Positions 1 to 64,000 of a stretch of 64,000 nucleotides of DNA are shown here, in pieces. A program made the position numbers and the translations under genes. Below the pieces are notes generated by a model. That model worked only from the letters and a program-made list of their open reading frames with translations. It was not told the DNA's origin and did not search any database. Source of the stretch: an uncultured bacterium (GTDB lineage Bacteria > Patescibacteriota > Minisyncoccia > UBA6257 > 2-01-FULL-56-20); the NCBI GenBank assembly GCA_963844965.1, contig CAWJQC010000004.1, positions 152,489-216,488 of the forward strand. The letters run 5' to 3'. Positions within the stretch are counted from its first letter, which is position 1. Each line of letters starts with the position of its first letter.

Positions 1-1183
1 CACCACTGCCGCGATCGCCAATGTCGCCGTAGAGCTCACAGGCATGTCGCCTATCATCCAGCTTCCTGTTGAACTCACGTAGCTTCCTTCGGAATTGGAA
101 GAAGTGGCATTCAGGAAAGTGAGACCGGAAGGCAGAGTGTCGGTAGCTACTACGCCGGTTGACGTAGAAGGGCCGAGCGCCGTCACGGTAAGCGTATAGT
201 GAACGGTGCCGCCTTCAACGGTTGAAGTCACGTCGGCCACTTTAGCGATGGAGATGTCGGCGGAAGGAATGGTTGAGGTGGGAGTGGAGGTTGAAATCGC
301 GCCGAGGAACCGATTGAGAACGATAAGCTGCCGCGTGGGCCGCGATGCCTCAAGATAGATGTCTCCGTCGGCGTTCGTATTCCTTAGACCATCGTTCGTC
401 GGATCGTTGTCAAACAATTGCCCGCTGTAGGAGAAAAAATCGGATGTCGCATTTGCGGTAACTGTGTCCTGGTCGTTGTAAAGCGGCATTGCCCAGTTGT
501 AGCTCGAGCTCGCAATCCGCTCCTCGCCATAGTAATAATGGCCAAGCGCGAGATTGTTGTAAGTCACGCACTGGGCGTTCGCCGCGGACGCGCCGAAAAG
601 CTCTGCGTTCGCGGAAAGTGGGGTCGTGAAAACCGCGGTAGGCAGTAATCCTGCCGCAGCGGCCGTTGTTGAGGGCACGGAAACGAAGCCGGGAACCGTA
701 AAGGTCTGCCCCGGAAACGCCGTGCCGTCCACGACCGTGCCGCTCGCATTCACAATCGCCTTGCAGACGCTTATAGACCCCGTCGTTGGCGCGGGAGGAA
801 CGAAGGTATCGGTGATGACGCAGGTCTTCGCGTCTTTTCTTTCCATCGTTCCCGAACAGTCAGCGGAAAAACCAGCAGTGTAATCCGAACTTGAAGCCTG
901 ACTAACGTGGTACGTTCCGGTTCCCATTGAGACCAAGGTTCCGGAAGCGGAACCCTGGAACGTTGACGGAGAAGGATTGTCGCCGGAAACCATCACTGTA
1001 AAATCGGAGGCGGATTTGGTGCCGCCACCGGTGTTCACGACGTTCACGACAACTGTAAGCTTGGCGCAAGAATCAGAATCCTCGCCGCAACTGCATGCAT
1101 ATGTTTTTGTCGCCGCGAGGATCGCCGACCAGAGAAGAATTCCAGTAATAATCAGACCTGTAATCGCAATCTTTCTTTTCATG
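1..1183 (-). CDS. Partial secreted/surface protein with a DUF11-like conserved-repeat C-terminal region. The ORF runs off the window edge.
   Basis: Hand translation of the minus strand from the ATG at 1183 gives MKRKIAITGLIITGILLWSAILAA (signal/TM), then a Thr/Ser-rich β-rich protein with no stop codon down to position 1. It is absent from the supplied track because it has no stop. The distal part (TLTVTALGPSTSTGVVATDTLPSGLTFLNATSS..GSWMIGDM) resembles the DUF11 repeat. Confidence 0.6.
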
Positions 1184-1269
1184 GATATTCATTTTTATTA
1201 TTTATTTTTCGACCTTTGAATTTATATTCAGTTCTCAAAGGACGAAAAATATTTTCAAGGAACAAAGCA

Positions 1270-1298
1270 CTCTTTTAAACCAAGAGTGCTTTAGAGCA
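1270..1298 (-). terminator. Perfect 11-bp stem hairpin (aaagcactctt/aagagtgcttt) between the histidine kinase stop and the DUF11 gene start. Possible terminator, but it lacks a clear T-run.
   Basis: Inverted repeat read directly from the sequence. Confidence 0.25.
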
Positions 1299-1496
1299 TC
1301 CCATTGCTTAACCAAAATAAGTTACGAAGCGGCCGTGAAACATAGACCGCTCTGACCTATTATGGTTCAAGAATACTCCGTTTTTCTACCATAGGACACG
1401 TGAAAAAGCAAAACCGTGTGTCAATACCCGCAACCCGCCGTGGCAATTGCCGCCGCGCGGAAATTTTCTATCAGTAAAAATTGGAGCGAAAATATA

Positions 1497-3317
1497 CTAA
1501 CCAGCGGAGTTGTCCGTTGACTTCTTGTTTTCAGGCGGCGCGACTTGCAGCGAAAAAGTGAAGGTTGAACCCTTGCCTTCCCCGGCGGATTCCGCCCAGA
1601 TCGTCCCTCCCATTTTCTCCACCGTTTCCCTCACGATGAAAAGACCGAGGCCCGTCCCCGTGATGCCCTTGGTTTGGTCCGTTTGCACGCGGTAAAACTT
1701 CTGGAAAAGTTTCGTCTGCGCTTCCTTGGAAATGCCGAATCCCGTATCTTTCACGCGCGTTATTAAATTATCGCCGTAGATCTCATGAGTGATGATGACC
1801 CTTCCGCCGGGATCGCTGTACTTTATAGAGTTACCCACTAAATTAACAATAATTTCCTTCAACCGCTCGGAGTCGGCCATAACTTTCGGAATGTTTTCCG
1901 GTATTTCGTAAAGCATCTCCGTCTTATTTTGATCGGCCAATGATTTCAGCTCGCCTAACGCCGAATCAATCGCCTCGGTTATGTCCACCGGCGAGACCTT
2001 GATCATGAGCCGTCCCGCTTCCGAACGGGAAACATCAAGAAGGTCGTTCACAAGCTGGATCAGGCGCTGGTTGGAATTGATAACCTTATTCACGAATTCC
2101 TTCGTCTTATCCGTGATGGGCCCCGTAAGGCCGTCGCGTATGAGGGTAAGATATCCCTTCATCGCCGCAACCGGCGTCCGAAGTTCGTGGGCGGCGATGA
2201 AGACGAATTCGTCTTTCAATTGCTGCAGTTGTTTCAGCCCGGCAATCATTTTATTGAACGCTTGTCCCAGTTCCTCAAGCTCGTCTCCGCTTTTGATATC
2301 AACACTCTCATCAAACTTCCCCTCCGCGACAAGTCTCGTTCCTTCCTCCAGTTTGCGCACGGGGCGGACAATAACCACGGCCAGCGCTATGCTCGCGATA
2401 ATGACCGCAAAAAGCACGAAGGCCGAAACGGCGACATCCTTATACATGAGGTCGTTGACGCTCGCGTCCGCTTCCTTAGCCGGCCACTCGGCTATCAGTC
2501 CCAGCTTAAAATCGGGCAGATACTTGCCGGCGGCAACGACCTCTTCGCCAAAATAATTTTTGTAGCGACGCTGACCGTCGGCGCCGAGAAAATCCATCCC
2601 ATTCACGGTTTCGGAAACAATTCCTATATTGCCCACAAAAGTGTACAAAGGAACCCTAAGACCTCCGCCGACAAGAACGCCCTTGCCATCAACGAGGTAC
2701 AAATAACCGCTATTGCCCAAGGAAACATTTTTAAGGATCGCCTGAATACCGGCCAAACTTATCTCACCGCGCGTCACGGAAATAATCTTCTTCTCGCTGT
2801 TCAAAACCGGGAAGGCAACGGTCATCATCGGGACGTTCGCGGTAAAGTAAAGAGGGCTTACGTAGTCGTCGCCCTTGATCGCCGCGAGGAACGCCTCGCT
2901 TTGGCTTTCGTCCTTTAGATCGGAGCCGGCAATGCCGCTGGGATTTTTCCTGTTTATCACGAAAGCTTCGGTTCCGGAAGTGTTCAGCCAGGCGAATTCC
3001 TGCAATTCCTGGTGAGAATTCATAGCGGCAATGGCGCCGATCTTCACTCCGTCCATGTCAACGCTCTCCAGCGTGACCGGGAATGGAACGTATGTTTTTA
3101 TCCCGCCCTCCGCGCCGGCTATGAAATCTTCTATTTCGTTGTACTTCTGTTCAATCAGCGCGTTCTCCAGATTCGCCACGTCTATGCGGTGCGACAATGT
3201 GACGCTGTATATGGACAAAAATGCTGCGATCAAAATCGGCAGCAAACCGACAAGCATCATCAATAAAAATATCTTATTGCGCAATTTGCCTCGCGGATGT
3301 GAAACCTCCTCGGCCAT
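1497..3317 (-). CDS. Sensor histidine kinase with N-terminal TM, an extracytoplasmic sensor domain, HAMP, HisKA and HATPase_c
   Basis: 606-aa ORF with an H-box (FIAAHELRTPVAAMKGY) and N/G1/G2 ATP-lid motifs (NLVGNSIKYS, DTGFGIS, GTGLGL). Confidence 0.85.
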   Translation of the reverse strand: MAEEVSHPRGKLRNKIFLLMMLVGLLPILIAAFLSIYSVTLSHRIDVANLENALIEQKYNEIEDFIAGAEGGIKTYVPFPVTLESVDMDGVKIGAIAAMNSHQELQEFAWLNTSGTEAFVINRKNPSGIAGSDLKDESQSEAFLAAIKGDDYVSPLYFTANVPMMTVAFPVLNSEKKIISVTRGEISLAGIQAILKNVSLGNSGYLYLVDGKGVLVGGGLRVPLYTFVGNIGIVSETVNGMDFLGADGQRRYKNYFGEEVVAAGKYLPDFKLGLIAEWPAKEADASVNDLMYKDVAVSAFVLFAVIIASIALAVVIVRPVRKLEEGTRLVAEGKFDESVDIKSGDELEELGQAFNKMIAGLKQLQQLKDEFVFIAAHELRTPVAAMKGYLTLIRDGLTGPITDKTKEFVNKVINSNQRLIQLVNDLLDVSRSEAGRLMIKVSPVDITEAIDSALGELKSLADQNKTEMLYEIPENIPKVMADSERLKEIIVNLVGNSIKYSDPGGRVIITHEIYGDNLITRVKDTGFGISKEAQTKLFQKFYRVQTDQTKGITGTGLGLFIVRETVEKMGGTIWAESAGEGKGSTFTFSLQVAPPENKKSTDNSAG

Positions 3318-3416
3318 AGATAAATTATAGCAGATAATGAATGGTTCCGGGCCCCGCGTGGCGGCATTTGAGCATAAGCCGGCGACGGGTTAAAATGATT
3401 GATATAAGAAAGAGAG

Positions 3417-4130
3417 ATGCAAAAAATCCTGACGGTTAAAGATCTCAGCGTGAGCTTCGGCGAACAGAACGTGCTCGCCAATTTAAATTTTGACCTGGAC
3501 AAAGGCGAAAATCTGGCGGTCATCGGACCGAACGGCGCGGGAAAAACCGTGCTCCTGCGGGCGCTTTTGAACATGATCCCGTACAACGGCGAAATCTCCT
3601 GGGAGACGGGAATACGCCTAGGCTACGTGCCGCAAAAGATAGAGGCCGACCGACACCTACCCATCAATCTGAAAAATCTTCTCGCGGCTAAAGCAAGTGT
3701 TCTTGGCCTGCCGAAATCGGATATAAAAACGGTGGTTGAAGCGACGAAGCTGACCGAAAAAATAATGACGACGCCCATCGGCCACCTCTCCGGCGGACAA
3801 TTTCAGCTGGCGCTCATCGCCTTCGCGCTTCTCGGCCGCCCCGACGTGATACTTCTTGACGAGCCGACCGCGAGCATTGACCAGCTCGGCGAAGAACAGG
3901 TGTACGAACTGATACACGAGCTTCAGGACAAATACGGCATCACCGTCATGCTCGTCACGCACGATCTGCATTTCGTGAACCATTACGCAACGAAAGTTTT
4001 GTGCATCAACAAAGCCGGCCTTTGTTACGGCACTCCCGAAGAAGCATTGACGCCGGAAATTTTGCACAAGCTCTACGGCGAACAGCACAAATACTACCAC
4101 CACATGCATCACCACGAACACGGCCAGTAA
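3417..4130 (+). CDS. Metal (Zn/Mn-type) ABC transporter ATP-binding protein with a His-rich C-terminal tail
   Basis: Walker A GPNGAGKT, ABC signature LSGGQ, Walker B ILLDEPT. C-terminus HHMHHHEHGQ. Confidence 0.8.
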   Translation: MQKILTVKDLSVSFGEQNVLANLNFDLDKGENLAVIGPNGAGKTVLLRALLNMIPYNGEISWETGIRLGYVPQKIEADRHLPINLKNLLAAKASVLGLPKSDIKTVVEATKLTEKIMTTPIGHLSGGQFQLALIAFALLGRPDVILLDEPTASIDQLGEEQVYELIHELQDKYGITVMLVTHDLHFVNHYATKVLCINKAGLCYGTPEEALTPEILHKLYGEQHKYYHHMHHHEHGQ

Positions 4131-4157
4131 TTTCCAACAATATTCAAGTTTCAAAAC

Positions 4158-4925
4158 ATGCTTAGCGAAACATATTCAATAATTTTGGCGATATGCGCGG
4201 CGGCGGCGGCCGGCCTCGTCGGCGCTTTCGCGTTGATGAAAAAAACCGTGCTTGCCGGGGACGTAATGTCGCACGTCGCGATTCCCGGTTTGGGACTCGC
4301 CATCATCTGGCACCTGAATCCCCTGCTCGGCGGCGGACTCACTCTTTTGGTTGGTGCGATTCTCATTTCGCAACTTGAAAGGAAAGCGGAACTGTCGTCG
4401 GAAGCGGCGATCGGCGTGATTTTCGCGAGTTCGGTCGCTCTGGGCGCGCTTCTCATCAACTCAAAGGAAGAACTGATAGACGCTCTCTTCGGTGGCTTCG
4501 GTAACTTATCCCTGAACGAATTTGTCTTCGGCGTCGCGGCAAGCGTTTTCATCGTCGTAGCACTTTGGCTTCTCCGCAACCGGCTCATCATCAGATTGTT
4601 CTCGGAGGACCTGGCAACCGCGACAAATATAAAATTGGGCGCTTTGAATCTCTGGTTTCTCCTTCTTTTCGCGCTTGCCATCCTTTTGGGACTTAGATTT
4701 CTCGGCGCCCTATTAGCCGGAGCTCTGATAATAGTCCCGGCCTCCGCCGCGAGGCAGCTCACGCACACCCTCGGCTGGTTTCTCACCTCCTCGGTAGCTC
4801 TTTCGGTGCTATCAATGGTGCTTGGCTACGCCATTTCTTCGGTCTATGGACCGGAGCTCGGCCCGACAGTCGTTGTCGTCGCCGCGGCGCTTTTCGTCTT
4901 GAGCTTACTGAAAAAAAAGGAGTAA
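4158..4925 (+). CDS. Metal ABC transporter permease (ZnuB/MntB-like)
   Basis: 255-aa polytopic membrane ORF immediately downstream of the ABC ATPase, with a typical ABC-3 family hydrophobic profile. Confidence 0.75.
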   Translation: MLSETYSIILAICAAAAAGLVGAFALMKKTVLAGDVMSHVAIPGLGLAIIWHLNPLLGGGLTLLVGAILISQLERKAELSSEAAIGVIFASSVALGALLINSKEELIDALFGGFGNLSLNEFVFGVAASVFIVVALWLLRNRLIIRLFSEDLATATNIKLGALNLWFLLLFALAILLGLRFLGALLAGALIIVPASAARQLTHTLGWFLTSSVALSVLSMVLGYAISSVYGPELGPTVVVVAAALFVLSLLKKKE

Positions 4926-4985
4926 AAAAACCAAAAAGAGCGGCTTACTTGCCGCTCCCAAAAGCTCGCCAGGCGCGGAAGCGTA

Positions 4986-5402
4986 TCAATTATGGGCGGA
5001 TTCGGAAAGATAACCGCACAGCGTCTCGTGGATCTCGCCCGCCATCCTCCGTAAAAGTTCCCGGCGCTTCCAGAAAGAATTGTTCTCGGAGACCTCTTTG
5101 TTCCGGATCAGGCCGAGCTCGCGGATAGCCACATAACGATCGTGCCCAAGATCGTCCGTGGTGCGGATATCTATATCTTCAATCCCCTGATAGACCTGCT
5201 TCATAATGAAATATTTGGGAGAGAGCTCGGATGCCCGGCTACCCCTTTTCGCGCCTTTGAAAAAGACCGCAAACGACGGCGTGGATTCTATATATTGGAC
5301 GAAATCGTGGAGTGAGACGAAAAAAGGAAAGCTCGCGGGAGTTTCACGGACAATTTTGAGTTTTTGATCAAGAACCAGCCTGACTTTTTCCGTTGTTGTC
5401 AT
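4986..5402 (-). CDS. Hypothetical protein
   Basis: 138-aa ORF with no motif I can name. Confidence 0.35.
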   Translation of the reverse strand: MTTTEKVRLVLDQKLKIVRETPASFPFFVSLHDFVQYIESTPSFAVFFKGAKRGSRASELSPKYFIMKQVYQGIEDIDIRTTDDLGHDRYVAIRELGLIRNKEVSENNSFWKRRELLRRMAGEIHETLCGYLSESAHN

Positions 5403-5703
5403 TTACCTTATTCTACCACGCCCGCGGTAAAATAGCCATATTCTGCGGGATGTCTTTGCCCGTTTCTTTGTTTTAACAAAGAAGTGCGGGCTTTGGAAAA
5501 TTAACGCGGGGGGCGGGTTAGTGAATAACGATAGAACCTGTTTTGTGCAAAAAATCCAGCATTTTCAGGTGCCGAGTTGTTCATGATCAAGAAATGTTGA
5601 AGAAAAAATGTTCCAGCGGCCGGAGGATGTAGAACTTCCTGCCTTGGTTACTAGGCAGGAGAGAACCAGTTTATACCAGTTTATATAAGTAAACACACTT
5701 GTA

Positions 5704-6489
5704 TTAAAGCTGATATTTTCGCTTAAACCTTTTTATCGCCTCTCTAGCGCCAGGCAAAGCTGTGGTGTTGTACAACTTACTTAGGTTGTCAAGAAAACTC
5801 GGACCAAATGATTCCTCAAATAATTTAACAACGTCCTGGTTTTCAAGCGTCTCCCCGTTCAATAAAGCCTGCACCAATGCCTCCCAACACACGCGCTCGC
5901 TCTGCTGATTCTTAGTTGCCAACCTCTTTACCATGGCATTGACTAAAGAAACTTCTAGGTTATAGGAAAATCCTTGATCGCTTGCGACTGCCGTTTTGTA
6001 TGCACTTACCCGATCCTCGGGCCATCTTGATCGCTCTGCGTAAGCCACGGTGATTTCCCTGGAGAGCTTTTCCACTACGCCCTCGTTAAGCGCATCGAAC
6101 AAGCAGCCGAAATTACTGTTGCGGTATATGCTGCTGACTCGGCCCGACCTTCGGAAGTTGATGCCTTCTTCGCCCAACTTTCGAAACAGGCCGGATTGTT
6201 TATAGTCTACGTATTCTTCGGTTCTTCGATCTGGGTGTTCGTAGGTATTCCACATACAGATATTTCGACTTACTGCATGCGTTTCCTCGTGTGCCAGCAC
6301 AGCAAGCTGTATTAACTCTGCCCCTCCGCATTTTTCAAGTTTCGCTTTTGCTGACTTCCGCCTTTTCGGATCCAAGTCAGAATAATCATCAACACGGCTA
6401 AGCACAATGACGTTGTTTTCCGGATTGTAGCTATGACCTGGACCCGCTATTTTAGACACAAAGGTCGAAACCAAGTACCATTGTGTCAT
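5704..6489 (-). CDS. HExxH-motif protein, putative zinc metallopeptidase-like
   Basis: ORF with LAHEETHAV. I take the start to be MTQWY at 6489, because the upstream ORF extension is antisense to recombinase sequence and matches the spurious antisense ORF at 18688-18978. Confidence 0.4.
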   Translation of the reverse strand: MTQWYLVSTFVSKIAGPGHSYNPENNVIVLSRVDDYSDLDPKRRKSAKAKLEKCGGAELIQLAVLAHEETHAVSRNICMWNTYEHPDRRTEEYVDYKQSGLFRKLGEEGINFRRSGRVSSIYRNSNFGCLFDALNEGVVEKLSREITVAYAERSRWPEDRVSAYKTAVASDQGFSYNLEVSLVNAMVKRLATKNQQSERVCWEALVQALLNGETLENQDVVKLFEESFGPSFLDNLSKLYNTTALPGAREAIKRFKRKYQL

Positions 6490-7836
6490 GACTAACAAAA
6501 AGGGGCATCGTATCCCCATGCTCCGCCGCATTGAGCGGGGCGAGGCGCAGGGTATCATCTGTTGGAAACTAGATCGAGTGGCACGCAATATGCAGGACGG
6601 CGGAAAGACCATTGAACTCCTTAAACAAGGAGTGATCCAACATATTCGTGCCTTCGCAAGCAGTTACTATCCGCAAGACAACGTGCTCCTCATGTGCATA
6701 GAGTTCGGCATAGCTGACCAATATGTTCGCGATTTAAGTGCTAACACTTCGCGCGGATTGAGATACAAAGCAAGCTTGGGTATCTACCCCGGCCTCGCCC
6801 CGTTCGGATATATAAACGATCCACAGACCAAGACCGTTATCGTAAACCGCAAGAACGCAAAGCTCGTCAAAAAAACTTTTGAGATTTACGCGACGGGCAA
6901 AGTCCGCCTTGAAAATCTTGCCGATCTTTGGGAGAAGGCGGGCGTCATGTCTAAAGGCAACCGTCGCGTCCATATTTCAAGAATGTCTTTCATTCTGCAA
7001 AATCCTTTCTACTACGGACACTTTCGTTATTGCGGCGAGATACACGAAGGCAAGCATGAGCCAATCATTACGAAAGACCTCTACGATAAAGCGAACGCTG
7101 TCCTGCGAAGCCGAGGCCGTGTGCCGGACATTAAGAACGACCCAAGCCCTTACTGCGGCCTCCTGCGGTGCGGCGAGTGCGGTATGGGTATTACGGCCGA
7201 GGACAAGACAAAGCACCAAAAGAACGGCAACGTCCACCACTACGTTTATTACCGTTGTACCCGCAAATCGAAGACGCACAAGTGCCACGAAGCACCCGTG
7301 CGGAGCGAGATACTGGATCGGCAGTTGTCGGCTCTTATCGCCGACTACGCCATGCCCAAAGAGTGGGTAGCCCCTTTGTCGGCTATGCTCGACCAAGAGG
7401 CCATAAACGCCAAACAGACGGCGTCGGTGGCCGTTCAAGAGTTGCGGGAGCAGGTGCAAGACCTTACCCGCGACCTCGCCAGACTTACCGATGTCTATGT
7501 TGCACAAGACATAGAGCGAGATGACTACCTTGAGAGGCGTCGTTCGCTCATGTCGGAAAAGAAGTCCGTCGAGGAGCAAATAGCCCGTCTTGAACGAACC
7601 CCCTCCGCGTGGATTGAACCTGCCCGAAGTTGGATTCGGGACGCTTCAATACTGGACGAAACAGCAAAAAACTTCGACCTCCCCTCCAAAAAACTCTCCC
7701 TCCAAAAAATCTTCGGATTGAACCTCTTTCTTAAAAACCGTCGTATCGAATTTAACCCCATCAAACCTTACGCTTCGCTCCGCGAAGCGCGCGTAAATTT
7801 TTCTGAAACTGACTTACCTTTGAAACTGGAGCGGGT
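6488..7836 (+). pseudogene. Large serine recombinase, 5'-truncated. It lacks the catalytic N-terminal ~65 aa including the YxRxST serine.
   Basis: It aligns with the intact paralog at 18647-20251 from MLRRIERGEAQGIICWKLDRVARN (=MLALIEKGEAQGILCWKLDRLARN) onward. It retains the recombinase domain, the zinc ribbon (CGxCG…YYRC) and the coiled coil. An upstream in-frame stop lies at 6434-6436. Confidence 0.75.
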
Positions 7837-7905
7837 AACGGGAATCGAACCCGTGTGTCAACCTTGGCTCCGTCACCATAAGAAGGACTGCTTGCTTTTT
7901 CCGTG
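7837..7905 (-). other. tRNA 3'-half-like remnant (T-arm, acceptor 3' strand and CCA). Probable att-site remnant or pseudo-tRNA.
   Basis: The minus-strand sense reads …ACGGGTTCGATTCCCGTTACCCGCTCCA. No complementary 5' acceptor strand (GCGGGTA) was found. It is similar to the 3' half of tRNA-Gly at 20163-20236. Confidence 0.45.
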
Positions 7906-7909
7906 AGTG

Positions 7910-8248
7910 TATTTACAACACCGCTTGGACTTATTTTAACAAAAAACTCTGACTTTGGCGAGGCCGGAAGGGGTCGTTGAGGGGGTCGTTCCAGAACGAC
8001 TACCTTTTGAATTGAAAATACTCGGCGAGCACTGGCTTCTCTGCCTCTCGCGGAGTTTTTTCTTACCCCCGACAATACCTCCTTTGAGGAGGTTGAAGGT
8101 TGCCCCTTCGCCCCTCGCCTGCTGGCTCGGGGCTCGGGGCTTATATTGTTGTGGGCTGGATGCGCTAATTTTCCTCGGCTCCGCTCTCCTTGGCCGAGTT
8201 GAAAAACACGAACCGCAGTTGATGCGCGCGGGTGGGAGAGAAACTTTG
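7910..8248. repeat. Left copy of an ~340-bp imperfect inverted repeat (partner at 13150-13505)
   Basis: Hand alignment with the reverse complement of 13150-13505 gives roughly 80-90% identity. Example: gtgtatttacaacaccgcttggacttattttaac…ggtcgttgagggggtcgttccagaacgactacc…cctcggctccgctctccttggccgagttgaaaaa. Confidence 0.8.
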
Positions 8249-8312
8249 AGCCAAGGAGGAGCGGAGGCCTCGGAAAATCGGCCTCTTACTGATATAATGA
8301 ATATATAATGCT

Positions 8313-9185
8313 ATGCCGAAACATACCAGCAAAAAATTTGTCAGAAGCCCAGACAATGGCGGCCGATTGCGCATCCAGCCCAGCGACGTCGCGCTCCTCC
8401 GCGATTTGTCGGAATATCGTTTCCTGAACACCGAGCAGGTTTTGGCCCTGCACCACCGAGGTTTGCGCAACCTCCAACGCCGCTTGCACGATTTGTACCA
8501 CGCGGGGTATCTTGAACGCCCTCCCCAGCAGAACATCTCCGCTCTGCCGAAAGGTCATATCGTTTACGGCTTGGGGGCGAAGGGTGCGGAGCTTCTTTAT
8601 GAAAATCGGGAGGAGCGCGCCGAAAAACTCCGGCAAGTGAAGCTGAACCGCGAGACAACGTTTCCCTACATCGCCCACGCTTTGATGATTTCCCAGTTCC
8701 GCGCGGCCTTGACACTGGCGGCGGAAAAAACCGGAGGGAAGATGAAAGTTGCGAGATGGCGACAGGGCTTTGAATTGAAAAACTATTTGAAGCTCCGCGG
8801 CGGAACTCCCGAACTCATGCCGGACGCGTTTTTCGCGATTGAACAGGGCGACAGACGCTGGAACTTGTTTTTGGAAACCGACCGCTCCACGATGACACTT
8901 GACCGGTTTTTGGTAAAGCTCAAAACATACTGGAAATGGTGGTGGGAGGAAAAATACAAAGAACAGCTCGGCATCTCGCACTTCCGCGTGCTTACCATAA
9001 CCATTTCCGAAGAACGGAAGGAGAACCTTCTCCGCGTCGCCAAAAACGCCGACCCGAGAAGGCAAGGGAGCAACATGTTTTTGTTTATTTCCGAAAAAGA
9101 GTTTTCGCTGAAGAAGCCGGAGGCGGTGTTGTCTCCGGTGTGGCTTTCGCCGAGAGACGGATTGAAACATTCGTTTCTTGAATAA
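8313..9185 (+). CDS. Replication-relaxation (Replic_Relax) family protein
   Basis: N-terminal VALLRDLSEYRFLNTEQVLALHH pattern and ~290 aa, typical of PF13814 proteins from plasmids and integrative elements. Confidence 0.55.
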   Translation: MPKHTSKKFVRSPDNGGRLRIQPSDVALLRDLSEYRFLNTEQVLALHHRGLRNLQRRLHDLYHAGYLERPPQQNISALPKGHIVYGLGAKGAELLYENREERAEKLRQVKLNRETTFPYIAHALMISQFRAALTLAAEKTGGKMKVARWRQGFELKNYLKLRGGTPELMPDAFFAIEQGDRRWNLFLETDRSTMTLDRFLVKLKTYWKWWWEEKYKEQLGISHFRVLTITISEERKENLLRVAKNADPRRQGSNMFLFISEKEFSLKKPEAVLSPVWLSPRDGLKHSFLE

Positions 9186-9245
9186 ATTAGCGGCGGCCAC
9201 GAGGTCGAAGCGGCCGCCAGTTTTTTAAAAAGTTCCCTATACTTT

Positions 9246-10004
9246 ATGCCGCATACGCCGACGACAACGACAATAATCGTGGGCGCGCTCATGGTCATCG
9301 CCACCGCGCTTTTTTGCGTCGCGGCTTATTTTGTCATCAAATACGCGCTCCGCTTCGTCGGAAAAATGTTCAGCTTCGTAAACGAGGTGGCAAACATCGT
9401 CAGGGAAAGGAAAGACCGGTATCTTGTTGGGCCGGTTTGGGGATGGGACATACAAGACCGGATAGAAGAATGGGACAAGCCGGACGAGGAGTGGTCGGTT
9501 ATGGTCGAAGGAGCGGCGGGATACGGCGAAGAATTTTTGGAGCGCGTCGCTCGCCGCGCGCTTGACGAAAACATTCCCCGGCTTGTGGTGAGAAAGCGGA
9601 TTGTCTGGCCGTATCTGCGCCGAAAATGGCAACCGGTTCTTGTGATAACCAACAAGAAAATAAAGGGCTATCAAATGCTGATTGACGCGACAGACTACAC
9701 CGACCGCCTTGATGTTTGGTGGCGAGTTGATAAAGGCGACCGCGACCAACTGCCCTTGAGAGGGGCGGAAATACGGGAAAAGAGATTCGGGCTCGATTCG
9801 TCGGGCGTTCTTGAAGCCCAAGCCCAACAAGAGAAAAACTGGGTATTTCCCGAACAGATGACCGCTCTCGACAAGCAGGAGTGGGACAACTGCACTGGTT
9901 TGGTGCGCGATATTGTCAGAGCCGAGGTAAAACGGATGGCGGACGAAGTTCGTATCGGCGGCGGCGTGGCTGGCGGCGCGAAGGGATTTATTGACATCAA
10001 CTAA
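9246..10004 (+). CDS. Membrane-anchored hypothetical protein
   Basis: 252-aa ORF with a single N-terminal TM (IIVGALMVIATALFCVAAYFVI). Confidence 0.45.
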   Translation: MPHTPTTTTIIVGALMVIATALFCVAAYFVIKYALRFVGKMFSFVNEVANIVRERKDRYLVGPVWGWDIQDRIEEWDKPDEEWSVMVEGAAGYGEEFLERVARRALDENIPRLVVRKRIVWPYLRRKWQPVLVITNKKIKGYQMLIDATDYTDRLDVWWRVDKGDRDQLPLRGAEIREKRFGLDSSGVLEAQAQQEKNWVFPEQMTALDKQEWDNCTGLVRDIVRAEVKRMADEVRIGGGVAGGAKGFIDIN

Positions 10005-11583
10005 CTATGAAAAACGGATTTTTAAAAACAATTTTGGACTGGATACTGGACTGGCGTTATCCGCTCCCGCCCCCGCCGGAGCCGGACTTGCCTCTTTTTC
10101 CGAGCAGTCGGAGGAACCGATGGCGGACAAATTCAAACTGCCGAGGCCCAACGAGCTTGTTCTCGGCAGTACGACAACCAAAGGGCCGGACGGCAAGGCA
10201 GAAGGCAAGACAAAGGGCGTGTCGCAGGACGACCGCTCGACCCATTTTTACGTGGTGGGAGCGACCGGCACGGGCAAGACGAAATTTTTGGAAACCCTAA
10301 TCTTGCAGGACGCGATGAACGCGCACGGCTTTGGCATCGTGGACGCGCAGGGCGATTTGACGGAAGACATCAAGAGCTATCTTTTCATTCTTACCTTCCC
10401 AAACGAACCGGAGGAAACCGCCGAATTTGAAAAAGATTCGGAAAAAGCCCTCAAAAAAATTAAAAGATTTTTGAGCGAACGCGTCGTGCTGATAGACCCG
10501 TCCGACAGGGAAAGAACTGTTTGCTTTAATCCGCTTGAAAAAGTGGAGGGGCTTTCGCCCGCCGGAATCGCGAGCGAAGCAGTGGAGGCGTTCAAGAAAA
10601 TCTGGCATGACGCTTGGGGCGCGAGAATGGAAGACCTGCTCAAAAATTCTCTGATAGCCCTCGTCGAGAACGACCTCACCCTCGCCGAACTTCCCCTGTT
10701 TCTTTCCGACATCGGGGCGAGAAAAAAGATTCTGAAAAAAGTCATCCATCCCGTCTGCCGCCAGTATTTTGAAAAGTTCAATTCTTTGAGGTCGTCGTTG
10801 CAGGACGAGTGGGCGGAATCAACTCTGAACAAGGCCCGCGCCTTCATGTCCAACGACCACGTGCGGCAGATGCTCTCGGCGGTTAAAAGCACTTTCAACT
10901 TCCGCGACATAATGGACGACCGGAAAATTCTGCTGGTGAAGCTGAATCGCGGAAAATTGAAGGGCGACGCCGACCTGCTCGGCTCTTTGCTTCTCTCCAA
11001 AATCCAGATGGCCGCCTTTTCTCGGACGGACGTTCCGCAATCCGAACGCGTGCCGTTTTATCTTTACATCGATGAGTTTCAGAATTTTGCGACCGAGAGT
11101 TTTATCCAAACGCTCGCCGAAGCGAGAAAGTATGGCCTGTCGATTACGCTGGCTCATCAGAATCTCGCCCAGCTACCGCCGTCCCTGCGGGCGTCGATAC
11201 TCTCCAACTGCGGCTTGCAGGCGTACTTCCGCATCTCGCGCGACGACGCGAACATGCTAGCTAGGGAATCTCTCGCTTCCGTTTACGAAGAGCCGCCCGG
11301 CTGGGAGTTTTACGTCCGCTCGCTTCAAGAACTGCCGAGGCGCGAGTGCGTGATAAAACATAAAATCGCGGGAGGCGTGATTGCCGTCCACACCATCGGA
11401 CTGCCTACCCCTTGGGAATGGGCGAAGATGGACGAAAAGAAATTCTCGGAGGGACTGGCCGCGATGAATACCGGCGGCGCGTACATGCGCAAGCGCGAGG
11501 ACATAGAGAAAGAATATCGGTCGAGGCAAGAGGCCCTCCGATTTATGGACGAGCCGGAGAGTTTCTGGGAGCGGAAGGTTTAA
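9991..11583 (+). CDS. TraG/VirD4/TraD-like (TrwB-type) conjugative coupling ATPase
   Basis: P-loop VVGATGTGKT. Walker-B-like LYIDEFQNF. C-terminal ~500 aa typical of type IV coupling proteins. Confidence 0.6.
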   Translation: MTSTNYEKRIFKNNFGLDTGLALSAPAPAGAGLASFSEQSEEPMADKFKLPRPNELVLGSTTTKGPDGKAEGKTKGVSQDDRSTHFYVVGATGTGKTKFLETLILQDAMNAHGFGIVDAQGDLTEDIKSYLFILTFPNEPEETAEFEKDSEKALKKIKRFLSERVVLIDPSDRERTVCFNPLEKVEGLSPAGIASEAVEAFKKIWHDAWGARMEDLLKNSLIALVENDLTLAELPLFLSDIGARKKILKKVIHPVCRQYFEKFNSLRSSLQDEWAESTLNKARAFMSNDHVRQMLSAVKSTFNFRDIMDDRKILLVKLNRGKLKGDADLLGSLLLSKIQMAAFSRTDVPQSERVPFYLYIDEFQNFATESFIQTLAEARKYGLSITLAHQNLAQLPPSLRASILSNCGLQAYFRISRDDANMLARESLASVYEEPPGWEFYVRSLQELPRRECVIKHKIAGGVIAVHTIGLPTPWEWAKMDEKKFSEGLAAMNTGGAYMRKREDIEKEYRSRQEALRFMDEPESFWERKV

Positions 11584-11892
11584 CCGCGCCTATTTGACAA
11601 ACCGGACTTGAAAATGGTATCTTCTCCCCAGTTTCATTACCCCCGCCGTCCGCGCTAAAGCGGTGCGGCGGGAAAGCGGAACGCGAGGGAGATCGCGCTC
11701 TCGCCCGTTCCCTTGGATGGCTCCTCCTCGAACCGCCGAGAAGAAGGAATGAAACTTTTTCATAATAAAGAGTACAATAAAAGGACGTCACGGGACGTCC
11801 TTTTATTTTTTTGAACTGGAACATCTCGCAACCGAAATAGAGCCGCTCGGCAAAACCACCTTCCACGAGAAGGGCGTTTTATTCGGCATCAG

Positions 11893-13109
11893 GCCCAAAG
11901 ACCGCCGCCATCATATGTACGTTATCGGGCAGACCGGCACCGGCAAGTCCACGCTCTTGAAGAATATGGTGATACAGGACTTGCGGTTCGGCCACGGGGT
12001 GCGCGGTCATTGATCCCCACGGCGAACTGGTGGAAGACATTTTGAACTTCGTGCCGCGCTCGCCGCACGAACGAGGTCGTGTATTTCAATCCGGCGGACA
12101 CGGAAAACCCCATCGGCTTGAATATCCTTGAAGCCCGCGACGAGAACGAAAAACAGCTCGTCGCTTCGTCGCTCATCTCGGTATTCAAGCATTTGTGGAA
12201 AGGGTTTTGGGGTCCGCGGCTTGAGCACGTTTTCCATAACGCCATACTTGCTTTGATGGACACGCCGGGCAGTACCTTGCTCGGCATTTACCGGATGCTC
12301 GCGGACGACGAATACCGGCAGCAAGTCGTCGGCGCAGGTCAAAGACCCCGTCGTGAGATTGTTTTGGAAGGAGGATTTTGAGAAGTATCCGCCGCAACTT
12401 CAAAAAAGAAGTCGCCTCGCCGATTCAGAACAAAATCGGCCAGCTTCTCACGAGCACGCCCTTGCGAAACATCGTCGGCCAGTCCCGGAGCACGATTGAT
12501 CTGCGCTTCATTATGGACAACCAGAGAATTTTCCTTGTGAACCTCGCCAAAGGCACGGATCGGCGAGGACAAGGCAAATCTGCTCGGCTCGGTGCTCGTT
12601 ACGAAGCTGTACCTTGCCGCGCTTGAACGGCAGGACATGCCGGAGGAGGAACGCAAGGATTTTTATCTGTACATTGACGAGTTTCAGAACTTCTCCACGG
12701 ACGTTTTCCCGTCTATCTTGTCGGAAGCCAGAAAATATCGGCTTGAACCTCATTCTCGCCCATCAATATCTTATATCAGCTTTCGGAGAGCGTGAAGCAC
12801 TCGGTTTTCGGCAACGTCGGCACGCTCGCGTCTTTTCGCGTCGGAAGCATCGACGCGCGCGAACTGGCCGAGGAGTTCAGCCCGACTTTCACCAAAGAAG
12901 ACCTGGAACACACCGAAAACTATCACGCCTACCTCAAGCTGATGATAGACGGGAAGCGATCCACTCCTTTTTCCGCCGAAACGCTCCCGCCTCTCGCCCA
13001 TCAGGGCGACGAGGCGCAGAAAGAAACGCTCATTAGAGTTTCACGGGAGCGTTTCGCGTCAAAGCGAGAGGACATGACGGAGAAAATCGAAAAATGGTTT
13101 TCAAAGTAA
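11893..13109 (+). pseudogene. Degraded paralog of the coupling ATPase, with multiple frameshifts and stops
   Basis: P-loop HHMYVIGQTGTGKSTLLKNM, YLYIDEFQNFSTDVF and C-terminal homology are spread over at least 4 frames (ORFs 12079.., 12378.., 12592.., 12792..). Confidence 0.7.
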
Positions 13110-13149
13110 ACCATTTTTCATGTTTTTTTTCCTCGGCCTTGCGGCCTGA

Positions 13150-13505
13150 GCGGATTTTCTTTTTTTGTTTTCCTTCCCACCCGCGCGTAGAATACGATTC
13201 GGTTTTTTCAACTCGGCCAAGGAGAGCGGAGCCGAGGAAATACGCTAGAGACAGCCCAGCATACAATAGTAAGTCCCGAGCCCCGAGCAGCAGCGAGGGG
13301 CGAAGGGGCAAACCTTCACCCTCCCAAAAGGAGGTATTGTCGGGGGTGTCGAAAGGTCCGAGGCGGAGCGAAGAAGCCAATATCAGCGGAGTAATTTCAA
13401 TTCACGGGGTAGTCGTTCTGGAACGACCCCCTCAACGACTCCTTCGGGCCTCGCCAAAGTCAGAGATTTTGGTTAAAATAAGTCCAAGCGGTGTTGTAAA
13501 TACAC
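13150..13505. repeat. Right copy of the ~340-bp imperfect inverted repeat (partner at 7910-8248)
   Basis: See 7910-8248. Confidence 0.8.
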
Positions 13506-13665
13506 TCCATAACACAACTTAAAGGTTTTTTATTCACCGAACAATGGGCTTCCACAATGGAAGCCCATTGTTTTTCCGCAAAACCGCGCGCTTCGCGCGC
13601 GTGGAGTGTCAGGTTCAATCCGAAAATTTTTTGAGCGAACGATTTTTTGAGGGGTAAGGGGGTCG
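13506..13665 (-). repeat. Perfect inverted duplicate (~160 bp) of the 3' end of the recombinase gene at 20007-20167
   Basis: The reverse complement of 13506-13665 equals 20007-20167 base-for-base in the segments compared. These include the 13+3+13 palindrome caatgggcttcca-nnn-tggaagcccattg and the gcgcgc-ttcg-cgcgcg hairpin. It is a remnant 3' end of a recombinase gene pointing toward the inverted repeat. Confidence 0.85.
13537..13573 (+). terminator. Rho-independent terminator-like hairpin (caatgggcttccacaatggaagcccattg + TTTTTCC)
   Basis: Perfect 13-bp stem followed by a T5 run on the plus strand. The same element on the minus strand at 20099-20135 can terminate tRNA-Gly transcription. Confidence 0.5.
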
Positions 13666-13756
13666 CAGATAAAGATATAATGCTTGCCCCGCCCTTCCCG
13701 TGCGCGCATTATGTATTTTTGCCGATTTTGAAATCGGCAACTCCCTTATAACGATT

Positions 13757-16462
13757 TTACCTTTTCAGACCATATTTCTGTTCTCGTTTCTGGAAAGCTT
13801 CTGTGCCGCCCTCAAGAACGTCATAGATTGTCTTCCGCATCTCTATATTCTCTAACGAACCTTGTAGGGCATTAACCTTACTTTTATCATCAACGGATAA
13901 AGCAGTTATCAATTCTGAATCGCCCAAGACAACGATATTGGCGTTATGGGTGCAAATAATTATCTGCCTGTTCACTTTTTGCTCTCTAACCAAAGTTACT
14001 ACCTTCTCTGCTACGAATTTTGCGTCAAGGTGATCCTCCGGCTGGTCAATGATAAGTGGATGGTCGCCAGACAACAATATAAGTTCCACCAAAGTGCCGC
14101 ATCGCTCGCCGAACGACATACTATCTTTGCCGAGTATTTTAGTTCCATATTTAATGTGATTTTCTCCGGTTTCCGCATATTCATCTAGCCGCATTATTAG
14201 GTCTTCTCTAATAATTTGAGTATTCGGGTCTTCAAAAAACCACCGCAGAGTTTCTGTCTTTCCGCTACTATCTTGTAATTTTGGTATTCTATTTTCTTTA
14301 ATAGTGGAAATTATCTTTTCCCTTGCGACATCACCAGTAGCTTTGCCGACAAGTTCGTTTATTACATCTTTAACGTAATCCTCTCTGACGGGAGATTTTA
14401 TCTTAAAATTCTTTTCAATGACACCCTTTAACTCGTCGTTTGATTGGAGGAACTGCTCCTTTATCCACGGAGCAATATCACCACTTGGATCGTCCCATAC
14501 GGCAGTGATTGTTGTATCCTTAAAAGATTCGTTGAACCCGCCAATAAGTTTTTGGTTTTCCTTTATCCAGAGTTTTAGTTTTGCCGCCAGTTGATTCACG
14601 AGTTGGCTGTGTTGTTTCTTATCGCCTTCAAACTTTTTTAGGCGATTTTCAAGTTGCGATGATTGCTGGTCAATAAACTTAATTCTGTTGTTTCGCTTTT
14701 CTACCTCACTCTTTGTTATAGTAACGCCGTTTAGCTTACAGTAATCGGTAAACTGCTTTGTAAGTTCTGCGCTTTCTCTATCCAGTTCTTTTTTTACATC
14801 GGATTCTCTTACTTCCTTTACTGCTCCTTCTAAATTCTTAACTACGGAATCCAGTTGAGATTCTTTTAGGTTATAAAAATCTTCAATTTTTTTCTTTAGC
14901 GCATTTTTCTCCGCAAAAAGTTCTAAAACTTTATCTTTATCAACAGTAGTAGAAAGTTTAAGTTGCCCTGCGAATTTTTTAATGAGGACGGCTTGGGCTT
15001 CAATATCTTGGATCAAGCCATCAATCAACTGGCGTTTGGCTCTATTGCTTTTAATTTTTTCGGCAAGGTCTTTATATTCTTTTGTTTTTAACTTCTTAAA
15101 GTAAGATTCAATTTGTTCTCGTTCCGCTTCAAGTTTCTTTTTGTCTATTTCTACTTGGAGTTTATCGGCGTAACTGTTACGGGTAGTTTCCATTTCTACA
15201 GCCAACGCCTCTATTTCCTCTTTTGTCTTAATGAGTAGATCGGAATGAAGACGGCCTCCTATGTAATCCGCTATCTGTTTTGGGCTATCGGCTTTTTTCT
15301 CAATTTCTCCTTGTGTCCAGTATTCAACTTGAAAGGACGAAGTATAAAATGGGTCATTCCACTCTTTGACTTGACGCTTTAGAGATACTGGGTCTTCTGC
15401 TCCACTTTGAAAGATAACCTCAACTTCAAGATTGGGGAACTCCCTACTCAAAAATTCAATTAAGGAAAGTTTTTTGTCGCCTTTATCGGATGAAAACTTG
15501 TTAGCTACATATCCAATCAATTCTGCTAAAGCGGTCTTTCCGGCGGCTCGTGGCCCGATAACCGTGGTTAAATTCGGACTAAAAAACAGTTCTTGATTTA
15601 GAGTAATTGGTGGAAATATACTTCTCTTTGATTGATAACTTTGATGATTTAGCAATTTTGCGGATACAATCTGCGGATGAAGATAAAGTGGCGGACTATC
15701 ATCAAGACAAACTCTAATAACTGGCTCATAAATAATTTGTTTCAAACCTTCAAATGTTGGATCGGCCTTAATCCAACTATACTTCTTACCAATTACTTCC
15801 GTTGAGTGGCCGCTTTTGTATTGAAGTTTTGATCTATCGCAAGCGTCGGAAGTAATAATACACGGAAACTCCTGTTTAATCTTTGGGAACACTATTTTTC
15901 TGTAATCCTCAACCTGTTTTATGGCCGATACTTCAAAAATATCAACCAAAAACGCTAAATCTTTTTTTAGTGTCGCACGGACATCACTATCCAATTGTTC
16001 TATCCCGTTGGACTTGTTACCCGCGTGGAGTAAAACAAGCCCGTCTAACTCGTGTATTTTTTGACACGCGTCTTCAAAGTTACAGTAAATCTCCTTATCC
16101 CCCTTACCCTTAATATCGTTTTCCGAAAAATTAAGAGGGCAGAGTAATTTATCGTAAATAGTTTTTGAAGTAGTGGAAGAATCAAAAACTCCGATAATAT
16201 GTATCCCTTTATTGCCCTTATCGGTGCGCAGTTCAACGCCGGGGAGAATTGTTATATCTTTTCCTTTAGCAGCTTTTAGAACCTCGTCAATTCCTTTAAC
16301 GGTATGGTGGTCTGTAATAGCAATAACAGATATATTTTCTGTTATTGCCTTTTTCACTATGTCTTCCGCTTTGTCTTTACAGCCACTATCCCAATCATAA
16401 GAAGACGGGGTATGAACGTGCAAATCCCACTTTCTCCAAATTGAACCGCGGGGTGAATTCAT
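13757..16462 (-). CDS. PHP-family phosphoesterase fused to an SMC/Rad50/SbcC-like ABC ATPase with a long coiled-coil insertion. Putative nuclease-ATPase.
   Basis: 901 aa. N-terminal PHP motifs WDLHVHTPSSYD, ITDHH, LLHAGN, ITSDACD. Walker A GPRAAGKT at ~aa 300. ~350-aa Lys/Glu-rich coiled coil. Walker B LIIDQPEDHLD and H-loop ICTHNANI at the C-terminus. 6 bp from the methyltransferase gene. Confidence 0.7.
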   Translation of the reverse strand: MNSPRGSIWRKWDLHVHTPSSYDWDSGCKDKAEDIVKKAITENISVIAITDHHTVKGIDEVLKAAKGKDITILPGVELRTDKGNKGIHIIGVFDSSTTSKTIYDKLLCPLNFSENDIKGKGDKEIYCNFEDACQKIHELDGLVLLHAGNKSNGIEQLDSDVRATLKKDLAFLVDIFEVSAIKQVEDYRKIVFPKIKQEFPCIITSDACDRSKLQYKSGHSTEVIGKKYSWIKADPTFEGLKQIIYEPVIRVCLDDSPPLYLHPQIVSAKLLNHQSYQSKRSIFPPITLNQELFFSPNLTTVIGPRAAGKTALAELIGYVANKFSSDKGDKKLSLIEFLSREFPNLEVEVIFQSGAEDPVSLKRQVKEWNDPFYTSSFQVEYWTQGEIEKKADSPKQIADYIGGRLHSDLLIKTKEEIEALAVEMETTRNSYADKLQVEIDKKKLEAEREQIESYFKKLKTKEYKDLAEKIKSNRAKRQLIDGLIQDIEAQAVLIKKFAGQLKLSTTVDKDKVLELFAEKNALKKKIEDFYNLKESQLDSVVKNLEGAVKEVRESDVKKELDRESAELTKQFTDYCKLNGVTITKSEVEKRNNRIKFIDQQSSQLENRLKKFEGDKKQHSQLVNQLAAKLKLWIKENQKLIGGFNESFKDTTITAVWDDPSGDIAPWIKEQFLQSNDELKGVIEKNFKIKSPVREDYVKDVINELVGKATGDVAREKIISTIKENRIPKLQDSSGKTETLRWFFEDPNTQIIREDLIMRLDEYAETGENHIKYGTKILGKDSMSFGERCGTLVELILLSGDHPLIIDQPEDHLDAKFVAEKVVTLVREQKVNRQIIICTHNANIVVLGDSELITALSVDDKSKVNALQGSLENIEMRKTIYDVLEGGTEAFQKREQKYGLKR

Positions 16463-16468
16463 AAATTA

Positions 16469-17584
16469 TTACCTTTGTTTCAAAAACTCGTACTCAATCT
16501 TTGAAAATAAATTACTGGGTAAGTTAGACAATCTTTTTTTAGCAACCTTGATGGCCTGTTCTGATTTATCAATACCAATCCAATGTCGGCCAAGCTCTTG
16601 GGCGGCAACGAGGGTTGTCCCAGAGCCGCAAAAACAATCAAGAACTAAATCGTCTTTATTTGACGAAGCTTCAATAATAAACTTTAACAAGTCCAAACTT
16701 TTTTCTGTTGGATAATTGGGATACTGCGGGTCTTTAAATTCCCAAATATCCTGCATTTTCTTCCCTGTTCTCTCATCGAGGAAAATTTTTTTGCGTGGTA
16801 CTCCGCTTGCCGACCATTCAATAAGTCCTTGCTTATCCCATTCTTCTAAAATAGCCGGATTAGTTCGCCAATGGCGTCCTTTTGGTGGTTTTTGCCCTCG
16901 CCACTCCTTACTTGTATTCCCGTTTGATGTTTCTCCGGGTGCGTGGAGTGGGATTGTTGTATATCGCCGTCCGTCTTTATCAACTTTCTTAAACAAGCGA
17001 TCCTCGTCTTCCTCGGAGAATGAAACGTGTGGATCATTCCAAATCGGGTTTTCTGATTTGGAGTAAAAAAGTATCAAATCCTTGATATTGCCGTAGGCCT
17101 TACGATGAAAATTTTTCGGGTTACACTTAATGCGAGTAATATCGTTACGAAAACTTTTGCGACCAAAAACTTCATCCATTATAAGTTTCACATAGTGGCC
17201 GATTTTATAATCAATGTGAAGGTAAATTGACCCACGCTCGGATAGAAGTTCGCGCAAAAAAATCAGGCGTTCGCGTAGAAATTCTAAAAATTCCGCACCA
17301 ATTAACGTATCGCTATATGCAATCTCATCGCTATTGCTACTACTGATTGTATTGGCACGCCCCTCGCTTATTTTGAAATGGCCATTGGTTGCAAATGGTG
17401 GATCAATATAAATCAAATCAACCTTACCCCCATAATTATCAAGTAACGTTTTGAGAGTGGAAAGATTATCGCCATGAACAAGTTTATTTTTTGCCCCTTT
17501 GCCGGAAAGCACTTTCAAGTTAGCTCTTGGAGTGCTTTCAAGAATTTCACGCTCACCCTTTTTGCTTTCATAACTAAGAAGCAT
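16469..17584 (-). CDS. Site-specific DNA methyltransferase (N6-adenine/N4-cytosine, β-class permuted: DPPF then FCGSGTT)
   Basis: Motif IV IYIDPPF precedes motif I DCFCGSGTTLVAA. ParB-nuclease-free Mod/PvuII-like architecture. Confidence 0.8.
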   Translation of the reverse strand: MLLSYESKKGEREILESTPRANLKVLSGKGAKNKLVHGDNLSTLKTLLDNYGGKVDLIYIDPPFATNGHFKISEGRANTISSSNSDEIAYSDTLIGAEFLEFLRERLIFLRELLSERGSIYLHIDYKIGHYVKLIMDEVFGRKSFRNDITRIKCNPKNFHRKAYGNIKDLILFYSKSENPIWNDPHVSFSEEDEDRLFKKVDKDGRRYTTIPLHAPGETSNGNTSKEWRGQKPPKGRHWRTNPAILEEWDKQGLIEWSASGVPRKKIFLDERTGKKMQDIWEFKDPQYPNYPTEKSLDLLKFIIEASSNKDDLVLDCFCGSGTTLVAAQELGRHWIGIDKSEQAIKVAKKRLSNLPSNLFSKIEYEFLKQR

Positions 17585-17590
17585 ATAAAA

Positions 17591-18373
17591 TTATATTTGA
17601 TATAAGAATTCGCGCAGGACGAGTGCGCTCATAATATTCTCGTCCTTTAACTCGCCAGCGACCGCTTTATACATTTTGTTGTTGCCCTTGATATAAAGTA
17701 CCCCATCTAAAATGGCCACCTTAACCGCTTTAACACCCTTCGCTTTGATAGTGGCGATTGCGTCGTTAAATTGAGCATTTTGATGACCCCCAAAATCGGT
17801 TAAAAATTTTGCCTCTCCAATAACATACTTCCCGTTAAAACGCCCTATCAAATCAAGTCCTTTGTTATGATTGTAGTTCAAGTATTTTTTAGCAAAGGCC
17901 ATCGTTTCCGCATCTCCCGCATCAAGAACTGCGTTTCCTTTTGCCACTAAAAATTCCGACATCTTCAGCGGTTGCACTCCGAGAGTTTTTCTATTCAGCC
18001 AGCGGCGGAAAAGTGGGCCAATTTGTCGGTTTGTTTCTTTTGGCTCTGATGAACGAGAGAAAATTTGCTTAAGACCCATCTCATACAATCGGCCACATAG
18101 ACGAGCAACCGTCGCCGGATTGCGCTTTAATGCTTCTTTGTCGCGCTTAAGATAAGCAATGTAGGAATCTTTAATAGGAAATAAATCAAGCTTCAAAAGA
18201 TTTTCAAGAAGCGCAACATTGTTCCTTTTTTCAAACGCCTGTTCTACGTTTTTCCAAAGCGCCTTGTTAATGTCGCGAATTCCCTCTGGAATTGTTGGAT
18301 ATACTTGAAACAAATCATCGAGGTAGCTTCGCTGATTTGCGTAATCAATACTTAATTTTGTCCAATGGTTCAT
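17591..18373 (-). CDS. Putative Type II restriction endonuclease with a PD-(D/E)xK core (LDLIG…GEAKF)
   Basis: 260-aa ORF between the C-protein and methyltransferase genes, with 4-6 bp intergenic gaps. D…ExK motif GLDLIGRFNGKYVIGEAKFLTD. Confidence 0.6.
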   Translation of the reverse strand: MNHWTKLSIDYANQRSYLDDLFQVYPTIPEGIRDINKALWKNVEQAFEKRNNVALLENLLKLDLFPIKDSYIAYLKRDKEALKRNPATVARLCGRLYEMGLKQIFSRSSEPKETNRQIGPLFRRWLNRKTLGVQPLKMSEFLVAKGNAVLDAGDAETMAFAKKYLNYNHNKGLDLIGRFNGKYVIGEAKFLTDFGGHQNAQFNDAIATIKAKGVKAVKVAILDGVLYIKGNNKMYKAVAGELKDENIMSALVLREFLYQI

Positions 18374-18377
18374 GGTT

Positions 18378-18590
18378 TTATTTTATTAAGTCATCAACTG
18401 CGACATTTAGGGCTTTGGCTATTTTCGCCAAAGTTTCTATTGTCGGATTCTTATTAACACCCGATTCAATTTTAATCATGGTGTTATAGGTAACATCCGC
18501 CAATTTGGACAAACGATCTTGTGAAATGCCGAGTTTACTACGGTATTTTTTGATATTCTCGGCAATCCTTGATTTGTTGCTTGCTCCCAT
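18378..18590 (-). CDS. Controller (C) protein, XRE-family HTH regulator of the R-M operon
   Basis: 70 aa with an HTH (KLGISQDRLSKLADVTYNTMIKIESG). First gene of the C-R-M operon. Confidence 0.75.
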   Translation of the reverse strand: MGASNKSRIAENIKKYRSKLGISQDRLSKLADVTYNTMIKIESGVNKNPTIETLAKIAKALNVAVDDLIK

Positions 18591-18650
18591 AGTAATATAG
18601 TAGTATGATTGAACTAATAGCGAGTGATTTTGTTTAATCTATTACTATGG
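18587..18650. promoter_or_regulatory. Symmetric divergent control region. A 10-bp perfect inverted repeat (ccatagtaat … attactatgg) contains both start codons (C gene and recombinase); it is a candidate C-box/operator.
   Basis: 18587-18596 ccatagtaat and 18641-18650 attactatgg, separated by a 44-bp AT-rich spacer. Confidence 0.45.
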
Positions 18651-20251
18651 TATCAAAAAATACACCGCACGTAAATACCTATTTTCTCTACGCCCGCAAA
18701 TCCACCGACGTTGAAGACAAGCAAGTCCGGTCTATTGAGGACCAGCTTGCCGTATTGCGGGCGTTGGCCAAAGGCGAAGGACTAACTATCGCCAGAGAGT
18801 TTATTGAGCGGCAATCGGCCAAGAAGCCGGGCCGCCCCGCTTTTAACGAAATGCTCGCCTTGATTGAAAAAGGCGAAGCGCAAGGAATCCTCTGTTGGAA
18901 ACTTGACCGCTTGGCTCGCAATCCGGTTGATAGCGGCCGCATATCTTGGCTCTTACAGCAGGGCGTTATCCGGCACATCCAAACGCACGACCGAAGCTTT
19001 TATCCTACGGACAATGTTTTGATGACGAGCGTAGAGTTCGGGATGGCGAACCAGTTTATCCTTGATTTGAAAGTGAACACCAAACGCGGCCTTGACGCCA
19101 AAGCCAAGCGCGGCGACTATCCGGGCCATGCTCCCATCGGCTACATCAACGACACCCGCGTAAAGCTCGTGGCCGTTGATAAAAGGAAATCCAAAATTAT
19201 CAGGCGCGCGTTTGAACTCTACGCCGAGGGCAACTGGCGTTTGGAAGACGCCGCCAAATTCCTTTTGGAGAACGGTATTAAAACGAAAGGCGACAAACCC
19301 TTGTCGCGCGACCGAATCTCTTATCTCTTGACCAATCCTTTTTATTACGGCAATTTCCGCTACAACGGGGAACTTTACGAAGGCAATCACGAGCCGATAA
19401 TTACGAAGCAACTTTTTGACAAAGTTCAGGCGGCGTTGAAAGCGCGAAGCAAGCCGCCCTCAAGTCCCGCCAATCACCCGCAAGCTCTTTGCGGGGCTAT
19501 CCGGTGCGGCACTTGCGGCATGATGATAACCGCCGAGCGTAAGATAAAACACCAGAAAAACGGCAATGTCCACGAATACACTTATTATCGTTGTACCCGC
19601 AAGAACAAAGCGATCCGGTGCTCCGAGCCGCCTATCCGCGAGGACGCGCTTAATCGGCAGTTATCGAACCTTATCAAAAAGTATGCTTTGCCGGACGATT
19701 GGGCGGCGGAGCTATTAAAAATGTCCGAGCGGGACGAACAGGAAGCCGCCCAATCAACGACCGCCCTCGTCCGAGAGGCGCGGGACGAGATACAGGCCAT
19801 TTCTCAAAAACTCCAACGCCTTCTTGACGCATATCTTGACCAAGATATTGAGCGGGAAAGCTACCGCTTCGAGAAGGCAAACCTTCTCTCCCGCAAGAAG
19901 TCGTTGGAGGAGAAAATCGGCAATTTGGAGCAAGGGGCGATTGCTTGGGTTGAACCCCTGCGCGATTGGATAAAAGACGCTCAAACGCTGAACGAAATGA
20001 CGGAAACGACCCCCTTACCCCTCAAAAAATCGTTCGCTCAAAAAATTTTCGGATTGAACCTGACACTCCACGCGCGCGAAGCGCGCGGTTTTGCGGAAAA
20101 ACAATGGGCTTCCATTGTGGAAGCCCATTGTTCGGTGAATAAAAAACCTTTAAGTTGTGTTATGGAGCGGGCGAAGGGAATCGAACCCTCGTCTATAGCT
20201 TGGGAAGCTATCGTACTGCCACTGTACTACGCCCGCAAGATAGCCCACTAA
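18647..20251 (+). CDS. Large serine recombinase (resolvase catalytic domain, recombinase domain, zinc ribbon, coiled coil). Intact.
   Basis: 534 aa. N-terminal YARKSTDVEDKQVRSIEDQ…GLTIAREFIERQSAKK…PAFNEMLALIEKGEAQGILCWKLDRLARN. Zinc ribbon CGAIRCGTCGMM…YYRCTRK. Confidence 0.85.
   Translation: MVSKNTPHVNTYFLYARKSTDVEDKQVRSIEDQLAVLRALAKGEGLTIAREFIERQSAKKPGRPAFNEMLALIEKGEAQGILCWKLDRLARNPVDSGRISWLLQQGVIRHIQTHDRSFYPTDNVLMTSVEFGMANQFILDLKVNTKRGLDAKAKRGDYPGHAPIGYINDTRVKLVAVDKRKSKIIRRAFELYAEGNWRLEDAAKFLLENGIKTKGDKPLSRDRISYLLTNPFYYGNFRYNGELYEGNHEPIITKQLFDKVQAALKARSKPPSSPANHPQALCGAIRCGTCGMMITAERKIKHQKNGNVHEYTYYRCTRKNKAIRCSEPPIREDALNRQLSNLIKKYALPDDWAAELLKMSERDEQEAAQSTTALVREARDEIQAISQKLQRLLDAYLDQDIERESYRFEKANLLSRKKSLEEKIGNLEQGAIAWVEPLRDWIKDAQTLNEMTETTPLPLKKSFAQKIFGLNLTLHAREARGFAEKQWASIVEAHCSVNKKPLSCVMERAKGIEPSSIAWEAIVLPLYYARKIAH
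20163..20236 (-). tRNA. tRNA-Gly (anticodon CCC)
   Basis: Reverse complement GCGGGCGTAGTACAGTGGCAGTACGATAGCTTCCCAAGCTATAGACGAGGGTTCGATTCCCTTCGCCCGCTCCA. 7-bp acceptor stem, D-arm GTAC/GTAC, anticodon loop TTCCCAA, T-loop TTCGATT, encoded CCA. It lies antisense inside the recombinase 3' coding end. Confidence 0.85.
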
Positions 20252-20357
20252 GTCCTTCTTTGGTGCGGGGCTTGGGAAGGTCTCGCCTGCATACCGGCAG
20301 GCAGGTTCTGCCACTGAACCATACCCGCGTTTTTTGTTACATGCTACATGTTACATG

Positions 20358-21191
20358 TCACTTGTCGCTAACGAGCGGCACAAAACTGAAACCGAAATAC
20401 TCTTTCTCTTTCCAGCCGGAGGCTGGTCCGCCTTTGGCGGAAACACCTTTCCCTGAAATTTTATCCAAAACGACGATGCTTTGTCCAACGGGAGCGACGA
20501 TGCGGCCGCCGATCTTGAGCTGATTCTTCCATTCTTTGGGTATCAGCTCAAGCACGGATGAACGCGGATAAGACGCGGATTGAAGCTGATTCTCAATGGC
20601 GGCGCTTGCGAGAATCTTGTCAAATCCTCCGACCGGCAAAAATTCTTTTGGCGCGCCGCGATAGCCGTCGCCGCAATGAAATTTAACAATCCCCTTCTCT
20701 ACAAAATTGTATTTGCGCACGTTCACCTCGCCGAATTTGCACAGTTCCTGGATGCGTTCTATGGCTATCACGCATCCCGCGGATGTACGCTGAACTGACG
20801 CGGAACTACGCGGAATTTTTTTCGCATTAAGCCGCGCAGCATTGCTAGGAATTTTTTCTGCGTTATTCTGCGTACTGTCCGCGTTTATCCGCGCGGCTCT
20901 GCTCACACAGTATGCGAGCAGAGCCGACGTCCAGCCGGAGCCCGCACCGACATCCAGAATTTTTTCTCCCGCGTGCGGCTCGAAAAGCTCCAGCATGAAC
21001 GCCACGGTAAGTGGCTGGGAAATCGTCTGCCCATGACCGATGGACAAAGGATAATTTCCGTAAGTCTCTCCCATCGTCTCCGGCAAAATGAAATCCTTGC
21101 GGTCAATTTTTTCAAACGCCTCTATCAAGCGGGGTGTTTTTAGGTATCTGTCTTTTATCAAGGACTGTACTAAAAATTCTTTATCTGTCAT
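20358..21191 (-). CDS. pcm: Protein-L-isoaspartate O-methyltransferase with a ~45-aa low-complexity insertion
   Basis: MTDKEFLVQSLIKDRYLKTPRLIEAFEKIDRKDF…GHGQTISQPLTVAFMLELF…ILDVGAGSGWTSALLAY. The insertion is RINADSTQNNAEKIPSNAARLNAKKIPRSSA. Confidence 0.8.
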   Translation of the reverse strand: MTDKEFLVQSLIKDRYLKTPRLIEAFEKIDRKDFILPETMGETYGNYPLSIGHGQTISQPLTVAFMLELFEPHAGEKILDVGAGSGWTSALLAYCVSRAARINADSTQNNAEKIPSNAARLNAKKIPRSSASVQRTSAGCVIAIERIQELCKFGEVNVRKYNFVEKGIVKFHCGDGYRGAPKEFLPVGGFDKILASAAIENQLQSASYPRSSVLELIPKEWKNQLKIGGRIVAPVGQSIVVLDKISGKGVSAKGGPASGWKEKEYFGFSFVPLVSDK

Positions 21192-21337
21192 CGTATGTAA
21201 AAATTTTATACGCCGATTGCAAAAGAGTAAACCCCCACACCTAAGCATGGGTGTGGGGGTGAACCCCCCGCGCCATAACGAGGATAAAAAAATGGGCCGA
21301 GGGGTTTTACCTCCGGCCCGCCGCAGTTGGACAGCGG

Positions 21338-22360
21338 CTATCGGCGAATGCCGACGCCCTGCGAAAACTGCTTCAGCCAAATTCGCATGAACTCAATGGC
21401 TTTTTCAAATTGCGTAAAGGTCAAACTATGGTCGCCCAGCATATCCAGGATCTGCCGGTCGGGGCAAACCGAGATCACGAGGCGCGCCGGTCTCATTGCC
21501 TTTGCCGCGGCGACGCCGGTAAAGAAATTCGCGTAGTCGTGGAGTTCGCCGTCAGATTCGGCGTAAGCAATAACAAGATCTGCCTCCCAAGAAAGGAAAT
21601 CCCGAAGGGCGCGCCTTTCATAAACATTGAAGGGCTTGCCTTCAACTGATTGATTTTTCGGGAACGAATCATGGTGCAAGATGTGAAGCACTTTTCCGTT
21701 ACGTACAACTTCATCGTCCACACAGGCAAACCAGTCCGAGTCACCGTAAGCAAGGGAGATATCCCCGATGAGATTTACGAACACCGGCTCGTGGTAATCG
21801 GGAATGGAAAATTGCAGCGCCGCTCTCTCAAGGAACGCCAGTCCCTCTTCAAAGGTCCGATATCCCATGAAAGGAAATTCTCCGGAGCCCGTGATGGGCA
21901 TGTACGGATTGCCGGCGAGCATGAAAAATCTCCGATACCTTGAGCGGTTATGGACAAATGCTTTTTCAAACACGCCTTTCAGATTTATATCAATCTCACG
22001 AATCTCACCCCTCGAATCATTCAGCGCGTCCTCAAGAACGACTACGCGCAGACCGTGCGGATTCTTGCCTTTGTGAAGGTAGGTCTCACCTATGGCTCCT
22101 TCTCCGCCCGGGTTGTCTCTTTCAAGATAGCCGAAAATGATATCGGCCTCCGCCGCCATCCATAAATCCAAGCTCCCCCAGCCGTCGTGCGGAAGAGATT
22201 CGTCTGTGCTCTCCGGCCGGTTTCGGCGCGGGTCAAAATAACGAATCATCCTCGAGGGCGGTACGGCGTTCATAATCTCATCGTGCCAGTATATGACCCT
22301 GTCTCCATCTTTCTTCGGGTGCATCCCGCCGGAAAGATACACTGAAATCGGTACGCGCAT
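21338..22360 (-). CDS. Hypothetical protein with two tandem nucleoside 2-deoxyribosyltransferase-like (Rossmann-like) domains
   Basis: 340 aa. Two internally similar halves (VYLSGGMH…DLWMAAEADIIFGYLE and NLIGDISLAYGDSDWF…ADLVIAYAESDGE). Confidence 0.4.
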   Translation of the reverse strand: MRVPISVYLSGGMHPKKDGDRVIYWHDEIMNAVPPSRMIRYFDPRRNRPESTDESLPHDGWGSLDLWMAAEADIIFGYLERDNPGGEGAIGETYLHKGKNPHGLRVVVLEDALNDSRGEIREIDINLKGVFEKAFVHNRSRYRRFFMLAGNPYMPITGSGEFPFMGYRTFEEGLAFLERAALQFSIPDYHEPVFVNLIGDISLAYGDSDWFACVDDEVVRNGKVLHILHHDSFPKNQSVEGKPFNVYERRALRDFLSWEADLVIAYAESDGELHDYANFFTGVAAAKAMRPARLVISVCPDRQILDMLGDHSLTFTQFEKAIEFMRIWLKQFSQGVGIRR

Positions 22361-22514
22361 TAAGTCCTCCTTTTTTGTCTCAAAGCTACTAACAGAGTAT
22401 CAATAAAACAACGGGCAATGCAATAAAAGTTATCCACAGTGACTTCTGCACGTTACGCGATCACGCCGCTATAAAAACAAAGGCCTCGCACCTAAGTGGG
22501 GTGTAAAAAAAACT

Positions 22515-22548
22515 CCCCGACTTTTACATCGGGGACAAATTGGCCAAC
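22515..22548 (-). terminator. Rho-independent terminator (ccccgatgtaaaagtcgggg + AGTTTTTTTT in minus-strand sense) after the exonuclease gene
   Basis: 6-bp GC stem plus a T8 run. Confidence 0.6.
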
Positions 22549-22559
22549 TTTTGACCTAC

Positions 22560-23546
22560 CTACAATCTTACTATTCTGTCCACTCGTTTCCTGAATATCG
22601 CGTACCGGCCCGCTTCGTTATCGGGCAACGACAAAACTTCTTCCCTCGTCACGATTTTCCTGCCGCGAAATTTTGTTCCCTCGCCGAATTGCGAGGACGA
22701 GAAGTCAACATCCTCCCCGCTTAAACAATTGAAATAATGGGGAGCAACGATGCCGCCAGGCAAAACCGCTTCAACGAAAACGATCTCTCCCCCAAAGGCC
22801 TCGTTGGCATAGAGCGCAAACATCACACAGTGTCCCCATGCGGGTCTTTCCAGCGACCAATCCTTGGCGCATCCGGGCCAGCAAGTGTCTTTTCCGGAAG
22901 CGTTTTTTGATACTCTTTCCAGTTTTTTGTACATAAGCTTCCTGTAAACCTCAAACGCTTTCCGCGCGCCGTTTATGGCTTCGTGGACTTCCGGCTCCGG
23001 CTCAAGACCTAGACGCGTGAGGAGCCGGCCGTTCCGGATGCTGAATTCGGCGGGGTCGTAAACTTCTCCCGGTCGAAGAAGTTCCTGCACGGCCATGGAA
23101 CGCGTGTCAAAGCGGGTGTAATGCAAGTGCTTGCTGTATTCGCTTTCGGAAATATCGCACCAGGCGAAGGCGACAGTGAGAAAACTCCAGTCAAAGAACC
23201 AGTTCTGCCCGCCCGGGACCGCAACTGTCCCGTATTTTGAAGCGAAGGGAAGAAGTTCGTCCAATGCGTGTCTGAGCGGCACCGCTTCATCCCACTCGCC
23301 GCGCGCAGCGCGTTCCGGATAATGATTAACGAGGTTGGGCAAGCACCGTTCGGGATGTTCGGGGCGCACTTTTGTCTTTAAAAAACCCAGAACTTTAAGA
23401 TTTTTTTGTTCAACGAGAAGCGCGGCAATGTCTATAATCTCGTGCCAAGGGACAAGATAACCATTAACTTTTTTAAGCGGGTCATGGCCGGTCGTTTCCA
23501 GGTCCAGGAAGAGAAGCGAGTTGTTCATCGTTATTGTCCTTTTCAA
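22560..23546 (-). CDS. DEDDh 3'-5' exonuclease (DnaQ/RNase T-like) N-terminal domain with an uncharacterised C-terminal domain
   Basis: FLDLETTGHDP Exo I motif near the N-terminus. 328 aa. Confidence 0.6.
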   Translation of the reverse strand: MKRTITMNNSLLFLDLETTGHDPLKKVNGYLVPWHEIIDIAALLVEQKNLKVLGFLKTKVRPEHPERCLPNLVNHYPERAARGEWDEAVPLRHALDELLPFASKYGTVAVPGGQNWFFDWSFLTVAFAWCDISESEYSKHLHYTRFDTRSMAVQELLRPGEVYDPAEFSIRNGRLLTRLGLEPEPEVHEAINGARKAFEVYRKLMYKKLERVSKNASGKDTCWPGCAKDWSLERPAWGHCVMFALYANEAFGGEIVFVEAVLPGGIVAPHYFNCLSGEDVDFSSSQFGEGTKFRGRKIVTREEVLSLPDNEAGRYAIFRKRVDRIVRL

Positions 23547-23630
23547 CGTTTCAAATTCTCCCTATAGTTTAAGGCCTAAAAAGAAAAAGTCAACGAAAAA
23601 GGAGCGGTGATAGCCGCTCCATGCGAACAA

Positions 23631-23855
23631 TCAGGATTTCGGTTTCCAGATCGGGCAACGAGTAATCGTAAGCGCAACGTTGTCGTTGACACAAATCTGG
23701 TACAGTGCCTGAGCGACGCGACAATGGTCGGGACTTCCGGGCTTCATATTACCGCAGTTCAAACAAAGACATTCTTCGCGCCGCACCGACTCCGTCGTGG
23801 GGTTGACCCATACCAACTTTCCATAATGTTCTTCTTGTACTGGTTGCACTCTCAT
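23631..23855 (-). CDS. Small Cys-rich (zinc-ribbon-like) hypothetical protein
   Basis: 74 aa, CLCLNCGN…C…C, followed by a terminator hairpin (ggagcgg-tgata-ccgctcc, with a T-run on the minus strand). Confidence 0.4.
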   Translation of the reverse strand: MRVQPVQEEHYGKLVWVNPTTESVRREECLCLNCGNMKPGSPDHCRVAQALYQICVNDNVALTITRCPIWKPKS

Positions 23856-23970
23856 TCAGAACCTCCTTCAGTTTTTAACAATTCCAAAATTTATATTAAC
23901 AGGTGAGACGAGAAAGTCAAGGAAAAAGAAAAAGGCCTGGGGAAAAATCACCAGGCCGGATTTCAAAAGA

Positions 23971-26961
23971 TCAGACAGGATTCGGCAGGAATTCCGCCCA
24001 ATCAAAGTCAAATGGTTTCTTCCAATAATCACGGAGGAAGTCGAACGGCAACGTTCGGATAAGTATGGGCCCGCCATCGGGACCGGACACGGGAAGTCCG
24101 ACAAAAGAAACACCTGTGTTGTTCGGCGGGAAACCAAGCTCGCCGTACACCTCCGTCGGCACGCCGGGCATTGCCATGACATAGACAGTATGTCCGGTGA
24201 GAACCGCGCCGTCGAAGTGCTTGTCGCCGTAGACCTTGAGCGTCATGCGCCTGTCAAAGATGCGGGAGTAGTTCCCGCGCCTTTCGTCGTTGCGAACGGC
24301 AGCAAGAAGCGTGTTACCCCAGCTTGAGAGCTTGGTGGGCTTGTTCCGCACTTCAAGGCCCCACTCATATCCGCCGGGGGCTTTAACAGTTCCCCAGCCG
24401 ACCGTGATGTTGCCGTAAACCGGCGCCTTCACGAGCTCGTCGAGCAATTCCTCCTTGCCATTCCACTGAGGCCTTGCCCGAAGCATGAGCCGCAGATTCT
24501 TGGCGTAGATCGGGCCTTCCAAGATCGCCCACTCCACGGTATTGAGGAAATGATTTCCCGTGGAAAAATTCACCGCGCCAATATCTCTCGTGTCGGGAGT
24601 GCCCGCGGGAAAATGGTCGTTGTCGTTGAACGCACTTACGCCGCGCAGGACTATTCCCGCGTCCACCGTACGCGTCAAGAGCGCATCAAAGAAATCAATA
24701 TTCGGCTCAAGTAGGCGCTCGATAGCTTGGTCAACCTGATCCTGCGTCCAGTGCTCGCCTCGCACCTGAAACTGATAAAGGTTGAAGCGCCGCATTTCGC
24801 GCAGAACTTCGAGCCGCTTCGCCGCGTCACCGCGCTCCGCCTCTTTCAATGCCGCGAGCCATCTTCCTTCGATCTTGTGGAAGGGAATCTTGTGCTGATG
24901 AGGCTGTTTTTGAGTTTCAAAGTGGTTGCCCTGCGTAGGGTCGTCCGCTATCGCGAAAATATGCAGGGGCATTTTCCCTTTCTCAAAAAGCTTTGCGCGC
25001 CGCATCATTTCGATGACGGCTTCACACATGCCGAGGTCTCGCCCGTTTTCGGGATGGACAAATTCTTTCCAGCCCCAGCCCCAGTGCGGGTCGGAGGGAA
25101 GCATTGCCCAAATATACTTATCGCTCGGTGCATCTTTCGTTTTAGAATAGATGCCATGTCCCACTTCGCTCTTGATGAGCGCGCCGACCGTGAAAGGCTC
25201 GGCGTGCACCACGCCGTCGATGCAGGCAAGATCTATCACGCCCGCCTGGAATTGGCCGGCCCAGATCGCCTTCTCCAGAGGATGAACTCTCTTTGTGGTC
25301 TCCAGAAGTTGCGATCGGAGGAACTTCTCGTCAATAAGAATGGGGGCGACATATACCCGCGCAGAGCCCCTTTTGCCGCGGACATCCACTTCGCGTGTCG
25401 TCCTGCGGAAATTTAGCGAGTGCGGATGGCAGCGGACAACCGTCCTCGGGATCTCACCGCGAAGAACGCGCGGTCCGTAGTGGTCGGAAAAATCCGCGAG
25501 CAATTCGTCGGTAACCCGAGTATGGGGCGGGATCTCAAAAAGCACCATCTCGTCGCCGATCTTCATGTAGGTAGAACCCTGTCCGATGACTTTCGAGTTG
25601 GGGATCGCCTCTTCGATCTTTTGAACAACAAATGTGCGGATGCGTCGCGCATAATCTTCCATGTCTTCGCGGCGATGGTTCGAAACCCTCGTTCGGGAAA
25701 GTTCTTCGGCAATCATGTTGCGATTTTCGGTAAGTTCCTCAATTTTCTTTTTGGCCGCGCCGGATTCCAACGCCTTTTTGAGCTCCTTGTTCGCAAGCGA
25801 CAGTTCAACCGCAAGGTCTTTCTGCCGTAAGAGCGTCTTGTAACGGAGTTCCCAATAGGTCGCGGTCTTGATGAAGTCATCTTCTTTCGGTCCGAGAATA
25901 ATGAACACGGAACCCTGAAATTCCGGCTTGCCGTCGGGGCGCATATCGTTCTTTCTCCATCCGGAGAGAATGTTCAGGAATTTTTCCGCAACCGTTTCGT
26001 AGATGAATCCTTCCTCATCACCAGCGAGAACCGCTTTGGCCCGCGGCTGGTAAGATTCCGACAGGATATCCACGTTCGTGTTGTAACCGGAGATCTGAGA
26101 ACGGTAAATCTGCGGAGTGCCTCCGGCCTTTTTAAGGTCAAGGTCAATGAGGCTCACGAGAACCACGAAATCTTCTTTCCTGCGTTGAGCATTGGCCAAT
26201 GCGCAACGGACGGGATTCTCTTCAATGATAGGCGTGTGCTTGATACCGATGTTCGCGCCGTTAATGACCCTTCCCGTCCAATGAGACTTCGTGACGCCCG
26301 ATATATAGGGATGCTTGATGGAGTTTTTCTCGAACCGTACGATATCCCTCGGATCGATCTTGCTCACGTCGGTTACGCGCCCGATGCCGCGCATGAACTC
26401 AGCCGGGTGCTTCAGGTTGCTTATGCCACGGAGTTCTCTCACCTTCGCTGCCGCAAATCTTTGCGGAATATACGAGTAGTACTTCAGGAAGGTTTCTATC
26501 GGCATGCCGCGCCGCATCACTTTCTCAAACGCCTTAAGCGTCTCGCTGTCCCAGACAATTCCCGAAACCTTTTCGGTAAAATCTTCGCGGTTCTGGAGAA
26601 AATTCGGCTTGATGCTCGCCACGTCGGCTTCCTTGCGGAGTTTTTCGTGGAGTTTTGCTATGGCATTATCACCATCGAGCAAAGCGCCGTGAACTATCAG
26701 CTCACGCAGCTCGCCTTCGAGCGGTTCTTCCTGCGCATTGCCGCGCTCATAGCTGATACGCAAATTACTAGCCAGAGATTTAATGTATTCCTGAGTAGTT
26801 TCAACACCGTGTGCGTTTTTGACATGCTCTAGCACGCCACGCGCGCCGAAGCGTTCATAATACTTCTTAACGGCTTCGCGGATTATCTTTGCCTTAGCGC
26901 CTGGATCCTGGTACTTTATCCCAAGTTCACCGGCCGTGTGAGAGATCGTGCTTACTGACAC
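23971..26961 (-). CDS. Large (996-aa) hypothetical protein. A possible calcineurin-like metallophosphoesterase-type motif lies in the central region (weak call).
   Basis: Long uninterrupted ORF with a GTG start. Motif-like stretches DPHWGWGW … IFAIADDPTQGNHF. No confident family assignment. Confidence 0.45.
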   Translation of the reverse strand: MSVSTISHTAGELGIKYQDPGAKAKIIREAVKKYYERFGARGVLEHVKNAHGVETTQEYIKSLASNLRISYERGNAQEEPLEGELRELIVHGALLDGDNAIAKLHEKLRKEADVASIKPNFLQNREDFTEKVSGIVWDSETLKAFEKVMRRGMPIETFLKYYSYIPQRFAAAKVRELRGISNLKHPAEFMRGIGRVTDVSKIDPRDIVRFEKNSIKHPYISGVTKSHWTGRVINGANIGIKHTPIIEENPVRCALANAQRRKEDFVVLVSLIDLDLKKAGGTPQIYRSQISGYNTNVDILSESYQPRAKAVLAGDEEGFIYETVAEKFLNILSGWRKNDMRPDGKPEFQGSVFIILGPKEDDFIKTATYWELRYKTLLRQKDLAVELSLANKELKKALESGAAKKKIEELTENRNMIAEELSRTRVSNHRREDMEDYARRIRTFVVQKIEEAIPNSKVIGQGSTYMKIGDEMVLFEIPPHTRVTDELLADFSDHYGPRVLRGEIPRTVVRCHPHSLNFRRTTREVDVRGKRGSARVYVAPILIDEKFLRSQLLETTKRVHPLEKAIWAGQFQAGVIDLACIDGVVHAEPFTVGALIKSEVGHGIYSKTKDAPSDKYIWAMLPSDPHWGWGWKEFVHPENGRDLGMCEAVIEMMRRAKLFEKGKMPLHIFAIADDPTQGNHFETQKQPHQHKIPFHKIEGRWLAALKEAERGDAAKRLEVLREMRRFNLYQFQVRGEHWTQDQVDQAIERLLEPNIDFFDALLTRTVDAGIVLRGVSAFNDNDHFPAGTPDTRDIGAVNFSTGNHFLNTVEWAILEGPIYAKNLRLMLRARPQWNGKEELLDELVKAPVYGNITVGWGTVKAPGGYEWGLEVRNKPTKLSSWGNTLLAAVRNDERRGNYSRIFDRRMTLKVYGDKHFDGAVLTGHTVYVMAMPGVPTEVYGELGFPPNNTGVSFVGLPVSGPDGGPILIRTLPFDFLRDYWKKPFDFDWAEFLPNPV

Positions 26962-27215
26962 ACGAATACCAACTTTCCGGAGTCTCTCTGACCATTTTCG
27001 GCCCCTCTTTCGCGTACCATACCTTTACGATCTCGCGAATTTTCGCTGCCTGAGCCAATATCTTTTGACGTGTCATTCGACACCTCCTTCATATTCAGTT
27101 GTGATTATTCTGCCCTCATTATCACAGGTATGCCAACCACAAGCAATTGTTTTCTGTGCATAACTTGCTCAGCGTGACCAGAAAATTTTGGAAGGATTAC
27201 GTCAAATTCACCCGC

Positions 27216-28685
27216 TTATGGGTGTTTCACTCCCTCCATGTATCCTTCGGCGGTTTGCGACACAAATCTTCCTTTTTCATGGAGCTCTTTAAGGTTTCTC
27301 GCTCCGATATAGGCCATCGCCGAGGCGAGGCCCTGCAGGAGGTCATCAACAAGCTCGTTCACCGTGCACGTAACCGGCACCGTCTCTGTAACACCCTCCG
27401 GCCGCCGGATTCTTTCCAGGTCCCCGCGCTTGTACCGATAGAGCTGAGCAAAGAATGAAGCGGAGCCGACATAATTTTTTACCGGCCGCCCTTCGTCATC
27501 CAAAAATTCCGGACTCGCCGATTCCTCTGTGCGCGCGAGCATTTGCCCCAACATTACGGCCGAGGCGCCGGCAACCAGAGCCTTAGCCAGATCGCCAGGA
27601 TCTTTTATGCCACCATCGGCGATAATCGTTTTCCTATAGCGACGCGCTATGACCGCACATTCCGCAACGGCAGCAAGCTGCGGAATACCAACACCAACAG
27701 CGCGCGTCCGGCAGACAAATCCTGGTCCCTGCCCCACCTTCACGACGTCCGCGCCAATCTCAAAAAGAAACTTCGCGCCTTCCGCCGTTGAAACGTTGCC
27801 CACCGCGAGCGGCAGGTCCGAAAATTCTTTTTTGATTTTCTCCACGGCTTCCTTGGTGTTTACAGAATATGCTCTCGCCGTGTCAATGAGAAGCATGGAT
27901 ATTCCTTCCTTCAATTGCGCCTCAACTTCATAAAGATGCTGTTTGGTAAAAACCCTGCCGACTCCGATGCTACCGGCGCGGACGAATCTCCCGTTAAGAT
28001 CGCGCGTCGCGCGCGGATGTCGGGACTTGTAAAAAAGTCCGTTCGCCGTTATCAAACCGGCCAGTTTCCCGTTCTTTTGGACGAGCGGCAGTTTTTCTAT
28101 TTTGTTTTCGCGAAGGATCTCGGAGGCCTTGGTGAATTTTATTCCGAGCGGAGCCGTAATCACTTTTTTTGTCATAAGGTTGCGCACCAGCTTGCCGTTC
28201 TCTTTTTCGTAAAGCCAGTCGCGGGTGGAAAGAATACCGACAGGACGTTTATCCTTGTCAACGACGATCAAACTCCGCACGTTGAATTCTTTCATAAGCT
28301 CCTTGGCATCTTTCAGGCCGCTTGTAGGAGTTATGGTCAGTGGCTCGTCGATCAAGGCGGAATCCACGCGTCCAATCCTGCGTATCAAGTCCAGGCGTTC
28401 TTTTATCGGCAACGTCTGCGGCGGAAAGGCCAACCCTCCCTCGCGTTCAAGCGCGACCGCCAATTCCAATCCCATCACCGATTCCATGTTCGCGCTCACG
28501 ATAGGCGCGGCGAGTTCAATAGCCGGCGTCAGCTTCGTTTTGAAATCAAAAATTTCCGCGCGTGAGCGGATATCCGAATAATCCTCCGGGAGAACAACGT
28601 CGTTGTACGTCGCGGCAAGGCCGAGCGGCAGGCCTTTTGACGCAAAAAATTCTTCAATTGCAAGTTTTTCTTCGCTCGTAAGCAC
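27216..28685 (-). CDS. guaB: IMP dehydrogenase with a CBS pair
   Basis: Catalytic loop [17 protein letters not shown], and a CBS region ([21 protein letters not shown]). Confidence 0.85.
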
Positions 28686-28865
28686 GCCCCGTAGTAGAAA
28701 CTCAATTTATTTTTTTAATCGCCTGCGCCGAGTCGAATTCCCGCCGCAGCCAATACCTCCTAATGAAAGCTCATCATTTGCTCCTTCTGCCACTTTGCGG
28801 CCAATTGAGTTTTCACTACGGGGCACGAAAGTAATTATAACAAACAAAGAGCGCTTGCGTAGCGC

Positions 28866-29165
28866 TTATTGTTGACCGGTGGAAGACATCGCCGCTGTTG
28901 AGCTTTGCGGAACGATGATTATCATCTTTTCGCCAGGCGCCTTGTAATTGAAGCGCGCGCGAAGTTCTTTTTCCAAATTCGCGGGGTTGGAGTAGTAATC
29001 CAGTTCGGCCTGAAGCTCCGCATTGTCCTGTTTCGCCGCGTTGACTTTATCCTCCAAGGAAAAATATTCCTTCATCGCCGTGTTCGCCTCGCCCCAGAAC
29101 TTATAAACCTGGACGCCGAGCAGCACGATTACAATTGATAAAACTATGGAAGCGGTTAATTTCAT
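28866..29165 (-). CDS. ftsB: Septum formation initiator FtsB/DivIC-like
   Basis: 99 aa, N-terminal TM plus coiled coil (KVNAAKQDNAELQAELDYYSNP). Confidence 0.6.
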   Translation of the reverse strand: MKLTASIVLSIVIVLLGVQVYKFWGEANTAMKEYFSLEDKVNAAKQDNAELQAELDYYSNPANLEKELRARFNYKAPGEKMIIIVPQSSTAAMSSTGQQ

Positions 29166-29302
29166 CCCGTTAGAAGCAGATCGCGATTGGCGACCAGCAC
29201 AACAATTTGTTTGATTTGCGATAATTGTCCATTCATTGATAAAAATTTCATAATCGCACCAAGCAATCGCGCCTGCCTGCCGGCAGGGCTTCTAACGGGA
29301 TT
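29164..29302. other. Structured intergenic element. An 11-bp terminal inverted repeat (cccgttagaag/cttctaacggg) encloses ~117 nt with internal hairpins. Candidate small RNA or regulatory structure.
   Basis: Inverted repeats read directly. Internal ctgccggcag palindrome. 240-bp non-coding gap in an otherwise compact region. Confidence 0.3.
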
Positions 29303-29407
29303 CATTCCTATCACCTTTTATGGTAACTCATAAATTTATATTGCCAAGTCATTGACATAAAAAATGTTGTTTTATACAATACATCCAGCTCGCATAAGGA
29401 GATAAAC

Positions 29408-29710
29408 ATGGAAGAAACAGACGGACACGAGCGGGAAGAAAGAATGGTGTTTTGCGGGCAAGTTGGCCACGTCCAAGCAACAACCATCGTTATTGTTGAA
29501 GGCGGCGTGACCCCTTCCGCGCGTATTGTGCTCAAGCACGACGATACCTATCGGAACGATATGCCACCGAAATTTGAAAAGCTCCCGCCGCTCTTTAAGT
29601 TAGAGCCCTACGAGGCAACACTTCTCGCCGAGACTCTTATCGCGGCCGCCGAAGCGGCGAAGGCCGCCATCGGCAAACGTAAACGTGATCCAATCATACG
29701 GGGAGGATAA
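29408..29710 (+). CDS. Hypothetical protein (strong SD aaggag)
   Basis: 100-aa ORF with a canonical RBS 7 nt upstream. Confidence 0.45.
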   Translation: MEETDGHEREERMVFCGQVGHVQATTIVIVEGGVTPSARIVLKHDDTYRNDMPPKFEKLPPLFKLEPYEATLLAETLIAAAEAAKAAIGKRKRDPIIRGG

Positions 29711-29720
29711 TACGACGACA

Positions 29721-29888
29721 ATGCCGAACGGAAATCCATCCACCAAAACAGAAAAACTCAGCAAATGTTGCAACGCGCCCATAGAACCAAACATTGGCGT
29801 TATTCCTGGAGACAATATCTGGCGCGACTATTGCACAAAATGCGACTGCGTCGTTGAACCAAGCCTGGGAATCTGTGCCGATGCCTGA
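29721..29888 (+). CDS. Small Cys-rich peptide (6 Cys in 55 aa). Hypothetical, possibly a secreted or modified peptide.
   Basis: MPNGNPSTKTEKLSKCCNAPIEPNIGVIPGDNIWRDYCTKCDCVVEPSLGICADA with SD ggaggat upstream. Followed by a plus-strand terminator. Confidence 0.35.
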   Translation: MPNGNPSTKTEKLSKCCNAPIEPNIGVIPGDNIWRDYCTKCDCVVEPSLGICADA

Positions 29889-29907
29889 ACGCCCGATACC
29901 CAAGCCC

Positions 29908-29947
29908 AACTCTTCTGCGGGGACGAACTAGCACCTTGCCCCCGTTT
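29908..29947 (+). terminator. Rho-independent terminator (cgggg…ccccg + TTTTTTATTT), bidirectional between convergent genes
   Basis: ctgcggggacgaactagcaccttgcccccgttttttattt. Confidence 0.6.
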
Positions 29948-29948
29948 T

Positions 29949-31789
29949 TTATTTCTTCAAAATCTCCCGGAACACCTCCGGCGACAGCTCCACCTTAGCC
30001 ATACTCTGCAATTTCTCCTTACCGCGCCGCTGTTTCTTCCAAAGTTTCATCTTGCGCGTCCTATCGCCGCCGGTCTTGCCGAAATTGCCGAGCAATTTTT
30101 TCATCGCCGGGATCGTTTCACGGGCTATTATTCTCCCCTGCGCCCGTGCCTGGATCGCCTGCACGAACTGCTCCTTGGGCAAAAGATTTTTCAGTCGCTC
30201 AACCGTTGCGCGCCCTTCACGCTCCAGGTCTTTCTTGGGCACGATGCGCGTCAAAGCCGGCACGACATCGCCCACAATTAAAATCTCCAATTTCTCCACG
30301 TCCGCTTCTTCCTCGCCGGCTAATTCATAGTTGAAAGAGGCATAACCCGCGGAAACCGATTTCAACCTATCGTCAAAATCGCGGATAAGTTCGGCAAGTG
30401 GCATCCGGCCGACCAGAAGCAGGTTCTCGCCCATATTTTGGATTTCCGAGATTTCCAGATCAAAAACCATTTTCAGGTTCATGATCTGGTTCAGGTATGT
30501 CTGCGGCGTGAGTATTTCCACTTTAATCATCGGCTGCCAAACCTTCTCCGGCTTATCCGGAAACGCATGCGCCTCTTTAGCAATGAACTCGCGCGAGCCG
30601 TCCTTGATGTGATAGGCGATGGACGGAAAGCTCGTCAAAAAATCCAGATTGAATTCCCGTTGCAGCCGGCTCGCCGTAATCTCAAAATGCAACTGGCCGA
30701 GAAATCCCACTTTCAATCCTCTCCCCAGCGCTTCGTTCGCGTCGGGCTCAAAGCTCAAAGCGGCATCGGTTAGGCGCAAGCGCTCAAGCCCTTTTTTTAA
30801 ATCCTCAAACTTAGTAGCGCCATCGGGATAAAACGAAATAAAAACCACCGGTGCCGGCTCACGGTAGCCGGGAAGCGGTTTCGCTGACGCATCCGGTTTT
30901 GTGACCGTATCGCCGATTTTGATGAGCGCCGGCTCTTTGAGACCAGTCGCAATATAGCCCATACCGCCGGCGGAAATTTTATCCTCCGGCTTCAATTCCG
31001 GCGCGAAACAGCCGGTTTCTTTTATCTTTACTTTCGTTCCCTGGGCGAGCAGTTTTATTTCCTCGCCGCTTCGGAATTCGCCGCTGAACACACGGATGAA
31101 CGCGAGTATTCCCTTGTGGTCATCGTAAAGCGAATCGAAAATGAGTGCGCTCGCTTCGGCATGGAAAATTTCTTTCGGGGGCGGAACTCGCGAATTACCG
31201 CTTCCAAAAGTTCTTTCGCTCCTTCGCCGGTTTTTGCCGAAACCTTGAAAATTTCCCCTTCGTCGACGCCCAAGAGCTCGGCGGTCGCTTTTACGATTTT
31301 ATTCAAATGCGGCAGCTGTAAATCAATCTTGTTCACCGCGCCGATGATTTTGAGCCCGGTCTTGCGCGCCGCGCGGAGATTGGATAAGGTCTGCGCCTGG
31401 ATCCCTTTCGTGCCGTCAACCAAAAGTATCGCGCCCTCAACCGCCGCAAGCGCGCGGGAAACCTCATAAGAGAAATCGGAATGTCCCGGCGTATCTATCA
31501 AATTAAGAATGTATTCTGAATTTGAATTTTTAATTTTCAATTTTGCAATTTCCAAATTGTTTGAAAATTGAGAATTAGAAATTGAAAATTGCGGATGGTA
31601 CGCCATCCGGACGGGCGCCATTTTGATGGTTATCCCCCGCTCGCGTTCAAGTTCCATCTTGTCCAAATACTGCGGCACCATATGCCGCGCGTCCACCGTG
31701 CCCGTGAGTTCCAAAAAACGGTCGGCAAGAGTGGACTTGCCGGAATCGATATGAGCGATAATAACAAAATTTCTGATGTTCTCTTCCAT
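29949..31789 (-). CDS. lepA: Elongation factor 4 (LepA), split by a single frameshift in a G5/C5 homopolymer near 31185-31189
   Basis: The N-terminal GTPase (IIAHIDSGKSTLADR, DTPGH, NKID) is in ORF 31055-31855. The C-terminal LepA domains are in ORF 29949-31091. The frames join at tttcgggggcgg. Confidence 0.85.
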
Positions 31790-31820
31790 ATTGTTGCAGT
31801 GTACAAAAAAAAGCGGCCGT

Positions 31821-32210
31821 TCACAAGGAACGGCCACCAGCGATCTTTCCGGCACACAATTGCCGCAGGAATGGACTACCCTTTATAGTTCCGGCGTAGC
31901 CGAGTGTTTCGCCCACCTTGGCATGAGATTGATAGTAGGGAGCGACGCCTCCTCCGATTTCAACCATGGTTTCATGAGCCCACTTGGCGAGCTCATCGGC
32001 TGGCCTTTCGCATATTTTCACCATCACTATCTCCCGGCCCCCTTCCGACAAAACCAGGCATCCGGGATTCATGTCCAAGCGGGCGCGGAATATCCGCTCG
32101 GCTCCGCCCATAGAAACCCTCACATCGCCCTCCAAGCAAAGGTCTTTCTGTAATACAAGTTCTGCCCTAAGCTCTCCTCTTTCCTCAAAATCATTGCCAT
32201 TTGGTTTCAC
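31821..32210 (-). CDS. Hypothetical protein (possibly a PPC/DUF296-like fold)
   Basis: 129-aa ORF. Weak family resemblance only. Confidence 0.3.
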   Translation of the reverse strand: MKPNGNDFEERGELRAELVLQKDLCLEGDVRVSMGGAERIFRARLDMNPGCLVLSEGGREIVMVKICERPADELAKWAHETMVEIGGGVAPYYQSHAKVGETLGYAGTIKGSPFLRQLCAGKIAGGRSL

Positions 32211-32272
32211 AACAACATCCTCCTGCCCAAATTCTGAAACAATCTATATGCCAGTGCCAATTAAACAATGCT

Positions 32273-34237
32273 CTATATCTTCTCCAGCGTCAAGTTCAAA
32301 ATCAGCCGACCGGGCATATTCTCCGTCGCTGATGTTGAGGAACCGTTCAGCCACGGCAGGGTTGTCGTACTATCGTATTCAAAAACCGGCAAATTATTTT
32401 CCTCAAATCTGAAACCGACCGGCGCACTGATCATGAAACTATAATTTCTCGCGGTGCCGGCCTGTTTATCAAAAACAAATTGGTACTTCATGCCGTCCGC
32501 GGGCGGCAGATATAACCTCGTTTTGTAATCAAAAACAATCTGTGATTTTTGGCCGACTGCGAGCTTTGACCATGTCGCGAAAACGTTTTTCCCGGATTCG
32601 GGATGCTCGGAAACCGCCGGATAGTTGAAAACCTTTTCCGTTGACGATTCAATCGCCGCGACGTAATCGTCCGCGACATAGCCGTTCTTCGCATAATTTA
32701 TCGGCGGCGTTATTTTCTTGTCCAGGGTACCACTCGCGTTAACAAGCTCGCTTGTCGGCGGCAAGAAAAGCTGGATGTAATCCAGGTTGGGCATTTTGTA
32801 CCACCAATATATTCCCTTCGCGCCATCGTGTTCGCGCGAAATGATCAAATGATCGGAAACCGTGCCGTCGTCGTTTATCTGGCTTTGCAATTCAACGTCC
32901 TGCTTAACGAAAATATCCGACTTGCCGCCGCCGAGGTTCGCGTCCACAAGCGCCAGATAGTCGCCCTCAAAGTCGGACGGAAGTTCATACGTCTTACCAG
33001 AAAATCCGTAGTAATCCAAAAATTTTTCCAACTCTGCATCCTTGAAATACAGCATTATATCCTTGCTCTGGAGCCAATTGTAGACGAGGCCGAAAAATTC
33101 CTGCTTTTGCGAAGCGTCAAGCGCCTGAAGCTTTTCCAAAATTCCCGCGGCAAGTTCTTTGAGCGCTTTTTTCGGATAAGTGGCGCGGCTTGTCTGCCCC
33201 TCTTCAACCATTTTTTGCAATTCCAAAAGAAAATTATCCTCATTCAAGGCGACGCGCGTGCTTGAAACCACGATCGGGCCAGTGATCCGGAGAATGTCGC
33301 TTATGACGTCGGGCGAAACGGCAATCGCTCCGTCAAACGTCGTGGACGAAGCCGCGTGCATCCCTGAAGCCTCCATAAACTTAATCACCTGCGCAGCCGA
33401 TTTTGAAAAATCAAAAAACCAGTTGGCGTCCGCCGCTTTCCAGCCCGTAACTTCCGCCTGCAATGGCTTTGGCGGAATTATTTTCTCGCCAAAATCTTTC
33501 ATGGCGTCATTTATATCGTGAACATCCACGCTCGCAATGTTCGCCTTATCCAAAGTCACGTCCGCGTAACTTCCGAAAAATCCTCCCGCCGGCCTTATCT
33601 CGGACGGATTTTGGAACATCACCAAAAGATGCCGCGGAGAATCGGACTTCAGCCAACCGAGAAGCGAATCAAGGAAAGACTCATACCGCGCCAGATCCAA
33701 TTTCAGCGGTATGTAAAAATCAAAAGTTGAAGAAGCGAGGGACTTTAGTTTCGCGGCGTCGGAAGAAAGCTCATCGCTCTGTTCGGAGATCCCTTTTAGC
33801 GAATCGTCAACCGTTTCCAGGTGCGAAATAATTTCGTCGCCCTTCCGATTCAAGAGAAGGTCGGGAAGGTTGCTCTCAAAAAATCCGACTTCTTCAGCGA
33901 GCGTAGTCCCTTCCTTAGTGACGCCGCCCAAGCCGGAAATCAAATCGCCGGCTCCGCCGAAGAATGACCCCATCTCTCCCCAAATGCTTCCGTTCGCCTC
34001 TAAACCGCTCCCCGCCGCTCCAAAATTATTTTCGGCGGCGCCGTAATTAAAGTTCTTGAGGTCACTAACTCCCTCTTCCAGTTTATTTAAATTATTAGCC
34101 GCCAAACTCGCCGCCTGTCTGGAACTATCATATAAATGCACCGCGAGCGACACGGCGAAAATCAAAATCAAAGCAACCACTCCCCAAATGATCCCCTTCG
34201 GCAGGGAATTTTTCCGCGGCAAATTTTCTTCGGGCAT
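32273..34237 (-). CDS. DUF4012 domain-containing membrane-anchored protein
   Basis: 654 aa with an N-terminal TM. Central region typical of DUF4012, which is abundant in CPR bacteria. Confidence 0.6.
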   Translation of the reverse strand: MPEENLPRKNSLPKGIIWGVVALILIFAVSLAVHLYDSSRQAASLAANNLNKLEEGVSDLKNFNYGAAENNFGAAGSGLEANGSIWGEMGSFFGGAGDLISGLGGVTKEGTTLAEEVGFFESNLPDLLLNRKGDEIISHLETVDDSLKGISEQSDELSSDAAKLKSLASSTFDFYIPLKLDLARYESFLDSLLGWLKSDSPRHLLVMFQNPSEIRPAGGFFGSYADVTLDKANIASVDVHDINDAMKDFGEKIIPPKPLQAEVTGWKAADANWFFDFSKSAAQVIKFMEASGMHAASSTTFDGAIAVSPDVISDILRITGPIVVSSTRVALNEDNFLLELQKMVEEGQTSRATYPKKALKELAAGILEKLQALDASQKQEFFGLVYNWLQSKDIMLYFKDAELEKFLDYYGFSGKTYELPSDFEGDYLALVDANLGGGKSDIFVKQDVELQSQINDDGTVSDHLIISREHDGAKGIYWWYKMPNLDYIQLFLPPTSELVNASGTLDKKITPPINYAKNGYVADDYVAAIESSTEKVFNYPAVSEHPESGKNVFATWSKLAVGQKSQIVFDYKTRLYLPPADGMKYQFVFDKQAGTARNYSFMISAPVGFRFEENNLPVFEYDSTTTLPWLNGSSTSATENMPGRLILNLTLEKI

Positions 34238-34375
34238 TTTGCGTAAGCTTCTCTTTTAAAACAATTCTACCTCAACCCGTGAAAACTTAAAAATTTGTCT
34301 GAAAAACAGATAAAAAAGCTGCCGGGTTCACCGAGCAGCCACTATTTTTATCCGATAGACGAAATGGGCGGAATT

Positions 34376-34548
34376 ATTTCAAAAGTGAGTGATTACTAGC
34401 GAAATTGCGGGGATGGGAAAGCGTGGCGCTATAAAAACCTTATCCAGCCATTCAAAGCCATAAAAAATCGCGACCACAACCCCAGCCAATAAACAGGCGC
34501 GCAGCAGGCATTTAGCCAACTCTTTCGCGTTCTCTCTGTTCACTCGCA
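34376..34548 (-). CDS. Small (57-aa) membrane protein, not in the supplied ORF track
   Basis: Hand translation gives MRVNRENAKELAKCLLRACLLAGVVVAIFYGFEWLDKVFIAPRFPIPAISLVITHF with a strong SD (gaaggaggaagcag) before the ATG at 34548. Confidence 0.4.
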
Positions 34549-34652
34549 TCTGCTTCCTCCTTCAAAAATTGACCTCTAAACTTTATACAGCAAAACGCGG
34601 AAAGGCGCAAGTTCTGAACGCTGGAGTTTTTATCGGAACATATTTTGATATA

Positions 34653-36671
34653 ATGATTTCAATGGAAAGCGTCCTCAAAAAAATTTCGTCTTATTCGGCT
34701 ATCTGGGTTCTCATTTTAATCTGCCTTGTGTCTTTCTCGCTCATGCTCTGGGGCGCACGTACCGACTCCGCCATCATGGACGAACTCGCGCACATTCCCG
34801 CCGGCTACGGCTATGTACATAATTTTTCCTACGACCTGAATCCCGAACACCCGCCGCTCGTAAAGGCATTGGCGATGCTGCCGGTTCTTTTTCTTAATCC
34901 AACCTATCCAACGCAGGACACCGCCTGGACAACCGACGTAAACGGCCAGTGGGCAATGGGAACGAAATTCCTCTACGAATCCGGCAATGACGCAAATCAA
35001 ATCCTGCGATTGGCGCGCGTGGGTCCCACGTTGCTCACAATCCTGCTAATCGTTCTTATATACATCTGGTCGCGGGAACTTCTCGGTAATTGGTGGGGAC
35101 TTTTGCCCGCGTTCCTCTTCGGATTATCGCCGACAGTCCTTGCTCACGGACACTACGTGACAACCGATATCGGAGCGGCATTCGGCGCCGTCTTTGCGAC
35201 TTATTATTTCCTGAAATTACTTCAGGGACCGTCGCGCAAACGGCTCATCTACGCAGGATTGGCGTTCGGCATTGCCACCATCACCAAATTTTCAACAGCG
35301 CTCCTCGTCCCCTATTTCATAATCCTGTTACTTGTGTATTATATCGCGGGAGTTTTACGGGACTGGAACCAAACCGATGCGGGCCGGAGATTTCGGCGAT
35401 TCGCCAGACGCGCCTGGAATTACCTTAAAACAATCGTGGCAATTTTCGTCATTGGTTATGTTTTGATCGTCTATCCGGTGTACTTTCTCTTCACCGTCAA
35501 CTACCCGCCCCAAAAACAAACGGCCGATACCGAATTTATCCTGACGTCTTTCGCAAGCGGCCCCACGCCAACCGGCCAAATTTGCAAACCGGCGCGCTGT
35601 CTGGCGGATCTGGATATTTGGCTCACGAAAAATCCGGTAACGCGCCCGCTCGCTGAATACATGCTCGGTGTTTTGATGACCTTGCAACGCTCAGCCGGCG
35701 GTAACACGAGCTATTTTCTCGGCCAGGTCTCGGCCGCCGGCTCGCCGCTCTACTTTCCGCTAATTTATTTATTGAAAGAACCTCTGCCTACGATACTTAT
35801 GGTTCTCGTCGCGTTCGCCGTGAGCCTGTGGGGAATAGCCAAAAAGATCAAAAATCAATTATCCCCAAAGCGGAACAAATTCGCCGCGGGGCTGGCAAAA
35901 ATCAAAAACAATTTTCTTGATTATTTAGGCGTGAACTTTCCGGAATTTTCAATGATCGTTTTTATAGTCATTTACTGGGGCTGGAGTATACAAAGTCCCC
36001 TGAATATCGGCTTCCGTCATTTACTGCCCACACTTCCGTTAATATACATACTAACCGCCGGCGTCTGGAAACGATGGGTAACGGGAATACGGCCGGCCGC
36101 AGGCCTATTTGGATTTGCTTTCGTGTGGTCCACGTTCAAATCGCTTTTTACAAACCTGCTCAAATATTTTCTTCTCGTATTACTTCTCCTGTGGTTCGCC
36201 GCGGAAACTGCCTTCGCCGCACCTTATTTCCTTTCATACTTCAACGAGATCGGCGGCGGTATCTGGGGCGGCTACCGTTACGTTACGGACTCAAACTATG
36301 ACTGGGGACAGGATCTCCTGCGGTTGCAGAATTTCGTTTCGGCGCATTCGGAGATAGACAAAATCGCTGTTGATTATTTCGGCGGCGGAAATCCTAAATA
36401 TTATCTCGGCGATAAAGAAACAGATTGGCAATCTTCAAAAGGTAATCCCGCCGACACGGGCATTCACTGGCTCGCAGTGTCCATAAACAACCTACAGGGC
36501 GCAATCCAGCCGCTCGCGGCTGGACAGCAGAGAAATCCGCAGGATGAGTACGGCTGGCTCACGGCCCTGCGGCCGCCCGCCTCCACGGCGGGCAAGCCCG
36601 CGCCGGGACTCGGCAACGTACCCGAACCGGATTTCAGAGTCGGCACGTCAATATTCATCTATAAGTTGTAG
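34653..36671 (+). CDS. Glycosyltransferase family 39-like (ArnT/PMT-type) polytopic membrane glycosyltransferase
   Basis: The first periplasmic loop has the DE motif (AIMDELAHIPAGY). ~12 TM segments. An extended -10 (tgatataat) lies immediately upstream. Confidence 0.65.
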   Translation: MISMESVLKKISSYSAIWVLILICLVSFSLMLWGARTDSAIMDELAHIPAGYGYVHNFSYDLNPEHPPLVKALAMLPVLFLNPTYPTQDTAWTTDVNGQWAMGTKFLYESGNDANQILRLARVGPTLLTILLIVLIYIWSRELLGNWWGLLPAFLFGLSPTVLAHGHYVTTDIGAAFGAVFATYYFLKLLQGPSRKRLIYAGLAFGIATITKFSTALLVPYFIILLLVYYIAGVLRDWNQTDAGRRFRRFARRAWNYLKTIVAIFVIGYVLIVYPVYFLFTVNYPPQKQTADTEFILTSFASGPTPTGQICKPARCLADLDIWLTKNPVTRPLAEYMLGVLMTLQRSAGGNTSYFLGQVSAAGSPLYFPLIYLLKEPLPTILMVLVAFAVSLWGIAKKIKNQLSPKRNKFAAGLAKIKNNFLDYLGVNFPEFSMIVFIVIYWGWSIQSPLNIGFRHLLPTLPLIYILTAGVWKRWVTGIRPAAGLFGFAFVWSTFKSLFTNLLKYFLLVLLLLWFAAETAFAAPYFLSYFNEIGGGIWGGYRYVTDSNYDWGQDLLRLQNFVSAHSEIDKIAVDYFGGGNPKYYLGDKETDWQSSKGNPADTGIHWLAVSINNLQGAIQPLAAGQQRNPQDEYGWLTALRPPASTAGKPAPGLGNVPEPDFRVGTSIFIYKL

Positions 36672-36770
36672 TGATTTGAATTCACAACAGCCAACCGCCA
36701 ACACCTTTTATCCTAAGATTAAAACGGATCAATATTATAAAGGCCGACAAAAAGTTTAACTATAACCAGC

Positions 36771-37223
36771 GTGGCACAAATAACTTTAATAATAATTGCA
36801 GCACTTGTGTTTTTGATTGTAGGCTTGGCTGTGGGCTATTTACTGGAGAAAGAGAAGGCTGAAGGTGAATTTCCGCAGAAGAAAGAAGAGGCACTAAAGG
36901 GATCGAGGGCGGTTACCAAGGGAAAGGTCTCTGAAAATTTTGCCCTGCTGATTCCAGATTTTCAGAAACAGTTTCCGGATTTGAACCTTTCTGAGGCCAG
37001 ATTTATGGGCGGGCCGATTGACTATTTATTTTTTGAAGGAATGGATGAAAAGAAAATCACCAAAGTTGTTTTTCTTGAGGTCAAATCTGGAAAACACCCC
37101 CGCCTAAACGAAAATGAAAGTAGTTTGAAAGACGCCATAGATGACGCTGAAAAGAAGGGTGCGAGCGTGATTTGGCGAGAATATAAAATTCCAGAAGATA
37201 CAACAGAAAACCCAGAGAACTGA
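36771..37223 (+). CDS. Membrane-anchored PD-(D/E)xK (Hjc-like) nuclease-fold protein
   Basis: N-terminal TM, then GGPIDYLFFEG…VVFLEVKSGK (D…ExK). Confidence 0.5.
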   Translation: MAQITLIIIAALVFLIVGLAVGYLLEKEKAEGEFPQKKEEALKGSRAVTKGKVSENFALLIPDFQKQFPDLNLSEARFMGGPIDYLFFEGMDEKKITKVVFLEVKSGKHPRLNENESSLKDAIDDAEKKGASVIWREYKIPEDTTENPEN

Positions 37224-37378
37224 TACCGCCCGAGGGGACGAACCAATCAGGACAATCAAGATCAATCGGCTGATTCGCTACTTATAACACGACTGCGTCT
37301 TCCCAGCGCGGAGGCTTTCGTTTTGAGAAAACCGTAGCCGCTTTCCCCTACTACATTCTACCTACTACTTTCTACATT

Positions 37379-38326
37379 CTATTTATAATACGCCCTGTTC
37401 TCCACGCGGAAATCAATGTAATCCAGATTATTGAATCCCGGTTTTGACATCAGATCTCTGATAACGGCGAGATCGTTCGCGGCCGAAAAACGCAGGCTGA
37501 AATAAAGTTCCGGGCCGTCATACGTCAGAACCGTAACCTCCTCGTTGGTAAGGTTATTCAGGCGAATTTCCTCAATGTTCAAACCGCTTGATTTCAGCGT
37601 CTCAAAAACCGAGAACGCGTTAGAGATGAATTCCTGCGGCAGAATTGACGAACCCAATCCGATATTCTTCTGCGAATAATCGTCAACCGTCGTTATCAAA
37701 CTTCCTTCGGCCGCAAGCGCGCGCTTGAAAAGAACGCCGTCCTCGTCAAACCACCAACACGACGCGGACAGCTGCGGACCCGCCTGCGCCGACGCTTCGG
37801 CGGGCAGGCTTGACGCTGACAGTTGCTGACCCTCTGTCGTTGTCTGCGTTTCATCCGCCACTGTCCGCGTCTCTTCCGCGTCTGTCTGCGTTCCGTCGGC
37901 GTCTGTCTGCGGTTCCCGAAGGCACCAGATGCCATACGGCTTGCGTTCCTCAACATTCACGGAGACGGTCGCGGAGCGATAGCCCTTCTCGATCGTGAGG
38001 CTTTTTATTTCCGGAATGAACGCCAAATCCGCCGCTGAAAGTTCTTTCGGCCACGCGAGGATATTGTCGAATCCGAGAAGCGCTTTCCATAAATCATGGC
38101 CGCGGAGCACGCTGGACTGGAGGAGCGCCACAATGGTGCTGGAAGATACCGCGCTATTTCCTTCCACGGAGACGGTTTTAACGCGCAGCCACGGCGAACG
38201 AAGCACAAACCACGCGGCGCCGACGAGAAGAATGTAGACGACGAGGCAGGCGAGGAGAATGAAAAAGTACCGCCGCCGCTTCTTGCGCTTTTTCTGCTTC
38301 TCGGGAAGATATGAATCAAACTCCAT
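37379..38326 (-). CDS. ftsQ: Cell division protein FtsQ/DivIB (POTRA) with an acidic Thr/Asp/Glu-rich repeat insertion
   Basis: Basic N-terminus plus TM, POTRA-like region (LRVKTVSVEGNSAVSSSTI), insertion TDADGTQTDAEETRTVADETQTTTEGQQ encoded by gtctgcgt-type DNA repeats. Confidence 0.65.
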   Translation of the reverse strand: MEFDSYLPEKQKKRKKRRRYFFILLACLVVYILLVGAAWFVLRSPWLRVKTVSVEGNSAVSSSTIVALLQSSVLRGHDLWKALLGFDNILAWPKELSAADLAFIPEIKSLTIEKGYRSATVSVNVEERKPYGIWCLREPQTDADGTQTDAEETRTVADETQTTTEGQQLSASSLPAEASAQAGPQLSASCWWFDEDGVLFKRALAAEGSLITTVDDYSQKNIGLGSSILPQEFISNAFSVFETLKSSGLNIEEIRLNNLTNEEVTVLTYDGPELYFSLRFSAANDLAVIRDLMSKPGFNNLDYIDFRVENRAYYK

Positions 38327-38364
38327 ATTCCTATATAAACATATATAATGATAATAACAACTCT

Positions 38365-39615
38365 ATGAGGGCGCTATTCCGTAAAATCAGGGACTCAAGG
38401 TTCCGCCACGAAACCCTAATCACGATATTCATCCATCGCGAGCGGATTTTGCATAATCTCCTGCAATTCCAGAAGATGAACCCGGATGTCAATGTCGCCC
38501 CGGTGCTCAAAAGCAACGCCTACGGCCACGGCCTTGTCCATGTTGCGCACATACTAATGGGCCAATCGCTTCCCTTCCTCTGCGTGGACTCATATGTTGA
38601 GGCGCTCATCCTCCGCAACGAGGGCATCCACACGCCGCTCGTCATTCTCGGCTACACGCCGCTTGAAAATATTGAGCGGAGCAGATTGAAAAACGTGTCG
38701 TTCAGCATAACGAGCATGGAAGAACTGCGGCGGCTGGACTCCAGATGCCGCCTGCCCGCGCAGGCAGGCAAGAACGTCGCCATTCATCTCAAAATTGACA
38801 CCGGCATGCACCGGCAGGGCATTTTTCCCGAAGAGCTCACAGAAGCGCTCGGCATCATGGCGCAAAGCAAAAAAATTGTTTTGGACGGCGCCTATTCTCA
38901 CCTCGCGGATGCCGATACCCCAAAATCCGCGCTCACAAAAAAACAAATCGGGCGGTGGAACGCCGCCGCGCACGAAATCAGAGAAAAAATTCCAAGCGTG
39001 CGCTACTTCCACCTGGCGAACACCGCCGGCAGCCGCTATTCAAAAGAAATTGACGCGAACGTAATGCGCCTTGGCATCGGCTTATATGGGATAGACCCCC
39101 ACACCAAACGAGGATATGCGCCTTCGACGCAGAATTCAGTAAATCCTCGTTCTGGTGTGGGGGTAAATCTCCTGCCCGCCCTAGAAATGAAAACTCGCAT
39201 AACCTCCGTGCGGAAAATCGCGGCTGGCGAAAGCGTTGGCTACAACGCGACATTTACCGCCAAACGCGAAATGATAATCGCCACGATTCCCGTCGGCTAC
39301 GCCGAAGGCCTTGACCGCCGGCTCTCAAACCCCCGCACCAGAACGGCGAGTTTATCTACACAGGACACGCGCTCGCCGTTTGGTGTGGGGGTCAAGAACA
39401 TAATTTGTCCCGTTGTCGGCCGCGTCAATATGAACATAACTTCCATTGACATCTCACGAGTTCCCGATCCAAAAATTGACGACGAGGTCCTGGTCGTGAG
39501 CGCCGACCGCGGTGCGCCGAACTCAATAGAAAATATGGCGAAGCTCTGCGGGACGATTCCCTACGAATTTCTTATCCGCCTCCCCGCGCAGATACGGAGG
39601 GTCGTTTGTCCATAG
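38365..39615 (+). CDS. alr: Alanine racemase, carrying two short insertions that share a GVGV motif
   Basis: PLP-binding APVLKSNAYGHG. C-terminal VGYAEGLDRR … GRVNMN. Insertions at ~39115-39180 and ~39335-39405 share ggtgtgggggt[ac]aa. Confidence 0.8.
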   Translation: MRALFRKIRDSRFRHETLITIFIHRERILHNLLQFQKMNPDVNVAPVLKSNAYGHGLVHVAHILMGQSLPFLCVDSYVEALILRNEGIHTPLVILGYTPLENIERSRLKNVSFSITSMEELRRLDSRCRLPAQAGKNVAIHLKIDTGMHRQGIFPEELTEALGIMAQSKKIVLDGAYSHLADADTPKSALTKKQIGRWNAAAHEIREKIPSVRYFHLANTAGSRYSKEIDANVMRLGIGLYGIDPHTKRGYAPSTQNSVNPRSGVGVNLLPALEMKTRITSVRKIAAGESVGYNATFTAKREMIIATIPVGYAEGLDRRLSNPRTRTASLSTQDTRSPFGVGVKNIICPVVGRVNMNITSIDISRVPDPKIDDEVLVVSADRGAPNSIENMAKLCGTIPYEFLIRLPAQIRRVVCP

Positions 39616-39630
39616 AAAATTGTTAGCGCG

Positions 39631-40573
39631 CTAATCCACAAATAATTTCTTTTTCAGTTTATGCGTATTGCCGTGACCAAGTAGCCCAAGGTACGACGCC
39701 CTCGTTTCTTCCGAAGGACCCCTGCTTAATCTTTTTATCATTCGCCGTTTCGTCGCGCTACGTAGTACGCGATGGTCTGGAAAATGAACCCAGCCGAGGA
39801 AATCGACGCCGGAAGCCAAGGTTTTTATAAAAACTTTCTGCGGATGCAGGCGCAAACGCAAGCGGTTCTCAAGAAAATTCCGAATTTTCGTGATTTGCGA
39901 TTCCAGCCAGGTACGGTCGGAGGAAAGAAAAACGAAGTCGTCGGCATAGCGGATGTAATATTCTGCTTTTAATTTGTGTTTTGCAAACTGGTCAAACTCA
40001 TTCATATAGACATTCACGAAAAGTTGCGAAGTCAGATTGCCGAGCGGCAGGCCTATGCCGGGCCTGCCGGAAGAAAAACTGCCTATAATTTCCCGGAGCA
40101 ACCAAAGAACATCGCCATCCGGTATGTAGGAAGAAAGAATCTCGAGCAAAATTGTGTGGTCGATGTTCGCGAAAAACTTCTTGATATCGCATTTCAGGAC
40201 CCAACAGGTTCTGGTATTGTCTGGCGCCGGACTTGCGTGCGAACGAACGGAAGCGGTCAAGTGCGGCGTGCGTGCCCTTGCCAACGCGGCAAGAAAACGA
40301 ATCGGCTATAAACGTCCGGTCAAAAAATGGGCGGAGGAGGCCGCAGATGGCATGGTGCAGAAAACGGTCGCGCACGCTCGCCTTATGGATATTCCTCGGC
40401 TTCGGGTCGCAGATATTGAACGCTTGATATCCGCCGTGGCGGTAGGTATGATTTATCAAATCGGCGCGGAGGGCGAAAAGATTGTCCATTAGACAGAACT
40501 GTAATTCCCGGACATCACGCTTGCCGCGCTTTCCTTTCAAAAACTCCGGCCAAGTTTCCAAAAAATTTTCCAT
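39631..40573 (-). CDS. Diversity-generating retroelement (DGR) reverse transcriptase, interrupted by one frameshift near 40215-40250
   Basis: N-terminus MENFLETWPEFLKGKRGKR…FNICDPKPRNIHKASVRDRFLHHAI…CRVGKGTHAALDRF. Motifs VLKCDIKKFFANIDH, GLPLGNLTSQLF (the DGR-diagnostic LGxxxSQ), YIRYADDFVF, HPQKVFIKTLASGVDFLGW. Confidence 0.85.
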
Positions 40574-40613
40574 TCCGGCGATTTTTTCCAAGCCGCCGCC
40601 AAATTGAGCTTTC

Positions 40614-40997
40614 ATGGACAAAAATTCACACGTAACCCCCCGACGGAGTAGCTTACCCATCATTCAACATCTTATCGCTACGTACAAACTTTGGCACGAA
40701 TTTTTGCCGCACGTACCGAAAGACGCCCGCTACACGTTGGGAAGCAAAATTGACGTCTCGCTCATAGAAACGATTGAGGCCGTTTTTTCGGCGAGCTATC
40801 TCGGCGGCGAGAAAAAATTACCGTATCTGCAAAGAGCCGCAGCCAAACTGGACCTTGTCAAATTCTTTCTGCAAACTCTCTGGGAAATCGGGGCGCTGGA
40901 CAATAAAAAGTACATAGTGCTTTCCGAAAAATTTGACGGGGTCGGAAAAATGCTCGGCGGCTGGTTGCGGCAATCTCAAAAACAAACTCCGGCTTGA
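40614..40997 (+). CDS. avd: DGR accessory variability determinant (Avd, four-helix-bundle family), divergent from the RT
   Basis: 127 aa. YKLWHEFLPHVPKDARYTLGSKIDVSLIETIEAV … AKLDLVKFFLQTLWEI … VGKMLGGWLRQ matches the bAvd/TIGR02436 pattern. Confidence 0.7.
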   Translation: MDKNSHVTPRRSSLPIIQHLIATYKLWHEFLPHVPKDARYTLGSKIDVSLIETIEAVFSASYLGGEKKLPYLQRAAAKLDLVKFFLQTLWEIGALDNKKYIVLSEKFDGVGKMLGGWLRQSQKQTPA

Positions 40998-41017
40998 TGC
41001 CGGAGAAATAAAGTGAT

Positions 41018-41145
41018 TTGCAGAAGGCGAGGAACCACCAGTTGTCGTTCCACCTGTTGCCCCAGTAGTTGAGGTTCAGCTTGCGGTTCGAGGCATTGCC
41101 GTTCAGGTACGCCACGTTGCGATTGTCGTTCGGGATCCTGCCAGG
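41018..41145 (-). repeat. DGR template repeat (TR)
   Basis: ~128 bp homologous to the VR at 41523-41649. 13 mismatches, all at TR adenines on the coding (minus) strand. The TR translation is Asn-rich (NDNRNVAYLNGNASNRKLNLNYWGNRWNDNWW). Confidence 0.9.
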
Positions 41146-41414
41146 AAATATGCGGAATATCATCCGTACCACCGCCCGTTGAATAATCTCCGGGTTGAAT
41201 CGTATTCGGGATCTCCTCCGGTTGTGATCGGAGTAATCCGCCAACATCCCGCACCAAGTAGCTTTATTTTTTGAAATTCACGGCCGCGCTGGAGACAAGC
41301 GTGCCCGTCTCCATTCCGGGCGCGTAAATTCCGGAATTCGGCCGTTCGAAGCCGTAGCCGCGGACAGTGTCGCCTACTATCCAAATTAATTCTACTACCT
41401 ATTCAAAAACAAAT

Positions 41415-41460
41415 CCCCCACGCAAACATATGCTGGCGCATATACTCACGTGGGGGGTAA
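41415..41460 (-). terminator. Nested-hairpin terminator downstream of the DGR target gene (cccccacg…cgtggggg + T-run on the minus strand)
   Basis: 8-bp outer stem and inner atatgc/gcatat stem, followed by atttgttttt in minus-strand sense. Confidence 0.5.
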
Positions 41461-41518
41461 AACAAAACTCAAGTGCCCAAGGGACAAAAAGTTCAAATGT
41501 CCCAAGTGCAAAGTACTG

Positions 41519-42139
41519 CTACTTGCAGAAGGCGAGGAACCACCAGTCGTCGTGCCACCTGCCGCCCCAGTAGTTGAGGTCCAGCTCGCGGCTCGAGGCA
41601 CGGCCGTACAGGTACGCCACGCCGCGATCGTCGTTCGGGTCCTGCCAGGAATCGCCGAGGGCGGCTAACGGAAAATGGGCAGCCAGTTCGGCCGAATCGG
41701 GATTGGATTTAGAGAGATCCGCAAGTTCTTTCGGAATACCCGGTCGCAGACCCATCTTGTCCAGGCGAACGGCGGCGTCGTCGGACTCAACATACTCGCC
41801 GAAATTCACGAGAACCGCTTCGGCTTCAACCCGGCCCTTGCCGACAACTTTCTTGAAATTCTTGTCGGTCAGATTGGAGTTGACGTAGTTGAATCCGCTC
41901 GCCGTCTTGGCTTCGAGCGGCTCGTCATTGTTAATAATGACATGGAACACCGCGCGCTTCACGCGACCGACAATTTCCGCGACAAGGTCAACGATTTTGC
42001 CGAAGAGCGGACTCCCATCCTTCAACGCGTCGTAAAACTGTTCGTCGGATAAGCCGCGCTCCTGGCGCGCCCTATCCAAAGCGACCCAGAAACTCGCCGC
42101 AAATCCTGCTCCGCTTACCACCGTAGATGGTTTTGACAT
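41519..42139 (-). CDS. DGR target protein (variable protein) with a C-terminal variable region
   Basis: ~205 aa ending …DPNDDRGVAYLYGRASSRELDLNYWGGRWHDDWWFLAFCK. The last 40 codons form the VR. Confidence 0.8.
   Translation of the reverse strand: MSKPSTVVSGAGFAASFWVALDRARQERGLSDEQFYDALKDGSPLFGKIVDLVAEIVGRVKRAVFHVIINNDEPLEAKTASGFNYVNSNLTDKNFKKVVGKGRVEAEAVLVNFGEYVESDDAAVRLDKMGLRPGIPKELADLSKSNPDSAELAAHFPLAALGDSWQDPNDDRGVAYLYGRASSRELDLNYWGGRWHDDWWFLAFCK
41523..41649 (-). repeat. DGR variable repeat (VR) at the 3' end of the target gene
   Basis: See TR. A 25-nt 3'-terminal block (ttgcagaaggcgaggaaccaccagt on the plus strand) is identical to the TR, consistent with an IMH-like region. Confidence 0.9.
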
Positions 42140-42471
42140 GGCACTTCTCCTTTGGCGGCACACCCCTCGTTCCGGCAAATCGTGCTGTCGGAATCCCAGA
42201 TGAACCGCATGGTTACAGCTTTCAGCGCATATTGCCCCTCACGCGCTAAAAGCTGTAACCATTGCACAAGTAGTCATATTTTCAAGGTACGCCTTAATTA
42301 TACACCCAAACACTTATTGTGTCAAGAGCGCGTTTTGGGAACGACAGCAAGCCGCGCGTAATCCCAACCCCCGCCAAGCACAGCCACCAATTCACACCCC
42401 AACCCTCCTCAATTTCGCTTTCCTCCCGAACCCCGGTAGTAGAGCAAAGCTCACCACCGGGCTACGCACTT

Positions 42472-43269
42472 TTATAAATTGACCTTCTTCAGTACCGCAT
42501 TGCTACCGAACCAGCGGCGCGTAATTTCTACATACGCCGGCGTGATGTCCGTAACGAGCAATTCCTTTCTGCCTTTTTTGCTCAAGCGCGAGTCAATTTC
42601 CGGATGGCGCTTTAGATAATCTTTCAATTTGCGCGGGATTAGCTCGTCCTGCGAAACAACCGGTACGCCGGAAATCCTTTTTATCATGGATTTCAACGCC
42701 GGATAATGAGTACAGCCCAAAATTATTTTTTCAACTTTTTTCCGCTTTAGGGGTGCGAGATACACGCGCACGAACGGCTCCGCCCGGCGCAATTCGTCAT
42801 TCTCAATTAAGGGGACGAGCATCGGCGCCGCGTTCTCGTAAACCTTCACGCGCGGATTGAGTTTCTTCGCCTCGCGCACATAGGTGCCGGAATTGACAGT
42901 CCCCTGCGTGGCAAGCACACCGATTCGTTTTGTTTTTGGGTCTTTCAATGCTTCTTCCGCCGTCGGAATAATCACGCCGAGAACCCTGCGCTTCGGATAA
43001 TGGCGCGGAAGATACTGCCGCTGAATTTTTCGGAGCGCTTCCGCGGACGCCGTATTGCAAGCAACAACAATAAGCCCGCAATCTTTTCTGAATAGATATT
43101 CCACCGCCTCTTCCAAAAATTGATAAACCGTTCGCGGAGAGCGATTTCCATACGGCACGCGCGCGGTGTCGCCGAGATAAACGTAATCGTAGCGTGGAAG
43201 CTCGCGGGCCAGTGCCCGCATAACGAACAACCCGCCAAGCCCCGAATCAAATACGCCGATTTTCATCAT
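42472..43269 (-). CDS. murI: Glutamate racemase
   Basis: IGVFDSGLGGL, VVACNTAS, ILGCTHYP motifs. Confidence 0.85.
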   Translation of the reverse strand: MMKIGVFDSGLGGLFVMRALARELPRYDYVYLGDTARVPYGNRSPRTVYQFLEEAVEYLFRKDCGLIVVACNTASAEALRKIQRQYLPRHYPKRRVLGVIIPTAEEALKDPKTKRIGVLATQGTVNSGTYVREAKKLNPRVKVYENAAPMLVPLIENDELRRAEPFVRVYLAPLKRKKVEKIILGCTHYPALKSMIKRISGVPVVSQDELIPRKLKDYLKRHPEIDSRLSKKGRKELLVTDITPAYVEITRRWFGSNAVLKKVNL

Positions 43270-43345
43270 AGCGCGGAATTACGCGGACCAAACGCGGAAA
43301 TTCGCAGAAAATTATTTATATAACGACTCGCTCTTACTCTCATAT

Positions 43346-43366
43346 TTTCCTATTCGCGCGAATTAG
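43346..43366. promoter_or_regulatory. Operator-like palindrome attcgcgcgaat (second copy of the ArsR-box), ~80 bp upstream of murI and overlapping the arsR stop
   Basis: tattcgcgcgaattagaaa, near-identical to the 43646-43663 site. Confidence 0.4.
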
Positions 43367-43625
43367 AAATGGTAAGGATCAGCAATTTGACGACAGGAGG
43401 TAGCGGACTGGCCAAACGATAATAAACCGTCAAACTTTCCTGGCGGCGGTCTAAAATGTCCAGCTGGCGCAAGATGCCAAGATGCTTAGAGGTGGCGGTG
43501 AACGAAAGATTAATACCCCGGGCAATATCGGCCACCGAAACCTCTTTCTTCCTACCAAGAAGCCGGATAATTGCCAGTCGCCGCCGATTGGCTAACCCTT
43601 TAAAAATTTTCTCCAGCTGTTTCAT
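43350..43625 (-). CDS. ArsR/SmtB-family HTH transcriptional regulator
   Basis: 91 aa. LANRRRLAIIRLL…VSVADIARGINLSFTATSKHLGIL. Confidence 0.7.
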   Translation of the reverse strand: MKQLEKIFKGLANRRRLAIIRLLGRKKEVSVADIARGINLSFTATSKHLGILRQLDILDRRQESLTVYYRLASPLPPVVKLLILTISNSRE

Positions 43626-43645
43626 CTTTCCATCTTATCACTATT

Positions 43646-43663
43646 TTCTAATTCGCGCGAATT
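43646..43663. promoter_or_regulatory. Perfect 18-bp palindrome ctaattcgcgcgaattag, 21 bp upstream of the arsR-family gene. Putative autoregulatory operator.
   Basis: Perfect dyad read from the sequence. Confidence 0.5.
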
Positions 43664-43680
43664 AGAAAATGTAACAATCT

Positions 43681-44190
43681 TTAACCACTAGAAATAATTT
43701 CACTTCTAATTTCAAGAAAAAGTTTTTTTAACCTCTCCCACTGTTCGGCTTTCTCTTTTTCGTCGTGCGGAACCGTATTTTCAAGAAGTGAAACCGCCCA
43801 CCGTCCATTTCTCGCATTTATCCCCAACCGAGCCATACCAGGACTGGAAAGAGCTGATGGATAAAGACGGGTTGGTTGGGGGTAGACATAAAAGCGAAAC
43901 GGCTCCAGCGTCATCTCAAGTGGTTGCGGTTCTCGGTAGGTTTCTTTGTATTCATGCAAAAGCCGACTAACCGACCCCTCACAATGACCACGGAAATCTT
44001 CCTCGGCGCGTTGCTGTTTAATCAGATCAGCAGAAGATATCCGGCCGGCAAACTTGGCCATAAATACCATGACTTCTTCACGGCTTCCTGAAAACAATAT
44101 TACCCGGCGTTCGTCGCTTATCTCGTAGACAATTTTCTCCGTCTCCGCCTCGTTGCGATGCTGTTCAAATTCTTTTTTCATATACCCCAT
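43681..44190 (-). CDS. Hypothetical protein
   Basis: 169-aa ORF. The 5' UTR contains gtagtaa-type direct repeats. Confidence 0.4.
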   Translation of the reverse strand: MGYMKKEFEQHRNEAETEKIVYEISDERRVILFSGSREEVMVFMAKFAGRISSADLIKQQRAEEDFRGHCEGSVSRLLHEYKETYREPQPLEMTLEPFRFYVYPQPTRLYPSALSSPGMARLGINARNGRWAVSLLENTVPHDEKEKAEQWERLKKLFLEIRSEIISSG

Positions 44191-44222
44191 CTCCTTCCTT
44201 ACTACTTACTACCTACTACTTA

Positions 44223-45455
44223 CTATCCCATAATTTTTTTCCCGATATACTTTTGCAGCGCTTCCGGAACGTTCACTTTGCCGTCCTTCCTTTGGTAATT
44301 TTCCAGAATCGCTATTATTCCGCGCGAAGTGGCGATTGCCGTGCCGTTCAGTGTGTGCACGTATTCCGTCTTGCCGTCTTTTCTCCTAAACTTGATGCCG
44401 AGCCGCCTCGCCTGGAAATCGGTCGTGTTGGAAGTTGAAGTTATCTCTCCATATTCGCCCCGGCCCGGCATCCAGGCCTCAAGGTCAAACTTTCTCGCCG
44501 CCTGCGAACCCAAGTCGCCCGCGCACATTTCCACGGCGCGGTAAGGAATGCCCAAACCCTGCCAGAGTTTTTCCTCAAAGCCGAGGAATTTTTCGTGAAT
44601 GGACTGCGATTCCTCGGGCTTCGCGTAGGCGAACATTTCCACTTTCGTGAACTGATGAAGCCGGTAAAGGCCTTTGGAGTATTTCCCGTAAGCGCCGGCT
44701 TCCTGCCGGAAGCAGTGGGAATAACCGGCGTACAATTTCGGCAGGAAACTTTCTTCCAGCGTTTCGTCGGCGTGCATGCCGGCCAGAGTCACTTCTGCCG
44801 TGGCGATGAGTCCCAGATCGGAATTTTCTATGACGTAGGTCTGCGCTTCCGCGCCCTTCGGCTGGTAGCCGGTCCCCAGGTAAAATCTTTCACGGACCAA
44901 ATCCGGCGTAAACACAAGCTCAAAGCCGTTCTCGCTCAAAAAATCCAGAGCGTAGCGCACAAGGGCGAATTCCAAAAGAACGCCGTCGTTTTTCAAATAA
45001 TAAAAACCTGAGCCGGAGACCTTCGCCGCCGAATTGAAGTCAATGATGCCGAGTGATTCTCCTATTTCCACGTGGTCTTTCGGCTTAAAGTCAAATTCCG
45101 GCTTCTTACCGACCTCACGCATGACGACATTGTCGCGTTCGCTTTTGCCCGCCGGCACGATATCAAGCGGCGGATTCGGAATGGAGTAGATCAGAGTGAG
45201 CCGTTTCTTGTCCAGCTCCACGAGCTTCGTTTCCGCCTGTTTTATCGCTTCCTTGTTCTTTTTCGCTTCGTCAACTTTCCGCGCATCGCTCAATTTTTTC
45301 TGCTCGGCGCGCAGAGCGTCCAGTTCCGCCGTCGCCTCCCGCCATTCCGCGTCCGCCGCCAGAAATTCGTCAACAACCTTCGGATCGCCGCTCTTGGCGG
45401 CAATACCCTTTTTAATTTTCTCGGGGTCATCCCGTAAAAGTTTTATATCTATCAT
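44223..45455 (-). CDS. serS: Seryl-tRNA synthetase
   Basis: N-terminal coiled-coil arm (MIDIKLLRDDPEKIKKGI…) and class II core motifs. Confidence 0.85.
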   Translation of the reverse strand: MIDIKLLRDDPEKIKKGIAAKSGDPKVVDEFLAADAEWREATAELDALRAEQKKLSDARKVDEAKKNKEAIKQAETKLVELDKKRLTLIYSIPNPPLDIVPAGKSERDNVVMREVGKKPEFDFKPKDHVEIGESLGIIDFNSAAKVSGSGFYYLKNDGVLLEFALVRYALDFLSENGFELVFTPDLVRERFYLGTGYQPKGAEAQTYVIENSDLGLIATAEVTLAGMHADETLEESFLPKLYAGYSHCFRQEAGAYGKYSKGLYRLHQFTKVEMFAYAKPEESQSIHEKFLGFEEKLWQGLGIPYRAVEMCAGDLGSQAARKFDLEAWMPGRGEYGEITSTSNTTDFQARRLGIKFRRKDGKTEYVHTLNGTAIATSRGIIAILENYQRKDGKVNVPEALQKYIGKKIMG

Positions 45456-45691
45456 AAATTACATTTAAGCACGAACTAGGCCAATTAGCAACCGAACAGA
45501 CCGCGGCAGGTGGGCCAAACCAACGACTATTGAATTGCCGCCGGTCTTGTGGTAATAAAAAGACAGCAGAAATGTTGAACATCTGGAGGGAACGGAAATG
45601 AGAACTGGTCATTACAACTGGCGTTTCGGGTTGCGGGCGAAAGGAATTCCTCGCAAATTGGGAGGAATACTGCGTTAGACATCAGAGACAC

Positions 45692-46705
45692 GTGAAAATT
45701 TTTAACGTCGGCGAGCTGATGTTCCAGCATATGGAAAGCATCGGTATCAACCTGAACAGGAAAAATATCCATCAGGTTTCGCCGCTCACGCGGCAGGTGG
45801 CAAGATCGGCAGTGCTCAAGGGCATCCTGGGTGAAATAACCTACGACTCGGGCAAATACGACGCCGTCGTAATCAACATCCACGCGCACTTTTACTGGGA
45901 CGACGTGTTAACCGAAGCATACGACACGTATCTCAATAATTTCCTGCGAGCAGAATGGAATCCACTCCTTGTGACTTTTATCAACGACTTCAGGCCGATA
46001 CTGCAACACCTCAAATCACGCGAACAGTGGAGGAATCAAAAACTGGATGCCCAAACCATCCTCAACTGGCAAAACAGCGAGGTCATGACAACGTCCATGC
46101 TCGCCAAGTTCGCCGGTAGGCAATTTGCTCCTGTCGCCACGACGCAATCGCCGGCGGAATTGTTCTATCCTCTGGTTTTTCATCCGGAGATCGAAACGGC
46201 TTATATTGCCACACCCATCTCGCACCTACGCGACGTGGAAGCCAGAAAACCGGTGGACGAGTTCATAGAAAAACTCCGTAAACTGCGACTGTTCGCGCTT
46301 TTCAACCCACTTTCCGTGGAAGTCGTCGGCGCCGTTCACTTCGACAAACACGAATCGACCGACGAAGATATACTCGTCTATCACCACATTGTGAACCGCG
46401 ATCTTTACTGGTTCGTGCGGAATAGCCAAAAGATAATCGTCTACTGGCCGAGGATCGCCGTGCCGAGAGAGGTTGAAGAAAATCCTGAGCTTTTCAAACG
46501 CTGGCCGGAAAGCGTGGCATCCCCCGGCGTTGACCACGAAACTCACGAGGGGTATGGCGAAGGAAAAGATGTCTGGGTGGTGTTCTGCGGCGATAAGACC
46601 AGCCCGTTCCTCGTCAAATACCGCACCGAGTTGTTCCTAGGAGAAGAGGAATTCTTCGGGTTCCTCAAAGAAAGATATCCCGACAGGAAGAACCTTGTCT
46701 GGTGA
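45692..46705 (+). CDS. Hypothetical protein
   Basis: 337-aa ORF with no recognisable motif. Confidence 0.4.
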   Translation: MKIFNVGELMFQHMESIGINLNRKNIHQVSPLTRQVARSAVLKGILGEITYDSGKYDAVVINIHAHFYWDDVLTEAYDTYLNNFLRAEWNPLLVTFINDFRPILQHLKSREQWRNQKLDAQTILNWQNSEVMTTSMLAKFAGRQFAPVATTQSPAELFYPLVFHPEIETAYIATPISHLRDVEARKPVDEFIEKLRKLRLFALFNPLSVEVVGAVHFDKHESTDEDILVYHHIVNRDLYWFVRNSQKIIVYWPRIAVPREVEENPELFKRWPESVASPGVDHETHEGYGEGKDVWVVFCGDKTSPFLVKYRTELFLGEEEFFGFLKERYPDRKNLVW

Positions 46706-46802
46706 TTCCCGCACCCCCGCGCACGCGCACGGGGGCTTTTGTTCCCCAAAAAGCCGGGGGCAAGCTTGTCAAACCGCCGCCTCCGCGTTTATAATATTAA
46801 AA

Positions 46803-47824
46803 ATGCCCGCCAAACAAGAAGTTTCTAAAATTGAAAACATCCGCCACTCTCTGTCCCATCTCCTTGCCGCCGCCGTCCTCAAGAAATTTCCGGATGCGAA
46901 GCTCGGCATCGGTCCGGTCATTGAGAACGGTTTCTATTATGATTTCCTCCTGCCGAGCCTGCCTGACGGCAGTCAGGGACACTTCGCGCCTGACGACCTC
47001 AAGGAACTTGAACGAACCATGCGGCAGCTCATAGCACAAAATTTGCCGTTCAGCGGCGAAAAACTGACGCCCGCCGCCGCCAAAAAACTTTTCAAAGACC
47101 AGCCATTCAAACTTGACCTCATCAAAGAATTCACCAAAGCAAAAGAACCGCTTTCAATCTACAAGACCGGCGACGCTTTTTTTGACCTTTGCAGTGGCGG
47201 TCACGTGGACAGCACTAAAGAAATAAATCCCGACGCCTTCAAGCTTGACCGGCTTGCCGGAGCCTACTGGCGCAGCGACGAAAAAAATCCGCAACTGCAA
47301 CGAATTTATGGCTTGGCGTTTGAAACGAAAGAGGAATTGGAAAAATACTTGAAGCTTGTTGAAGAAGCGCAAAAACGCGACCACAGAAAACTGGGTAAAC
47401 GTCTTGACTTGTTTACTTTTTCAGATATGGTCGGCAGCGGTCTCCCGCTTTGGACACCGAGAGGAGCTCTGGTCCGGGGATTGTTGAATGAATATGTAGA
47501 ATCGCTACAAGCAAAAGCCGGATATACCCAAGTTTGGACGCCGCAGATCGCGAAAGCGGAACTTTTCAAAACATCCGGCCACTACGATAAATACCGGGAA
47601 AGCATGTTCCGCGTAAAATCAAATTACTCCGACGAGGAATCTTTCTGAAACCCATGAATTGCCCCCAGCACACGCAGATCTATGCAAGCCAGCCGCGGAG
47701 CTACCGCGACTTGCCGCTGCGTTATACCGACTTCGCGATGCTCTACCGCGACGAAAAACCCGGCGAACTGAATGGCCTCGCGCGCGTCAGATCGTTCTCC
47801 CAGGATGACTGCCATATTTTCTGC
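46803..47824 (+). CDS. thrS: Threonyl-tRNA synthetase, N-terminal ~55% only. It has a frameshift near 47640-47655 and ends abruptly at the QDDCHIFC motif.
   Basis: TGS/second-additional-domain region, then [28 protein letters not shown]…[14 protein letters not shown] in a second frame. No continuation beyond 47824. Confidence 0.8.
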
Positions 47825-47829
47825 CACGG

Positions 47830-50223
47830 CCTTATTACGTCATGGAACTGGTGCGCGGCATCAAAATCACGGATTACTGTGACCAGAACAATCTTTCCAC
47901 GCGGGAACGGCTGGACCTGTTCATTCAAGTTTGCCAGGCCATCCAGCACGCGCACCAGAAAGGCGTCATCCATCGCGACATCAAGCCGTCGAATATCCTC
48001 GTCACTGTGAACGACGGCGTGCCCGTGCCCAAGGTCATTGACTTCGGCATCGCCAGGGCGACACAGGGACGGCTCACCGACAAAACTTTGTTCACCGCGT
48101 TCGAGCAATTCATCGGCACACCCGCCTACATGAGTCCCGAACAGGCGGTATTGACCAGTCTGGACATTGATACGCGCAGCGACATCTACAGCCTGGGCGT
48201 TCTGCTCTATGAATTGCTCACCGGCAAAACCCCCTTCGATGCGAATACCTTGCTTCAATCCGGGCTGGACTCGATGCGCCGCACGATTCGGGAAGTTGAA
48301 CCGCCGAAACCTTCAGCGCGGTTGAGCACGATGCTGGATGCCGAACGGGCGACCACGGCCAGCCACCGCCAGACGGAACCGCCCAAACTGATTCATCTGG
48401 TTCGCGGAGACCTGGACTGGATCGTGATGAAGTGCCTGGAGAAGGACCGCGGGCGGCGCTACGAGACGGCGAACGCCGTGGCGATGGACCTCCGGCGGCA
48501 TTTGAGTTGCGAACCGGTGCTCGCTTGTCCGCCCAGCCGGCTTTATGAGTTTCAAAAGACGGTCCGCCGCCACAAATTCGGCTTCGCGGCGGCGGCGGCA
48601 CTCATCACAGTGCTCGCGATCGGCGTGCTGGTGAGCTGGTCGGAAATGATACGGTCGCGGCGCGCGGAGCGGGAGCAAGCGCGTCTGCGCCAGCAAGCCC
48701 AGACCGAAGCGGCCAAGAGCCAGCAGGTGGCGCAGTTCCTCAAGGACATGCTCAACGGCGTCGGACCGAGCGTGGCGTTGGGTCGCGACACGACAATGCT
48801 GCGGGAGATTCTGGACAAGACCGCCGAGCGGGTGGGTAAAGACTTGAAAGACCAGCCGGATGTGGAAGCCAATCTGTGGAACACTCTCGGCGACGTTTAC
48901 TTGGATCTCGGCGAATATCAGAAAGCGGAAGCGATGCAGCGCGCGGGGTTGGCGATACGAATGAAACTGTTCGGCCACGAGAATTTGTACGTCGCCGTGT
49001 CGCTCTGGGGCTTGGCCGACGCGCTTCGGCGCAAAGGCAGCTTTGCCGAGTCGGAAACTTTGCTTCGTGATTCGCTAACGATTTTTAGAAAGCTGCGCGG
49101 TGATGAGAATCGGGACGTGGCCGCAGAGCTCTCCATGCTGGCCGACGTGCTCCGCTATGAAGGCAAGCTGGACGAGGCGGAGCCGATGCAACGGCAGGCG
49201 TTGTCCCTGAACAGGAAACTGTTCGGCAACAAAGATATAATGGTGGGTATTTCACTCAACAACCTGGCGCTGGTGCTCCGGTGGCAGGGCAAGTTCTCTG
49301 AAGCGGAAACGATGTTTCGCGAAGCGCTGGCGATATACAAAAAAGTGTTGGGCGACGAGGATCCAGAGATCGCCATTACCCTCGACAATCTGGCCAACGT
49401 GCTCCTCGACCAAGGCAGACTGACCGAGGCCGAAGCCACGTGTCGAGAGACGTTGGCAATGCGGAGAAAACTGCTGGGCAACGATCATCCAAAGGTGGCC
49501 GAGTCACTCAACAAACTGGCTTGGGTGCTTCAAAGGCAAGGCAAGCTGGCTGAAGCGGAAACGATGGTTCGCGAGGCGCTGGCGATGCTAAGAAAGTCGC
49601 AGGCCCGTGAGACTCCTGAGGCAGCCGACTTGCTCGGCAACCTGGCTTACCTTCTCCAAAGTGAGGGTAAGCTGAATGAGGCCGAAACCATGCAGCGCGA
49701 GGCGTTGATGATACAGAGAAGATTGCAGGGTGACGAGGGCCTGCGGGTGGGCGATTCGCTCGCCCAACTGACAGCCATCCTGCTTGACGAAAACAAATTT
49801 TCAGACGCCGAGCCGCCGGCTCGCGAGTGTCTGACCATAAGAGAGAAGATGATTCCTGATCTCTGGTGGACTTTCAACAGTCGTAGCCTGCTGGGCGGCA
49901 GTCTCCTGGGGCAGAAGAAATACGCGGAGGCCGAGCCGTTGCTCCTCTCCGGCTATGAGGGCATGAAACAACGCGAGGACAGGATTCCAGCGTATGGCAA
50001 GTTTCAACTGAAAAAGGCCCTTCAGCGCCTGGTGCAACTCTACGAAGCCACGGACCGACCCGATCAAGCCGCCCAATGGAAGCAGAAGCTGGCGGAGTTC
50101 GACAAGGCCGAAACCGGGAAGAAGGCCGACGCGCCCCAATCGCAGGCTGACGCCATCACTCCCGTCCTTCTGCCTGAAGCCAAAGCGCTGATCGAAGGTG
50201 AGGGCGCAGTCACCAGAAAGTAG
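47830..50223 (+). CDS. Ser/Thr protein kinase with the N-terminal lobe missing (starts at subdomain V), followed by a TM segment and a long TPR-repeat domain
   Basis: [15 protein letters not shown], catalytic loop [47 protein letters not shown], then at least 8 TPR-like repeats. Confidence 0.8.
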
Positions 50224-50558
50224 CGCAGGCGAGACTTGCCATGTTCAACATTCCGTCCGCCCTTCTTCAGACCCGGGCCGCTTCTTAAAAAAATCCTTCA
50301 TTTACCGCTTGATTTCGCGTCAATGGGCGTCCGTTCGTGATTCGAACTTCCCTCTGCAAATTAATTTGCGCCTTTGGCCCCGGAATTCCGCATTGGCTAA
50401 CGGTGGGCCAATCAGCTCACCCATTGAAAACGAAAAATTGCTGAAAAGGCACAATTATGAATGGCCTGAACCCTTCCCGAAAGCCGGCAGCCGTTCGGCA
50501 CGCCGGTGGTTACCTGTTCCTGCTGGCCGGTTTCCATCTTAGTCACATTCACAGGACA

Positions 50559-51701
50559 ATGCGGGCGGTCGTCTGCGCGCTTTGGGTTCTGACGACGGCT
50601 TCCTGCGCAGATGCCGCCGCCAGCCTCACCTCGCTACCCTGGGTGGGGGGCGACAATTTCAACTACAATACAACCGGCGTCAGCGGTGACGGCTCGGTCG
50701 TCGTTGGCACCAGCGGTTATGACACCTCCGGATACGGCGACTTCTACCAAGCCTTTCGCTGGACCGCTGGCTCTGGCAGCGTCGCCCTGGGCGGCAGTTA
50801 CAGCTACGCGAGCGGCGTCAGCGCCGACGGCTCGGTCATTGTCGGCTCAGGCTCCTCCACCTCCGGCAACCAAGCCTTCCGCTGGACCGCCGGTTCCGGC
50901 ATGGTTGGCTTGGGCCACCTGCCGGGCACCACGAACAGCACCGCCACCGGCGTCAGCGGCGACGGCTCGGTCGTCGTTGGCACAAGCTCCTCCGGCTCCG
51001 GCAGCCAAGCCTTCCGCTGGACCGTCGGCTCCGGCATGGTCAGCTTGGGCCACCTGCCGGGCGGCACGAACAGCTCCGCTGCCGGCGTCAGTGCCGACGG
51101 CTCGGTCGTCGTTGACACAAGTTCCTCCGCCTCCGGCGGCCAAGCCTTCCGCTGGACCGCTGGCTCCGGCATGGTCGGCTTGGGCTACCTGCCGGGCGGC
51201 AATTCCAGCAGCGCCACCGCCGTCAGCGGCGACGGCTCGGTCGTCGTAGGCAACGGCGTAGGCAATGATGGCTACGACGAAGCCTTCCGCTGGACCGCTG
51301 GCTCCGGCATGCAGAGCCTGTGGGACGTGCTGGCAACGAATGGCTTGAACTTTGACCCTGCCGAGCTGCTGATAGCCTCCGGCATCAGCGCCGACGGCAA
51401 CACGATCGTCGGCACCGACTACTTATCCACTTCCGATTACACCCTTGAGTTTGGCTTCGTCGCTACCCTGCCCGGGTTGATTGTGGGCAGCCCGGTGCTG
51501 AGTATCAACTCCTGGTCGTCCACAGCCCATCAGCTCGTGCTCTCCTGGAGCACGAACTACACGGGCTGCACGCTGCAAAGTTCAACCAACCTCGGCTCGA
51601 CGAATTGGACGGACTGCGCCAGCTCAGCCGTCTCGGGCGCCTCCTTCGTCGTCACCAATTCGATGTCCGTCGGCGCGCAATTCTTCCGGCTCAAGCGATG
51701 A
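50559..51701 (+). CDS. HAF-family extracellular repeat protein (5 tandem ~40-aa repeats) with a C-terminal β-sandwich-like tail
   Basis: Repeats QAFRWTAGSGMVGLGHLPGGTNSSATGVSGDGSVVVG are visible at the DNA level as ~120-bp tandem repeats. Signal peptide MRAVVCALWVLTTASCADA. Confidence 0.65.
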   Translation: MRAVVCALWVLTTASCADAAASLTSLPWVGGDNFNYNTTGVSGDGSVVVGTSGYDTSGYGDFYQAFRWTAGSGSVALGGSYSYASGVSADGSVIVGSGSSTSGNQAFRWTAGSGMVGLGHLPGTTNSTATGVSGDGSVVVGTSSSGSGSQAFRWTVGSGMVSLGHLPGGTNSSAAGVSADGSVVVDTSSSASGGQAFRWTAGSGMVGLGYLPGGNSSSATAVSGDGSVVVGNGVGNDGYDEAFRWTAGSGMQSLWDVLATNGLNFDPAELLIASGISADGNTIVGTDYLSTSDYTLEFGFVATLPGLIVGSPVLSINSWSSTAHQLVLSWSTNYTGCTLQSSTNLGSTNWTDCASSAVSGASFVVTNSMSVGAQFFRLKR

Positions 51702-51978
51702 AACACGACGAGCCGGTCAAGCGATATGATTTTCCCCGAGTGGAAAGGATGCGGGTCAAATGGAGATCGGTTGTCGCCGGAGCGGGCTGCGCCACCCTTT
51801 GCCTGTCCGCCCGGCCATCGCTGGCCGATGAACAGATGTTCGGCTTCACGCGCGGAAACATGAGCTGCGACCTCGCTGGCAAGAGTTTGACTTCCTTGTC
51901 ACAGACGCGGGAGGCCAGCGGTCAACAGCATAGTAGAACCAAATAATATAAGGAATATAAGAATAAAAACCTGAACCT

Positions 51979-53022
51979 ATGAAAACGAAATTCAAATCCA
52001 CCATTCGTGCCGCGTGTCAACCATTCGGCGCACCGGTCTGTGCGGGAGCGCTCCTGCTGATTGCCTCCAGCGCGCCGGCGCAGAATCTGTTTGTGACCCA
52101 ACAAGGCAACCCTGGTTACCCTTCCTTTGGCACCGATGGCGGCGTCACTGAAATCACGCCGGGCGGAGCGCAAAGCGCCTTTGCCACTGGGGTGTATGAT
52201 CCTCAAGGCCTGGCCTTTGACAGCGCAGGCAATCTGTTTGTGGCGGGTTTAGCCTACGGCAACATCTATGAGTTCACGCCGGGCGGAGTGCAAAGCACCT
52301 TTGCCTCCGGGTTGAGTGCTCCTGTGGGACTGGCCTTTAACAGCGCGGGCAATCTGTTTGAGGCGGATGAAGTCAGCGGCAACATCTATGAATTCACGCC
52401 GGGCGGAGTGCGAAGCACCTTTGCCTCCGGGTTGCCTGCTTATGGACCTATTGACCTGGCCTTTGATAGCGCGGGCAATCTGTTTGTCGCGAATGAAACC
52501 GGCAACACCATCATTGAAATCACGCCGGGCGGAGGGCAAAGCACCTTTGCCACTGGGTTGAGTGAACCTCGGGGACTGGCCTTTAACAGCGCGGGCAATC
52601 TGTTTGAGGCGGATGAAGGCAGCGGCAACATCTATGAGTTCACGCCGGGCGGAGGGCAAAGCACCTTTGCCTCCGGGTTGCCCGATCCTAATGGACTGGC
52701 CTTTAACAGTGCGGGTGATCTGTTTGAGGCGGATTACGGCAGCGGCAACATCTATGAATTCACGCCGGACGGAGCGCAAAGCACCTTTGCCTCCGGGGTG
52801 GGGGGTAGTCCGACCTTTCTCGCCTTTCAAGACGTAACCTTGCCCGTGCCGGAACCGTCGGCTTTGGGCTTGCTGGCCGTCGGCGTCACCGCACTCCTCG
52901 TCCGCCGCCGCCCAAGCTGGCCGCTGGTTCAGCCTCCTTCTGGTATTGGCTTACTGAGTTACATGCGGGCGCGAAAAGGCAATTTCCTATCAGTGAAAGG
53001 AAGAATTAAATGCATCGTTTGA
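51979..53022 (+). CDS. NHL-like β-propeller repeat protein (6 × ~42 aa) with a PEP-CTERM sorting signal
   Basis: Repeats GNIYEFTPGGxQSTFASGLxxPxGLAFNSAGNLFEAD. C-terminus VPEPSALGLLAVGVTALLVRRR. Confidence 0.7.
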   Translation: MKTKFKSTIRAACQPFGAPVCAGALLLIASSAPAQNLFVTQQGNPGYPSFGTDGGVTEITPGGAQSAFATGVYDPQGLAFDSAGNLFVAGLAYGNIYEFTPGGVQSTFASGLSAPVGLAFNSAGNLFEADEVSGNIYEFTPGGVRSTFASGLPAYGPIDLAFDSAGNLFVANETGNTIIEITPGGGQSTFATGLSEPRGLAFNSAGNLFEADEGSGNIYEFTPGGGQSTFASGLPDPNGLAFNSAGDLFEADYGSGNIYEFTPDGAQSTFASGVGGSPTFLAFQDVTLPVPEPSALGLLAVGVTALLVRRRPSWPLVQPPSGIGLLSYMRARKGNFLSVKGRIKCIV

Positions 53023-54176
53023 ACTTACTTCATCGTGCCAAGGTCGCGACTTTGGCAGGTGCTGCATTGCGAAGCACTCGAAGGTCGCTGGTTCCAGCAT
53101 CGGTAGTGGCGCTGTTGGGTATGGCCATTCCCGCGCATGCCCTCGTGATCAATCCGACCTTTGACAGTTCGTTGACAAACCTCGCAAACGCGGCGCAGTG
53201 GGAATCTGCAATCAACTATGCTGACGGGCAATTTGCGTCGCTTTTCACCAACCCGATTACCATTAACATTACGTTCAAGGCCGGTGCGATCCCAGGCTAC
53301 CTCGGACAAAATCGCTTCAACGGTCAATCCATTGGCAATTATGCCACCGTGAAGGCGGTTCTGGCCGCTCATGCCAAGTCGCCCGATGACGCCACCTCGA
53401 TTGCCAATCTTCCGATTTCAGATCCGACTGGCGGTGGGAACTTTATATTGGCGGACGCTCAGGCGAAGGCTTTGGGTGTTCGTGCCGCCAATAACCCAAG
53501 CACGGATGGCAACATCACGCTTAGTTATCTCTATTCCTACACATTCGACCCCAACAATCGGGCGGTCAGCGGTTCCTACGATTTCATCGGCAGCGCGGAA
53601 CATGAAATCTCCGAGGTCATGGGTCGAGTGGGAAATGCAAACATCGATGGCGGCAATTTCGGAGTCCTTGACTTGTTCGGGTATCAATTCGGCGCAGGCG
53701 GCACGGGTACCGGAGTCCTCAACCTTGCCCAGAACCAGGACAATAATTATTTCTGCATAGACGGCGGTATCACGCCCCTGAAACTCTACAACAACCACGC
53801 CAACGGCGAAGACGATAAGGATTGGGGCCCCGGAACCGACGACTCCTTTAATGCATACTCTTATTCCGGCGTTGCCAACTTGATGTCGCCAGTGGACATC
53901 CGTGAGATGGACGTGATCGGCTACGACCTGGCCATTCCTGAGCCGACTTCCCTTGCCATCATCACCACCAACGCGGCGTTTGGCTTCACGGGCGGCGTGT
54001 TTGGTTTCGACGTGTCCGGCCCATCCGGCACCAACGTGGTCATTCAGGCCAGCACGGACCTGCAAACCTGGATTCCGCTGCAAACCAATCTGCTCGGCAG
54101 CGGGCCGCTCTATTTCTCCGATCCGCAGTCCACCACCAACGTCCAGCGTTTCTACCGCGCCCAATTATCGCCTTAA
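53010..54176 (+). CDS. Secreted hypothetical protein. Its C-terminal ~60 aa resemble the tail of the HAF-repeat protein.
   Basis: Signal peptide. Shared tail pattern LQxSTNL…W…(F)YR(A/L). Confidence 0.5.
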   Translation: MHRLNLLHRAKVATLAGAALRSTRRSLVPASVVALLGMAIPAHALVINPTFDSSLTNLANAAQWESAINYADGQFASLFTNPITINITFKAGAIPGYLGQNRFNGQSIGNYATVKAVLAAHAKSPDDATSIANLPISDPTGGGNFILADAQAKALGVRAANNPSTDGNITLSYLYSYTFDPNNRAVSGSYDFIGSAEHEISEVMGRVGNANIDGGNFGVLDLFGYQFGAGGTGTGVLNLAQNQDNNYFCIDGGITPLKLYNNHANGEDDKDWGPGTDDSFNAYSYSGVANLMSPVDIREMDVIGYDLAIPEPTSLAIITTNAAFGFTGGVFGFDVSGPSGTNVVIQASTDLQTWIPLQTNLLGSGPLYFSDPQSTTNVQRFYRAQLSP

Positions 54177-54286
54177 AGCCTGATGTTTTATCGGCTCCAA
54201 CAATGAAATGGACGGCGTGAAGTTGCGGGTTGCGCAGATGCCCAATTTTCTGGCAAAACGCCGGAGAATCTGGTATTAGTCGCTGA

Positions 54287-54853
54287 TTGAGCGACGTCAC
54301 CCGCATTCTGGAGTCCATCGAGCACGGCGACCCCAAGGCCGCCGATGAACTGCTGCCGCTGGTTTATGGCGAACTGCGCAAGCTCGCGGCATCGCGCATG
54401 GCCAACGAAGCACCCAACCAAACGTTGCAACCCACCGCGCTCGTGCATGAAGCCTGGCTGCGGCTGGTCGGCAACACGGAACCAAAATTTGAAAATCGCG
54501 CGCATTTTTTCGCTGCCGCCGCCGAGGCGATGCGCCGCATCCTCATTGACAAGGCTCGCCGCAAACGCGCCGTGCGTCATGGCGGCGATCAGCAGCGCGT
54601 GGACTTGGAAGATGTGGAAGTTGCCGCGCCGGGCGACGACGACGAACTCCTCGCTGTAAACGAAGCGCTCGACAAACTCGCCGCGCAGAACAAGCTTGAA
54701 GCCGAATTGGTGAAGCTGCGTTACTTCGTTGGCATGACCCTCGAAGAAGCTGCCGAAGTGCTGGGCATCTCCGCCCGCACCGCCGACAACTACTGGGCCC
54801 ACGCCCGCGCCTGGCTCTTTCGTGAGATTAACGCCGCTCGAACAACCGGCTAA
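54287..54853 (+). CDS. ECF-type RNA polymerase sigma factor (Planctomycetes/Verrucomicrobia Gob-type, TIGR02999-like)
   Basis: N-terminus TRILESIEHGDPKAADELLPLVYGELRKLA. Region 4 LVKLRYFVGMTLEEAAEVLGISARTADNYWAHARAWL. Confidence 0.8.
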   Translation: MSDVTRILESIEHGDPKAADELLPLVYGELRKLAASRMANEAPNQTLQPTALVHEAWLRLVGNTEPKFENRAHFFAAAAEAMRRILIDKARRKRAVRHGGDQQRVDLEDVEVAAPGDDDELLAVNEALDKLAAQNKLEAELVKLRYFVGMTLEEAAEVLGISARTADNYWAHARAWLFREINAARTTG

Positions 54854-54859
54854 TCTTTC

Positions 54860-55144
54860 CGGTGGTAAGACCTCGCCCGACAACTTGCGCCACGACAGCC
54901 CGAACCAGTCGGCGGCGCGGCGATGCTCAAGGCGCTCGCCGGACCGTTCGCGCACACGGGCGTCAAGTTCGTCCCCACCGGCGGCATCAACGCCGCGAAT
55001 CTGCCGGAATATCTGGCGATTCCGCAGGTCGCGGCCATTGGCGGTTCCTGGATGGCCGAACGCAAACTGGTCGTGGAAAAGGCGTGGTCGAAAATCACCG
55101 CCCTGACCGCTGAAGCGATGAAAGTTGTTGCGCAGGCAAAGTAG
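54860..55144 (+). pseudogene. eda: C-terminal remnant of KDPG/KHG aldolase (Eda)
   Basis: MLKALAGPFAHTGVKFVPTGGINAANLPEYLAIPQVAAIGGSWM matches the Eda C-terminus. No upstream aldolase sequence is present. Confidence 0.6.
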
Positions 55145-55242
55145 CGCAGGCGTCCCGCCTGCCAGCGAACGCTCAGCACGAGCGTCAAAAAATTATTTGC
55201 GCCAGTCTTTGTATGACACGCAGGCGAGACGCCTGCGCTACA

Positions 55243-57648
55243 TTAATTCCCAATCGTCACCTGCAACGGCGCAGCGCGGCGTTCGGCAAAGCGGCGAACA
55301 TAATCCTCCCACTGAACGTGATTCGTGAAATCGCCGCTGCGATCCCAGCACGCACCGAAGTAATACGAGAACGGCTGGCCAAGCTCGGCCTGCGAAATTG
55401 CGAGCAGATCACGGATTGGCGGCGCGCCTTCGTGTGTCGGTTGCGGCACCACGGCATGGATTTTTGACTCCGGCATGTCCGGAACGTCATTCGTAAATGC
55501 CTCCACGCTGCCCTTTGCCAAAACAATAGCATCGCCGATGATGCCTTTCGGTTTGTCTTCCGGTTGCCAATAACTCATCCAGCCTTCACTTTGGTCATGT
55601 GCGATGAATTCTTCGCGGTTGGTGGGGCACGCGCGCTCGGCCAGCCCGATACCAATGGTCAGCGGCGAATTGGTTTCGCTGCTGAACGTGCTTTGCGCCT
55701 TGGTGAACCACGAGCCGGCGTCAATGCTGTAGCGTTTGGTTTCGGAAACTTTCCGACCGTTGCCGGCATCCCAGGCGTCATAGGTCAATTCAAACTCCGA
55801 CCGGATCGGGCCGGTGGTAATCAGCCGCCAGTTGCGGTAATTGCTGGAGACATAAAGTTTTTGGCCGTCCCAGATGCCCACACCGCCGCAACCGCGGCTT
55901 TTGCCCACGCGGTAATCGTCCATGAACTCGCCGTTATCCTCGTGATAATGCTTGGTGGCATACATCACGTCCACGATGAGGCCGCGGTTCTTTTTGATCC
56001 AGACATCCGGGCCGCTGCTGATGGTCCCCTCACCCTTGATGAGCGCCTGGCCGTAGGTGCGGTGCGCGATGCGGTCGCTTTCCCACGCGAAATCGTCCAT
56101 CCGTTCCGGCACATAACGCGCCAACGTCTTCACAATCGGCGGCGGCACGGCGACCAGGGGGGAAAGCTCCATAATGTAAAACGTCCGCGTCTCGCCCGGC
56201 GCAAGGTCAACCTGGAAAACTAATTTGTCCGGAATTGAATTTGATTCGCTGGCATAACATTGCGAAGTCAATATGCGTGAGGAAAGGCCGTCCATCACCT
56301 TCAAATCGCCCAATATCTGAACCGGCTGTAAATATATCCTGAGGTCGGGCAAATTAATTTCGACCGTCTCAACGTCGCGACGGAAGTTCGCCGGATTCGT
56401 CACTTTAACCACCGCTGGCTTTTCGTTTTCCAAAACCGCCATCCGATAAACCTCGCTGCCCGCAAGCAAAAAGGCACCGACTCCGAAAGGGGCGGTCGAA
56501 TCGTCCATGAATTTCTTCGGGTCGCTGCCGACCGGCTGAACGTGCGTCAATTTGCCGTCGGCATCCACACAGCCGACCAGCGCCGCCCACGCTTTGCGGA
56601 CGGCGGGTTCAAATTTTGCGCGGTCAAGCAGGCCCTGATTCACGCCCCAAGCCAGTGCGTAGGTGTAAAAACCGGAACCGCTGGTTTCTTTGAGCGGATA
56701 GCTTTCCGGGTCGAGCAGGCTCGCGCGCCAGAGTCCGTCCGGCTGCTGGCACGACAGGATTTTTTCCGCCATGTCCTTGAACAGTTGCTCAAAACGCGTA
56801 CGGTCGGGATGGTTCGTCGGCAGGTATTGCAGCACGCGGACGAGGCCGGCCATCACCCAGCCGTTGCCGCGCGCCCAGAAGACTTTTTTTCCGTTCGCCT
56901 CGCGCTTTTTGAAAAAAGTGCTGTCGCGGAAAAAGAGATGCTCGTCCTTGTCGTAAAGATAATCCGCTGTGCGCCACCAGTTCGTCACGGCAAAATCAAG
57001 GTAGCGCGAATCGTCCGTCGCCGCGTAAAGCCGCACCCACGTCGGCGGCCCCATGAACAACGAGTCGCACCACGACCAGTTTTCGCGCGCCTTGCTCTGC
57101 GGCTTCGTGAACTCAAGGCTCTGCACTTCAGTGGGTTTGGCGAGAATGGCGTCAAATTTTTCGCGCAGCGGCGCGATCATCTTGTTTTCGCGGTAGAGAA
57201 AATAAAGCTCCGCCCAGGTCTGGCCGATGCAATGGTCGTCGGCATCGTAAAGCCGGGTCTCCAGTTTCCATTGGTTGGTCTCGCCGAGCGCCAGCATGGC
57301 GTCCCGATATTTGGCGTCGCCGGAAATTCCCGCCAGCGCCATCATGCCGGCGTCGCCCGCCGCCTGAATCCAGCCGGTGGCCGCGTTGGTCAAAGGATTC
57401 GCCAGTTGCCAGTCCGCCACGCGCTGCATCGCCTTGAGAACGGCGTGTGGCGTAATCTGAGATGAAAGCGGCATGATGAGTGCGCCTTCCAAGCGTTCGT
57501 GATGGATATTCGGCTGCTCCAAATTGGGCGGCACCTGCGGCGTTGGTGTAATAATGTCTGGCGCGGGCTGCTGCGCACACAGTTGGAAATTGGTCAAGAA
57601 CAGAATTGCCGCCATGAACCTGGCGGAACGAGTGAGAGGATTTTTCAT
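55243..57648 (-). CDS. Glycoside hydrolase family 105 (unsaturated rhamnogalacturonyl hydrolase-like) fused to a C-terminal DUF4861 domain. Secreted.
   Basis: WARGNGWVMAGLVRVLQYLPTNHPDR. Signal peptide. ~330-aa C-terminal extension. Confidence 0.65.
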   Translation of the reverse strand: MKNPLTRSARFMAAILFLTNFQLCAQQPAPDIITPTPQVPPNLEQPNIHHERLEGALIMPLSSQITPHAVLKAMQRVADWQLANPLTNAATGWIQAAGDAGMMALAGISGDAKYRDAMLALGETNQWKLETRLYDADDHCIGQTWAELYFLYRENKMIAPLREKFDAILAKPTEVQSLEFTKPQSKARENWSWCDSLFMGPPTWVRLYAATDDSRYLDFAVTNWWRTADYLYDKDEHLFFRDSTFFKKREANGKKVFWARGNGWVMAGLVRVLQYLPTNHPDRTRFEQLFKDMAEKILSCQQPDGLWRASLLDPESYPLKETSGSGFYTYALAWGVNQGLLDRAKFEPAVRKAWAALVGCVDADGKLTHVQPVGSDPKKFMDDSTAPFGVGAFLLAGSEVYRMAVLENEKPAVVKVTNPANFRRDVETVEINLPDLRIYLQPVQILGDLKVMDGLSSRILTSQCYASESNSIPDKLVFQVDLAPGETRTFYIMELSPLVAVPPPIVKTLARYVPERMDDFAWESDRIAHRTYGQALIKGEGTISSGPDVWIKKNRGLIVDVMYATKHYHEDNGEFMDDYRVGKSRGCGGVGIWDGQKLYVSSNYRNWRLITTGPIRSEFELTYDAWDAGNGRKVSETKRYSIDAGSWFTKAQSTFSSETNSPLTIGIGLAERACPTNREEFIAHDQSEGWMSYWQPEDKPKGIIGDAIVLAKGSVEAFTNDVPDMPESKIHAVVPQPTHEGAPPIRDLLAISQAELGQPFSYYFGACWDRSGDFTNHVQWEDYVRRFAERRAAPLQVTIGN

Positions 57649-57703
57649 GGTGAATGCCTAATCGGATGCAGATGCGATTTTAAATGTCGAACAGATAAAA
57701 TGG

Positions 57704-58960
57704 TTATTGAATCTTTGTTCCAGTCAGTTGCTGCACCTCGATTCCCGCCAGGATGAACGGCCCGACGCCTTTGAGGTCGTTGTTCACCACCGGTTCGCTC
57801 ACGTAATAATCGAAGCTCCCGTCGCGCGCATGGCCGTTGCCCGGCGTCCCGCCCAGCCCGGCCACCGAGCAGCATTGCCTGAGCGACCATTTGCGGTCGC
57901 CGTCGTATTTGACGAGATGGCCAATAATTCCCCGGTAGCCTTTCTCAATCACCGGCACATAATCCTGCGGCAGGTAACCGTGATTGACGCCCTTCGCCAT
58001 CGCATAAACGAACATGCTCGAAGCCGTCGCTTCCAGGTAATTGCCTTTGCGGCTGCCCTGGTCAACCACCTGATACCAAAGTCCGGTCTTCGGGTCCTGA
58101 TATTTCACCACGCCCGCGCAGAGTTTCTGGAACGTGGCGATGATTTCCGGCCGGGCTGGATGGTTCGTTGGGAAAAAGTCGAGCACGTCCACCAGGGCCA
58201 TGGCATACCAGCCGATGGCCCGGCCCCAGAAATTGGACGACGTGCCGGTGGTCTTGATCGCCCAGGGCTGCTCCTTGCTTTCATCCCAGGCATGATAGAA
58301 CAAACCCGTCACCGGATCGTAAGTGTGCGCGGCCACCAATCGGATTTGTTTGGCAATGTCGTCATAGTCGGAAACCGGCCCGTTGAACAACCTGGCATAC
58401 TCGGCATAAAACGGTCCGCTCATGTAAAGTCCGTCCAGCCACATCTGGTGCGGATACCGTTGCTTGTGCCAGAACCCGCCGTCGCTGGTGCGCGGCTGGG
58501 TGTCGAGCTGCTTTCGCAACAAGGCGGCCGCTTTTTGATAACGCTCGTCGTGCGTGAGCCGCCAGAGCGCCAGCACCGTTTTGCCGGGATTGATTGCATC
58601 GAGCTGATATTCCGCAACTTTGTAGCCTTGGATGCCGCCCTCCGGCGCGATGAACGAACCGATGGTGTTTTCGGCGAACTTGACGTAGTCCGGATTGTGC
58701 ACCTGCCCATCCAGCTTGAGCAGCGACAGCGTGAACAGGCCCGCGGTGTAATCCCATTTGGCCGTGCCGCCTTGCTTCCACACCAGACTGTCACCGCGCC
58801 GGGCAATTTCCGAGTCCGCCATTCGCACCGACCATTGCAACGGGGTGGCGCCGGAAAATGCGCGGGGTGAAGCCGTATTGGTGGTGCAGGAAACCAGGAC
58901 GAAAAGGCCCGCCGTGCCTAGTAGAAAAAGAGCCCGATTGAATGTCTGTTTCATAAGCAA
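57704..58960 (-). CDS. Glycoside hydrolase family 105 (YesR/YteR-like unsaturated rhamnogalacturonyl hydrolase), lipoprotein
   Basis: Lipobox LVSC. HKQRYPHQMWLDGLYMSGPFY. WGRAIGWYAMALVDVLDFFPTNHP. Confidence 0.75.
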   Translation of the reverse strand: MLMKQTFNRALFLLGTAGLFVLVSCTTNTASPRAFSGATPLQWSVRMADSEIARRGDSLVWKQGGTAKWDYTAGLFTLSLLKLDGQVHNPDYVKFAENTIGSFIAPEGGIQGYKVAEYQLDAINPGKTVLALWRLTHDERYQKAAALLRKQLDTQPRTSDGGFWHKQRYPHQMWLDGLYMSGPFYAEYARLFNGPVSDYDDIAKQIRLVAAHTYDPVTGLFYHAWDESKEQPWAIKTTGTSSNFWGRAIGWYAMALVDVLDFFPTNHPARPEIIATFQKLCAGVVKYQDPKTGLWYQVVDQGSRKGNYLEATASSMFVYAMAKGVNHGYLPQDYVPVIEKGYRGIIGHLVKYDGDRKWSLRQCCSVAGLGGTPGNGHARDGSFDYYVSEPVVNNDLKGVGPFILAGIEVQQLTGTKIQ

Positions 58961-59234
58961 AAGTGGTTTCGATGGAATTACCAGACTTTGGCTGCGTGAC
59001 CAAATGAATTTTCACGCCCCCCCCGGAGCGCGAGTTGTCTCAACTCGCAGCTGGTGCCACTGCCAAGGGAACGTTCAAAAATATGGTTGGATGATTTGCG
59101 TTTGTGAGTGCTGCGGTTTGGGACAAACCGCGCTCCGCATCAGACCGAGTTCTGGTCGCGGGGGGCAACGCCTTAAGTCCTTCTCGTCCTCGATGATTCA
59201 AAGAGTTTTTGAGGACGTGAACAATGATGAGACT

Positions 59235-60017
59235 TTACCGCGCCAGCCAGCCGCCGTCCACGTTCATGATGGTGCCGTTCATGTAATCGGCATCTTTCGA
59301 GGCGAGAAACAATATCGCCCCTGCGATGTCTTCGGGCGAACCCCAGCGGGCTTCGGGAATACGGTCGAGAATTGTCTGACTGCGCTTGGGATCTTCGCGC
59401 AATGCCTTCGTGTTTTCCGTGGCGATGTAACCGGGCGCGACGGCGTTGAAGTTCACACGTTCCTTGGCCAGTTCATTGGCGAACGCCTTGGTGATGCCGG
59501 CGATGCCGCTCTTGCTGGCGGTGTAACCCGGCACAAAAATGCCGCCCTGAAACGACAGCATCGAGGCGATGTTCACGACCTTGAGCCGCGCGTCCGCCGG
59601 GGACTTTTCGCGCCCGCCGGTCAGCCACCACTTGGCCACCGCCTGGCTCAGGAAAAACGGCGCGGTCAGATTGATTTGCAGCACGGCATTCCAGTCGGCT
59701 TCCGGATGGTCCACAATCGGCGCGCGTTTGATGATGCCGGCATTGTTCACGAGCACGTCCACGCGCCCGGCGTCCTTGACGATTTTGGCGATGAGATCGG
59801 CGGCGCCCTTTTGGGTGAGCTTGCCGAAATCCTCGGTGTAGGCGTTGAACTTCGCGCCCAGCTCCCTGGCTTTCGCGCCGGTTTCGGATTGGTCGCCGAT
59901 GTCCACGCCGACGACGTGGGCGCCTTCGCGGGCAAACGCGAGCGCAATGGCCTGGCCGATGCCCCGGCTGGCCCCGGTGACCACGGCGACTTTGCTGCTA
60001 AAACGTTTCGTTTCCAT
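59235..60017 (-). CDS. kduD: 2-dehydro-3-deoxy-D-gluconate 5-dehydrogenase (SDR)
   Basis: VAVVTGASRGIGQAIA, NNAGI, catalytic S…YTASK. Confidence 0.75.
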   Translation of the reverse strand: METKRFSSKVAVVTGASRGIGQAIALAFAREGAHVVGVDIGDQSETGAKARELGAKFNAYTEDFGKLTQKGAADLIAKIVKDAGRVDVLVNNAGIIKRAPIVDHPEADWNAVLQINLTAPFFLSQAVAKWWLTGGREKSPADARLKVVNIASMLSFQGGIFVPGYTASKSGIAGITKAFANELAKERVNFNAVAPGYIATENTKALREDPKRSQTILDRIPEARWGSPEDIAGAILFLASKDADYMNGTIMNVDGGWLAR

Positions 60018-60080
60018 GATTTGGGTTTGGGTTTTTAATTTAAATCTCAAAAAAATTAACGCCGTTGGATGCACGAAATG

Positions 60081-60285
60081 GCTTCGCCCTCACCCTGACC
60101 CTCTCCCCTCCGTCTTCGCTGCGCTTCGACGCGATCGCGCCGAAGCCAAAGGCGAAGGCGGACAAGGAGAGGGAACAGCCTGTGGATGATTCTTGAACTT
60201 TCAACACTGTCCGCAACGCCAACCGACTGACGACCATTCTCCCTCTCCCCAAGGGAGCGGGCCGGGGTGAGGGGAAAAGCAACGT
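60081..60285. repeat. GC-rich palindromic/REP-like intergenic element between kduI and kduD
   Basis: Extended imperfect hairpin (ccctctcccctccgtcttcgc … gcgaaggcggacaaggagaggg) with a central gcttcgacgcgatcgcgccgaagc palindrome. A related ccctcaccc/ggggtgagggg block follows. Confidence 0.35.
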
Positions 60286-60316
60286 CGTTCATTTCTGCAA
60301 GTTCAAAACCTGATAT

Positions 60317-61150
60317 CTATCTCAAATCCAACGGCTTCACGCCATCCATGTCATCGAACACCTGATTTTCCCCGGCCATGCCCCAGATGAACTTGTAATT
60401 GCCCGTGCCGCAACCGCAATGGATGGACCAGTTCGGCGACAGCGCGACCTCTTCGTTGTGCAAAAACAGGTGCCGCGTCTGCTGCGGCTCGCCCATCAGA
60501 TGCACCATGATCTTTTCGCCGAGGTCGAAATACATGTAAATCTCCGTGCGCCGCCGGTGGGTGTGCGGCGGAAAGGAATTCCACACGTTGCCCTCGGCCA
60601 ATTCGGTGAAACCCATCACGAGCTGGCAGCTTTGAATGCCGCCGGGGTGAATGTATTTGTAAATCACGCGCTGGTTCGCGTTCGCCTGCGAACCTAGCGG
60701 CACGGGCGACGCGTCCTTCGGTTTCATCGTCGCGGCGGGATGAGCCGCGTGCGCCGGACAACTCAGGAAATAAAACTTCGCCGGGTTCTTCGCGTCCTTG
60801 CTCTCGAACGTGACCGACTTGGTGCCCATCGGCAGATAAACGCAATCCAGCCGGTCGAGCGAAAAGGTTTTGCCATCCGCATGCACCGCTCCGGCGCCGC
60901 CGACGTTGATGGCGCCCAATTCGCGGCGTTCGAGGAAAAATGCCCGCCCGGTTTCCTTGTGATTCGGCAGTTCAACCGGCTTGACCGGCATCACGCCGCC
61001 GACCACCAGCCGGTCGAGGTCGGTGAAGTGGCCGGTGATTTCGCCCGGCACAAAGAGGCTGGTGATTTGAAACGTGTCGCGCAGTTCCTGTGTGGACATC
61101 CCGCTCACGTCCTGCGGCCGCGGCATCCGGCGGATGGTGTTTTCGAACAT
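60317..61150 (-). CDS. kduI: 5-dehydro-4-deoxy-D-glucuronate isomerase
   Basis: Strong similarity pattern to KduI (RLVVGGVMP…FFLERRELGAINVGG … HTHRRRTEIYMYF … GENQVFDDMD). Confidence 0.8.
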   Translation of the reverse strand: MFENTIRRMPRPQDVSGMSTQELRDTFQITSLFVPGEITGHFTDLDRLVVGGVMPVKPVELPNHKETGRAFFLERRELGAINVGGAGAVHADGKTFSLDRLDCVYLPMGTKSVTFESKDAKNPAKFYFLSCPAHAAHPAATMKPKDASPVPLGSQANANQRVIYKYIHPGGIQSCQLVMGFTELAEGNVWNSFPPHTHRRRTEIYMYFDLGEKIMVHLMGEPQQTRHLFLHNEEVALSPNWSIHCGCGTGNYKFIWGMAGENQVFDDMDGVKPLDLR

Positions 61151-61174
61151 GTTGTCAGCCTTACAAAAAAACAA

Positions 61175-61828
61175 CCAAGTGGCAAGCCTCGCGCCGCTTT
61201 GCGGAAATCTGGGAATGATTTTGTGATGAACGATCAGGCAAGTGGCGCTTGAATTTTAACCACGGGTGGACACGGATGAACACGGATTTTTCAAGCCCGT
61301 AGGGCTGGCATATTTGTAGATTACGGTCACAAAACGAATCAAGCTTCGTTCAGGAGCGGCATCATAAATTTGGTGGGGCGAGCGTCCTCGCGAGCCGGCT
61401 CGTCAATAGCCTCGCCCCACCGGATATGCCGCCCCTCGACGGGGCTGAAATTTTGTTTGGGTTGCGGTTCTACAAAGATGCCGCGCCTACGGCGCTGGGA
61501 ACGTGTAGTGTCGGCGCTGTGCGCCGAAAGGTGCGAGCCACCAGCCTACGCTCCAAGCTTCGGCGCGGCAGGCAGGCTCGACGCTACAATCCGCATTCCG
61601 AATTCCGCATGGGAAACGGGCGGACTTGTCGCACCGAAATCAGATGAAGGCGGACGGGTCGCGTCCCGCAAGGCGGGACGGAAGGGAGCGTAGCGACGAC
61701 TCGGTAGAGCGCCGCCATTTTGAATTCGGTCAGCGGCGGTCTGCCGACGCGCCGCTACGGAGCAAAAAGCTTTCGGCTCGCGGGGTCTTGGCAGACGGCC
61801 ACCGTCCTCGCCCCACCAAAATCCGTGT
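61175..61828. other. ~650-bp GC-rich non-coding spacer with inverted repeats (cacggatttt / aaaatccgtg; tttggtggggcgag / ctcgccccaccaaa)
   Basis: Only short, compositionally biased ORFs. Repeats read directly. Confidence 0.3.
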
Positions 61829-63758
61829 TTATGCCTTCCAGATCATGTCCGCCACCGTGCGGTTCGCCGGAACGAACGGCAGCACGTGTTCGGTATAGGG
61901 CACGATCACGTCGAGCACATACGGCTCCTTGGCGTCGAGCATCCGCTGGATGGCGGGGCGCAAATCCTTTTTGAACATCACGCGCTCGCATTTCACGTTG
62001 AAGCTGTTGCAGACGCGCACGTAGTCGGGATATATCTGCTCGCGTTTGTCAGGATTGCCGAGATAGGTGTGGCCGCGGTTGCCGGCGTAAAACTTGTCCT
62101 CCCACTGCACCACCATGCCGAGGTGCTGGTTGTTCAGGATGATGGCCTTGGCGTTGATTTTCTCGACGTGCGCAGTGGCCAGTTCCTGAATGTTCATCAG
62201 GAATGAACCGTCGCCGTCTATGTCAATCACTTCCTTGTCCGGATGCGCGACCTTGATGCCGAGCGCCGCCGGGTAGCCAAAGCCCATCGAACCCAGCCCG
62301 CCGCTGGTGATGAACTGGCGCGGGAACTTGTATTTATACCACTGGCCGGCCCACATCTGGTGCTGGCCCACGCCGGTGGTGATGTAGGCGTCGCCCCCGG
62401 TCAGTTCGTAAAGCGCCTCGACCACCATCTGTTGCAGGATGATCTGGTCTTCATGGCCTTTGAGATGGTCCTTCATGTGGTCGCTGCCGGCGATTTCCTG
62501 CGTAATGGTGTAGGCAAAAGGCCCCTTTTGCTTCCACTCGGCGATTTGTTCGAGCCACGCGGCGTGCTTCTTGTTGAGCGGACGCTTGGCCAGCATCGCA
62601 TTGAGCCGCGTGAGCGCGTCCTTGATGTCGCCCACCACGGCGAGATTGGCGCGCCGGTTTTTGTTCAACTCGGAAGCGTCAATGTCCAGGTGAACAATCG
62701 TGCCGTGCCGGCAAAATTCCTCGAACTTGCCGGTGACGCGGTCGTCAAACCGCACGCCGAACGCGAGCAGCAAATCCGCGCCGTCCTTGATTTTCACCAT
62801 CGGGTCGTTGAACGTCTTGCGCAACTGGTATTCGCCGTTGACGGCCCAATTCGCGAACGCCGCGCCGTGCATGCCCAGCCAGCGCAACGACAGCGGATGC
62901 GTTTCCGGAAAACCGCCGATGCCCATGAGCGTCGTGGTCACGGGAATGTTGCGCCGCCTCGGCAAATTTTTTCAATTCCTCCGCCGCGCCGCTGCTGATG
63001 ATGCCGCCGCCGCAATAAATCACCGGGCGTTCGGCCTTCTCGATGAGGCCCATGATTTCGTTCAACGCGAGGTCGTCGGCGCGCAAGTCGGGCTGATTGT
63101 AGCCGCGCAGGCCTTTCTTGATTTGCTCGAGCGTCGGCCACACCGGCTGGGTCCTGGCCTGCTGGATGTTTTTCGGCACGTCAATGACCACCGGGCCGGG
63201 GCGTCCAGATTGCGCGATGTAAAACGCCTCTTTCACGATGCGCGGAATGTCGTTCACATCCGTGACGAGATAGGAATGCTTCACGATGGGCAGCGTCACG
63301 CCGATGATGTCGGTTTCCTGAAACGCGCCGCGGCCAATCATGTTCTGGTTGACCTGGCCGGTGATGGCGACGAGCGGGCAGGAATCCAGGTAGGCATCGG
63401 CGATGGCGGTGACGAGGTTGGTCGCGCCGGGGCCGCTGGTGCTCATGCACACGCCGGCCTTGCCGGTCGCGCGGGCATAACCTTCCGCCGCAAAACTGCC
63501 GCCCTGCTCGTGGCGCGGCAGGATGGTGCGGATTTTGGATTTGGTGAGCGACTGGTGGATTTCCATGCTCGCGCCGCCGGGATAGGCGAAAATGACCTCG
63601 ACGCCTTCGCGTTCGAGGGCTTGGACGAGGATGTCGCAGCCGGCCATGGCCGGGCCGACCTCGGCGCGCGGGGCGGAGGCGGATTTTCCCTGCCGCGCCG
63701 AAGCAGCTTTGGCGGCGAAGGCGGGTTTCGTTCCAGCGGTTTCAGTTGTCTTGCTCAT
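61829..63758 (-). CDS. ilvB: Acetolactate synthase large subunit, interrupted by one frameshift near 62935-62960
   Basis: N-terminal TPP-enzyme domain (ORF 62745-63758) and middle/C-terminal domain (ORF 61829-62965), joined at …AEELKKFAE / IPVTTTLMG. Confidence 0.8.
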
Positions 63759-63795
63759 AGGTTTGGGAGATTAAGAGTAAGATTATGATTATCGA

Positions 63796-63858
63796 TTAAG
63801 AATCAAGCCGCGGTGACGGCGTCCTCTTAATCTTAATCTTTCTCTTAATCTTAATCAT
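63796..63858 (-). CDS. Candidate Ile/Lys-rich upstream ORF/leader peptide (MIKIKRKIKIKRTPSPRLDS), 37 nt upstream of ilvB
   Basis: Hand translation of the ttaatcttaatc repeat region in minus-strand sense. Confidence 0.2.
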   Translation of the reverse strand: MIKIKRKIKIKRTPSPRLDS

Positions 63859-63890
63859 GTTTTTGGTTGTGGCGCGGTCGCAGATTAAAC

Positions 63891-63925
63891 AAAAAACCCA
63901 CGACCGTTTTGCCAGCCGTGGGTTC
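63891..63925 (-). terminator. Rho-independent terminator (cccacggctggcaaaacggtcgtggg + TTTTTTGTTT, minus-strand sense)
   Basis: 7-bp GC stem followed by a T-run. Confidence 0.6.
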
Positions 63926-64000
63926 TTGTTAAAATTTGTTTCCATTCAACAAGCGCCAACGGCGTCGCTGACTACAACGACGACAGCCAGTTTAACTGCT

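Follow-up and report, generated by a model that had tools for sequence, protein, structure and literature searches.

Positions 7905–20167 of the window (the whole 64,000-nt stretch of DNA that was analysed) appear to form a 12.3-kb integrative, possibly mobilizable element inserted at the 3' tip of a tRNA-Gly(CCC) gene by its own large serine recombinase (LSR), a reading to which we give a probability of roughly 75%. The recombinase apparently belongs to a very large, undescribed family of serine integrases, from the ultra-small CPR bacteria, that target tRNA 3' tips: a search at E ≤ 1e-20 gave 4297 matches, 574 loci were confirmed in GTDB species genomes, the named records of the family are nearly all from Patescibacteria/CPR, and no prior description of a tRNA-3'-end serine integrase family was found in the literature. 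The features on which this reading is based are listed in Table 1.

Table 1. Features of the element and its surroundings in the window, from left to right (., no strand given)
Feature	Positions	Strand	Basis
5'-truncated paralogous recombinase pseudogene (element A remnant)	6518–7826	+	
tRNA-Gly(GCC)-like 3' fragment (positions 34–76), joined to the paralog in the frame usual for the family	7827–7868	-	
Non-tRNA spacer, 36 nt; putative attL B arm, DNA presumed formerly 3' of tRNA-Gly(CCC)	7869–7904	.	
J1 (putative attL): core GAG (7905–7907), then tail arm T; left end of the element	7905–8228	+	
Segment S1: Replic_Relax protein	8313–9185	+	Pfam, NCBIfam
Segment S1: hypothetical protein	9246–10004	+	
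Segment S1: VirD4/TraD-like coupling protein	9991–11583	+	Pfam, NCBIfam
T', inverted copy of the tail arm (putative P' arm: tail codons and sequence beyond)	13182–13507	-	
J2: core GAG and native tail cassette, internal inverted attP-like site	13460–13507	-	
IRL, inverted copy of the 161 nt of the recombinase gene that precede the crossover	13505–13665	-	
Structured non-coding motif just inside IRL	13666–13745	.	Covariation
Segment S2: TrlF-family AAA-like ATPase with PHP domain	13757–16462	-	
Segment S2: N4/N6 methyltransferase	16469–17584	-	
Segment S2: Tsp45I-type restriction enzyme	17591–18373	-	
Segment S2: HTH control protein, divergent from the recombinase	18378–18590	-	
LSR gene, 534 aa	18647–20251	+	ORF; Pfam Resolvase/Recombinase/Zn_ribbon_recom
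IRR, right repeat arm; codes for recombinase aa 454–507; putative P arm and hairpin	20007–20167	+	
Conserved hairpin inside the LSR coding sequence, 31–63 nt 3' of the tRNA end	20100–20132	-	
tRNA-Gly(CCC), intact; putative B' arm of attR	20163–20236	-	ARAGORN; Rfam RF00005
J3 (putative attR): core GAG (tRNA positions 74–72)	20165–20167	.	Junction comparison; repeat end at 20167
tRNA 5' fragment (acceptor strand GCGGGTA and D arm), lying 68 nt 5' of tRNA-Gly(CCC)	20304–20328	-	

The LSR has a catalytic domain with the serine nucleophile (PF00239, E 2.3e-20), in which R17-K18-S19 is invariant in an alignment of 56 homologs, as well as Recombinase and zinc-ribbon domains (PF07508 and PF13408). 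Its Pfam matches were to serine-recombinase domains only, no Phage_integrase match was obtained among the element ORFs scanned, and no NCBIfam equivalog reached its cut-off for the LSR. In the AF2 model of a relative (P0003), two long helices follow the zinc ribbon (residues 342–390 and 395–422, a coiled-coil insertion); the model resembles the SPbeta, phiC31, Bxb1 and LI serine integrases, and Foldseek ranked complexes of full-length serine integrases highest (E 9e-23). The native C-terminal tail discussed below corresponds to residues 494–512, the last helix predicted with confidence in the model, which has a mean pLDDT of 88.8.

ARAGORN called a single tRNA in the window, the tRNA-Gly(CCC), which Rfam also recovered (70.5 bits at 20166–20236) and whose acceptor stem is self-consistent. 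As the preliminary description had proposed, the recombinase ORF crosses the whole of this gene antisense; it stops 15 nt past the tRNA 5' end, its last 28 codons (3' of 20167) being antisense tRNA sequence. Of the 69 homologous loci whose 3' end is complete, 62 show an antisense overlap with a tRNA or tmRNA gene (61 called by ARAGORN and one tmRNA by Rfam), spanning 15 tRNA isotypes (two also intron-bearing) and tmRNA, with the tRNA end at a fixed 104 nt past the motif KIFGSN. This recurrence at the same spacing and in the same frame indicates that the association of recombinase and tRNA is not due to chance.

A repeat search revealed a perfect 161-nt inverted repeat (IRL/IRR, 100% complementary) that is a copy of the recombinase 3' end; IRL matched recombinase aa 455–507 at 100% by tblastn. 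Beyond the repeat, IRL runs on in frame into a conserved native tail, xLYxxARTYFxxN*, reading ...SCVME-CIYNTAWTYFNQNL*, so that J2 reads as an unrecombined attP-like junction with the P arm joined to the P' arm. A third copy of the tail lies at J1 (tail codons 7905–7952, ECIYNTAWTYFNKKL*), where the tail arm forms inverted repeats with T' (78–90%). The three junctions (7905–7907, 13505–13507 and 20165–20167) have only GAG in common. The exchange had been placed at the CCA end, in a shared TGGA|G motif; its location at the CCA/discriminator stands, but the shared bases in the window are reduced to GAG. The same layout, with a common core of 3–5 nt, was found at the same place in nine loci (the window and 8 others), and the cores follow tRNA positions 73/72: GAG for Gly, GTG for Val, Leu and Lys, TGGCT for Gln and TGGCA for Trp. 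The notion that the element always supplies the CCA is true in the window and was rejected for the family, as several relatives have TTG or other sequences at the P-arm end, not TGG.

An inverted repeat of at least 100 nt (84–100% identical) was detected at 57 loci, and the in-frame conserved tail was recognised at 47 distinct outer flanks among them. Together, the 161-nt repeat, the in-frame tail cassette and the junction at 7905 define the element and place attP within the recombinase ORF. In two relatives (L042 and L080) the insertion lies between adjacent tRNA genes, with the left junction 12 and 7 nt, respectively, upstream of tRNA-Ala(CGC) and the tRNA-Val(CAC) 3' end marking the right junction; the intervening cargo is unrelated. 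An IS-like unit limited to the 161-nt repeats was discarded as a candidate, since the left repeat does not include the conserved tail and the inserted unit of L042 and L080 reaches J1. At L081, a related element, the recombinase with its native tail is followed by the tail arm, Replic_Relax and TraD genes, as expected of an unrecombined junction; a tandem of two elements would account for this arrangement equally well, and it is used solely as an example of an unrecombined junction, since it does not demonstrate a free circle.

These junctions support integration at the tRNA 3' end and suggest the following course. The attP site would lie inside the recombinase ORF, its P arm consisting of the last 25 or more nt (approximately) of the conserved coding sequence and its P' arm encoding the native last ~14 residues, while attB would be composed of the acceptor stem and T-arm of the tRNA gene (B') and whatever DNA lies downstream (B). 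Recombination of attP with attB, with crossover in GAG facing tRNA positions 74–72, would fuse the recombinase body to antisense tRNA, producing both the overlap and a junk C-terminus; the native tail would be shifted to the far left end (7905), the tRNA would remain intact, and the likely terminator hairpin would be put immediately 3' of the tRNA, within the recombinase coding sequence. The enzyme probably reads the tRNA via its universal T-loop sequence (TCGAAC in antisense). A second, inverted and seemingly unrecombined attP copy (13182–13665) would divide the element into two segments. Excision might restore the native tail, the expected empty attB join being ...GCTTGCTTTTTCCGT-GAG-CGGGCGAAGGGAATCG and the expected circular junction ...AGTTGTGTTATG-GAG-TGTATTTAC...TTTTAACAAAAAACTC, with the 7905-type tail variant. 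Two scans of JGI metagenomes, for the empty attB and the host locus, gave 0 matches, and neither a circular junction nor a candidate recombination directionality factor (RDF) was found for the 7905–20167 element.

The geometry of the two arms is consistent with this course. Counted from the crossover, the T-loop-like motif TNGAAC has an offset of 13 nt in the tRNA arm and of 17 nt in the tail arm, a difference of +4 in 30 of 31 loci, and the tail codons are biased accordingly (GCT 33/33, NGA 41/47 and ACC 31/44, against backgrounds of 21%, 32% and 31%). In serine integrases, one motif likewise occurs at differing distances in attP and attB half-sites, the ZD motif lying farther from the centre in attP than in attB (Rutherford et al. 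2013, PMC3783163); the position of the tail-arm motif 4 nt further out thus fits the known attP versus attB geometry, although the corresponding shift for LI integrase is 5 bp (PMC3783163).

The model of integration is incomplete, as the second inverted attP would be superfluous to a circle that simply integrates. We consider it possible, though doubtful, that the 161-nt repeats allow the recombinase (or RecA) to invert the 6.3 kb between them (13666–20006), so that the recombinase would alternate between the tRNA-encoded junk tail and the native tail, with the free circle a flip-flop between two inverted attP copies as in the 2-micron plasmid. Such a switch could coexist with integration and account for the spare attP. 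It would be in keeping with the perfection of the repeat over 161 nt, beside T and T' at only 78–90%, which suggests ongoing homogenisation; with the intact, in-frame tail of the spare cassette at the 47 flanks; with the four substitutions between the tail copies of L080, all synonymous; with the identity of the 30 nt beside the core in 35 of 43 diverged repeat pairs; and with the native tail at the end of 14 of 120 database homologs. However, the flipped state, a native-tail recombinase with a bare repeat beside the tRNA, was seen in 0 of about 60 integrated loci, the tail-copy codons of nine loci show 7 synonymous and 5 non-synonymous changes and hence no clear independent purifying selection, and the native-tail proteins come from short contigs ending in the repeat, which may be free forms or mis-joins. 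Serine integrases are not known to recombine attP with attP or attR (PMC3783163). Gene callers put ORFs of 60–170 aa on the spare cassette; an independent small gene was nevertheless rejected as an account of the cassette in general, an in-frame ATG being present in just 7 of 46 loci. Just inside IRL, the non-coding motif contains a covarying stem around a nearly invariant C-rich loop (CTTGCCCC[A/G]CCC..CCCGTGCGCG), then a second covarying hairpin and ACTCCC, with compensatory changes in 11 of 11 predicted pairs (23 loci); it had no match in Rfam.

Outside the left end, a paralog collinear with LSR aa 69–519 (6518–7867, 49% identical) has lost the catalytic Ser along with the rest of its first ~68 residues, and a piece of a tRNA follows it. 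The preliminary description gave this remnant as 69 bp (7837–7905) and attributed it to serial integration; the actual piece is 42 nt long and runs from tRNA position 76 back to 34, with a GCC anticodon, and 7869–7904 is not tRNA-like. Neither ARAGORN, with or without introns (-i), nor Rfam called a complete, unusual tRNA at the remnant. Successive integration of two related elements into the same tRNA attB, with 7827–7868 as the displaced tRNA 3' part, would agree with the shared orientation and frame of the two recombinases relative to the TGGAG end, with a partial tRNA-Val between the recombinase and the full tRNA-Val at L045, and with a partial recombinase fused to tRNA-Ile at L073. It is improbable all the same, being already contradicted by the junction sequences. 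The remnant differs from tRNA-Gly(CCC) in its anticodon, acceptor (TACCCGC versus CGCCCGC) and anticodon stem (78% identity over 41 nt), breaks at the anticodon instead of at the CCA/crossover and is separated from J1 by 36 nt of unrelated DNA; thus it was not displaced from the tRNA-Gly(CCC) site. A crossover at the CCA end would displace no tRNA sequence, and a re-used site would join the paralog 3' end directly to the incoming tail arm, which was not observed. The matching 5' fragment beyond tRNA-Gly(CCC), whose acceptor strand pairs with TACCCGC of the remnant (7/7), points to a different rearrangement. Of the serial proposal there remains the integration junction at the 3' end, without the simple serial use of one site.

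Still less probable is the logic of tyrosine integrases, usual for tRNA-targeting islands (Islander, PMC4383910), in which the element would bring a replacement tRNA 3' part and cross over in the anticodon or T loop, leaving a host/element hybrid tRNA. The break of the paralog remnant at the anticodon would suit it, but J1, J2 and J3 in nine loci already contradict it: the repeat copy and the tRNA junction cease to match 2–6 nt into the tRNA at all loci, the far end carries no displaced direct repeat of tRNA-Gly(CCC) (no second copy beyond 5 nt), the enzyme is a serine recombinase and the tRNA acceptor stem is self-consistent. That the overlap is an ORF accident or annotation artefact, with recombinase and tRNA biologically unlinked, is hardly credible given its recurrence at the 62 loci, even though the tRNA-encoded tail is dictated by the tRNA sequence and unconserved in length (the stop ranges from 64 nt before to 133 nt past the tRNA 5' end); the tail peptide itself may be functionless.

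The hairpin downstream of the tRNA consists of 15-bp arms (20100–20114 and 20118–20132) followed by TTTTTCC on the tRNA strand, and has a twin at 13540–13572. Across 36 homologous loci its position is fixed (+38 to +62 nt from the tRNA end), and pairing is retained in 83% of cells against 27–52% in slid controls, a value reached by 0 of 500 shuffles; a T-rich tract follows it at 24 of the 36. Hairpin and T-run are thus present as first reported, and the hairpin is conserved; together they are likely to act as the terminator of the tRNA, although a simple terminator scan did not flag the hairpin.

The GC content falls to 0.38–0.43 in segment S2 (13757–18590), whose methyltransferase and restriction enzyme make up a Tsp45I-type restriction-modification system. 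Genes for Replic_Relax and a VirD4/TraD-like ATPase occur in the window and at L081 and are absent in most other family members, only 3 other loci share the S1 genes of the window, and no T4SS genes were found in the 7905–20167 element. As the S1 content is not conserved, the term mobilizable is limited to the window element and S1 is regarded as variable cargo. A small HTH gene divergent from the recombinase is present in the window and at L081–L084. IMG/VR contained no relative above 34% identity, giving no link to phages, and the LSR was at most 30% identical to any LSR in plasmid and phage collections; the LSR and one flanking host protein had no exact-protein record in the databases. The evidence is comparative throughout, and short-read MAG contigs, where repeats may be mis-joined, make up most of the loci; L038 and L050, from records labelled 'chromosome: 1', have the same layout.

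In domain set and predicted fold, these enzymes are like known serine integrases (phiC31, Bxb1, A118/LI, SPbeta SprA, CcrAB, TnpX/TndX), with which they also share a very short common junction core (3–5 nt among J1, J2 and J3 in nine loci). They differ in the position of attP within the recombinase ORF, in the conservation of another, inverted copy of attP, in an additional conserved C-terminal domain whose final helix is the one swapped, and in targeting the 3' end of a tRNA or tmRNA gene. Use of tRNA/tmRNA 3' ends by serine integrases 'has not been reported previously' (Mageeney et al. 2020, PMC7192596), and the TIGER/Islander survey found just 14 uncertain cases of serine integrases at tRNA genes (PMC7192596). 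An attP in the integrase ORF, a tRNA target and alteration of the gene are also features of the SSV-type 'suicidal' integrases of archaea (PMC7253208); those enzymes are tyrosine recombinases whose gene is split into two separated parts, whereas here a serine recombinase exchanges ~14 codons, its long ORF stays open and a spare copy of its 3' end is kept. Islander/TIGER islands and tycheposons likewise insert site-specifically at t(m)RNA genes that are preserved, with defence cargo and the integrase by the tRNA-proximal end. In the present family, by contrast, the integrase is a serine recombinase whose gene enters the tRNA from the opposite strand, and the crossover lies at positions 72–74, not in the anticodon loop or T loop. 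By analogy of layout, two inverted repeats with a recombinase site each, splitting the inferred circle, recall 2-micron/Flp-FRT and Hin/Gin, as does the recombinase gene abutting one repeat; unlike in these systems, inversion was not observed in ~60 integrated loci, Flp is a tyrosine recombinase, and Hin and Gin belong to the small serine invertases, with sites of ~26 bp.

The prevailing view is that serine integrases avoid tRNA genes, and this family takes the 3' end of any tRNA or tmRNA. The T-loop motif, together with a core that varies with the discriminator and position 72, offers a directly testable basis for how tRNA genes are read. The elements of the family appear to be a main vehicle of defence genes in CPR bacteria, and their repeats account for the breaks of many CPR MAG contigs at these loci. 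As integrases, such enzymes could find ready-made landing sites in nearly every genome. More tentatively, the LSR may be a self-rewiring integrase, with attP in its own last helix, and a C-terminus swapped by integration and excision. If so, the change between tRNA-encoded junk and native helix would switch activity or direction from within, independently of an RDF, convergent transcription of the tRNA would silence the integrated copy, and through the conserved inverted spare attP the element could flip in the manner of 2-micron or regain the native enzyme. No other large natural set of serine integrases with a generic tRNA 3' end, read through the T loop, as attB would precede this family.

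ARAGORN called a single tRNA in the window, tRNA-Gly(CCC) on the minus strand at 20163–20236, which Rfam scored at 70.5 bits, and the whole gene is traversed antisense by the large serine recombinase ORF. The preliminary description had read the recombinase through the complement of the full tRNA; both tRNA searches and the family-wide overlap show that this is correct and well beyond what chance would give. Database relatives of the recombinase number more than 4000, the named ones mostly from Patescibacteria/CPR, and their C-termini mostly resemble antisense T-arms (G-[IFVL]-E-P). Among 80 homologous loci drawn from the genomes of GTDB species, the 3' end is complete in 69, and in 61 of these ARAGORN found a tRNA or tmRNA gene overlapping on the opposite strand; one further overlap, with a tmRNA, was found by Rfam. 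Besides tmRNA, the targets comprise 15 tRNA isotypes, 2 of which also occur in intron-containing form, and the tRNA 3' end follows the KIFGSN motif at a constant distance of 104 nt. The overlap is a family trait and not a chance event. Since recombinases sharing 80–88% identity occupy different tRNAs, e.g. Gly(UCC) and Val(CAC) at 88%, target switching among tRNAs is frequent. Some members lie at tmRNA genes (L005:11508-11901 and L006:4335-4723; Rfam tmRNA, 115 bits) and others at tRNA genes carrying anticodon-loop introns (L033:11551-11776; L015, L017, L019 and L038). Rfam identified the L033 intron as group I; ARAGORN called introns of 178–560 nt in tRNAs labelled Arg(GCG) or Thr(UGU).

A perfect inverted copy of the final 161 nt of the recombinase, counted up to TGGAG (20007–20167), lies at 13505–13665 and on its own strand runs in frame into CIYNTAWTYFNQNL* (13504–13460; asterisk, stop). 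This peptide is the conserved tail xLYxxARTYFxxN*, the C-terminus of 14 of the best 120 homologs, and it forms the final helix (residues 494–512) in the AlphaFold model of P0003, a relative with the native tail (mean pLDDT 88.8). Inverted copies of at least 100 nt with 84–100% identity are present in 57 loci, and 47 distinct outer flanks carry a recognisable tail motif in frame. The tail DNA occurs a third time at 7905–8228 on the plus strand, inverted relative to 13182–13507. The left (J1), internal (J2) and right (J3) junctions have only GAG in common, opposite tRNA positions 74–72, and the same three junctions, with cores of 3–5 nt, occur in 8 further loci whose flanks are long enough. This shared GAG supports what was first proposed, namely integration at the 3' end of the tRNA and a crossover at the CCA/discriminator; the inverted repeat, the in-frame tail and the third tail copy had escaped that reading. 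A second GC-rich palindrome (CGCGCGCGAAGCGCGCG), at 20064–20090 with a twin within 13582–13608, codes for HAREARG; members of the 'LTLHAREARG' subfamily retain it and those of the 'LFLKNRRIEF' subfamily lack it.

Coordinates of the recombinase, junctions, segments and hairpin
Feature	Position	Strand	Content
Recombinase ORF	18647–20251	+	534 aa; Resolvase, Recombinase and Zn_ribbon_recom domains
J1	7905		ccgt|GAG|TGTATTTAC
J2	13505	reverse complement	tatg|GAG|TGTATTTAC
J3	20165		tatg|GAG|CGGGCG
Segment S1	8229–13181		Replic_Relax protein, VirD4/TraD-like coupling protein
Segment S2	13666–20006		TrlF-family ATPase, Tsp45I-type restriction-modification pair, HTH control protein, recombinase
Hairpin	20100–20132		inside recombinase codons for QWASIVEAH

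Judging from the junction sequences, the element extends from 7905 to 20167. J3 corresponds to P-core-B' (attR), J1 to B-core-P' (attL), and J2 to an unrecombined, attP-like P-core-P' site in inverted orientation. The GC content of segment S2 falls to 0.38–0.43; elsewhere in the window it rises from about 0.50 to 0.57–0.61 from ~48 kb on (48001–64000). The cargo at 13757–18590 is a defence cluster, containing a 900-aa ATPase with a PHP domain (TrlF-family AAA-like, NF045780, 469 bits; weaker match to the anti-phage protein Ppl), a Tsp45I-family restriction enzyme (PF06300, E 1e-120), a type II methyltransferase and a control-protein-like HTH protein. Other restriction-modification or defence cargo is carried by the related loci L081–L084. 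Loci L042 and L080, from two different organisms, have their left junctions 12 and 7 nt, respectively, upstream of a tRNA-Ala(CGC) gene and their right junctions at the 3' end of tRNA-Val(CAC), with unrelated cargo between; both are clean insertions between two neighbouring tRNA genes. Contig L081 carries, in order, a related recombinase with the native tail, the tail arm, Replic_Relax and TraD genes, and an inverted tail-plus-repeat copy, with no tRNA on the contig. It holds the unrecombined junction, and might equally consist of two elements in tandem.

In the tRNA arm, the T-loop sequence TCRAR begins 13 nt past the end of identity, and in the tail arm T(C/A)GAAC begins at 17 nt, the offset between them (tail minus tRNA) being +4 in 30/31 loci. 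This fits the rule described for the Listeria LI integrase, in which the zinc-ribbon motif lies 5 bp, rather than 4, nearer the centre in attB than in attP (PMC3783163). The tail motif is encoded by the codons of A-R-T, and because their use is strongly skewed (GCT 33/33, NGA 41/47 and ACC 31/44, compared with background frequencies of 21%, 32% and 31%), the tail DNA is constrained both as protein and as site. The junction core tracks the tRNA discriminator and position 72 (GAG for Gly, GTG for Val/Leu/Lys, TGGCT for Gln and TGGCA for Trp). The T-loop-like motif is probably the means by which the target is read, and the zinc-ribbon domain may contact it.

J2 is nearly universal in the family, though superfluous for a simple integrating circle, and in diverged repeat pairs the 30 nt adjoining the core are identical in 35/43. 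A flip of one segment would restore the native tail to the recombinase; the flipped state was seen in none of ~60 integrated loci. This spare attP might serve as a second integration site, in a 2-micron-like flip of the free form, or as a source of antisense RNA against the recombinase 3' end. As a regular small gene the cassette was rejected, an in-frame ATG being present in only 7/46 loci. The two tail copies differ by 7 synonymous and 5 non-synonymous changes, which gives no clear sign that purifying selection acts on them independently. In public protein sets the cassette is represented by many gene calls of 60–170 aa (P0121–P0179), which consist of the C-terminal ~53 aa of the recombinase plus the native tail and in most loci are probably not real genes. 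They often begin MRARxGxGK..., an opposite-strand reading of a conserved non-coding motif directly inside the left repeat copy (13666–13745 and 22 other loci, e.g. L007:226-300 and L029:4012-4087). The motif has a covarying 5–7-bp stem around a nearly invariant C-rich loop (CTTGCCCC[A/G]CCC..CCCGTGCGCG), followed by a second covarying hairpin and ACTCCC. Compensatory changes were found in 11/11 predicted pairs (23 sequences), and no Rfam match was obtained; candidate roles are those of an ncRNA, a hairpin resembling an oriT/nick site, or a binding site for a protein.

A second recombinase copy at 6518–7867 (49% identical, aa 69–519) is missing ~68 residues at its N-terminus, the catalytic serine among them, and terminates on TGGAG followed by tRNA-like sequence, again in the same frame; it is a decayed older family member. 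The tRNA-like 3' piece reported to follow it is present, but extends over 7827–7868, not 7837–7905, and matches a GCC-anticodon tRNA-Gly from position 76 back to 34; the next 36 nt are unrelated to tRNA, and no tRNA was called there by ARAGORN (introns allowed) or Rfam. Since it differs from tRNA-Gly(CCC) in anticodon, in anticodon stem and in acceptor stem, it is not a displaced part of that gene, and its reading as a trace of serial integration is not supported. A tRNA 5' fragment (GCGGGTA plus D arm) lies just upstream of tRNA-Gly(CCC) at 20328 to 20304 on the minus strand, on the opposite side of that gene from the remnant, whose acceptor strand it complements at 7/7 positions. A 15/16-nt inverted repeat, CACCA(T)AAGAAGGACT (7874–7889/20251–20265), brackets the tRNA plus element. 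These sequences suggest that an older tRNA-Gly(GCC) was split. Next to the 5' fragment comes a degenerate stretch resembling tRNA, which ends in GCCCCGCACCA (to 20261). Comparable to the remnant, L045:4290-4560 contains a full tRNA-Val(UAC), 105 nt, and a partial tRNA-Val(UAC) that runs from the anticodon arm to CCA, has different stems and is fused to the recombinase. In L073:5200-8270, a recombinase with the native tail is followed ~2.6 kb downstream by a directly oriented partial 3' end of a recombinase gene that is fused to tRNA-Ile. Neither the L045 nor the L073 arrangement is explained by the standard layout of the family.

The hairpin near the tRNA end lies at the same distance from it in 36 loci with differing sequences. 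Pairing was observed in 83% of cells, versus 27–52% with the partner slid, and the covariation score of 0.37 (versus at most 0.16) was reached by 0/500 shuffles. A T-rich tract follows it on the tRNA strand in 24/36 loci, and its flanks on the recombinase strand are A-rich, so that the recombinase mRNA would not be stopped. A putative terminator for the tRNA is the best reading, although a simple terminator scan did not flag it.

Many MAG contigs stop at a fixed distance outside the left repeat copy, either ~50 nt (repeat copy at 51–65; L007, L012, L016 and L071) or ~136 nt (137–153; L014, L018, L049, L053, L054, L058, L064 and L068). The distance is about the assembler k-mer minus 5; the junction core is therefore where the assembly graph branches. 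Repetition of the tail arm suffices to explain this, and these elements systematically break contigs of CPR MAGs.

By domains and fold the recombinase is a bona fide large serine recombinase, with at most 30% identity to plasmid or phage enzymes, no NCBIfam equivalog cut-off reached and no IMG/VR relatives above 34% identity. Targeting of t(m)RNA genes by serine integrases has been stated as not known, with 14/297 cases needing proof (Mageeney et al. 2020, PMC7192596), and full-text literature searches found no description of the family or its layout. For an attP within the integrase ORF, the closest functional analogue is found in archaea, in 'suicidal' tyrosine integrases of the SSV type (PMC7253208). 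Whatever goes past the anatomy into mechanism is inferred; the locus leads to a large family of serine integrases that target tRNA ends, carry attP within their own gene and conserve a spare, inverted attP.

Follow-up and report, generated by a model that had tools for sequence, protein, structure and literature searches.

The locus between alr and murI in the 64,000-nucleotide stretch of DNA that was analysed, hereafter the window, is very probably a chromosomal diversity-generating retroelement (DGR) of the Patescibacteria (CPR) clade with a B3 architecture, working by the mechanism proposed below. In a DGR, a reverse transcriptase (RT) serves to rewrite the end of a single small binding protein. 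The DGR described here is of the standard CPR type, which thousands of Patescibacteria genomes carry, and is an ordinary further example of a very large catalogued class. We present the evidence for this assignment, together with two family-wide features, a structured RNA domain upstream of the TR and a periodic array downstream of the VR, that bear on how such elements might work.

TR and VR differ only at template adenines

Re-alignment of the repeat pair, with the minus strand as the coding strand, showed that the TR core (41018-41134) and the VR core (41523-41639) align over 117 nt without a gap, with 89% identity and 13 mismatches. As the sequence-only reading had claimed, all 13 fall on a coding-strand A (plus-strand T) of the TR. 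With 31 adenines among the 117 nt of the TR core, the hypergeometric probability of such a result is 3.3e-9, and none of the 19 coding-strand T sites in the TR is changed, which makes the bias strand-specific. The changes from TR to VR comprise 10 A>G, 2 A>C, and 1 A>T. They touch 10 codons, chiefly AAC with some AAT and AAG, and lie at codon positions 1-2 in every case; the VR residues at these codons are D, G, Y, R, S, E, D, G, H, and D. The mismatches lie at TR positions 41043, 41049, 41057-58, 41076, 41082, 41087, 41096-97, 41103, 41117-18, and 41124. Most of these positions had been given correctly, but the pairs 41057-58 and 41117-18 had each been placed off by one; similarly, D, G, Y, S, and H had been listed rightly among the VR residues, while the L that was also listed does not occur and R and E do.

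Both repeats extend beyond these cores on the minus strand. The TR (41018..41147) carries at 41135 an extra base that is absent from the VR (41523..41651), and beyond it the 12 nt of TR 41136-47 are identical to VR 41640-51. Stretching the alignment to ~129 nt hence requires a 1-nt gap, which the lengths reported earlier (~128 bp, with 128 for the TR and 127 for the VR) had implied without stating it. Over these 129 nt, there are no non-adenine substitutions, so that mismatches away from adenine, which would have spoken against a DGR, were excluded by re-alignment. If copied into the VR, the extra base would frameshift the target. At the other end of the repeat, we confirmed a GC-rich IMH-like block of 25 nt (VR 41523..41547, minus strand) that is identical in the TR (41018-41042), i.e., IMH and IMH* show no difference. 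There is no second VR within the 64-kb window, and a metagenome scan with every TR adenine set to N found the same VR on no other contig.

The VR lies at the end of a small protein with a predicted C-type-lectin-like domain

The VR occupies the last 39-43 codons of the target (variable protein) gene (41519..42139, minus strand). This intact ORF of 206 aa plus stop starts with the ATG at 42139, is preceded by the RBS AAAGGAGAA, and ends in WWFLAFCK, in good agreement with the ~205-aa protein with this ending described from the sequence. Upstream of the gene, a consensus scan picked out a promoter-like site (42297..42325, minus strand), which is a 12/12 pattern match to TTGACA-17-TATAAT.

The target protein is helical in its N-terminal part and continues into a C-type-lectin-like (CLec) domain of ~145 residues at the C terminus, of which the VR is the end. 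The domain is predicted to have a CLec/FGE-like fold, the fold for which the sequence-only reading had suggested a check. The predicted model, made from 12 sequences, is indeed CLec-like, but the C-type-lectin matches that Foldseek found in the PDB are not significant (E ~0.1 or higher). In the alignment of target homologs, variable columns alternate with conserved ones. Searches of Pfam, NCBIfam, and PDB profiles returned nothing meaningful for the target, and an exact look-up found no other copy of the protein. A target-based locus search of GTDB genomes gave 25 pattern matches, 0 of which were confirmed. Related loci were gathered by RT alignment instead of by target pattern, and the comparison set comprises 80 of them.

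The RT belongs to a large clade but its frame is interrupted

The RT gene (39631..40615, minus strand) encodes LGNLTSQ (40024-40044, minus strand), the motif-4 [I/L/V]GxxxSQ that the sequence-only reading had pointed out, as well as YADD (39937-39948, minus strand), which corresponds to YxDD. The protein matches Pfam RVT_1, and its best solved-structure match is bRT (8ub7_A, E 5e-44), with the motif aligned. The gene is nevertheless in two frames owing to a 1-nt insertion within 40216-40237, a stretch of 22 nt here vs. 21 nt in homologs. The earlier label "complete" thus finds no support in the element as assembled, since the RT frame is broken and the TR is 1 nt longer than the VR. With its frame repaired, the RT shares 65-73% identity with thousands of intact Patescibacteria RTs, each ~330 aa long. 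Its clade comprises no fewer than 8000 protein clusters and is represented in at least 595 GTDB species genomes. A consensus scan found no consensus promoter for the RT gene, the mRNA of which would be antisense to avd. Programmed frameshifting was considered and rejected since the shift is missing from all aligned homologs and there is no slippery or stop context. Because the RT frame is interrupted as assembled, present-day activity of this DGR is putative only.

This interruption could mean that the element is a recently inactivated relic, in which the RT is a pseudogene, the TR has suffered a 1-nt insertion, and the VR is frozen in its last diversified state. Such a reading would account for two single-base indels within ~1 kb of the cassette. 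It also fits with the ~600 related RT genes, each of which is one unbroken segment in tblastn, and with the database, where no intact protein is identical to the RT found here and the best is 73% identical. However, TR and VR differ at no non-adenine site in 129 nt, both avd and the target ORF are uninterrupted, and the RNA domain described below scores 89.8 bits, which is within the family range. Moreover, the window contains a highly conserved lepA that is frameshifted (31163-31187), although it shares 92% identity with a relative in its C-terminal part, and a thrS that is truncated and fused to a truncated kinase (junction at ~47830), defects that point to assembly errors. Because of these two genes, an assembly error is as likely as decay, and we rejected the view that the RT frameshift proves the element dead. 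Since the repeat, avd, the target ORF, and the RNA domain are all preserved, any decay would have to be very recent. We thus view inactivation as a serious possibility but a rather doubtful one.

A conserved structured RNA is encoded upstream of the TR

The 377-nt interval between VR and TR carries a promoter motif and a conserved structured RNA of ~235 nt that adjoins the TR. Since a promoter and a covariation-supported RNA are encoded there, this spacer is not junk. The putative promoter of the DGR RNA comprises a -10-like TAGAAT (41389..41394, minus strand), for which the alignment gives the family consensus TTTnTGnTAnAAT. It is followed by the structured 5' part of the DGR (TR) RNA (41148..41382, minus strand), with a three-helix junction abutting the TR. 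On the same strand, this domain contains 1) two hairpins with CGGYUACGGYUU loops (41342-41365 and 41291-41312), 2) a primer-like strand AAAUAAAG (41262-41269), and 3) ~1 nt after it, an almost invariant ACUUGG (41254-41259). Analysis by RNAalifold revealed compensatory changes in 19/21 pairs in the 3' half of the domain and in 19/19 pairs in the 5' half. A covariance model, R1, has a single match in the window (41140-41265, minus strand), which is the 89.8-bit match mentioned above, and it matched 27 loci outside its seed with E values of 1e-12 to 1e-22. In contrast, Rfam 15, which includes the RT-1 to RT-19 motifs, gave no match in the window at gathering thresholds, and its matches in 40900-41560 are at chance level (E ≥ 0.47).

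On the other side of the TR, the linker strand CUUUAUUU (41006..41013, minus strand), which starts 4 nt past the end of the TR-VR homology, pairs with AAAUAAAG. This helix scores higher for strands from the same locus than for mismatched-locus pairings (Mann-Whitney P 2.6e-8), shows many compensatory variants, and has a geometry that is conserved across loci. A terminator-like hairpin, CTCCGGC-ATCAA-GCCGGAG followed by UUUGUUUUUG (40977..41005, minus strand), lies 12 nt after the TR, across the stop codon of avd, which is encoded on the opposite strand. It is kept in 53/58 loci vs. 20% of control windows, and its stems covary. The counterpart of this hairpin in Handa et al. (bioRxiv 10.1101/2023.10.23.563531) is a putative Avd-binding stem-loop.

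Could the upstream RNA be an independent cis-regulatory leader or small RNA, separate from the template RNA? Its transcript ends are predicted ones, which leaves some room for this idea. Yet the domain lies ~5 nt from the TR, 28/29 of the R1 matches are on the RT strand only and precede an RT gene by a fixed distance (the exception is locus L059), no other match is found in 327 kb, and one strand of the domain covaries with the linker that follows the TR. A separate RNA is therefore quite improbable.

A periodic array and a hairpin follow the VR

Immediately after the VR, we identified an array of six ~8-nt units, GTACTTTG CACTTGGG ACATTTGA ACTTTTTG TCCCTTGG GCACTTGA (41468..41516, minus strand). 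Across 58 loci, the stretch after the VR has 3.4 copies of the motif CTT[TAG]?G per 90 nt, compared to 0.56 in the background and 0.41 after the TR. Its spacing after the VR has a mode of 7-8 nt, and autocorrelation across loci shows peaks at lags of 8, 16, and 24 after the VR only. The array was not called by Tandem Repeats Finder, and a motif-density scan is moderately specific, with 25 matches at VR ends and 45 elsewhere (~0.9 Mb, both strands). An intrinsic-terminator-like hairpin of 19 pairs with a T-tract (41405..41456, minus strand), the putative end of the target transcript, sits 60-100 nt downstream of the VR, and analogous hairpins are found after the arrays in relatives. Because IMH and IMH* are identical, discrimination between donor and recipient would have to lie downstream of the VR. 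Pairing of the RNA motif ACUUGG with the complement of the array found no support, since loci with AAUUGG or AGUUGG keep their CTTKG arrays.

The layout is that of B3 DGRs

The accessory gene avd (40614..40997, plus strand) is intact, encodes 127 aa, and lies on the strand opposite to TR, RT, and target. Its assignment, already proposed from the sequence, is upheld by a match to PF22296 (bAvd) with 46 bits (E 8e-12), above the cut-off of 40, while the match to NF033474 (DivGenRetAVD), with 66 bits, is below the equivalog cut-off of 80. The element thus consists of the target gene with the VR, a non-coding DGR RNA gene with the TR, avd on the reverse strand, and the RT gene. It is flanked by alr and murI, both of which we found where the sequence-only reading had placed them; that reading had missed both the opposite orientation of avd and the structured RNA in the VR-TR interval. 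The same layout is shared with 57 related loci, where the VR-TR spacing has a median of ~340 nt, and the divergent avd-RT pair is likewise present in relatives.

In the B3 architecture, which accounts for 90% of CPR DGRs, the order is TR-(avd)-RT with avd reversed (Wu et al. 2018, PMC5758913). The locus has precisely this order, with TR at 41147..41018 (minus strand), avd at 40614-40997 (plus strand), and RT at 40615..39631 (minus strand). The DGRs of CPR clade 2 are cellular and have targets without known domains (Roux et al. 2021, PMC8144416). The notion that the TR is an ordinary duplicated gene fragment, i.e., a decayed paralog of the 3' end of the target with an adenine bias due to chance or mutation, is supported by the existence of a repeat and nothing else, and it is effectively refuted by the adenine statistics (P = 3e-9, with a strand-specific bias) and by the DGR context, in which the repeat adjoins a DGR-clade RT and Avd at a fixed position that matches 57 related cassettes.

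Proposed mechanism

We propose that the locus produces a minus-strand RNA of ~400 nt, which, judging from the conserved promoter and terminator motifs, would extend from ~41385 to the hairpin/U-tract at ~40977. Covariation shows that the 5' 235 nt of this RNA fold into a conserved multi-helix domain and that the AAAUAAAG strand of this domain pairs with the linker 4 nt past the TR-VR homology. If the bRT-Avd-RNA complex of the Bordetella phage is a guide, the RT and an Avd pentamer would bind the RNA, and the long-range helix would act as a template:primer (or stop) duplex setting the TR 3' end in the active site. Synthesis of cDNA would then be cis-primed and proceed through the TR, with misincorporation opposite adenines. 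The outcome is visible in the sequence, where the VR differs from the TR at template adenines only, namely 13/31 of them, all at codon positions 1-2. In the predicted fold, the 10 recoded residues would be on the C-terminal strands of the C-type-lectin-like domain, with the scaffold L.G.A..R.L.L...W...WWFLAF.K intact. Finally, the cDNA would replace the VR, with directionality probably conferred by DNA that is found downstream of the VR only, i.e., the array with its 8-nt period and the strong hairpin.

A more general and much more tentative idea is that CPR (B3) DGRs use a rearranged template RNA, with a 5' binding/priming domain of ~235 nt, a AAAUAAAG primer, and array-based targeting. The RT/Avd-binding and cis-priming elements, which are in the 3' spacer in the Bordetella phage, would here be 5' of the TR. 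The primer would be the A-rich conserved segment before ACUUGG, paired to the post-TR linker in a retron-like topology, and target recognition would occur via the 8-nt-periodic CTTKG array after the VR and not via an IMH-adjacent cruciform.

Comparison with known systems

When compared to DGR variable proteins whose CLec folds have been solved (TvpA 2Y3C, Mtd, and the archaeal AvpA) and to minimal CLec domains of bacteria (the C-terminal domains of Bd2740, 8OKS, and Lcl, 8Q4E), the target shows no detectable sequence similarity. Its domain is small, with ~145 residues, and its likeness to these proteins comes from the model of 12 sequences, with Foldseek E values of ~0.1 or higher. The DGR RNA has a topology similar to that of retron msr-msd RNA, where the template is preceded by structured RNA, one strand of which forms a helix with the sequence directly 3' of the template, beside a conserved unpaired motif. 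This is a resemblance only because the RT here is of the DGR clade and the template is a protein-coding repeat.

The closest systems are other CPR DGRs (the "CPR set" of Paul et al. 2017; B3, PMC5758913; and clade 2, PMC8144416), which have the same TR-(avd)-RT order with the target immediately upstream. They are likewise chromosomal, with an AAC-rich TR, an RT that is 65-73% identical to clade members, and a small target in which neither a known domain nor a transmembrane segment is recognised. There is no essential difference, except that the copy described here has a broken RT frame and an extra TR base. The locus is one more CPR DGR diversifying a small putative ligand-binding protein, which leaves existing knowledge unchanged. 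Both the structured RNA domain 5' of the TR and the 8-nt array after the VR are family-wide among related CPR loci. We found no description of them in the literature searched, although an earlier description is possible. With the covariance model of the upstream RNA, TRs in CPR genomes and the strand they lie on can be recognised sharply and independently of the RT.

The locus shares with BPP-1 (mtd-avd-TR-brt; 8UB7-8UBE) 1) an RT with [I/L]GxxxSQ and YxDD, Avd, and adenine-specific differences, 2) a VR at the C terminus of a protein with a CLec fold, which is a predicted fold here, and 3) a stem-loop directly after the TR and a duplex joining sequences up- and downstream of the TR. In BPP-1 RNA (avd segment-TR-Sp), a 3' spacer of ~140 nt carries the primer, the stop duplex, and RT-binding elements (10.1101/2023.10.23.563531). 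Here, the TR is followed by a 12-nt linker, the hairpin, and a U-tract (~40 nt), and then by the convergent avd. Because this reversed avd lies between TR and RT, a ~140-nt Sp after the TR is not possible on the RNA. Instead, the large structured part of the RNA is 5' of the TR, and the upstream strand of the duplex is ~115 nt before the TR rather than within 40 nt. The IMH does not differ from IMH*, and what follows the VR is a direct-repeat array with a hairpin farther away, in place of a GC-rich cruciform next to it. Finally, BPP-1 is phage-borne, whereas the element described here is cellular. The long-range helix, ACUUGG, and the post-VR array would offer mutable handles both on how cDNA is primed with a reversed avd and on how VR and TR are told apart despite their identical IMH and IMH*.

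Adenine-restricted substitutions identify a genuine DGR

A repeat search of the window detected a direct repeat (41018-41134 vs. 41523-41639) with 89% identity, lying between alr (38311-39615) and murI (42472-43269), which is where the sequence-only reading had placed a diversity-generating retroelement (DGR). Since both flanking genes are housekeeping genes, the element is chromosomal. Base-by-base re-alignment showed that the two copies are collinear over 117 nt, with exactly 13 mismatches. The open reading frame (ORF) holding the second copy (variable repeat, VR) is encoded on the minus strand, and on that strand all 13 mismatches correspond to an A in the first copy (template repeat, TR). 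The TR contains 31 A in 117 nt, and 13 mismatches placed at random would be confined to A with a probability of 3.3e-9. The 19 T positions in the TR are all unchanged, showing that the bias is strand specific. The restriction to adenines claimed from the sequence therefore holds, as do most of the coordinates listed for it, two pairs of which were off by one (the correct positions are 41057-58 and 41117-18).

The substitutions (10 A>G, 2 A>C, and 1 A>T) affect codon positions 1-2 in ten codons (AAC, AAT, AAG), which have become D, G, Y, R, S, E, D, G, H, and D in the VR. This list includes the D, G, Y, S, and H that had been read from the sequence but not the L. The final 25 nt are the same in TR and VR, confirming the identical block reported at the VR 3' end, and 12 more nt are identical past 41134, provided one extra TR base is allowed at 41135. 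There is no second VR in the window when both strands are scanned with any base tolerated at template adenines.

The arrangement is widely shared. According to an RT (reverse transcriptase) alignment, a relative is encoded in at least 595 GTDB species genomes, and simple self-BLAST of 80 fetched loci revealed, in 57 of them, a repeat pair with adenine bias in a single stereotyped layout. In these 57 loci, the VR lies ~950-1050 nt and the TR ~400-550 nt upstream of the RT start, with a median VR-TR gap of ~340 nt and with avd (accessory variability determinant) between TR and RT on the opposite strand. Mutated template adenines (999 cases) are replaced in the VR by G (59%), T (24%), or C (17%), so the A>G excess in the window is typical, and non-adenine positions contribute ~7% of all TR-VR mismatches. 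Taken together, these findings show the locus to be a true DGR, a new member of a class that is published and well populated.

The target is a variable protein with a predicted C-type-lectin/FGE-like fold

The most plausible start of the VR-bearing ORF is an ATG at 42139 (minus), preceded by AAAGGAGAA, which yields a 206-aa protein ending in WWFLAFCK, in line with the ~205-aa target described from the sequence. When it was aligned with its 12 close homologs, the last 40 residues were found to alternate invariant scaffold residues with hypervariable columns, which is the DGR pattern. A profile search retrieved 2131 cluster representatives at E<=1e-3, mostly ~150-230 aa and with two copies in some, while no match was found in Pfam, NCBIfam, or PDB sequences. 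An AlphaFold model built from a 12-sequence alignment has a pLDDT of 80.6 and a pTM of 0.75. A Foldseek search of the PDB with this model returned nothing significant, the top rows being collectin C-type lectins. Known structures tabulated against the model were the C-terminal domain of Bd2740 (7.9), SUMF2 (6.6), EgtB (6.4), the C-terminal domain of Lcl (6.4), and TvpA, a DGR variable protein of Treponema (5.4). Support for the C-type-lectin/FGE-like fold that had been proposed for the target C-terminus thus comes from a predicted model.

The target gene is preceded by a perfect TTGACA-17-TATAAT (42297-42325, minus), and the ~150-nt 5' leader contains an inverted repeat (42209-42262, minus; 20-nt arms, 95% complementary, 14-nt loop) that might control the variable protein, either as an operator or as a hairpin in the leader. 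In a syntenic relative (locus L001, GCA_040960625.1), a 228-aa target homolog with 48% identity is encoded at 5001-5687 between DUF4012 and lepA, with no RT called among the genes within 5 kb. The equivalent neighborhood in the window (lepA, DUF4012, and PMT_2, 29.9-36.7 kb) has no target homolog, which indicates that target paralogs move, or exist, without a local DGR.

The cassette is intact apart from two doubtful single-base lesions

The predicted avd (40614-40997, plus) matches bAvd (PF22296, E 8e-12), which substantiates the earlier call, and it scores 66 bits against NCBIfam DivGenRetAVD, which is below the equivalog cut-off of 80. The RT, on the minus strand, occupies two reading frames, with the N-terminal half starting at ATG 40615 and the C-terminal half extending to 39631. 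The joined protein shares 65-73% identity with thousands of intact ~330-aa RTs, whose named sources include Patescibacteria, Parcubacteria, Paceibacterota, and similar. It displays the expected LGxxxSQ motif (as LGNLTSQ) together with YADD, and its best match among solved structures, with the motif aligned, is the 328-residue reverse transcriptase 8ub7_A (E 5e-44), the Bordetella phage bRT. An alignment with nine intact RTs shows 22 nt at 40216-40237 where homologs have 21 nt, and the break is therefore a 1-nt insertion. The element had been called complete, which the assembled sequence does not bear out, since the RT frame is interrupted and the TR carries one base more than the VR.

Although the window contains many long intact ORFs, two other conserved genes are damaged. 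First, lepA (29952-31780, minus) is split between two frames at 31163-31187 by a 1-nt deletion (residues 5-188 of a relative's LepA match frame -1, residues 181-592 frame -3). Its C-terminal part is 92% identical to that LepA and the break adjoins a C-run; this is likely an assembly indel error. Second, a ThrRS-like gene (45692-50223, plus; tRNA_SAD, then class II core) ends inside the core at profile position 73/179 and continues into a Ser/Thr kinase-TPR protein, the kinase domain of which begins at profile position 77; at the junction near 47830, the assembly has either a chimeric join or a deletion. Both defects resemble assembly errors, and on this account the frameshift in RT and the additional TR base may likewise be artefacts, the first lesions of a decaying element being an equally possible origin. 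That the element is a true relic seems doubtful to us because, despite these lesions, TR and VR have zero non-adenine differences and no damage is seen in avd, target, or RNA, so that decay, if there is any, would be very recent. Apart from two single-base lesions, the reality of which is doubtful, the cassette is unremarkable.

The RT and avd starts overlap divergently (CATG at 40613-40616), leaving no intergenic promoter space. No consensus promoter was detected for RT, and for avd a promoter-like site occurs within the coding region of RT (40424-40452, plus). A full-length RT mRNA would run antisense to avd. As for the flanks, alr is ~50-60 aa longer than usual at a region (39085-39402) where four copies of GGTGYGGGGGT or its complement form two nested inverted repeats, which look like small in-frame palindromic insertions. 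Beyond murI, 38-nt repeats with the palindrome TTCTAATTCGCGCGAATTAGAA (43343-43380 and 43642-43679) at both ends of a gene encoding a 91-aa ArsR-type HTH protein are probably operator sites.

The VR-TR interval and the TR flanks contain conserved elements

The VR-TR interval is functional. Directly past the target stop codon, related loci display on the RT strand 50-90 nt of degenerate ~8-nt CTTKG units, with 3.4 motifs per 90 nt after the VR vs. 0.56 in the background and 0.41 after the TR. The modal spacing is 7-8 nt, and the post-VR segment is the only one in which pooled autocorrelation has peaks at lags 8, 15-16, and 23-24. In the window, six units (41516..41468, minus) lie between the target stop codon and a strong terminator-like hairpin (41456..41415, minus) shared by related loci, past which the alignment of these loci reveals a conserved extended -10-like promoter motif on the RT strand, TTTnTGnTAnAAT. 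In the window and the fetched loci L006-L085, the array is conserved across CPR DGRs with differing target families and is absent after the TR. Possible roles are as a signal marking the retrohoming target or as a platform for protein binding.

A structured RNA of ~235 nt (41148-41382, minus), preceded by a promoter-like motif of its own, ends ~5 nt before the TR. RNAalifold on MAFFT alignments predicted 21 pairs in its 3' half, 19 of which show compensatory double changes, and 19 pairs in its 5' half, all with compensatory changes; in the 5' half, two hairpins resemble each other and have CGGYUACGGYUU loops. A covariance model built on the 3' half has one match in the window (41140-41265, minus, 89.8 bits) and matches 27 loci outside the seed (E 1e-12 to 1e-22), at a constant distance from the RT gene and, except in one locus (L059), on the RT strand, with no other matches in the 327 kb searched. 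Rfam 15 has no family matching this RNA. In L059, the RNA domain (2671-2780, minus) and its TR are on the strand opposite to RT, and another locus (L032) has two copies of the domain (1735-1843 and 3370-3475) upstream of a single RT.

Twelve nt after the TR, a hairpin followed by UUUUGUUUU is present in 53/58 loci vs. 20% of control windows, and its stems covary among loci. In the window (41005..40987, minus), it overlies the avd stop codon and resembles an intrinsic terminator. The linker that separates TR from this hairpin pairs with an A-rich strand ~115 nt upstream of the TR, which stops one nt short of a nearly invariant ACUUGG. The 3' strand of this long-range helix mostly begins 3 nt past the point where TR-VR homology ends. 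The two strands commonly read AAAUGAAGA/UCUUCAUUU; in the window they read AAAUAAAG/CUUUAUUU, and elsewhere we found CAUACGA/UCGUAUG, AAAAUAACA/UGUUAUUUU, AGUGAAGAAA/UUUCUUCACU, and more. Strands from the same locus score above different-locus pairings (Mann-Whitney P 2.6e-8). These findings demonstrate a conserved RNA structure and a long-range helix. Covariation gives no support for direct pairing between ACUUGG in the RNA and the array.

Both the RNA domain and the post-VR array belong to the family as a whole, and no description of either was found in the searchable literature, which does not cover the key CPR paper. In the window, the block at the VR 3' end (IMH) and its TR counterpart (IMH*) are identical. 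The array and the downstream hairpin are the only VR-specific conserved features, which makes them candidates for donor/recipient discrimination.

Comparison with known DGRs

The window fits published descriptions of CPR DGRs in every respect: architecture B3, TR-(avd)-RT, makes up 90% of Wu et al.'s CPR set (PMC5758913), and the CPR clade is cellular, with targets without recognizable domains (Roux et al., PMC8144416). In the Bordetella phage DGR, bRT-Avd requires RNA on both sides of the TR, the Avd pentamer binds a stem-loop just 3' of the TR, the template:primer duplex is formed by the TR 3' end and the spacer, and a second duplex by the spacer and sequence upstream of the TR (bioRxiv 10.1101/2023.10.23.563531). 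The same study, which examined only 40 nt upstream of the TR, describes, for other DGRs including CPR ones, putative stem-loops after the TR and putative upstream/downstream duplexes. The post-TR hairpin here fits the Avd-binding stem-loop. B3 cassettes, with avd reversed, have no room for a Bordetella-type ~140-nt spacer after the TR, from which we infer that the remaining RNA functions come from the 5' domain. This domain would supply functions otherwise held by the 3' spacer, and the long-range helix would be a template:primer or stop duplex presenting the TR 3' end to RT. It is conceivable, if rather unlikely, that CPR DGRs use a permuted DGR RNA together with an array-based target signal; such a permuted RNA would be retron-like.

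Follow-up and report, generated by a model that had tools for sequence, protein, structure and literature searches.

Our understanding of DGR reverse transcription derives from a single phage element, the Bordetella phage BPP-1 DGR (mtd-avd-TR-Sp-brt), in which the RNA essential to the process is located 3' of the TR. This 140-nucleotide functional RNA (Sp) occupies the interval from TR to brt; avd stands upstream in the same orientation. Residues 47–56 of Sp pair with residues 117–129 of the TR to prime cDNA synthesis, which is stopped by a duplex just upstream of the TR, then a short stem-loop and adenosines (Handa et al. 2018, PMC6182149; 2024, bioRxiv 10.1101/2023.10.23.563531). The Sp motif is Rfam RT-10, which belongs to a DGR and is part of a series of structured RNAs found beside bacterial RT genes (RT-1 to RT-19; Weinberg et al. 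2017, PMC5737381). Retron msr-msd RNA, also a promoter-driven structured RNA by an RT gene, serves as both template and cis-primer; the likeness is one of principle only, as retrons are without a TR/VR pair, Avd or adenine mutagenesis.

Of the DGRs found in nature, a very large share belongs to CPR organisms. Among these CPR elements, 90% follow Architecture B3, TR-(avd)-RT, in which avd lies reversed between TR and RT; for these elements the survey gives no account of RNA structure, promoters or terminators (Wu et al. 2018, NAR 46:11, PMC5758913).

The window (the whole 64,000-nucleotide stretch analysed here) contains a standard Patescibacteria (CPR) element of this already-known type. The DGR is complete on the minus strand, in the order target gene with VR, hairpin, TR, antisense avd, RT; the initial annotation had given the same order, and all of its elements lie where it placed them.

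42297–42325, minus strand: promoter-like site upstream of the target gene (TTGACA-17-TATAAT, 12/12; a consensus match only)
41519–42178, minus strand: DGR target ORF; the source gene call starts at 42139 and gives 206 aa (P0317, exact match in the source contig)
41523–41651, minus strand: VR, 129 nt, at the 3' end of the target ORF
41415–41456, minus strand: hairpin downstream of the VR, 19 bp, then ATTTGTTTTT (T tract)
41018–41147, minus strand: TR, 130 nt
40614–40997, plus strand: avd, 127 aa, divergent from RT; Pfam bAvd PF22296, E 8e-12
40424–40452, plus strand: predicted promoter-like site for avd (TTGATA-17-TATGAT), inside the RT coding region
39631–40615, minus strand: RT, with Pfam RVT_1 on the C-terminal part; 327 aa without stops once one base is removed

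The VR spans the last ~43 codons of ORF 41519..42178, and thus the 3' end of a protein-coding target gene; the called ORF (41519..42139) has no Pfam match. The 19-bp hairpin that follows could be an intrinsic terminator or an inverted repeat flanking the IMH. No copies of the TR/VR repeat beyond these two were found in the 64-kb window. Against an iterated profile, avd scores E 2e-49. The RT contains the motifs LPLGNLTSQ and YADD, and a protein search finds it 59–75% identical to thousands of Patescibacteria DGR-type RTs. Features of DGR membership are therefore present in the form of a DGR-clade RT, an adenine-specific TR/VR pair, a VR at the target 3' end, and Avd; the exception is an intact RT reading frame, the ORF being split in the assembly by one extra base at 40219–40237.

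The RT start codon is the ATG at 40615–40613 (homologues begin 'MKIQL'), which overlaps the avd ATG at 40614–40616 by 2 nt. The distance of 40 bp previously given for the two starts refers to an internal Met at 40573. The start codons stand back to back in the palindrome CATG, leaving no gap between the genes. For most relatives, the distance from the RT start to the first avd codon aligned to the profile is 6–35 nt, a noisy measure from which exact start overlaps are not derivable.

For comparison, the 80 best RT matches were taken from species-representative genomes, all of them Patescibacteria-type MAGs. As nearest relatives these 80 loci describe a clade, not all DGRs, and any wider claim rests on the published survey. 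In 75 of the 76 relatives with enough upstream DNA, avd lies on the opposite strand directly beside the RT start. A simple repeat search mapped the repeats in 54 relatives, each with the VR, the TR 390–560 nt further on, the reversed avd, and then RT, with adenine-specific mismatches and the same spacing. The window element shares with CPR B3 DGRs (PMC5758913) this order and orientation and a Patescibacteria MAG host; it has no accessory gene other than avd between TR and RT, an RT 59–75% identical to hundreds of such RTs, and adenine-specific TR/VR differences. The sole difference is the extra base in the assembled RT gene.

The initial annotation had called the layout unusual, and had proposed comparing avd orientation in related loci, many divergent avd genes being the outcome that would make it unremarkable; this is the outcome obtained. 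The order does differ from the textbook avd-TR-brt of the Bordetella phage, and a new DGR architecture, or an inversion local to this genome, might be read from that. Such a reading has next to no probability and was rejected: B3 is already published (PMC5758913), and 75 of 76 relatives keep the layout at the same spacing.

Two relatives deserve separate mention. L070 (4086–4739) is the one relative with another layout, having the module of RNA domain (described below), TR and reversed avd intact but inverted relative to RT. L025 (3712–5950) carries two avd copies (4317–3973 and 5950–5609) and two copies of the RNA domain (3712–3819 and 5345–5449) upstream of one and the same RT; this arrangement may have arisen by tandem duplication of the RNA-TR-(avd) module.

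Between TR and VR there are 13 substitutions, all located at TR adenines (13 of 31 A), with no other substitution in ~117 nt; a single 1-nt indel lies at 41135, near the 5' edge. Adenine makes up 26% of the TR core, so that the chance expectation of 13 out of 13 at adenines is ~1e-8. The Logan contig L081, from an independent k-mer assembly of run ERR10755942, matches window positions 43372–41650 with one mismatch and breaks off precisely where the VR begins at its 5' edge. Such a break would be expected if the VR varied from read to read, and is no more than a hint of ongoing mutagenic retrohoming.

The RT gene is encoded in two frames. Two tblastn HSPs cover residues 1–133 and 126–328 in frames -3 and -1: the N-terminal third lies on ORF 39998..40663, the remainder on ORF 39631..40284, and the frame switches between 'FARKSGA' and 'NTRTCWVLKCDI'.

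40219–40237, minus strand: interval with the single extra nucleotide (+1); its 19 nt equal six homologous codons plus one base

Aligned to 15 homologues, the stretch from 'F-A' to 'N-T-R-T' has as many codons as theirs and one nucleotide in excess. DNA alignment to L082, the closest relative found (82–90% identical), requires one 1-nt gap at this place ('GGCGCCAGAC' versus 'AGCG-CGAAC'). The extra base most likely falls within 40219–40225 (GCCAGAC). RT is in one frame in all 80 relatives, none of which carries the extra base. That the frame is broken once near 40215–40250, as first annotated, is thus borne out. The accompanying remark that the site is not in a homopolymer holds for long runs, but the site ('GGCGCCAGAC') does contain GG/CC dinucleotide runs, the same class of context as an error in lepA considered below. 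The two explanations offered at that time, a sequencing indel or an inactivated RT, were the right ones to choose between.

(A programmed frame change, in which a +1 ribosomal frameshift or transcriptional slippage would regulate RT dosage, was also considered and rejected as scarcely conceivable. Nothing beyond the break itself speaks for it; the N-terminal frame does remain open for ~80 codons past the site. The frame change occurs in none of the 80 relatives, and the site is without a slippery or homopolymeric run, a stop, a rare-codon pause or a nearby conserved structure.)

The extra RT base is probably a consensus error of the assembly, and no biological feature. The break is attributed to the assembly because another gene in the same window, lepA, has a proven one-base error. 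On the minus strand lepA is split at ~31186 into ORFs 31055–31855 and 29949–31091, with the GTP_EFTU domain in one and EFG_C/LepA_C in the other. Proteins of the source contig recur as exact matches in Logan assemblies of run ERR10755942, and one contig from that run, L084, equals the window at 3635 of 3636 positions, differing by one extra G in 'CGCGAGGTTCC'. L084 encodes an intact LepA of 613 aa; the window lepA has a 1-nt deletion, GG being read as G. Since the two sequences are otherwise identical and LepA is intact in L084, the lepA break is a consensus error. A further one-base frameshift affects thrS, an essential gene (46695–47830, plus strand), whose frame changes at ~47640, with 'SDEESF*' just before; no Logan contig was found for thrS. 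Comparison of another Logan contig, L083, with window positions 33697–37314 uncovers three indels, all at GATC sites, and here a 700-aa PMT_2 gene is intact in the window version and split in the L083 version. The three indels suggest noisy reads with motif-linked errors. Such indels are a typical product of methylation-sensitive long reads, which we infer to be the platform behind ERR10755942.

The element itself also bears on this question. Apart from the extra base, no further defect is present in RT, avd, TR, VR or the RNA domain. Across 165 codons spanning the break, dN/dS relative to L082 is 0.10, and the two halves of RT are similarly conserved, with 74–76% identity downstream of the break and 75–84% upstream. 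A historic origin of the VR divergence, as previously suggested for an inactivated RT, is therefore not favoured: no non-adenine substitution separates TR from VR, and RT shows no sign of relaxed constraint. The break of L081 at the VR edge likewise fits an element without decay.

The rival explanation is that the frameshift is real, RT having been inactivated very recently by a one-base insertion that the VR diversity predates. Defective DGRs are indeed common: Wu et al. (2018, PMC5758913) discarded more than half of their DGR candidates for stops or truncations, and inactive elements are frequent in genome data. The source gene calls treat RT as broken, and the only record of the window RT in protein searches is the source's own 172-aa C-terminal fragment, P0251. 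No independent sequence contradicts the extra base: no Logan gene call was found across it; a JGI metagenome scan with anchors flanking the break returned no contig; nor did any contig turn up when avd, the ftsQ-like gene and P0251 were looked up by exact match; and protein searches with the merged RT and with its N-terminal and C-terminal halves found no intact or independent copy, the best matches being 75% and 84% identical. Moreover, the proven lepA error is a deletion, whereas the RT change is an insertion. These points are set against an element free of other defects, its low dN/dS, a TR/VR pair without non-adenine substitutions, the proven one-base error in lepA of the same contig, and the matching break in thrS. 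Recent inactivation is thus unlikely, though it keeps an appreciable share of the probability; an assembly error is the preferred reading.

The nearest relative, L082 (Logan SRR22388118; RT 84% identical in the N-terminal part), has a 1-nt RT deletion of its own at ~1250 ('ATACC-GATGGC'), which places P0131 out of frame after 'SSYIP'. This counts against the artefact reading, although the L082 sequence comes from a raw k-mer assembly.

Several other irregularities were noted in the window. The thrS gene ends abruptly after 'QDDCHIFC' at ~47826, and the sequence continues midway through a Ser/Thr kinase domain, which is matched from profile position 77 onward and belongs to a 793-aa kinase-TPR protein. 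At ~47826–47842, GC content climbs from ~0.51 to ~0.59, and it stays high to 64000. This junction has the look of a chimeric join and already exists in the deposited contig, from which both proteins are on record. With its one-base indels and this chimeric-looking join, the contig is one whose frameshifts are not to be read as biology.

Elsewhere, the alanine racemase ORF alr (38311..39615) contains extra segments between 39085 and 39402, bounded by inverted repeats that are based on TGGTGTGGGGGT / ACCCCCACACCA (arms 39085–39110 with 39377–39402, and 39141–39164 with 39329–39352); these could be in-frame inserted repeat elements. The stretch 14000–18000, which covers minus-strand ORFs of 901 and 371 aa, has a GC content of 0.38–0.40 against ~0.51 around it, and might be an island that was acquired. 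The 340-aa minus-strand ORF at 20358–21380 aligns twice, in stretches set apart from each other, to the PCMT methyltransferase profile of 210 positions, as though it had an insertion or extension; in another frame, it shares 43 nt with the following ORF, also of 340 aa (21338–22360).

The interval between VR and TR is conserved and non-coding, spanning 234–599 nt in relatives. (A small conserved ORF in this spacer was considered and rejected, as the conserved blocks of one and the same locus do not share a frame.) Alignment of 55 loci, the 54 relatives with a mapped TR together with the window, reveals a structured RNA domain directly 5' of the TR.

41148–41380, minus strand: structured non-coding RNA domain, ~230 nt, directly 5' of the TR, with strong covariation across loci
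41365–41344, minus strand: helix H1, from the covarying alignment
41313–41290, minus strand: helix H2, from the covarying alignment
41254–41243 with 41161–41150, minus strand: helix H3, ending 3 nt before the TR
41239–41236 with 41212–41209, minus strand: helix H4, from the covarying alignment
41195–41191 with 41178–41174, minus strand: helix H5, from the covarying alignment

The five helices comprise 40 pairs. Across the 55 loci, 96.1% of cells are paired, compared with 40–47% when the partner is slid, and compensatory changes occur in 36 of the 40 pairs. Changes on both sides number 631 cells, compared with 109–176 when slid; the observed values were reached in none of 500 shuffles. A sequence profile of H3–H5 matches 73 of the 80 loci, always on the RT strand and always ending 470–580 nt upstream of RT; of the seven loci missed, six are without upstream DNA. 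In Rfam 15, which includes the RT-1 to RT-19 motifs, no family matches positions 40500–41700 even at E up to 5. No earlier description of the 5' domain was found in the DGR literature compared (Paul et al. 2017 lies outside that comparison).

On the other side of the TR, the picture is different from BPP-1. RNAalifold finds no consensus pair across the 55 loci in the 170 nt 3' of the TR, antisense to avd, and the window clade has no conserved structured spacer RNA of the BPP-1 type between TR and RT. The 3' flank holds only a terminator-like hairpin of ~40 nt, and a candidate promoter element precedes the 5' domain.

41389–41394, minus strand: candidate -10 box (TAGAAT) of the TR RNA, read by eye and weaker than the relatives' sites
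40977–41005, minus strand: terminator-like hairpin after the TR (CTCCGGC-ATCAA-GCCGGAG + TTTGTTTTTG), overlapping the avd stop codon in antisense

Among the 55 loci, window included, promoter-like -10 sites on the RT strand cluster 220–280 nt upstream of the TR (39 hits), and the alignment has a conserved TGnTAnAAT-like block. Sites on the avd strand peak 140–180 nt inside the RT ORF (38 hits). No comparable -10 peak lies just upstream of RT in these loci. A GC-rich hairpin with a T tract follows the TR in 44 of the 55 (43 of 54 relatives, and the window), compared with 3 of 55 in a control region. The promoter-like peak, the terminator-like hairpin, the lack of a peak at RT and the inverted L070 module, which means that TR and RT cannot be co-transcribed in that relative, together make the TR RNA look like a separate RNA gene, as judged from these sequence signals. 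RT itself is probably expressed through read-through or weak promoters. A TR-RT co-transcript running antisense through avd, which the initial annotation had taken to follow from the layout, is thereby weakened as an obligatory product, given the hairpin after the TR here and in 43 of 54 relatives and the inversion in L070.

Two short segments of this region are complementary.

41262–41269, minus strand: candidate primer strand AAAUAAAG, just 5' of H3, complementary to 41013–41006
41006–41013, minus strand: candidate primer-binding site CUUUAUUU, between the TR end and the terminator hairpin

Over the 55 loci, the mean duplex energy is -8.2 kcal/mol for cognate strands and -5.6 kcal/mol for non-cognate strands, and none of 2000 permutations reaches the observed value. 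The strands co-vary between loci: AAAUGAAG/CUUCAUUU, AACGAAGA/UCUUCGUU, CAUACGA/UCGUAUG and AAAUAACA/UGUUAUUU. It is on this alignment-free permutation test that the primer-like pairing rests; a fixed-register pairing count is weaker (0.72 versus a background of 0.65) and noisy, as anchors shift between loci, and RNAalifold on the full-length alignment did not recover long-range pairs across the TR. The complementarity suggests that the strand at 41269–41262 may act as a primer.

Read 5' to 3', the window presents the primer-like strand, H3, the short H4, an A-rich conserved stretch, H5, H3' and the TR. This order appears to mirror the BPP-1 arrangement, displaced to the 5' side of the TR. Both elements have RT and Avd, adenine mutagenesis between TR and VR, and a hairpin after the VR. 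By inference from the sequence, they would also share three features of the RNA: a duplex directly upstream of the TR (H3 in the window, 'cPRT Stop' in BPP-1); a short stem-loop and A-rich residues coming after that duplex; and pairing of one strand to the TR 3' edge (41269–41262 with 41013–41006 in the window, Sp 47–56 with TR 117–129 in BPP-1). They differ in the structured RNA, a domain of ~230 nt on the 5' side of the TR in the window and the Sp on its 3' side in BPP-1, and in the orientation of avd, antisense in the window. A tentative reading, possible though short of an even chance, is that the functional DGR RNA of B3 elements is a rearranged version of that of the Bordetella phage, with the stop duplex, protein-binding helices and priming strand gathered in the ~230-nt 5' domain of a self-contained promoter-to-terminator RNA gene. 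If true, this would explain how an antisense avd can be accommodated between the two.

The anatomy, observed directly like the adenine-specific TR/VR differences, the conserved layout and the covarying RNA structure, combines with the Bordetella phage model to suggest a mechanism, in which the transcription units, the priming and present activity are the conditional parts. A separate RNA would be transcribed from its own promoter, comprising the folded 5' domain and the TR and ending at the terminator-like hairpin. RT and Avd would copy the TR into cDNA, with errors at adenines, and this cDNA would replace the VR at the end of the target gene. Transcription of avd would run the other way, starting at a promoter located within the RT gene.

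In itself, the window element is of little significance: it is a routine CPR DGR, and its RT 'pseudogene' is probably a consensus error. The strongly covarying 5' domain and the candidate primer strand could be of greater importance, as they provide a concrete, testable model for cDNA priming and stopping in CPR DGRs. Moreover, the 5' RNA domain would aid the annotation of TRs in CPR genomes.

Follow-up and report, generated by a model that had tools for sequence, protein, structure and literature searches.

The window analyzed here, a stretch of DNA 64,000 nucleotides long, contains a site at which a fragment of thrS runs directly into a fragment of a Ser/Thr protein kinase gene. This raises the question of whether the junction belongs to the genome of one bacterium or whether two genomes have been joined. 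The original prediction took it for a probable chimeric join, and this reading is supported by the truncation of both genes, a composition change-point, the taxa on the two sides, an independent contig (L001), the synteny of CPR relatives and the lack of a mobile-element signature. Judging from these sequence comparisons, we put the probability that the junction is an artefactual inter-genome chimeric join in a deposited metagenome contig at roughly 94%. Coordinates are given in Table 1.

Table 1. Features at and around the thrS-kinase junction (positions in the 64-kb window)
Feature	Position	Strand	Basis or remarks
Left block, Patescibacteria (CPR)-like, GC ~0.50	1-47824	.	Gene relatives, tetranucleotides
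thrS 5' part, 281-aa called product P0121	46803-47648	+	Premature stop from 1-nt frameshift
thrS frameshift site	47636-47648	+	Three-frame translation, alignment, tblastn frame switch
thrS middle part, class II core	47642-47824	+	91-97% protein identity to relatives; cut at 47824
Breakpoint	47825-47826	.	Dinucleotide CA, assignable to neither parent
Ser/Thr protein kinase gene, 5'-truncated, with TPR repeats	47827-50223	+	Pkinase, TPR_12/TPR_10
Right block, Verrucomicrobiota-like, GC ~0.59	47827-64000	.	Genes, kinase relatives, composition

The junction site and its reading frames

The switch from thrS to kinase homology is at 47825/47826, inside both genes. The original prediction stated that there is neither spacing nor intergenic DNA between the two, and in fact only the two bases CA separate the homologies; the C may still belong to thrS, as the start of its native Arg codon. 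The kinase frame is offset by +2 from the thrS frame, and a TGA is present in the kinase frame at 47806 to 47808. Past the junction, the thrS frame remains open for 62 codons, which are out-of-frame kinase sequence, and reaches a stop at 48008 to 48010. With thrS cut, the kinase without its ATP-binding N-lobe and the two frames different, nothing is predicted to function across the join.

Sequence comparison at the junction indicates that the parents share at most 1 to 2 nt there. In register with L001, the 300 nt upstream of 47827 are 24% identical, while the sequence from 47827 on is 95.9% identical (BLAST). We looked for repeats flanking the junction and for microhomology of more than 1 to 2 nt and found none. 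A search at the junction for an integrase, an att-like feature, a tRNA, a promoter or a terminator was also negative; the adjoining genes are thrS and the kinase gene, and the sole tRNA in the window is at 20163 to 20236. There are no Ns in the window. An 11-mer across the junction occurs again at 38525, which we judge to be a chance match, since ~0.7 matches of this kind would be expected from the words tested. A 35-mer spanning the junction has no match in the JGI metagenomes, which is a weak result, since both organisms are without close relatives there. The boundary of a genomic island was considered and rejected, as there is no recombinase, att site or repeat at the junction.

The two truncated genes

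The 5' part of thrS encodes a tRNA_SAD domain (Pfam, E = 2.6e-11). In tblastn with six ThrRS relatives, 46803/46821 to 47666 is matched in frame 3, after which the match switches to frame 2. The frame switch is at about 47642 to 47648, which is ~180 bp upstream of the junction, and there is a short T-run at the site. In one frame the site reads ...SDEESF followed by a stop, and the relatives read ...S(E/K)EE(F/L)(F/Y)LKPMNCPQH. This 1-nt frameshift was absent from the original prediction.

Alignments with six full-length Patescibacteria ThrRS proteins (580 to 589 aa) all end at 47824, at residue 328 to 338, and therefore the fragment is ~58% of a ThrRS. The original prediction had the right end point with a slightly different share (~55%). 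Beyond 47824, all six relatives read REDQVD..., and the window reads HGLITSWN. The Pfam tRNA-synt_2b domain is matched at profile positions 16 to 73 of 179 only, and the anticodon-binding domain is absent. Among the best 120 of 8000 matches, the nearest full-length relatives of the ThrRS are from Patescibacteria (70 to 76% identity), which is consistent with the earlier description of the upstream DNA as CPR-like. In close CPR relatives (72 to 76% identity), thrS is intact (580 to 582 aa) and lies upstream of miaA-gatB-rplK-nusG-secE-gyrB, and the 64-kb window contains none of these downstream genes. The uninterrupted state of the left flank is known only through these homologues, and since the best ThrRS relative is only 76% identical, the native continuation of thrS in the left-hand organism is predicted from homologues alone. 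The lineage-specific gene upstream of thrS (45692 to 46705) has no relatives in the JGI metagenomes.

On the right side, the kinase is kept from subdomain V (the hinge) onward, in a frame other than that of thrS and without the N-lobe, as originally predicted; its start is at 47827 (RPYYVMELV) rather than at ~47830. The Pfam Pkinase domain is matched at profile positions 77 to 259 of 263, and because the match begins only at position 77, we conclude that the N-lobe is missing. In all, ~158 residues are absent from the N terminus. The largest kinase ORF starts at the ATG at 47842 and encodes 793 aa, which is protein P0001. An independent contig, L001 (GCA_052915765.1, JBLFKO010289839.1), carries a complete kinase of 930 aa, and residues 159 to 930 of P0002 align with the window kinase at 95%. 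Bases 752 to 3532 of L001 are 95.9% identical to window positions 47827 to 50608, and the first 751 bp of L001 are not present anywhere in the 64-kb window. Thus, for the right flank, there is an independent assembly that runs uninterrupted through the position of the breakpoint.

Among the best 120 of 8000 matches in the protein search, the best relatives of the kinase are from Verrucomicrobiota. Its relatives in GTDB species representatives are mainly from Verrucomicrobiota (Limisphaerales, Pedosphaera), followed by Planctomycetota, with at most 57% identity over the full length and 80% for L054 when only the kinase domain is compared. A search for a near-identical N-lobe fragment of the kinase on another contig gave 82% identity at best, in a ranking in which short fragments come low. 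No Logan fragments of the two junction genes turned up in cluster look-ups, and a literature search for JBLFKO and ERR10755942 found no papers.

Composition and gene content of the two blocks

The taxa are discordant across the junction, with Patescibacteria for the best ThrRS matches on the left and Verrucomicrobiota for the best kinase matches on the right. The original prediction also reported a shift in composition, and the GC content indeed rises from ~0.50 to ~0.59. The tetranucleotide correlation between the left and right sides is 0.83. Most 4-kb windows have a correlation of ~0.9 or more with their own side, with exceptions that include a low-GC island. Left-block windows correlate with the left reference at 0.71 to 0.97, which is in every case above their correlation with the right reference. 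When Markov models are trained outside 44 to 51 kb, the log-likelihood change-point peaks at 47822 (support 47643 to 47909), which coincides with the gene-level breakpoint at 47825/6.

The left block contains the housekeeping genes lepA, IMPDH, alr, a racemase, serS and a DUF4012 protein gene, as well as a mobile/defence region at ~6.5 to 20.2 kb. All of the PEP-CTERM, HAF, ECF sigma and GH105/kdu genes that had been predicted downstream were found. In addition to the kinase, the right block encodes a HAF-repeat protein, an NHL/PEP-CTERM protein, an NF038122 metalloprotease, a PF07638 ECF sigma factor, two GH88/105 proteins, KduD, KduI and a frameshifted acetolactate synthase. PEP-CTERM, HAF and the PF07638 sigma factor occur on the right side only, with none among the left-side proteins scanned. 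The right block makes up 16.2 kb of the window, and the second boundary of an insertion would fall outside it.

P0121 (100% identical), P0001 and proteins from 3.4 kb to 57.6 kb are all on the same 216,488-bp NCBI/ENA contig. Since gene fragments and proteins of both sides are on one deposited contig, the join is therefore in the public record. Logan contigs of run ERR10755942, recovered for 14.8 to 18.8 kb and 43.3 to 44.7 kb only, match the window at 14769 to 18753 (99.85%) and at 43344 to 44688 (99.93%), and this run holds the left organism. Four genes across both sides are split by frameshifts: lepA, a reverse transcriptase (RT) gene (profile positions 31 to 120 and 121 to 273 in separate pieces), thrS and the acetolactate synthase gene. 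That such genes occur on both sides suggests an indel-prone, probably long-read, assembly.

Origin of the join and comparison with known systems

Based on these results, we conclude that the junction is almost certainly an artefact of assembly rather than a real genomic feature. Bases 1 to 47824 would come from the genome of a member of the Patescibacteria (CPR) and bases 47827 to 64000 from that of a member of the Verrucomicrobiota, and a chimeric read (arising by ligation or in silico) or a false end-to-end join may have bridged the two organisms. Inter-genome translocations are the commonest class of metagenome misassembly, with ~65% of breakpoints within coding sequences (PMC9661791). Chimeric reads make up at least 1.7% of nanopore reads and cause misassemblies (PMC7967992), and long-read metagenome assemblies have been reported to contain inter-lineage chimeric contigs (bioRxiv 10.1101/2019.12.17.879148). 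A blunt join without shared sequence, together with frameshifts on both sides, points to the indel-prone, probably long-read, kind of assembly. Speaking against an artefact, a blunt and repeat-free join differs from the usual appearance of a de Bruijn-graph misassembly.

Within the artefact reading, a smaller share goes to a graph-based misassembly (short-read de Bruijn or repeat collapse) or to an end-to-end merge or N-free scaffold join made after assembly, which would differ from a chimeric long read in mechanism alone. Short-read metagenome assemblers make inter-genome translocations more often than any other error (PMC9661791), both genes stop as they would at contig ends, and the window is free of Ns. 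However, a graph-based error requires a shared k-mer, and the 1 to 2 nt at most that the parents have in common, with no repeat nearby, do not provide one; moreover, four frameshifted conserved genes per 64 kb are unusual in short-read assemblies. The idea that ThrRS and kinase form a natural fusion gene, or the product of a programmed frameshift, can be given almost no weight. The absence of intergenic DNA and the 62 open codons of the thrS frame are what such a fusion might look like, but the kinase is read in another frame, which has a stop upstream, the ThrRS core breaks off at profile position 73 of 179 and lacks an anticodon-binding domain, the kinase has no N-lobe, and the combined architecture is absent among the best 120 of 8000 matches in both searches. 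Frame and domain analysis thus refutes this candidate; the original prediction had likewise called a natural fusion implausible, and both the different frames and the truncation of both domains bear this out.

A real junction is a very unlikely explanation. It would call for a very recent inter-phylum integration, either of at least 16 kb of Verrucomicrobiota DNA into the thrS gene of a CPR bacterium or of at least 47.8 kb of CPR DNA, for instance from an episymbiont, into the kinase gene of a verrucomicrobium. In its favor, the deposited contig that carries the junction is long (216 kb), illegitimate recombination can yield blunt joins free of microhomology, and there are mobile-element genes elsewhere in the left block (6.5 to 20 kb). 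Yet such an event would knock out thrS, a gene that is normally essential and present in a single copy, and neither an integrase, att site or tRNA nor a repeat is found at the boundary. Furthermore, the right block consists of ordinary chromosomal DNA (acetolactate synthase, pectin catabolism, PEP-CTERM proteins, an ECF sigma factor) of unameliorated composition, its collinearity with a native Verrucomicrobiota contig starts at the very first base, and the junction has no match in JGI metagenomes. Slightly less probable still is that the window represents the genome of a single cell with tens of kilobases from another phylum, e.g., a fragment of a CPR episymbiont in the chromosome of its Verrucomicrobiota host, or the reverse. 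If this were true, the integration would be so recent that composition is unameliorated and two broken genes are still visible.

As an artefactual join, the junction matters as a warning about data quality and not as biology, in that one 216-kb NCBI/ENA contig mixes two phyla. Binning the contig as one organism would attribute pectin catabolism, PEP-CTERM proteins and a PVC-type ECF sigma factor to a CPR bacterium or, conversely, CPR genes to a verrucomicrobium, and would invite false claims of horizontal transfer. The truncated proteins P0001 and P0121 have already entered protein databases through the join. We recommend splitting the contig at 47825/47826, and because lepA, the RT gene, thrS and the acetolactate synthase gene are split, caution is needed for gene calls across the whole contig.

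Compared with the inter-genome translocation class of metaMIC (PMC9661791), the junction is alike in that two unrelated genomes are present in one contig, the breakpoint falls in coding sequence and disrupts genes, and both taxonomy and composition change there. Classical short-read cases of that class differ in arising at sequence common to both genomes, and no shared k-mer or repeat is found here. A genomic island or ICE insertion would likewise bring an abrupt shift in GC content and tetranucleotides and foreign gene content. In contrast to such an insertion, neither direct repeats nor a target-site duplication mark the boundary in the window, which also lacks an integrase, a tRNA and an att site; two genes are cut in mid-domain, and the supposedly "foreign" DNA is housekeeping chromosome, collinear with a free-standing Verrucomicrobiota contig at 96% identity. 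The chimeric long reads that are carried into assemblies, whether from ligation, from in silico nanopore chimeras or from MDA (PMC7967992; PMC9984789), resemble the junction in being blunt, free of homology and arbitrary in position, and probably also, if the proposed mechanism is right, in a surrounding consensus where indels of a single base break up genes to the left and to the right.

Two truncated genes at the junction

When six full-length Patescibacteria ThrRS (580 to 589 aa) were compared with the window by tblastn, all six alignments ended exactly at 47824, at residue 328 to 338 of the query. Past this point all six relatives read REDQVD..., and the window instead reads HGLITSWN. Pfam matched the class II core in the thrS fragment over profile positions 16 to 73 of 179 only and did not find the anticodon-binding domain in this fragment. 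Upstream of its end, thrS contains a 1-nt frameshift at ~47642 to 47648, where one frame reads ...SDEESF* and the next reads [10 protein letters not shown]..., continuing in the new frame to ...[14 protein letters not shown] at the last base. A Ser/Thr kinase with a long TPR tail is read from 47827 ([18 protein letters not shown]...) in a frame different from that of thrS, and only 47825 to 47826 (CA) fits neither gene. The Pkinase match starts at profile position 77 of 263, which indicates that the N-lobe is missing. The original prediction that thrS homology stops at 47824 and that a kinase with no N-lobe begins in another frame at ~47830, with no intergenic DNA, was therefore borne out, with a kinase start at 47827. 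The kinase frame is closed upstream by TGA at 47806 to 47808 and its earliest possible start is ATG at 47842; the thrS frame stays open across the junction and reads the kinase sequence out of frame until it meets a stop at 48008 to 48010.

Protein database searches gave Patescibacteria enzymes as the nearest full-length ThrRS (70 to 76% identity; names include Patescibacteria group, Paceibacterota, Minisyncoccota, Colwellbacteria and similar), and the named kinase matches are Verrucomicrobiota. Kinase relatives in GTDB representative genomes are mainly Verrucomicrobiota (Limisphaerales, Pedosphaera, and Verrucomicrobiia), followed by Planctomycetota. Nothing closely related to the left-hand organism turned up in the collections searched. 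In the two closest fetchable CPR relatives (contigs L082 and L083), native thrS is intact and is followed by miaA, gatB, rplK-nusG-secE, and gyrB, none of which is within the window.

Besides the window's own product, the closest kinase is the intact homologue P0002 (95%, 930 aa), and the next matches have ≤69% identity. The gene for P0002 lies on L001, a 3,533-bp contig (JBLFKO010289839.1) of metagenome assembly GCA_052915765.1. Positions 752 to 3532 of L001 align with 47827 to 50608 at 95.9% identity with one gap, an alignment that runs from the kinase across the intergenic region into the beginning of the HAF gene. L001 positions 1 to 751, which comprise 277 upstream bp and the entire N-lobe, have no match anywhere in the window, and neither do P0002 residues 1 to 158. 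In-register identity is 24% across the 300 nt preceding 47827, and the two upstream regions have no common word longer than 12 nt. Neither missing gene half was recovered; for the kinase N-lobe, the best match on another contig had 82% identity. Four N-lobe-only kinase products (P0242, P0246, P0248, and P0271; 190 to 270 aa) come from public contigs of great length (92 kb to 1.1 Mb), a hint that assemblies with long contigs often contain this kinase family in truncated or frameshifted form.

Composition and gene content of the two sides

GC content is ~0.50 before the junction and 0.59 after it. Tetranucleotide signatures give a correlation of 0.83 between the two sides, compared with ~0.9 or more for most 4-kb windows against their own side. 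With third-order Markov models trained on 20 to 44 kb and 51 to 64 kb, the cumulative log-likelihood ratio peaks at 47822 (2-lnL support interval, 47643 to 47909), so that the compositional breakpoint and the gene-level breakpoint at 47825/47826 coincide. We found no direct or inverted repeats around the junction, no microhomology beyond 1 to 2 nt at it, and no recombinase near it; the sole tRNA in the window is at 20.2 kb. The interval from 47.3 to 48.3 kb contains no terminator-like site, and its only promoter-like matches are ~400 to 500 bp upstream of the junction, within thrS. The junction 35-mer had no match in JGI metagenome contigs.

Genes on the left side include serS, alanine racemase, Asp/Glu racemase, IMPDH, lepA, a DUF4012 protein, and many orphan ORFs. 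The right side encodes a HAF-repeat protein, an NHL/PEP-CTERM protein, an NF038122 metalloprotease, a PF07638 ECF sigma factor, two GH88/105 enzymes (one fused to DUF4861), KduD, KduI, and acetolactate synthase. This gene content agrees with a Patescibacteria/Verrucomicrobiota split. The original prediction had named both the composition shift and the right-side PEP-CTERM, HAF, ECF sigma, and GH105/kdu genes, all of which were found, and one of the checks that it proposed, taxonomic best matches for each side, returned Patescibacteria for ThrRS and Verrucomicrobiota for the kinase. Separately, a candidate integrative or mobilisable element may occupy ~6488 to 20251 in the CPR-like block; it would comprise the two large serine recombinases, the relaxase-like protein, and the coupling protein listed below, and it ends adjoining tRNA-Gly(CCC).

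Features of the window by position
Feature	Position	Strand	Detail
Large serine recombinase	6488-7906
Replic_Relax relaxase-like protein	8313-9185
TraG/TrwB-type coupling protein	9991-11583
Low-GC (0.38-0.40) defence island	13757-18373	-	901-aa PHP+ATPase protein (PADLOC Ppl model match, 1.2e-33); type II N4/N6 DNA methyltransferase; Tsp45I-family restriction enzyme (5.6e-126)
Large serine recombinase	18647-20251		ORF overlaps the tRNA on the opposite strand
tRNA-Gly(CCC)	20163-20236
996-aa ORF	23971-26961	-	No match in Pfam, NCBIfam, PADLOC
lepA	29949-31855	-	GTPase domain 31055-31855; domains III to C-terminus 29949-31091
Reverse transcriptase, putatively group-II-type	39631-40663	-	In the Patescibacteria-like block; profile 31-120 in 39998-40663, 121-273 in 39631-40284; best matches group II intron RT/maturase and generic/defence-type RT models (Drt3a, UG4, UG17)
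219-aa ORF	41519-42178	-	No match in Pfam, NCBIfam, PADLOC
328-aa ORF	45719-46705	+	Just upstream of thrS; no match in Pfam, NCBIfam; no relatives in JGI metagenomes
thrS fragment	46803-47824	+
thrS frameshift	47636-47648	+	Two-frame split
Acetolactate synthase large subunit	61829-63758	-	N-terminal TPP domain 62745-63758; profile 226-554 in 61829-62965

Consensus quality and the deposited record

Four conserved genes, distributed over both sides of the join, are split by frameshifts into two overlapping or adjacent ORFs (lepA, the reverse transcriptase, thrS, and acetolactate synthase), which suggests consensus indel errors rather than pseudogenes. Consensus error accounts better than decay for this density of single-base indels in conserved or essential genes of two different organisms, which suggests a long-read assembly. 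Run ERR10755942 includes essentially the same left-hand organism: its independent Logan contig L084 matches 14769 to 18753 at 99.85% with no gaps, and a Logan contig from the same run matches 43344 to 44688 at 99.93%, the sole difference being one single-base indel in a G-run. Among the window proteins checked, Logan has exact sequences for two on the left side and for 0 of 4 on the right; a third left-side protein is represented by fragments of 55 and 77 aa only. These numbers are too small for a conclusion.

P0001 (793 aa) matches the kinase fragment exactly, as P0121 (281 aa) does the thrS 5' fragment; each has a single record, on a deposited contig of 216,488 bp (NCBI, ENA). Exact look-ups place the proteins at 3.4, 17.6, 42.5, 43.7, 44.2, 45.7, 50.5, 53.0, and 55.2 kb on a contig of equal length. 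The window is therefore part of a single deposited contig, whose public record includes both the join and the thrS frameshift.

Origin of the join

Judging from sequence, we consider it very probable (roughly 0.94) that this is an inter-genome chimeric contig, in which Patescibacteria DNA (1 to 47824) was joined artefactually to Verrucomicrobiota DNA (47827 to 64000) and across which nothing would function. The Verrucomicrobiota segment, of which 16.2 kb is visible, presumably extends past 64000. The chimeric join that had been proposed at the outset is supported by the mid-domain cuts, the coinciding breakpoints, the discordant taxa, and the native kinase on L001. Genuine inter-phylum integration is highly improbable: it would have had to destroy thrS, its boundary carries no mobile-element signature, and the DNA is ordinary chromosome, collinear from its first base with a separate contig from Verrucomicrobiota. 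The differing frames and the truncation of both domains exclude a natural ThrRS-kinase fusion and a programmed frameshift alike.

Because the join is blunt, with no common k-mer, and the consensus is indel-prone, the artefact would more likely have arisen when two ends were falsely joined or when a long read was itself chimeric. A distinctly smaller share of the artefact probability goes to a scaffold merge or to an error in a short-read graph; a graph- or repeat-mediated join requires a common k-mer, and none was found. With the join read as artefactual, the junction does not represent a genuine feature of any genome and is useful chiefly as a curation flag: we recommend splitting the contig at 47825/47826 and treating its gene calls as frameshift-prone. 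Inter-genome chimeras are the commonest class of metagenome misassembly, and their breakpoints are usually in coding sequence (PMC9661791). Chimeric nanopore reads, formed by ligation or in silico, make up at least 1.7% of data and are a known source of misassembly (PMC7967992), and evident inter-lineage chimeric contigs are reported from long-read metagenome assemblies (bioRxiv 10.1101/2019.12.17.879148).
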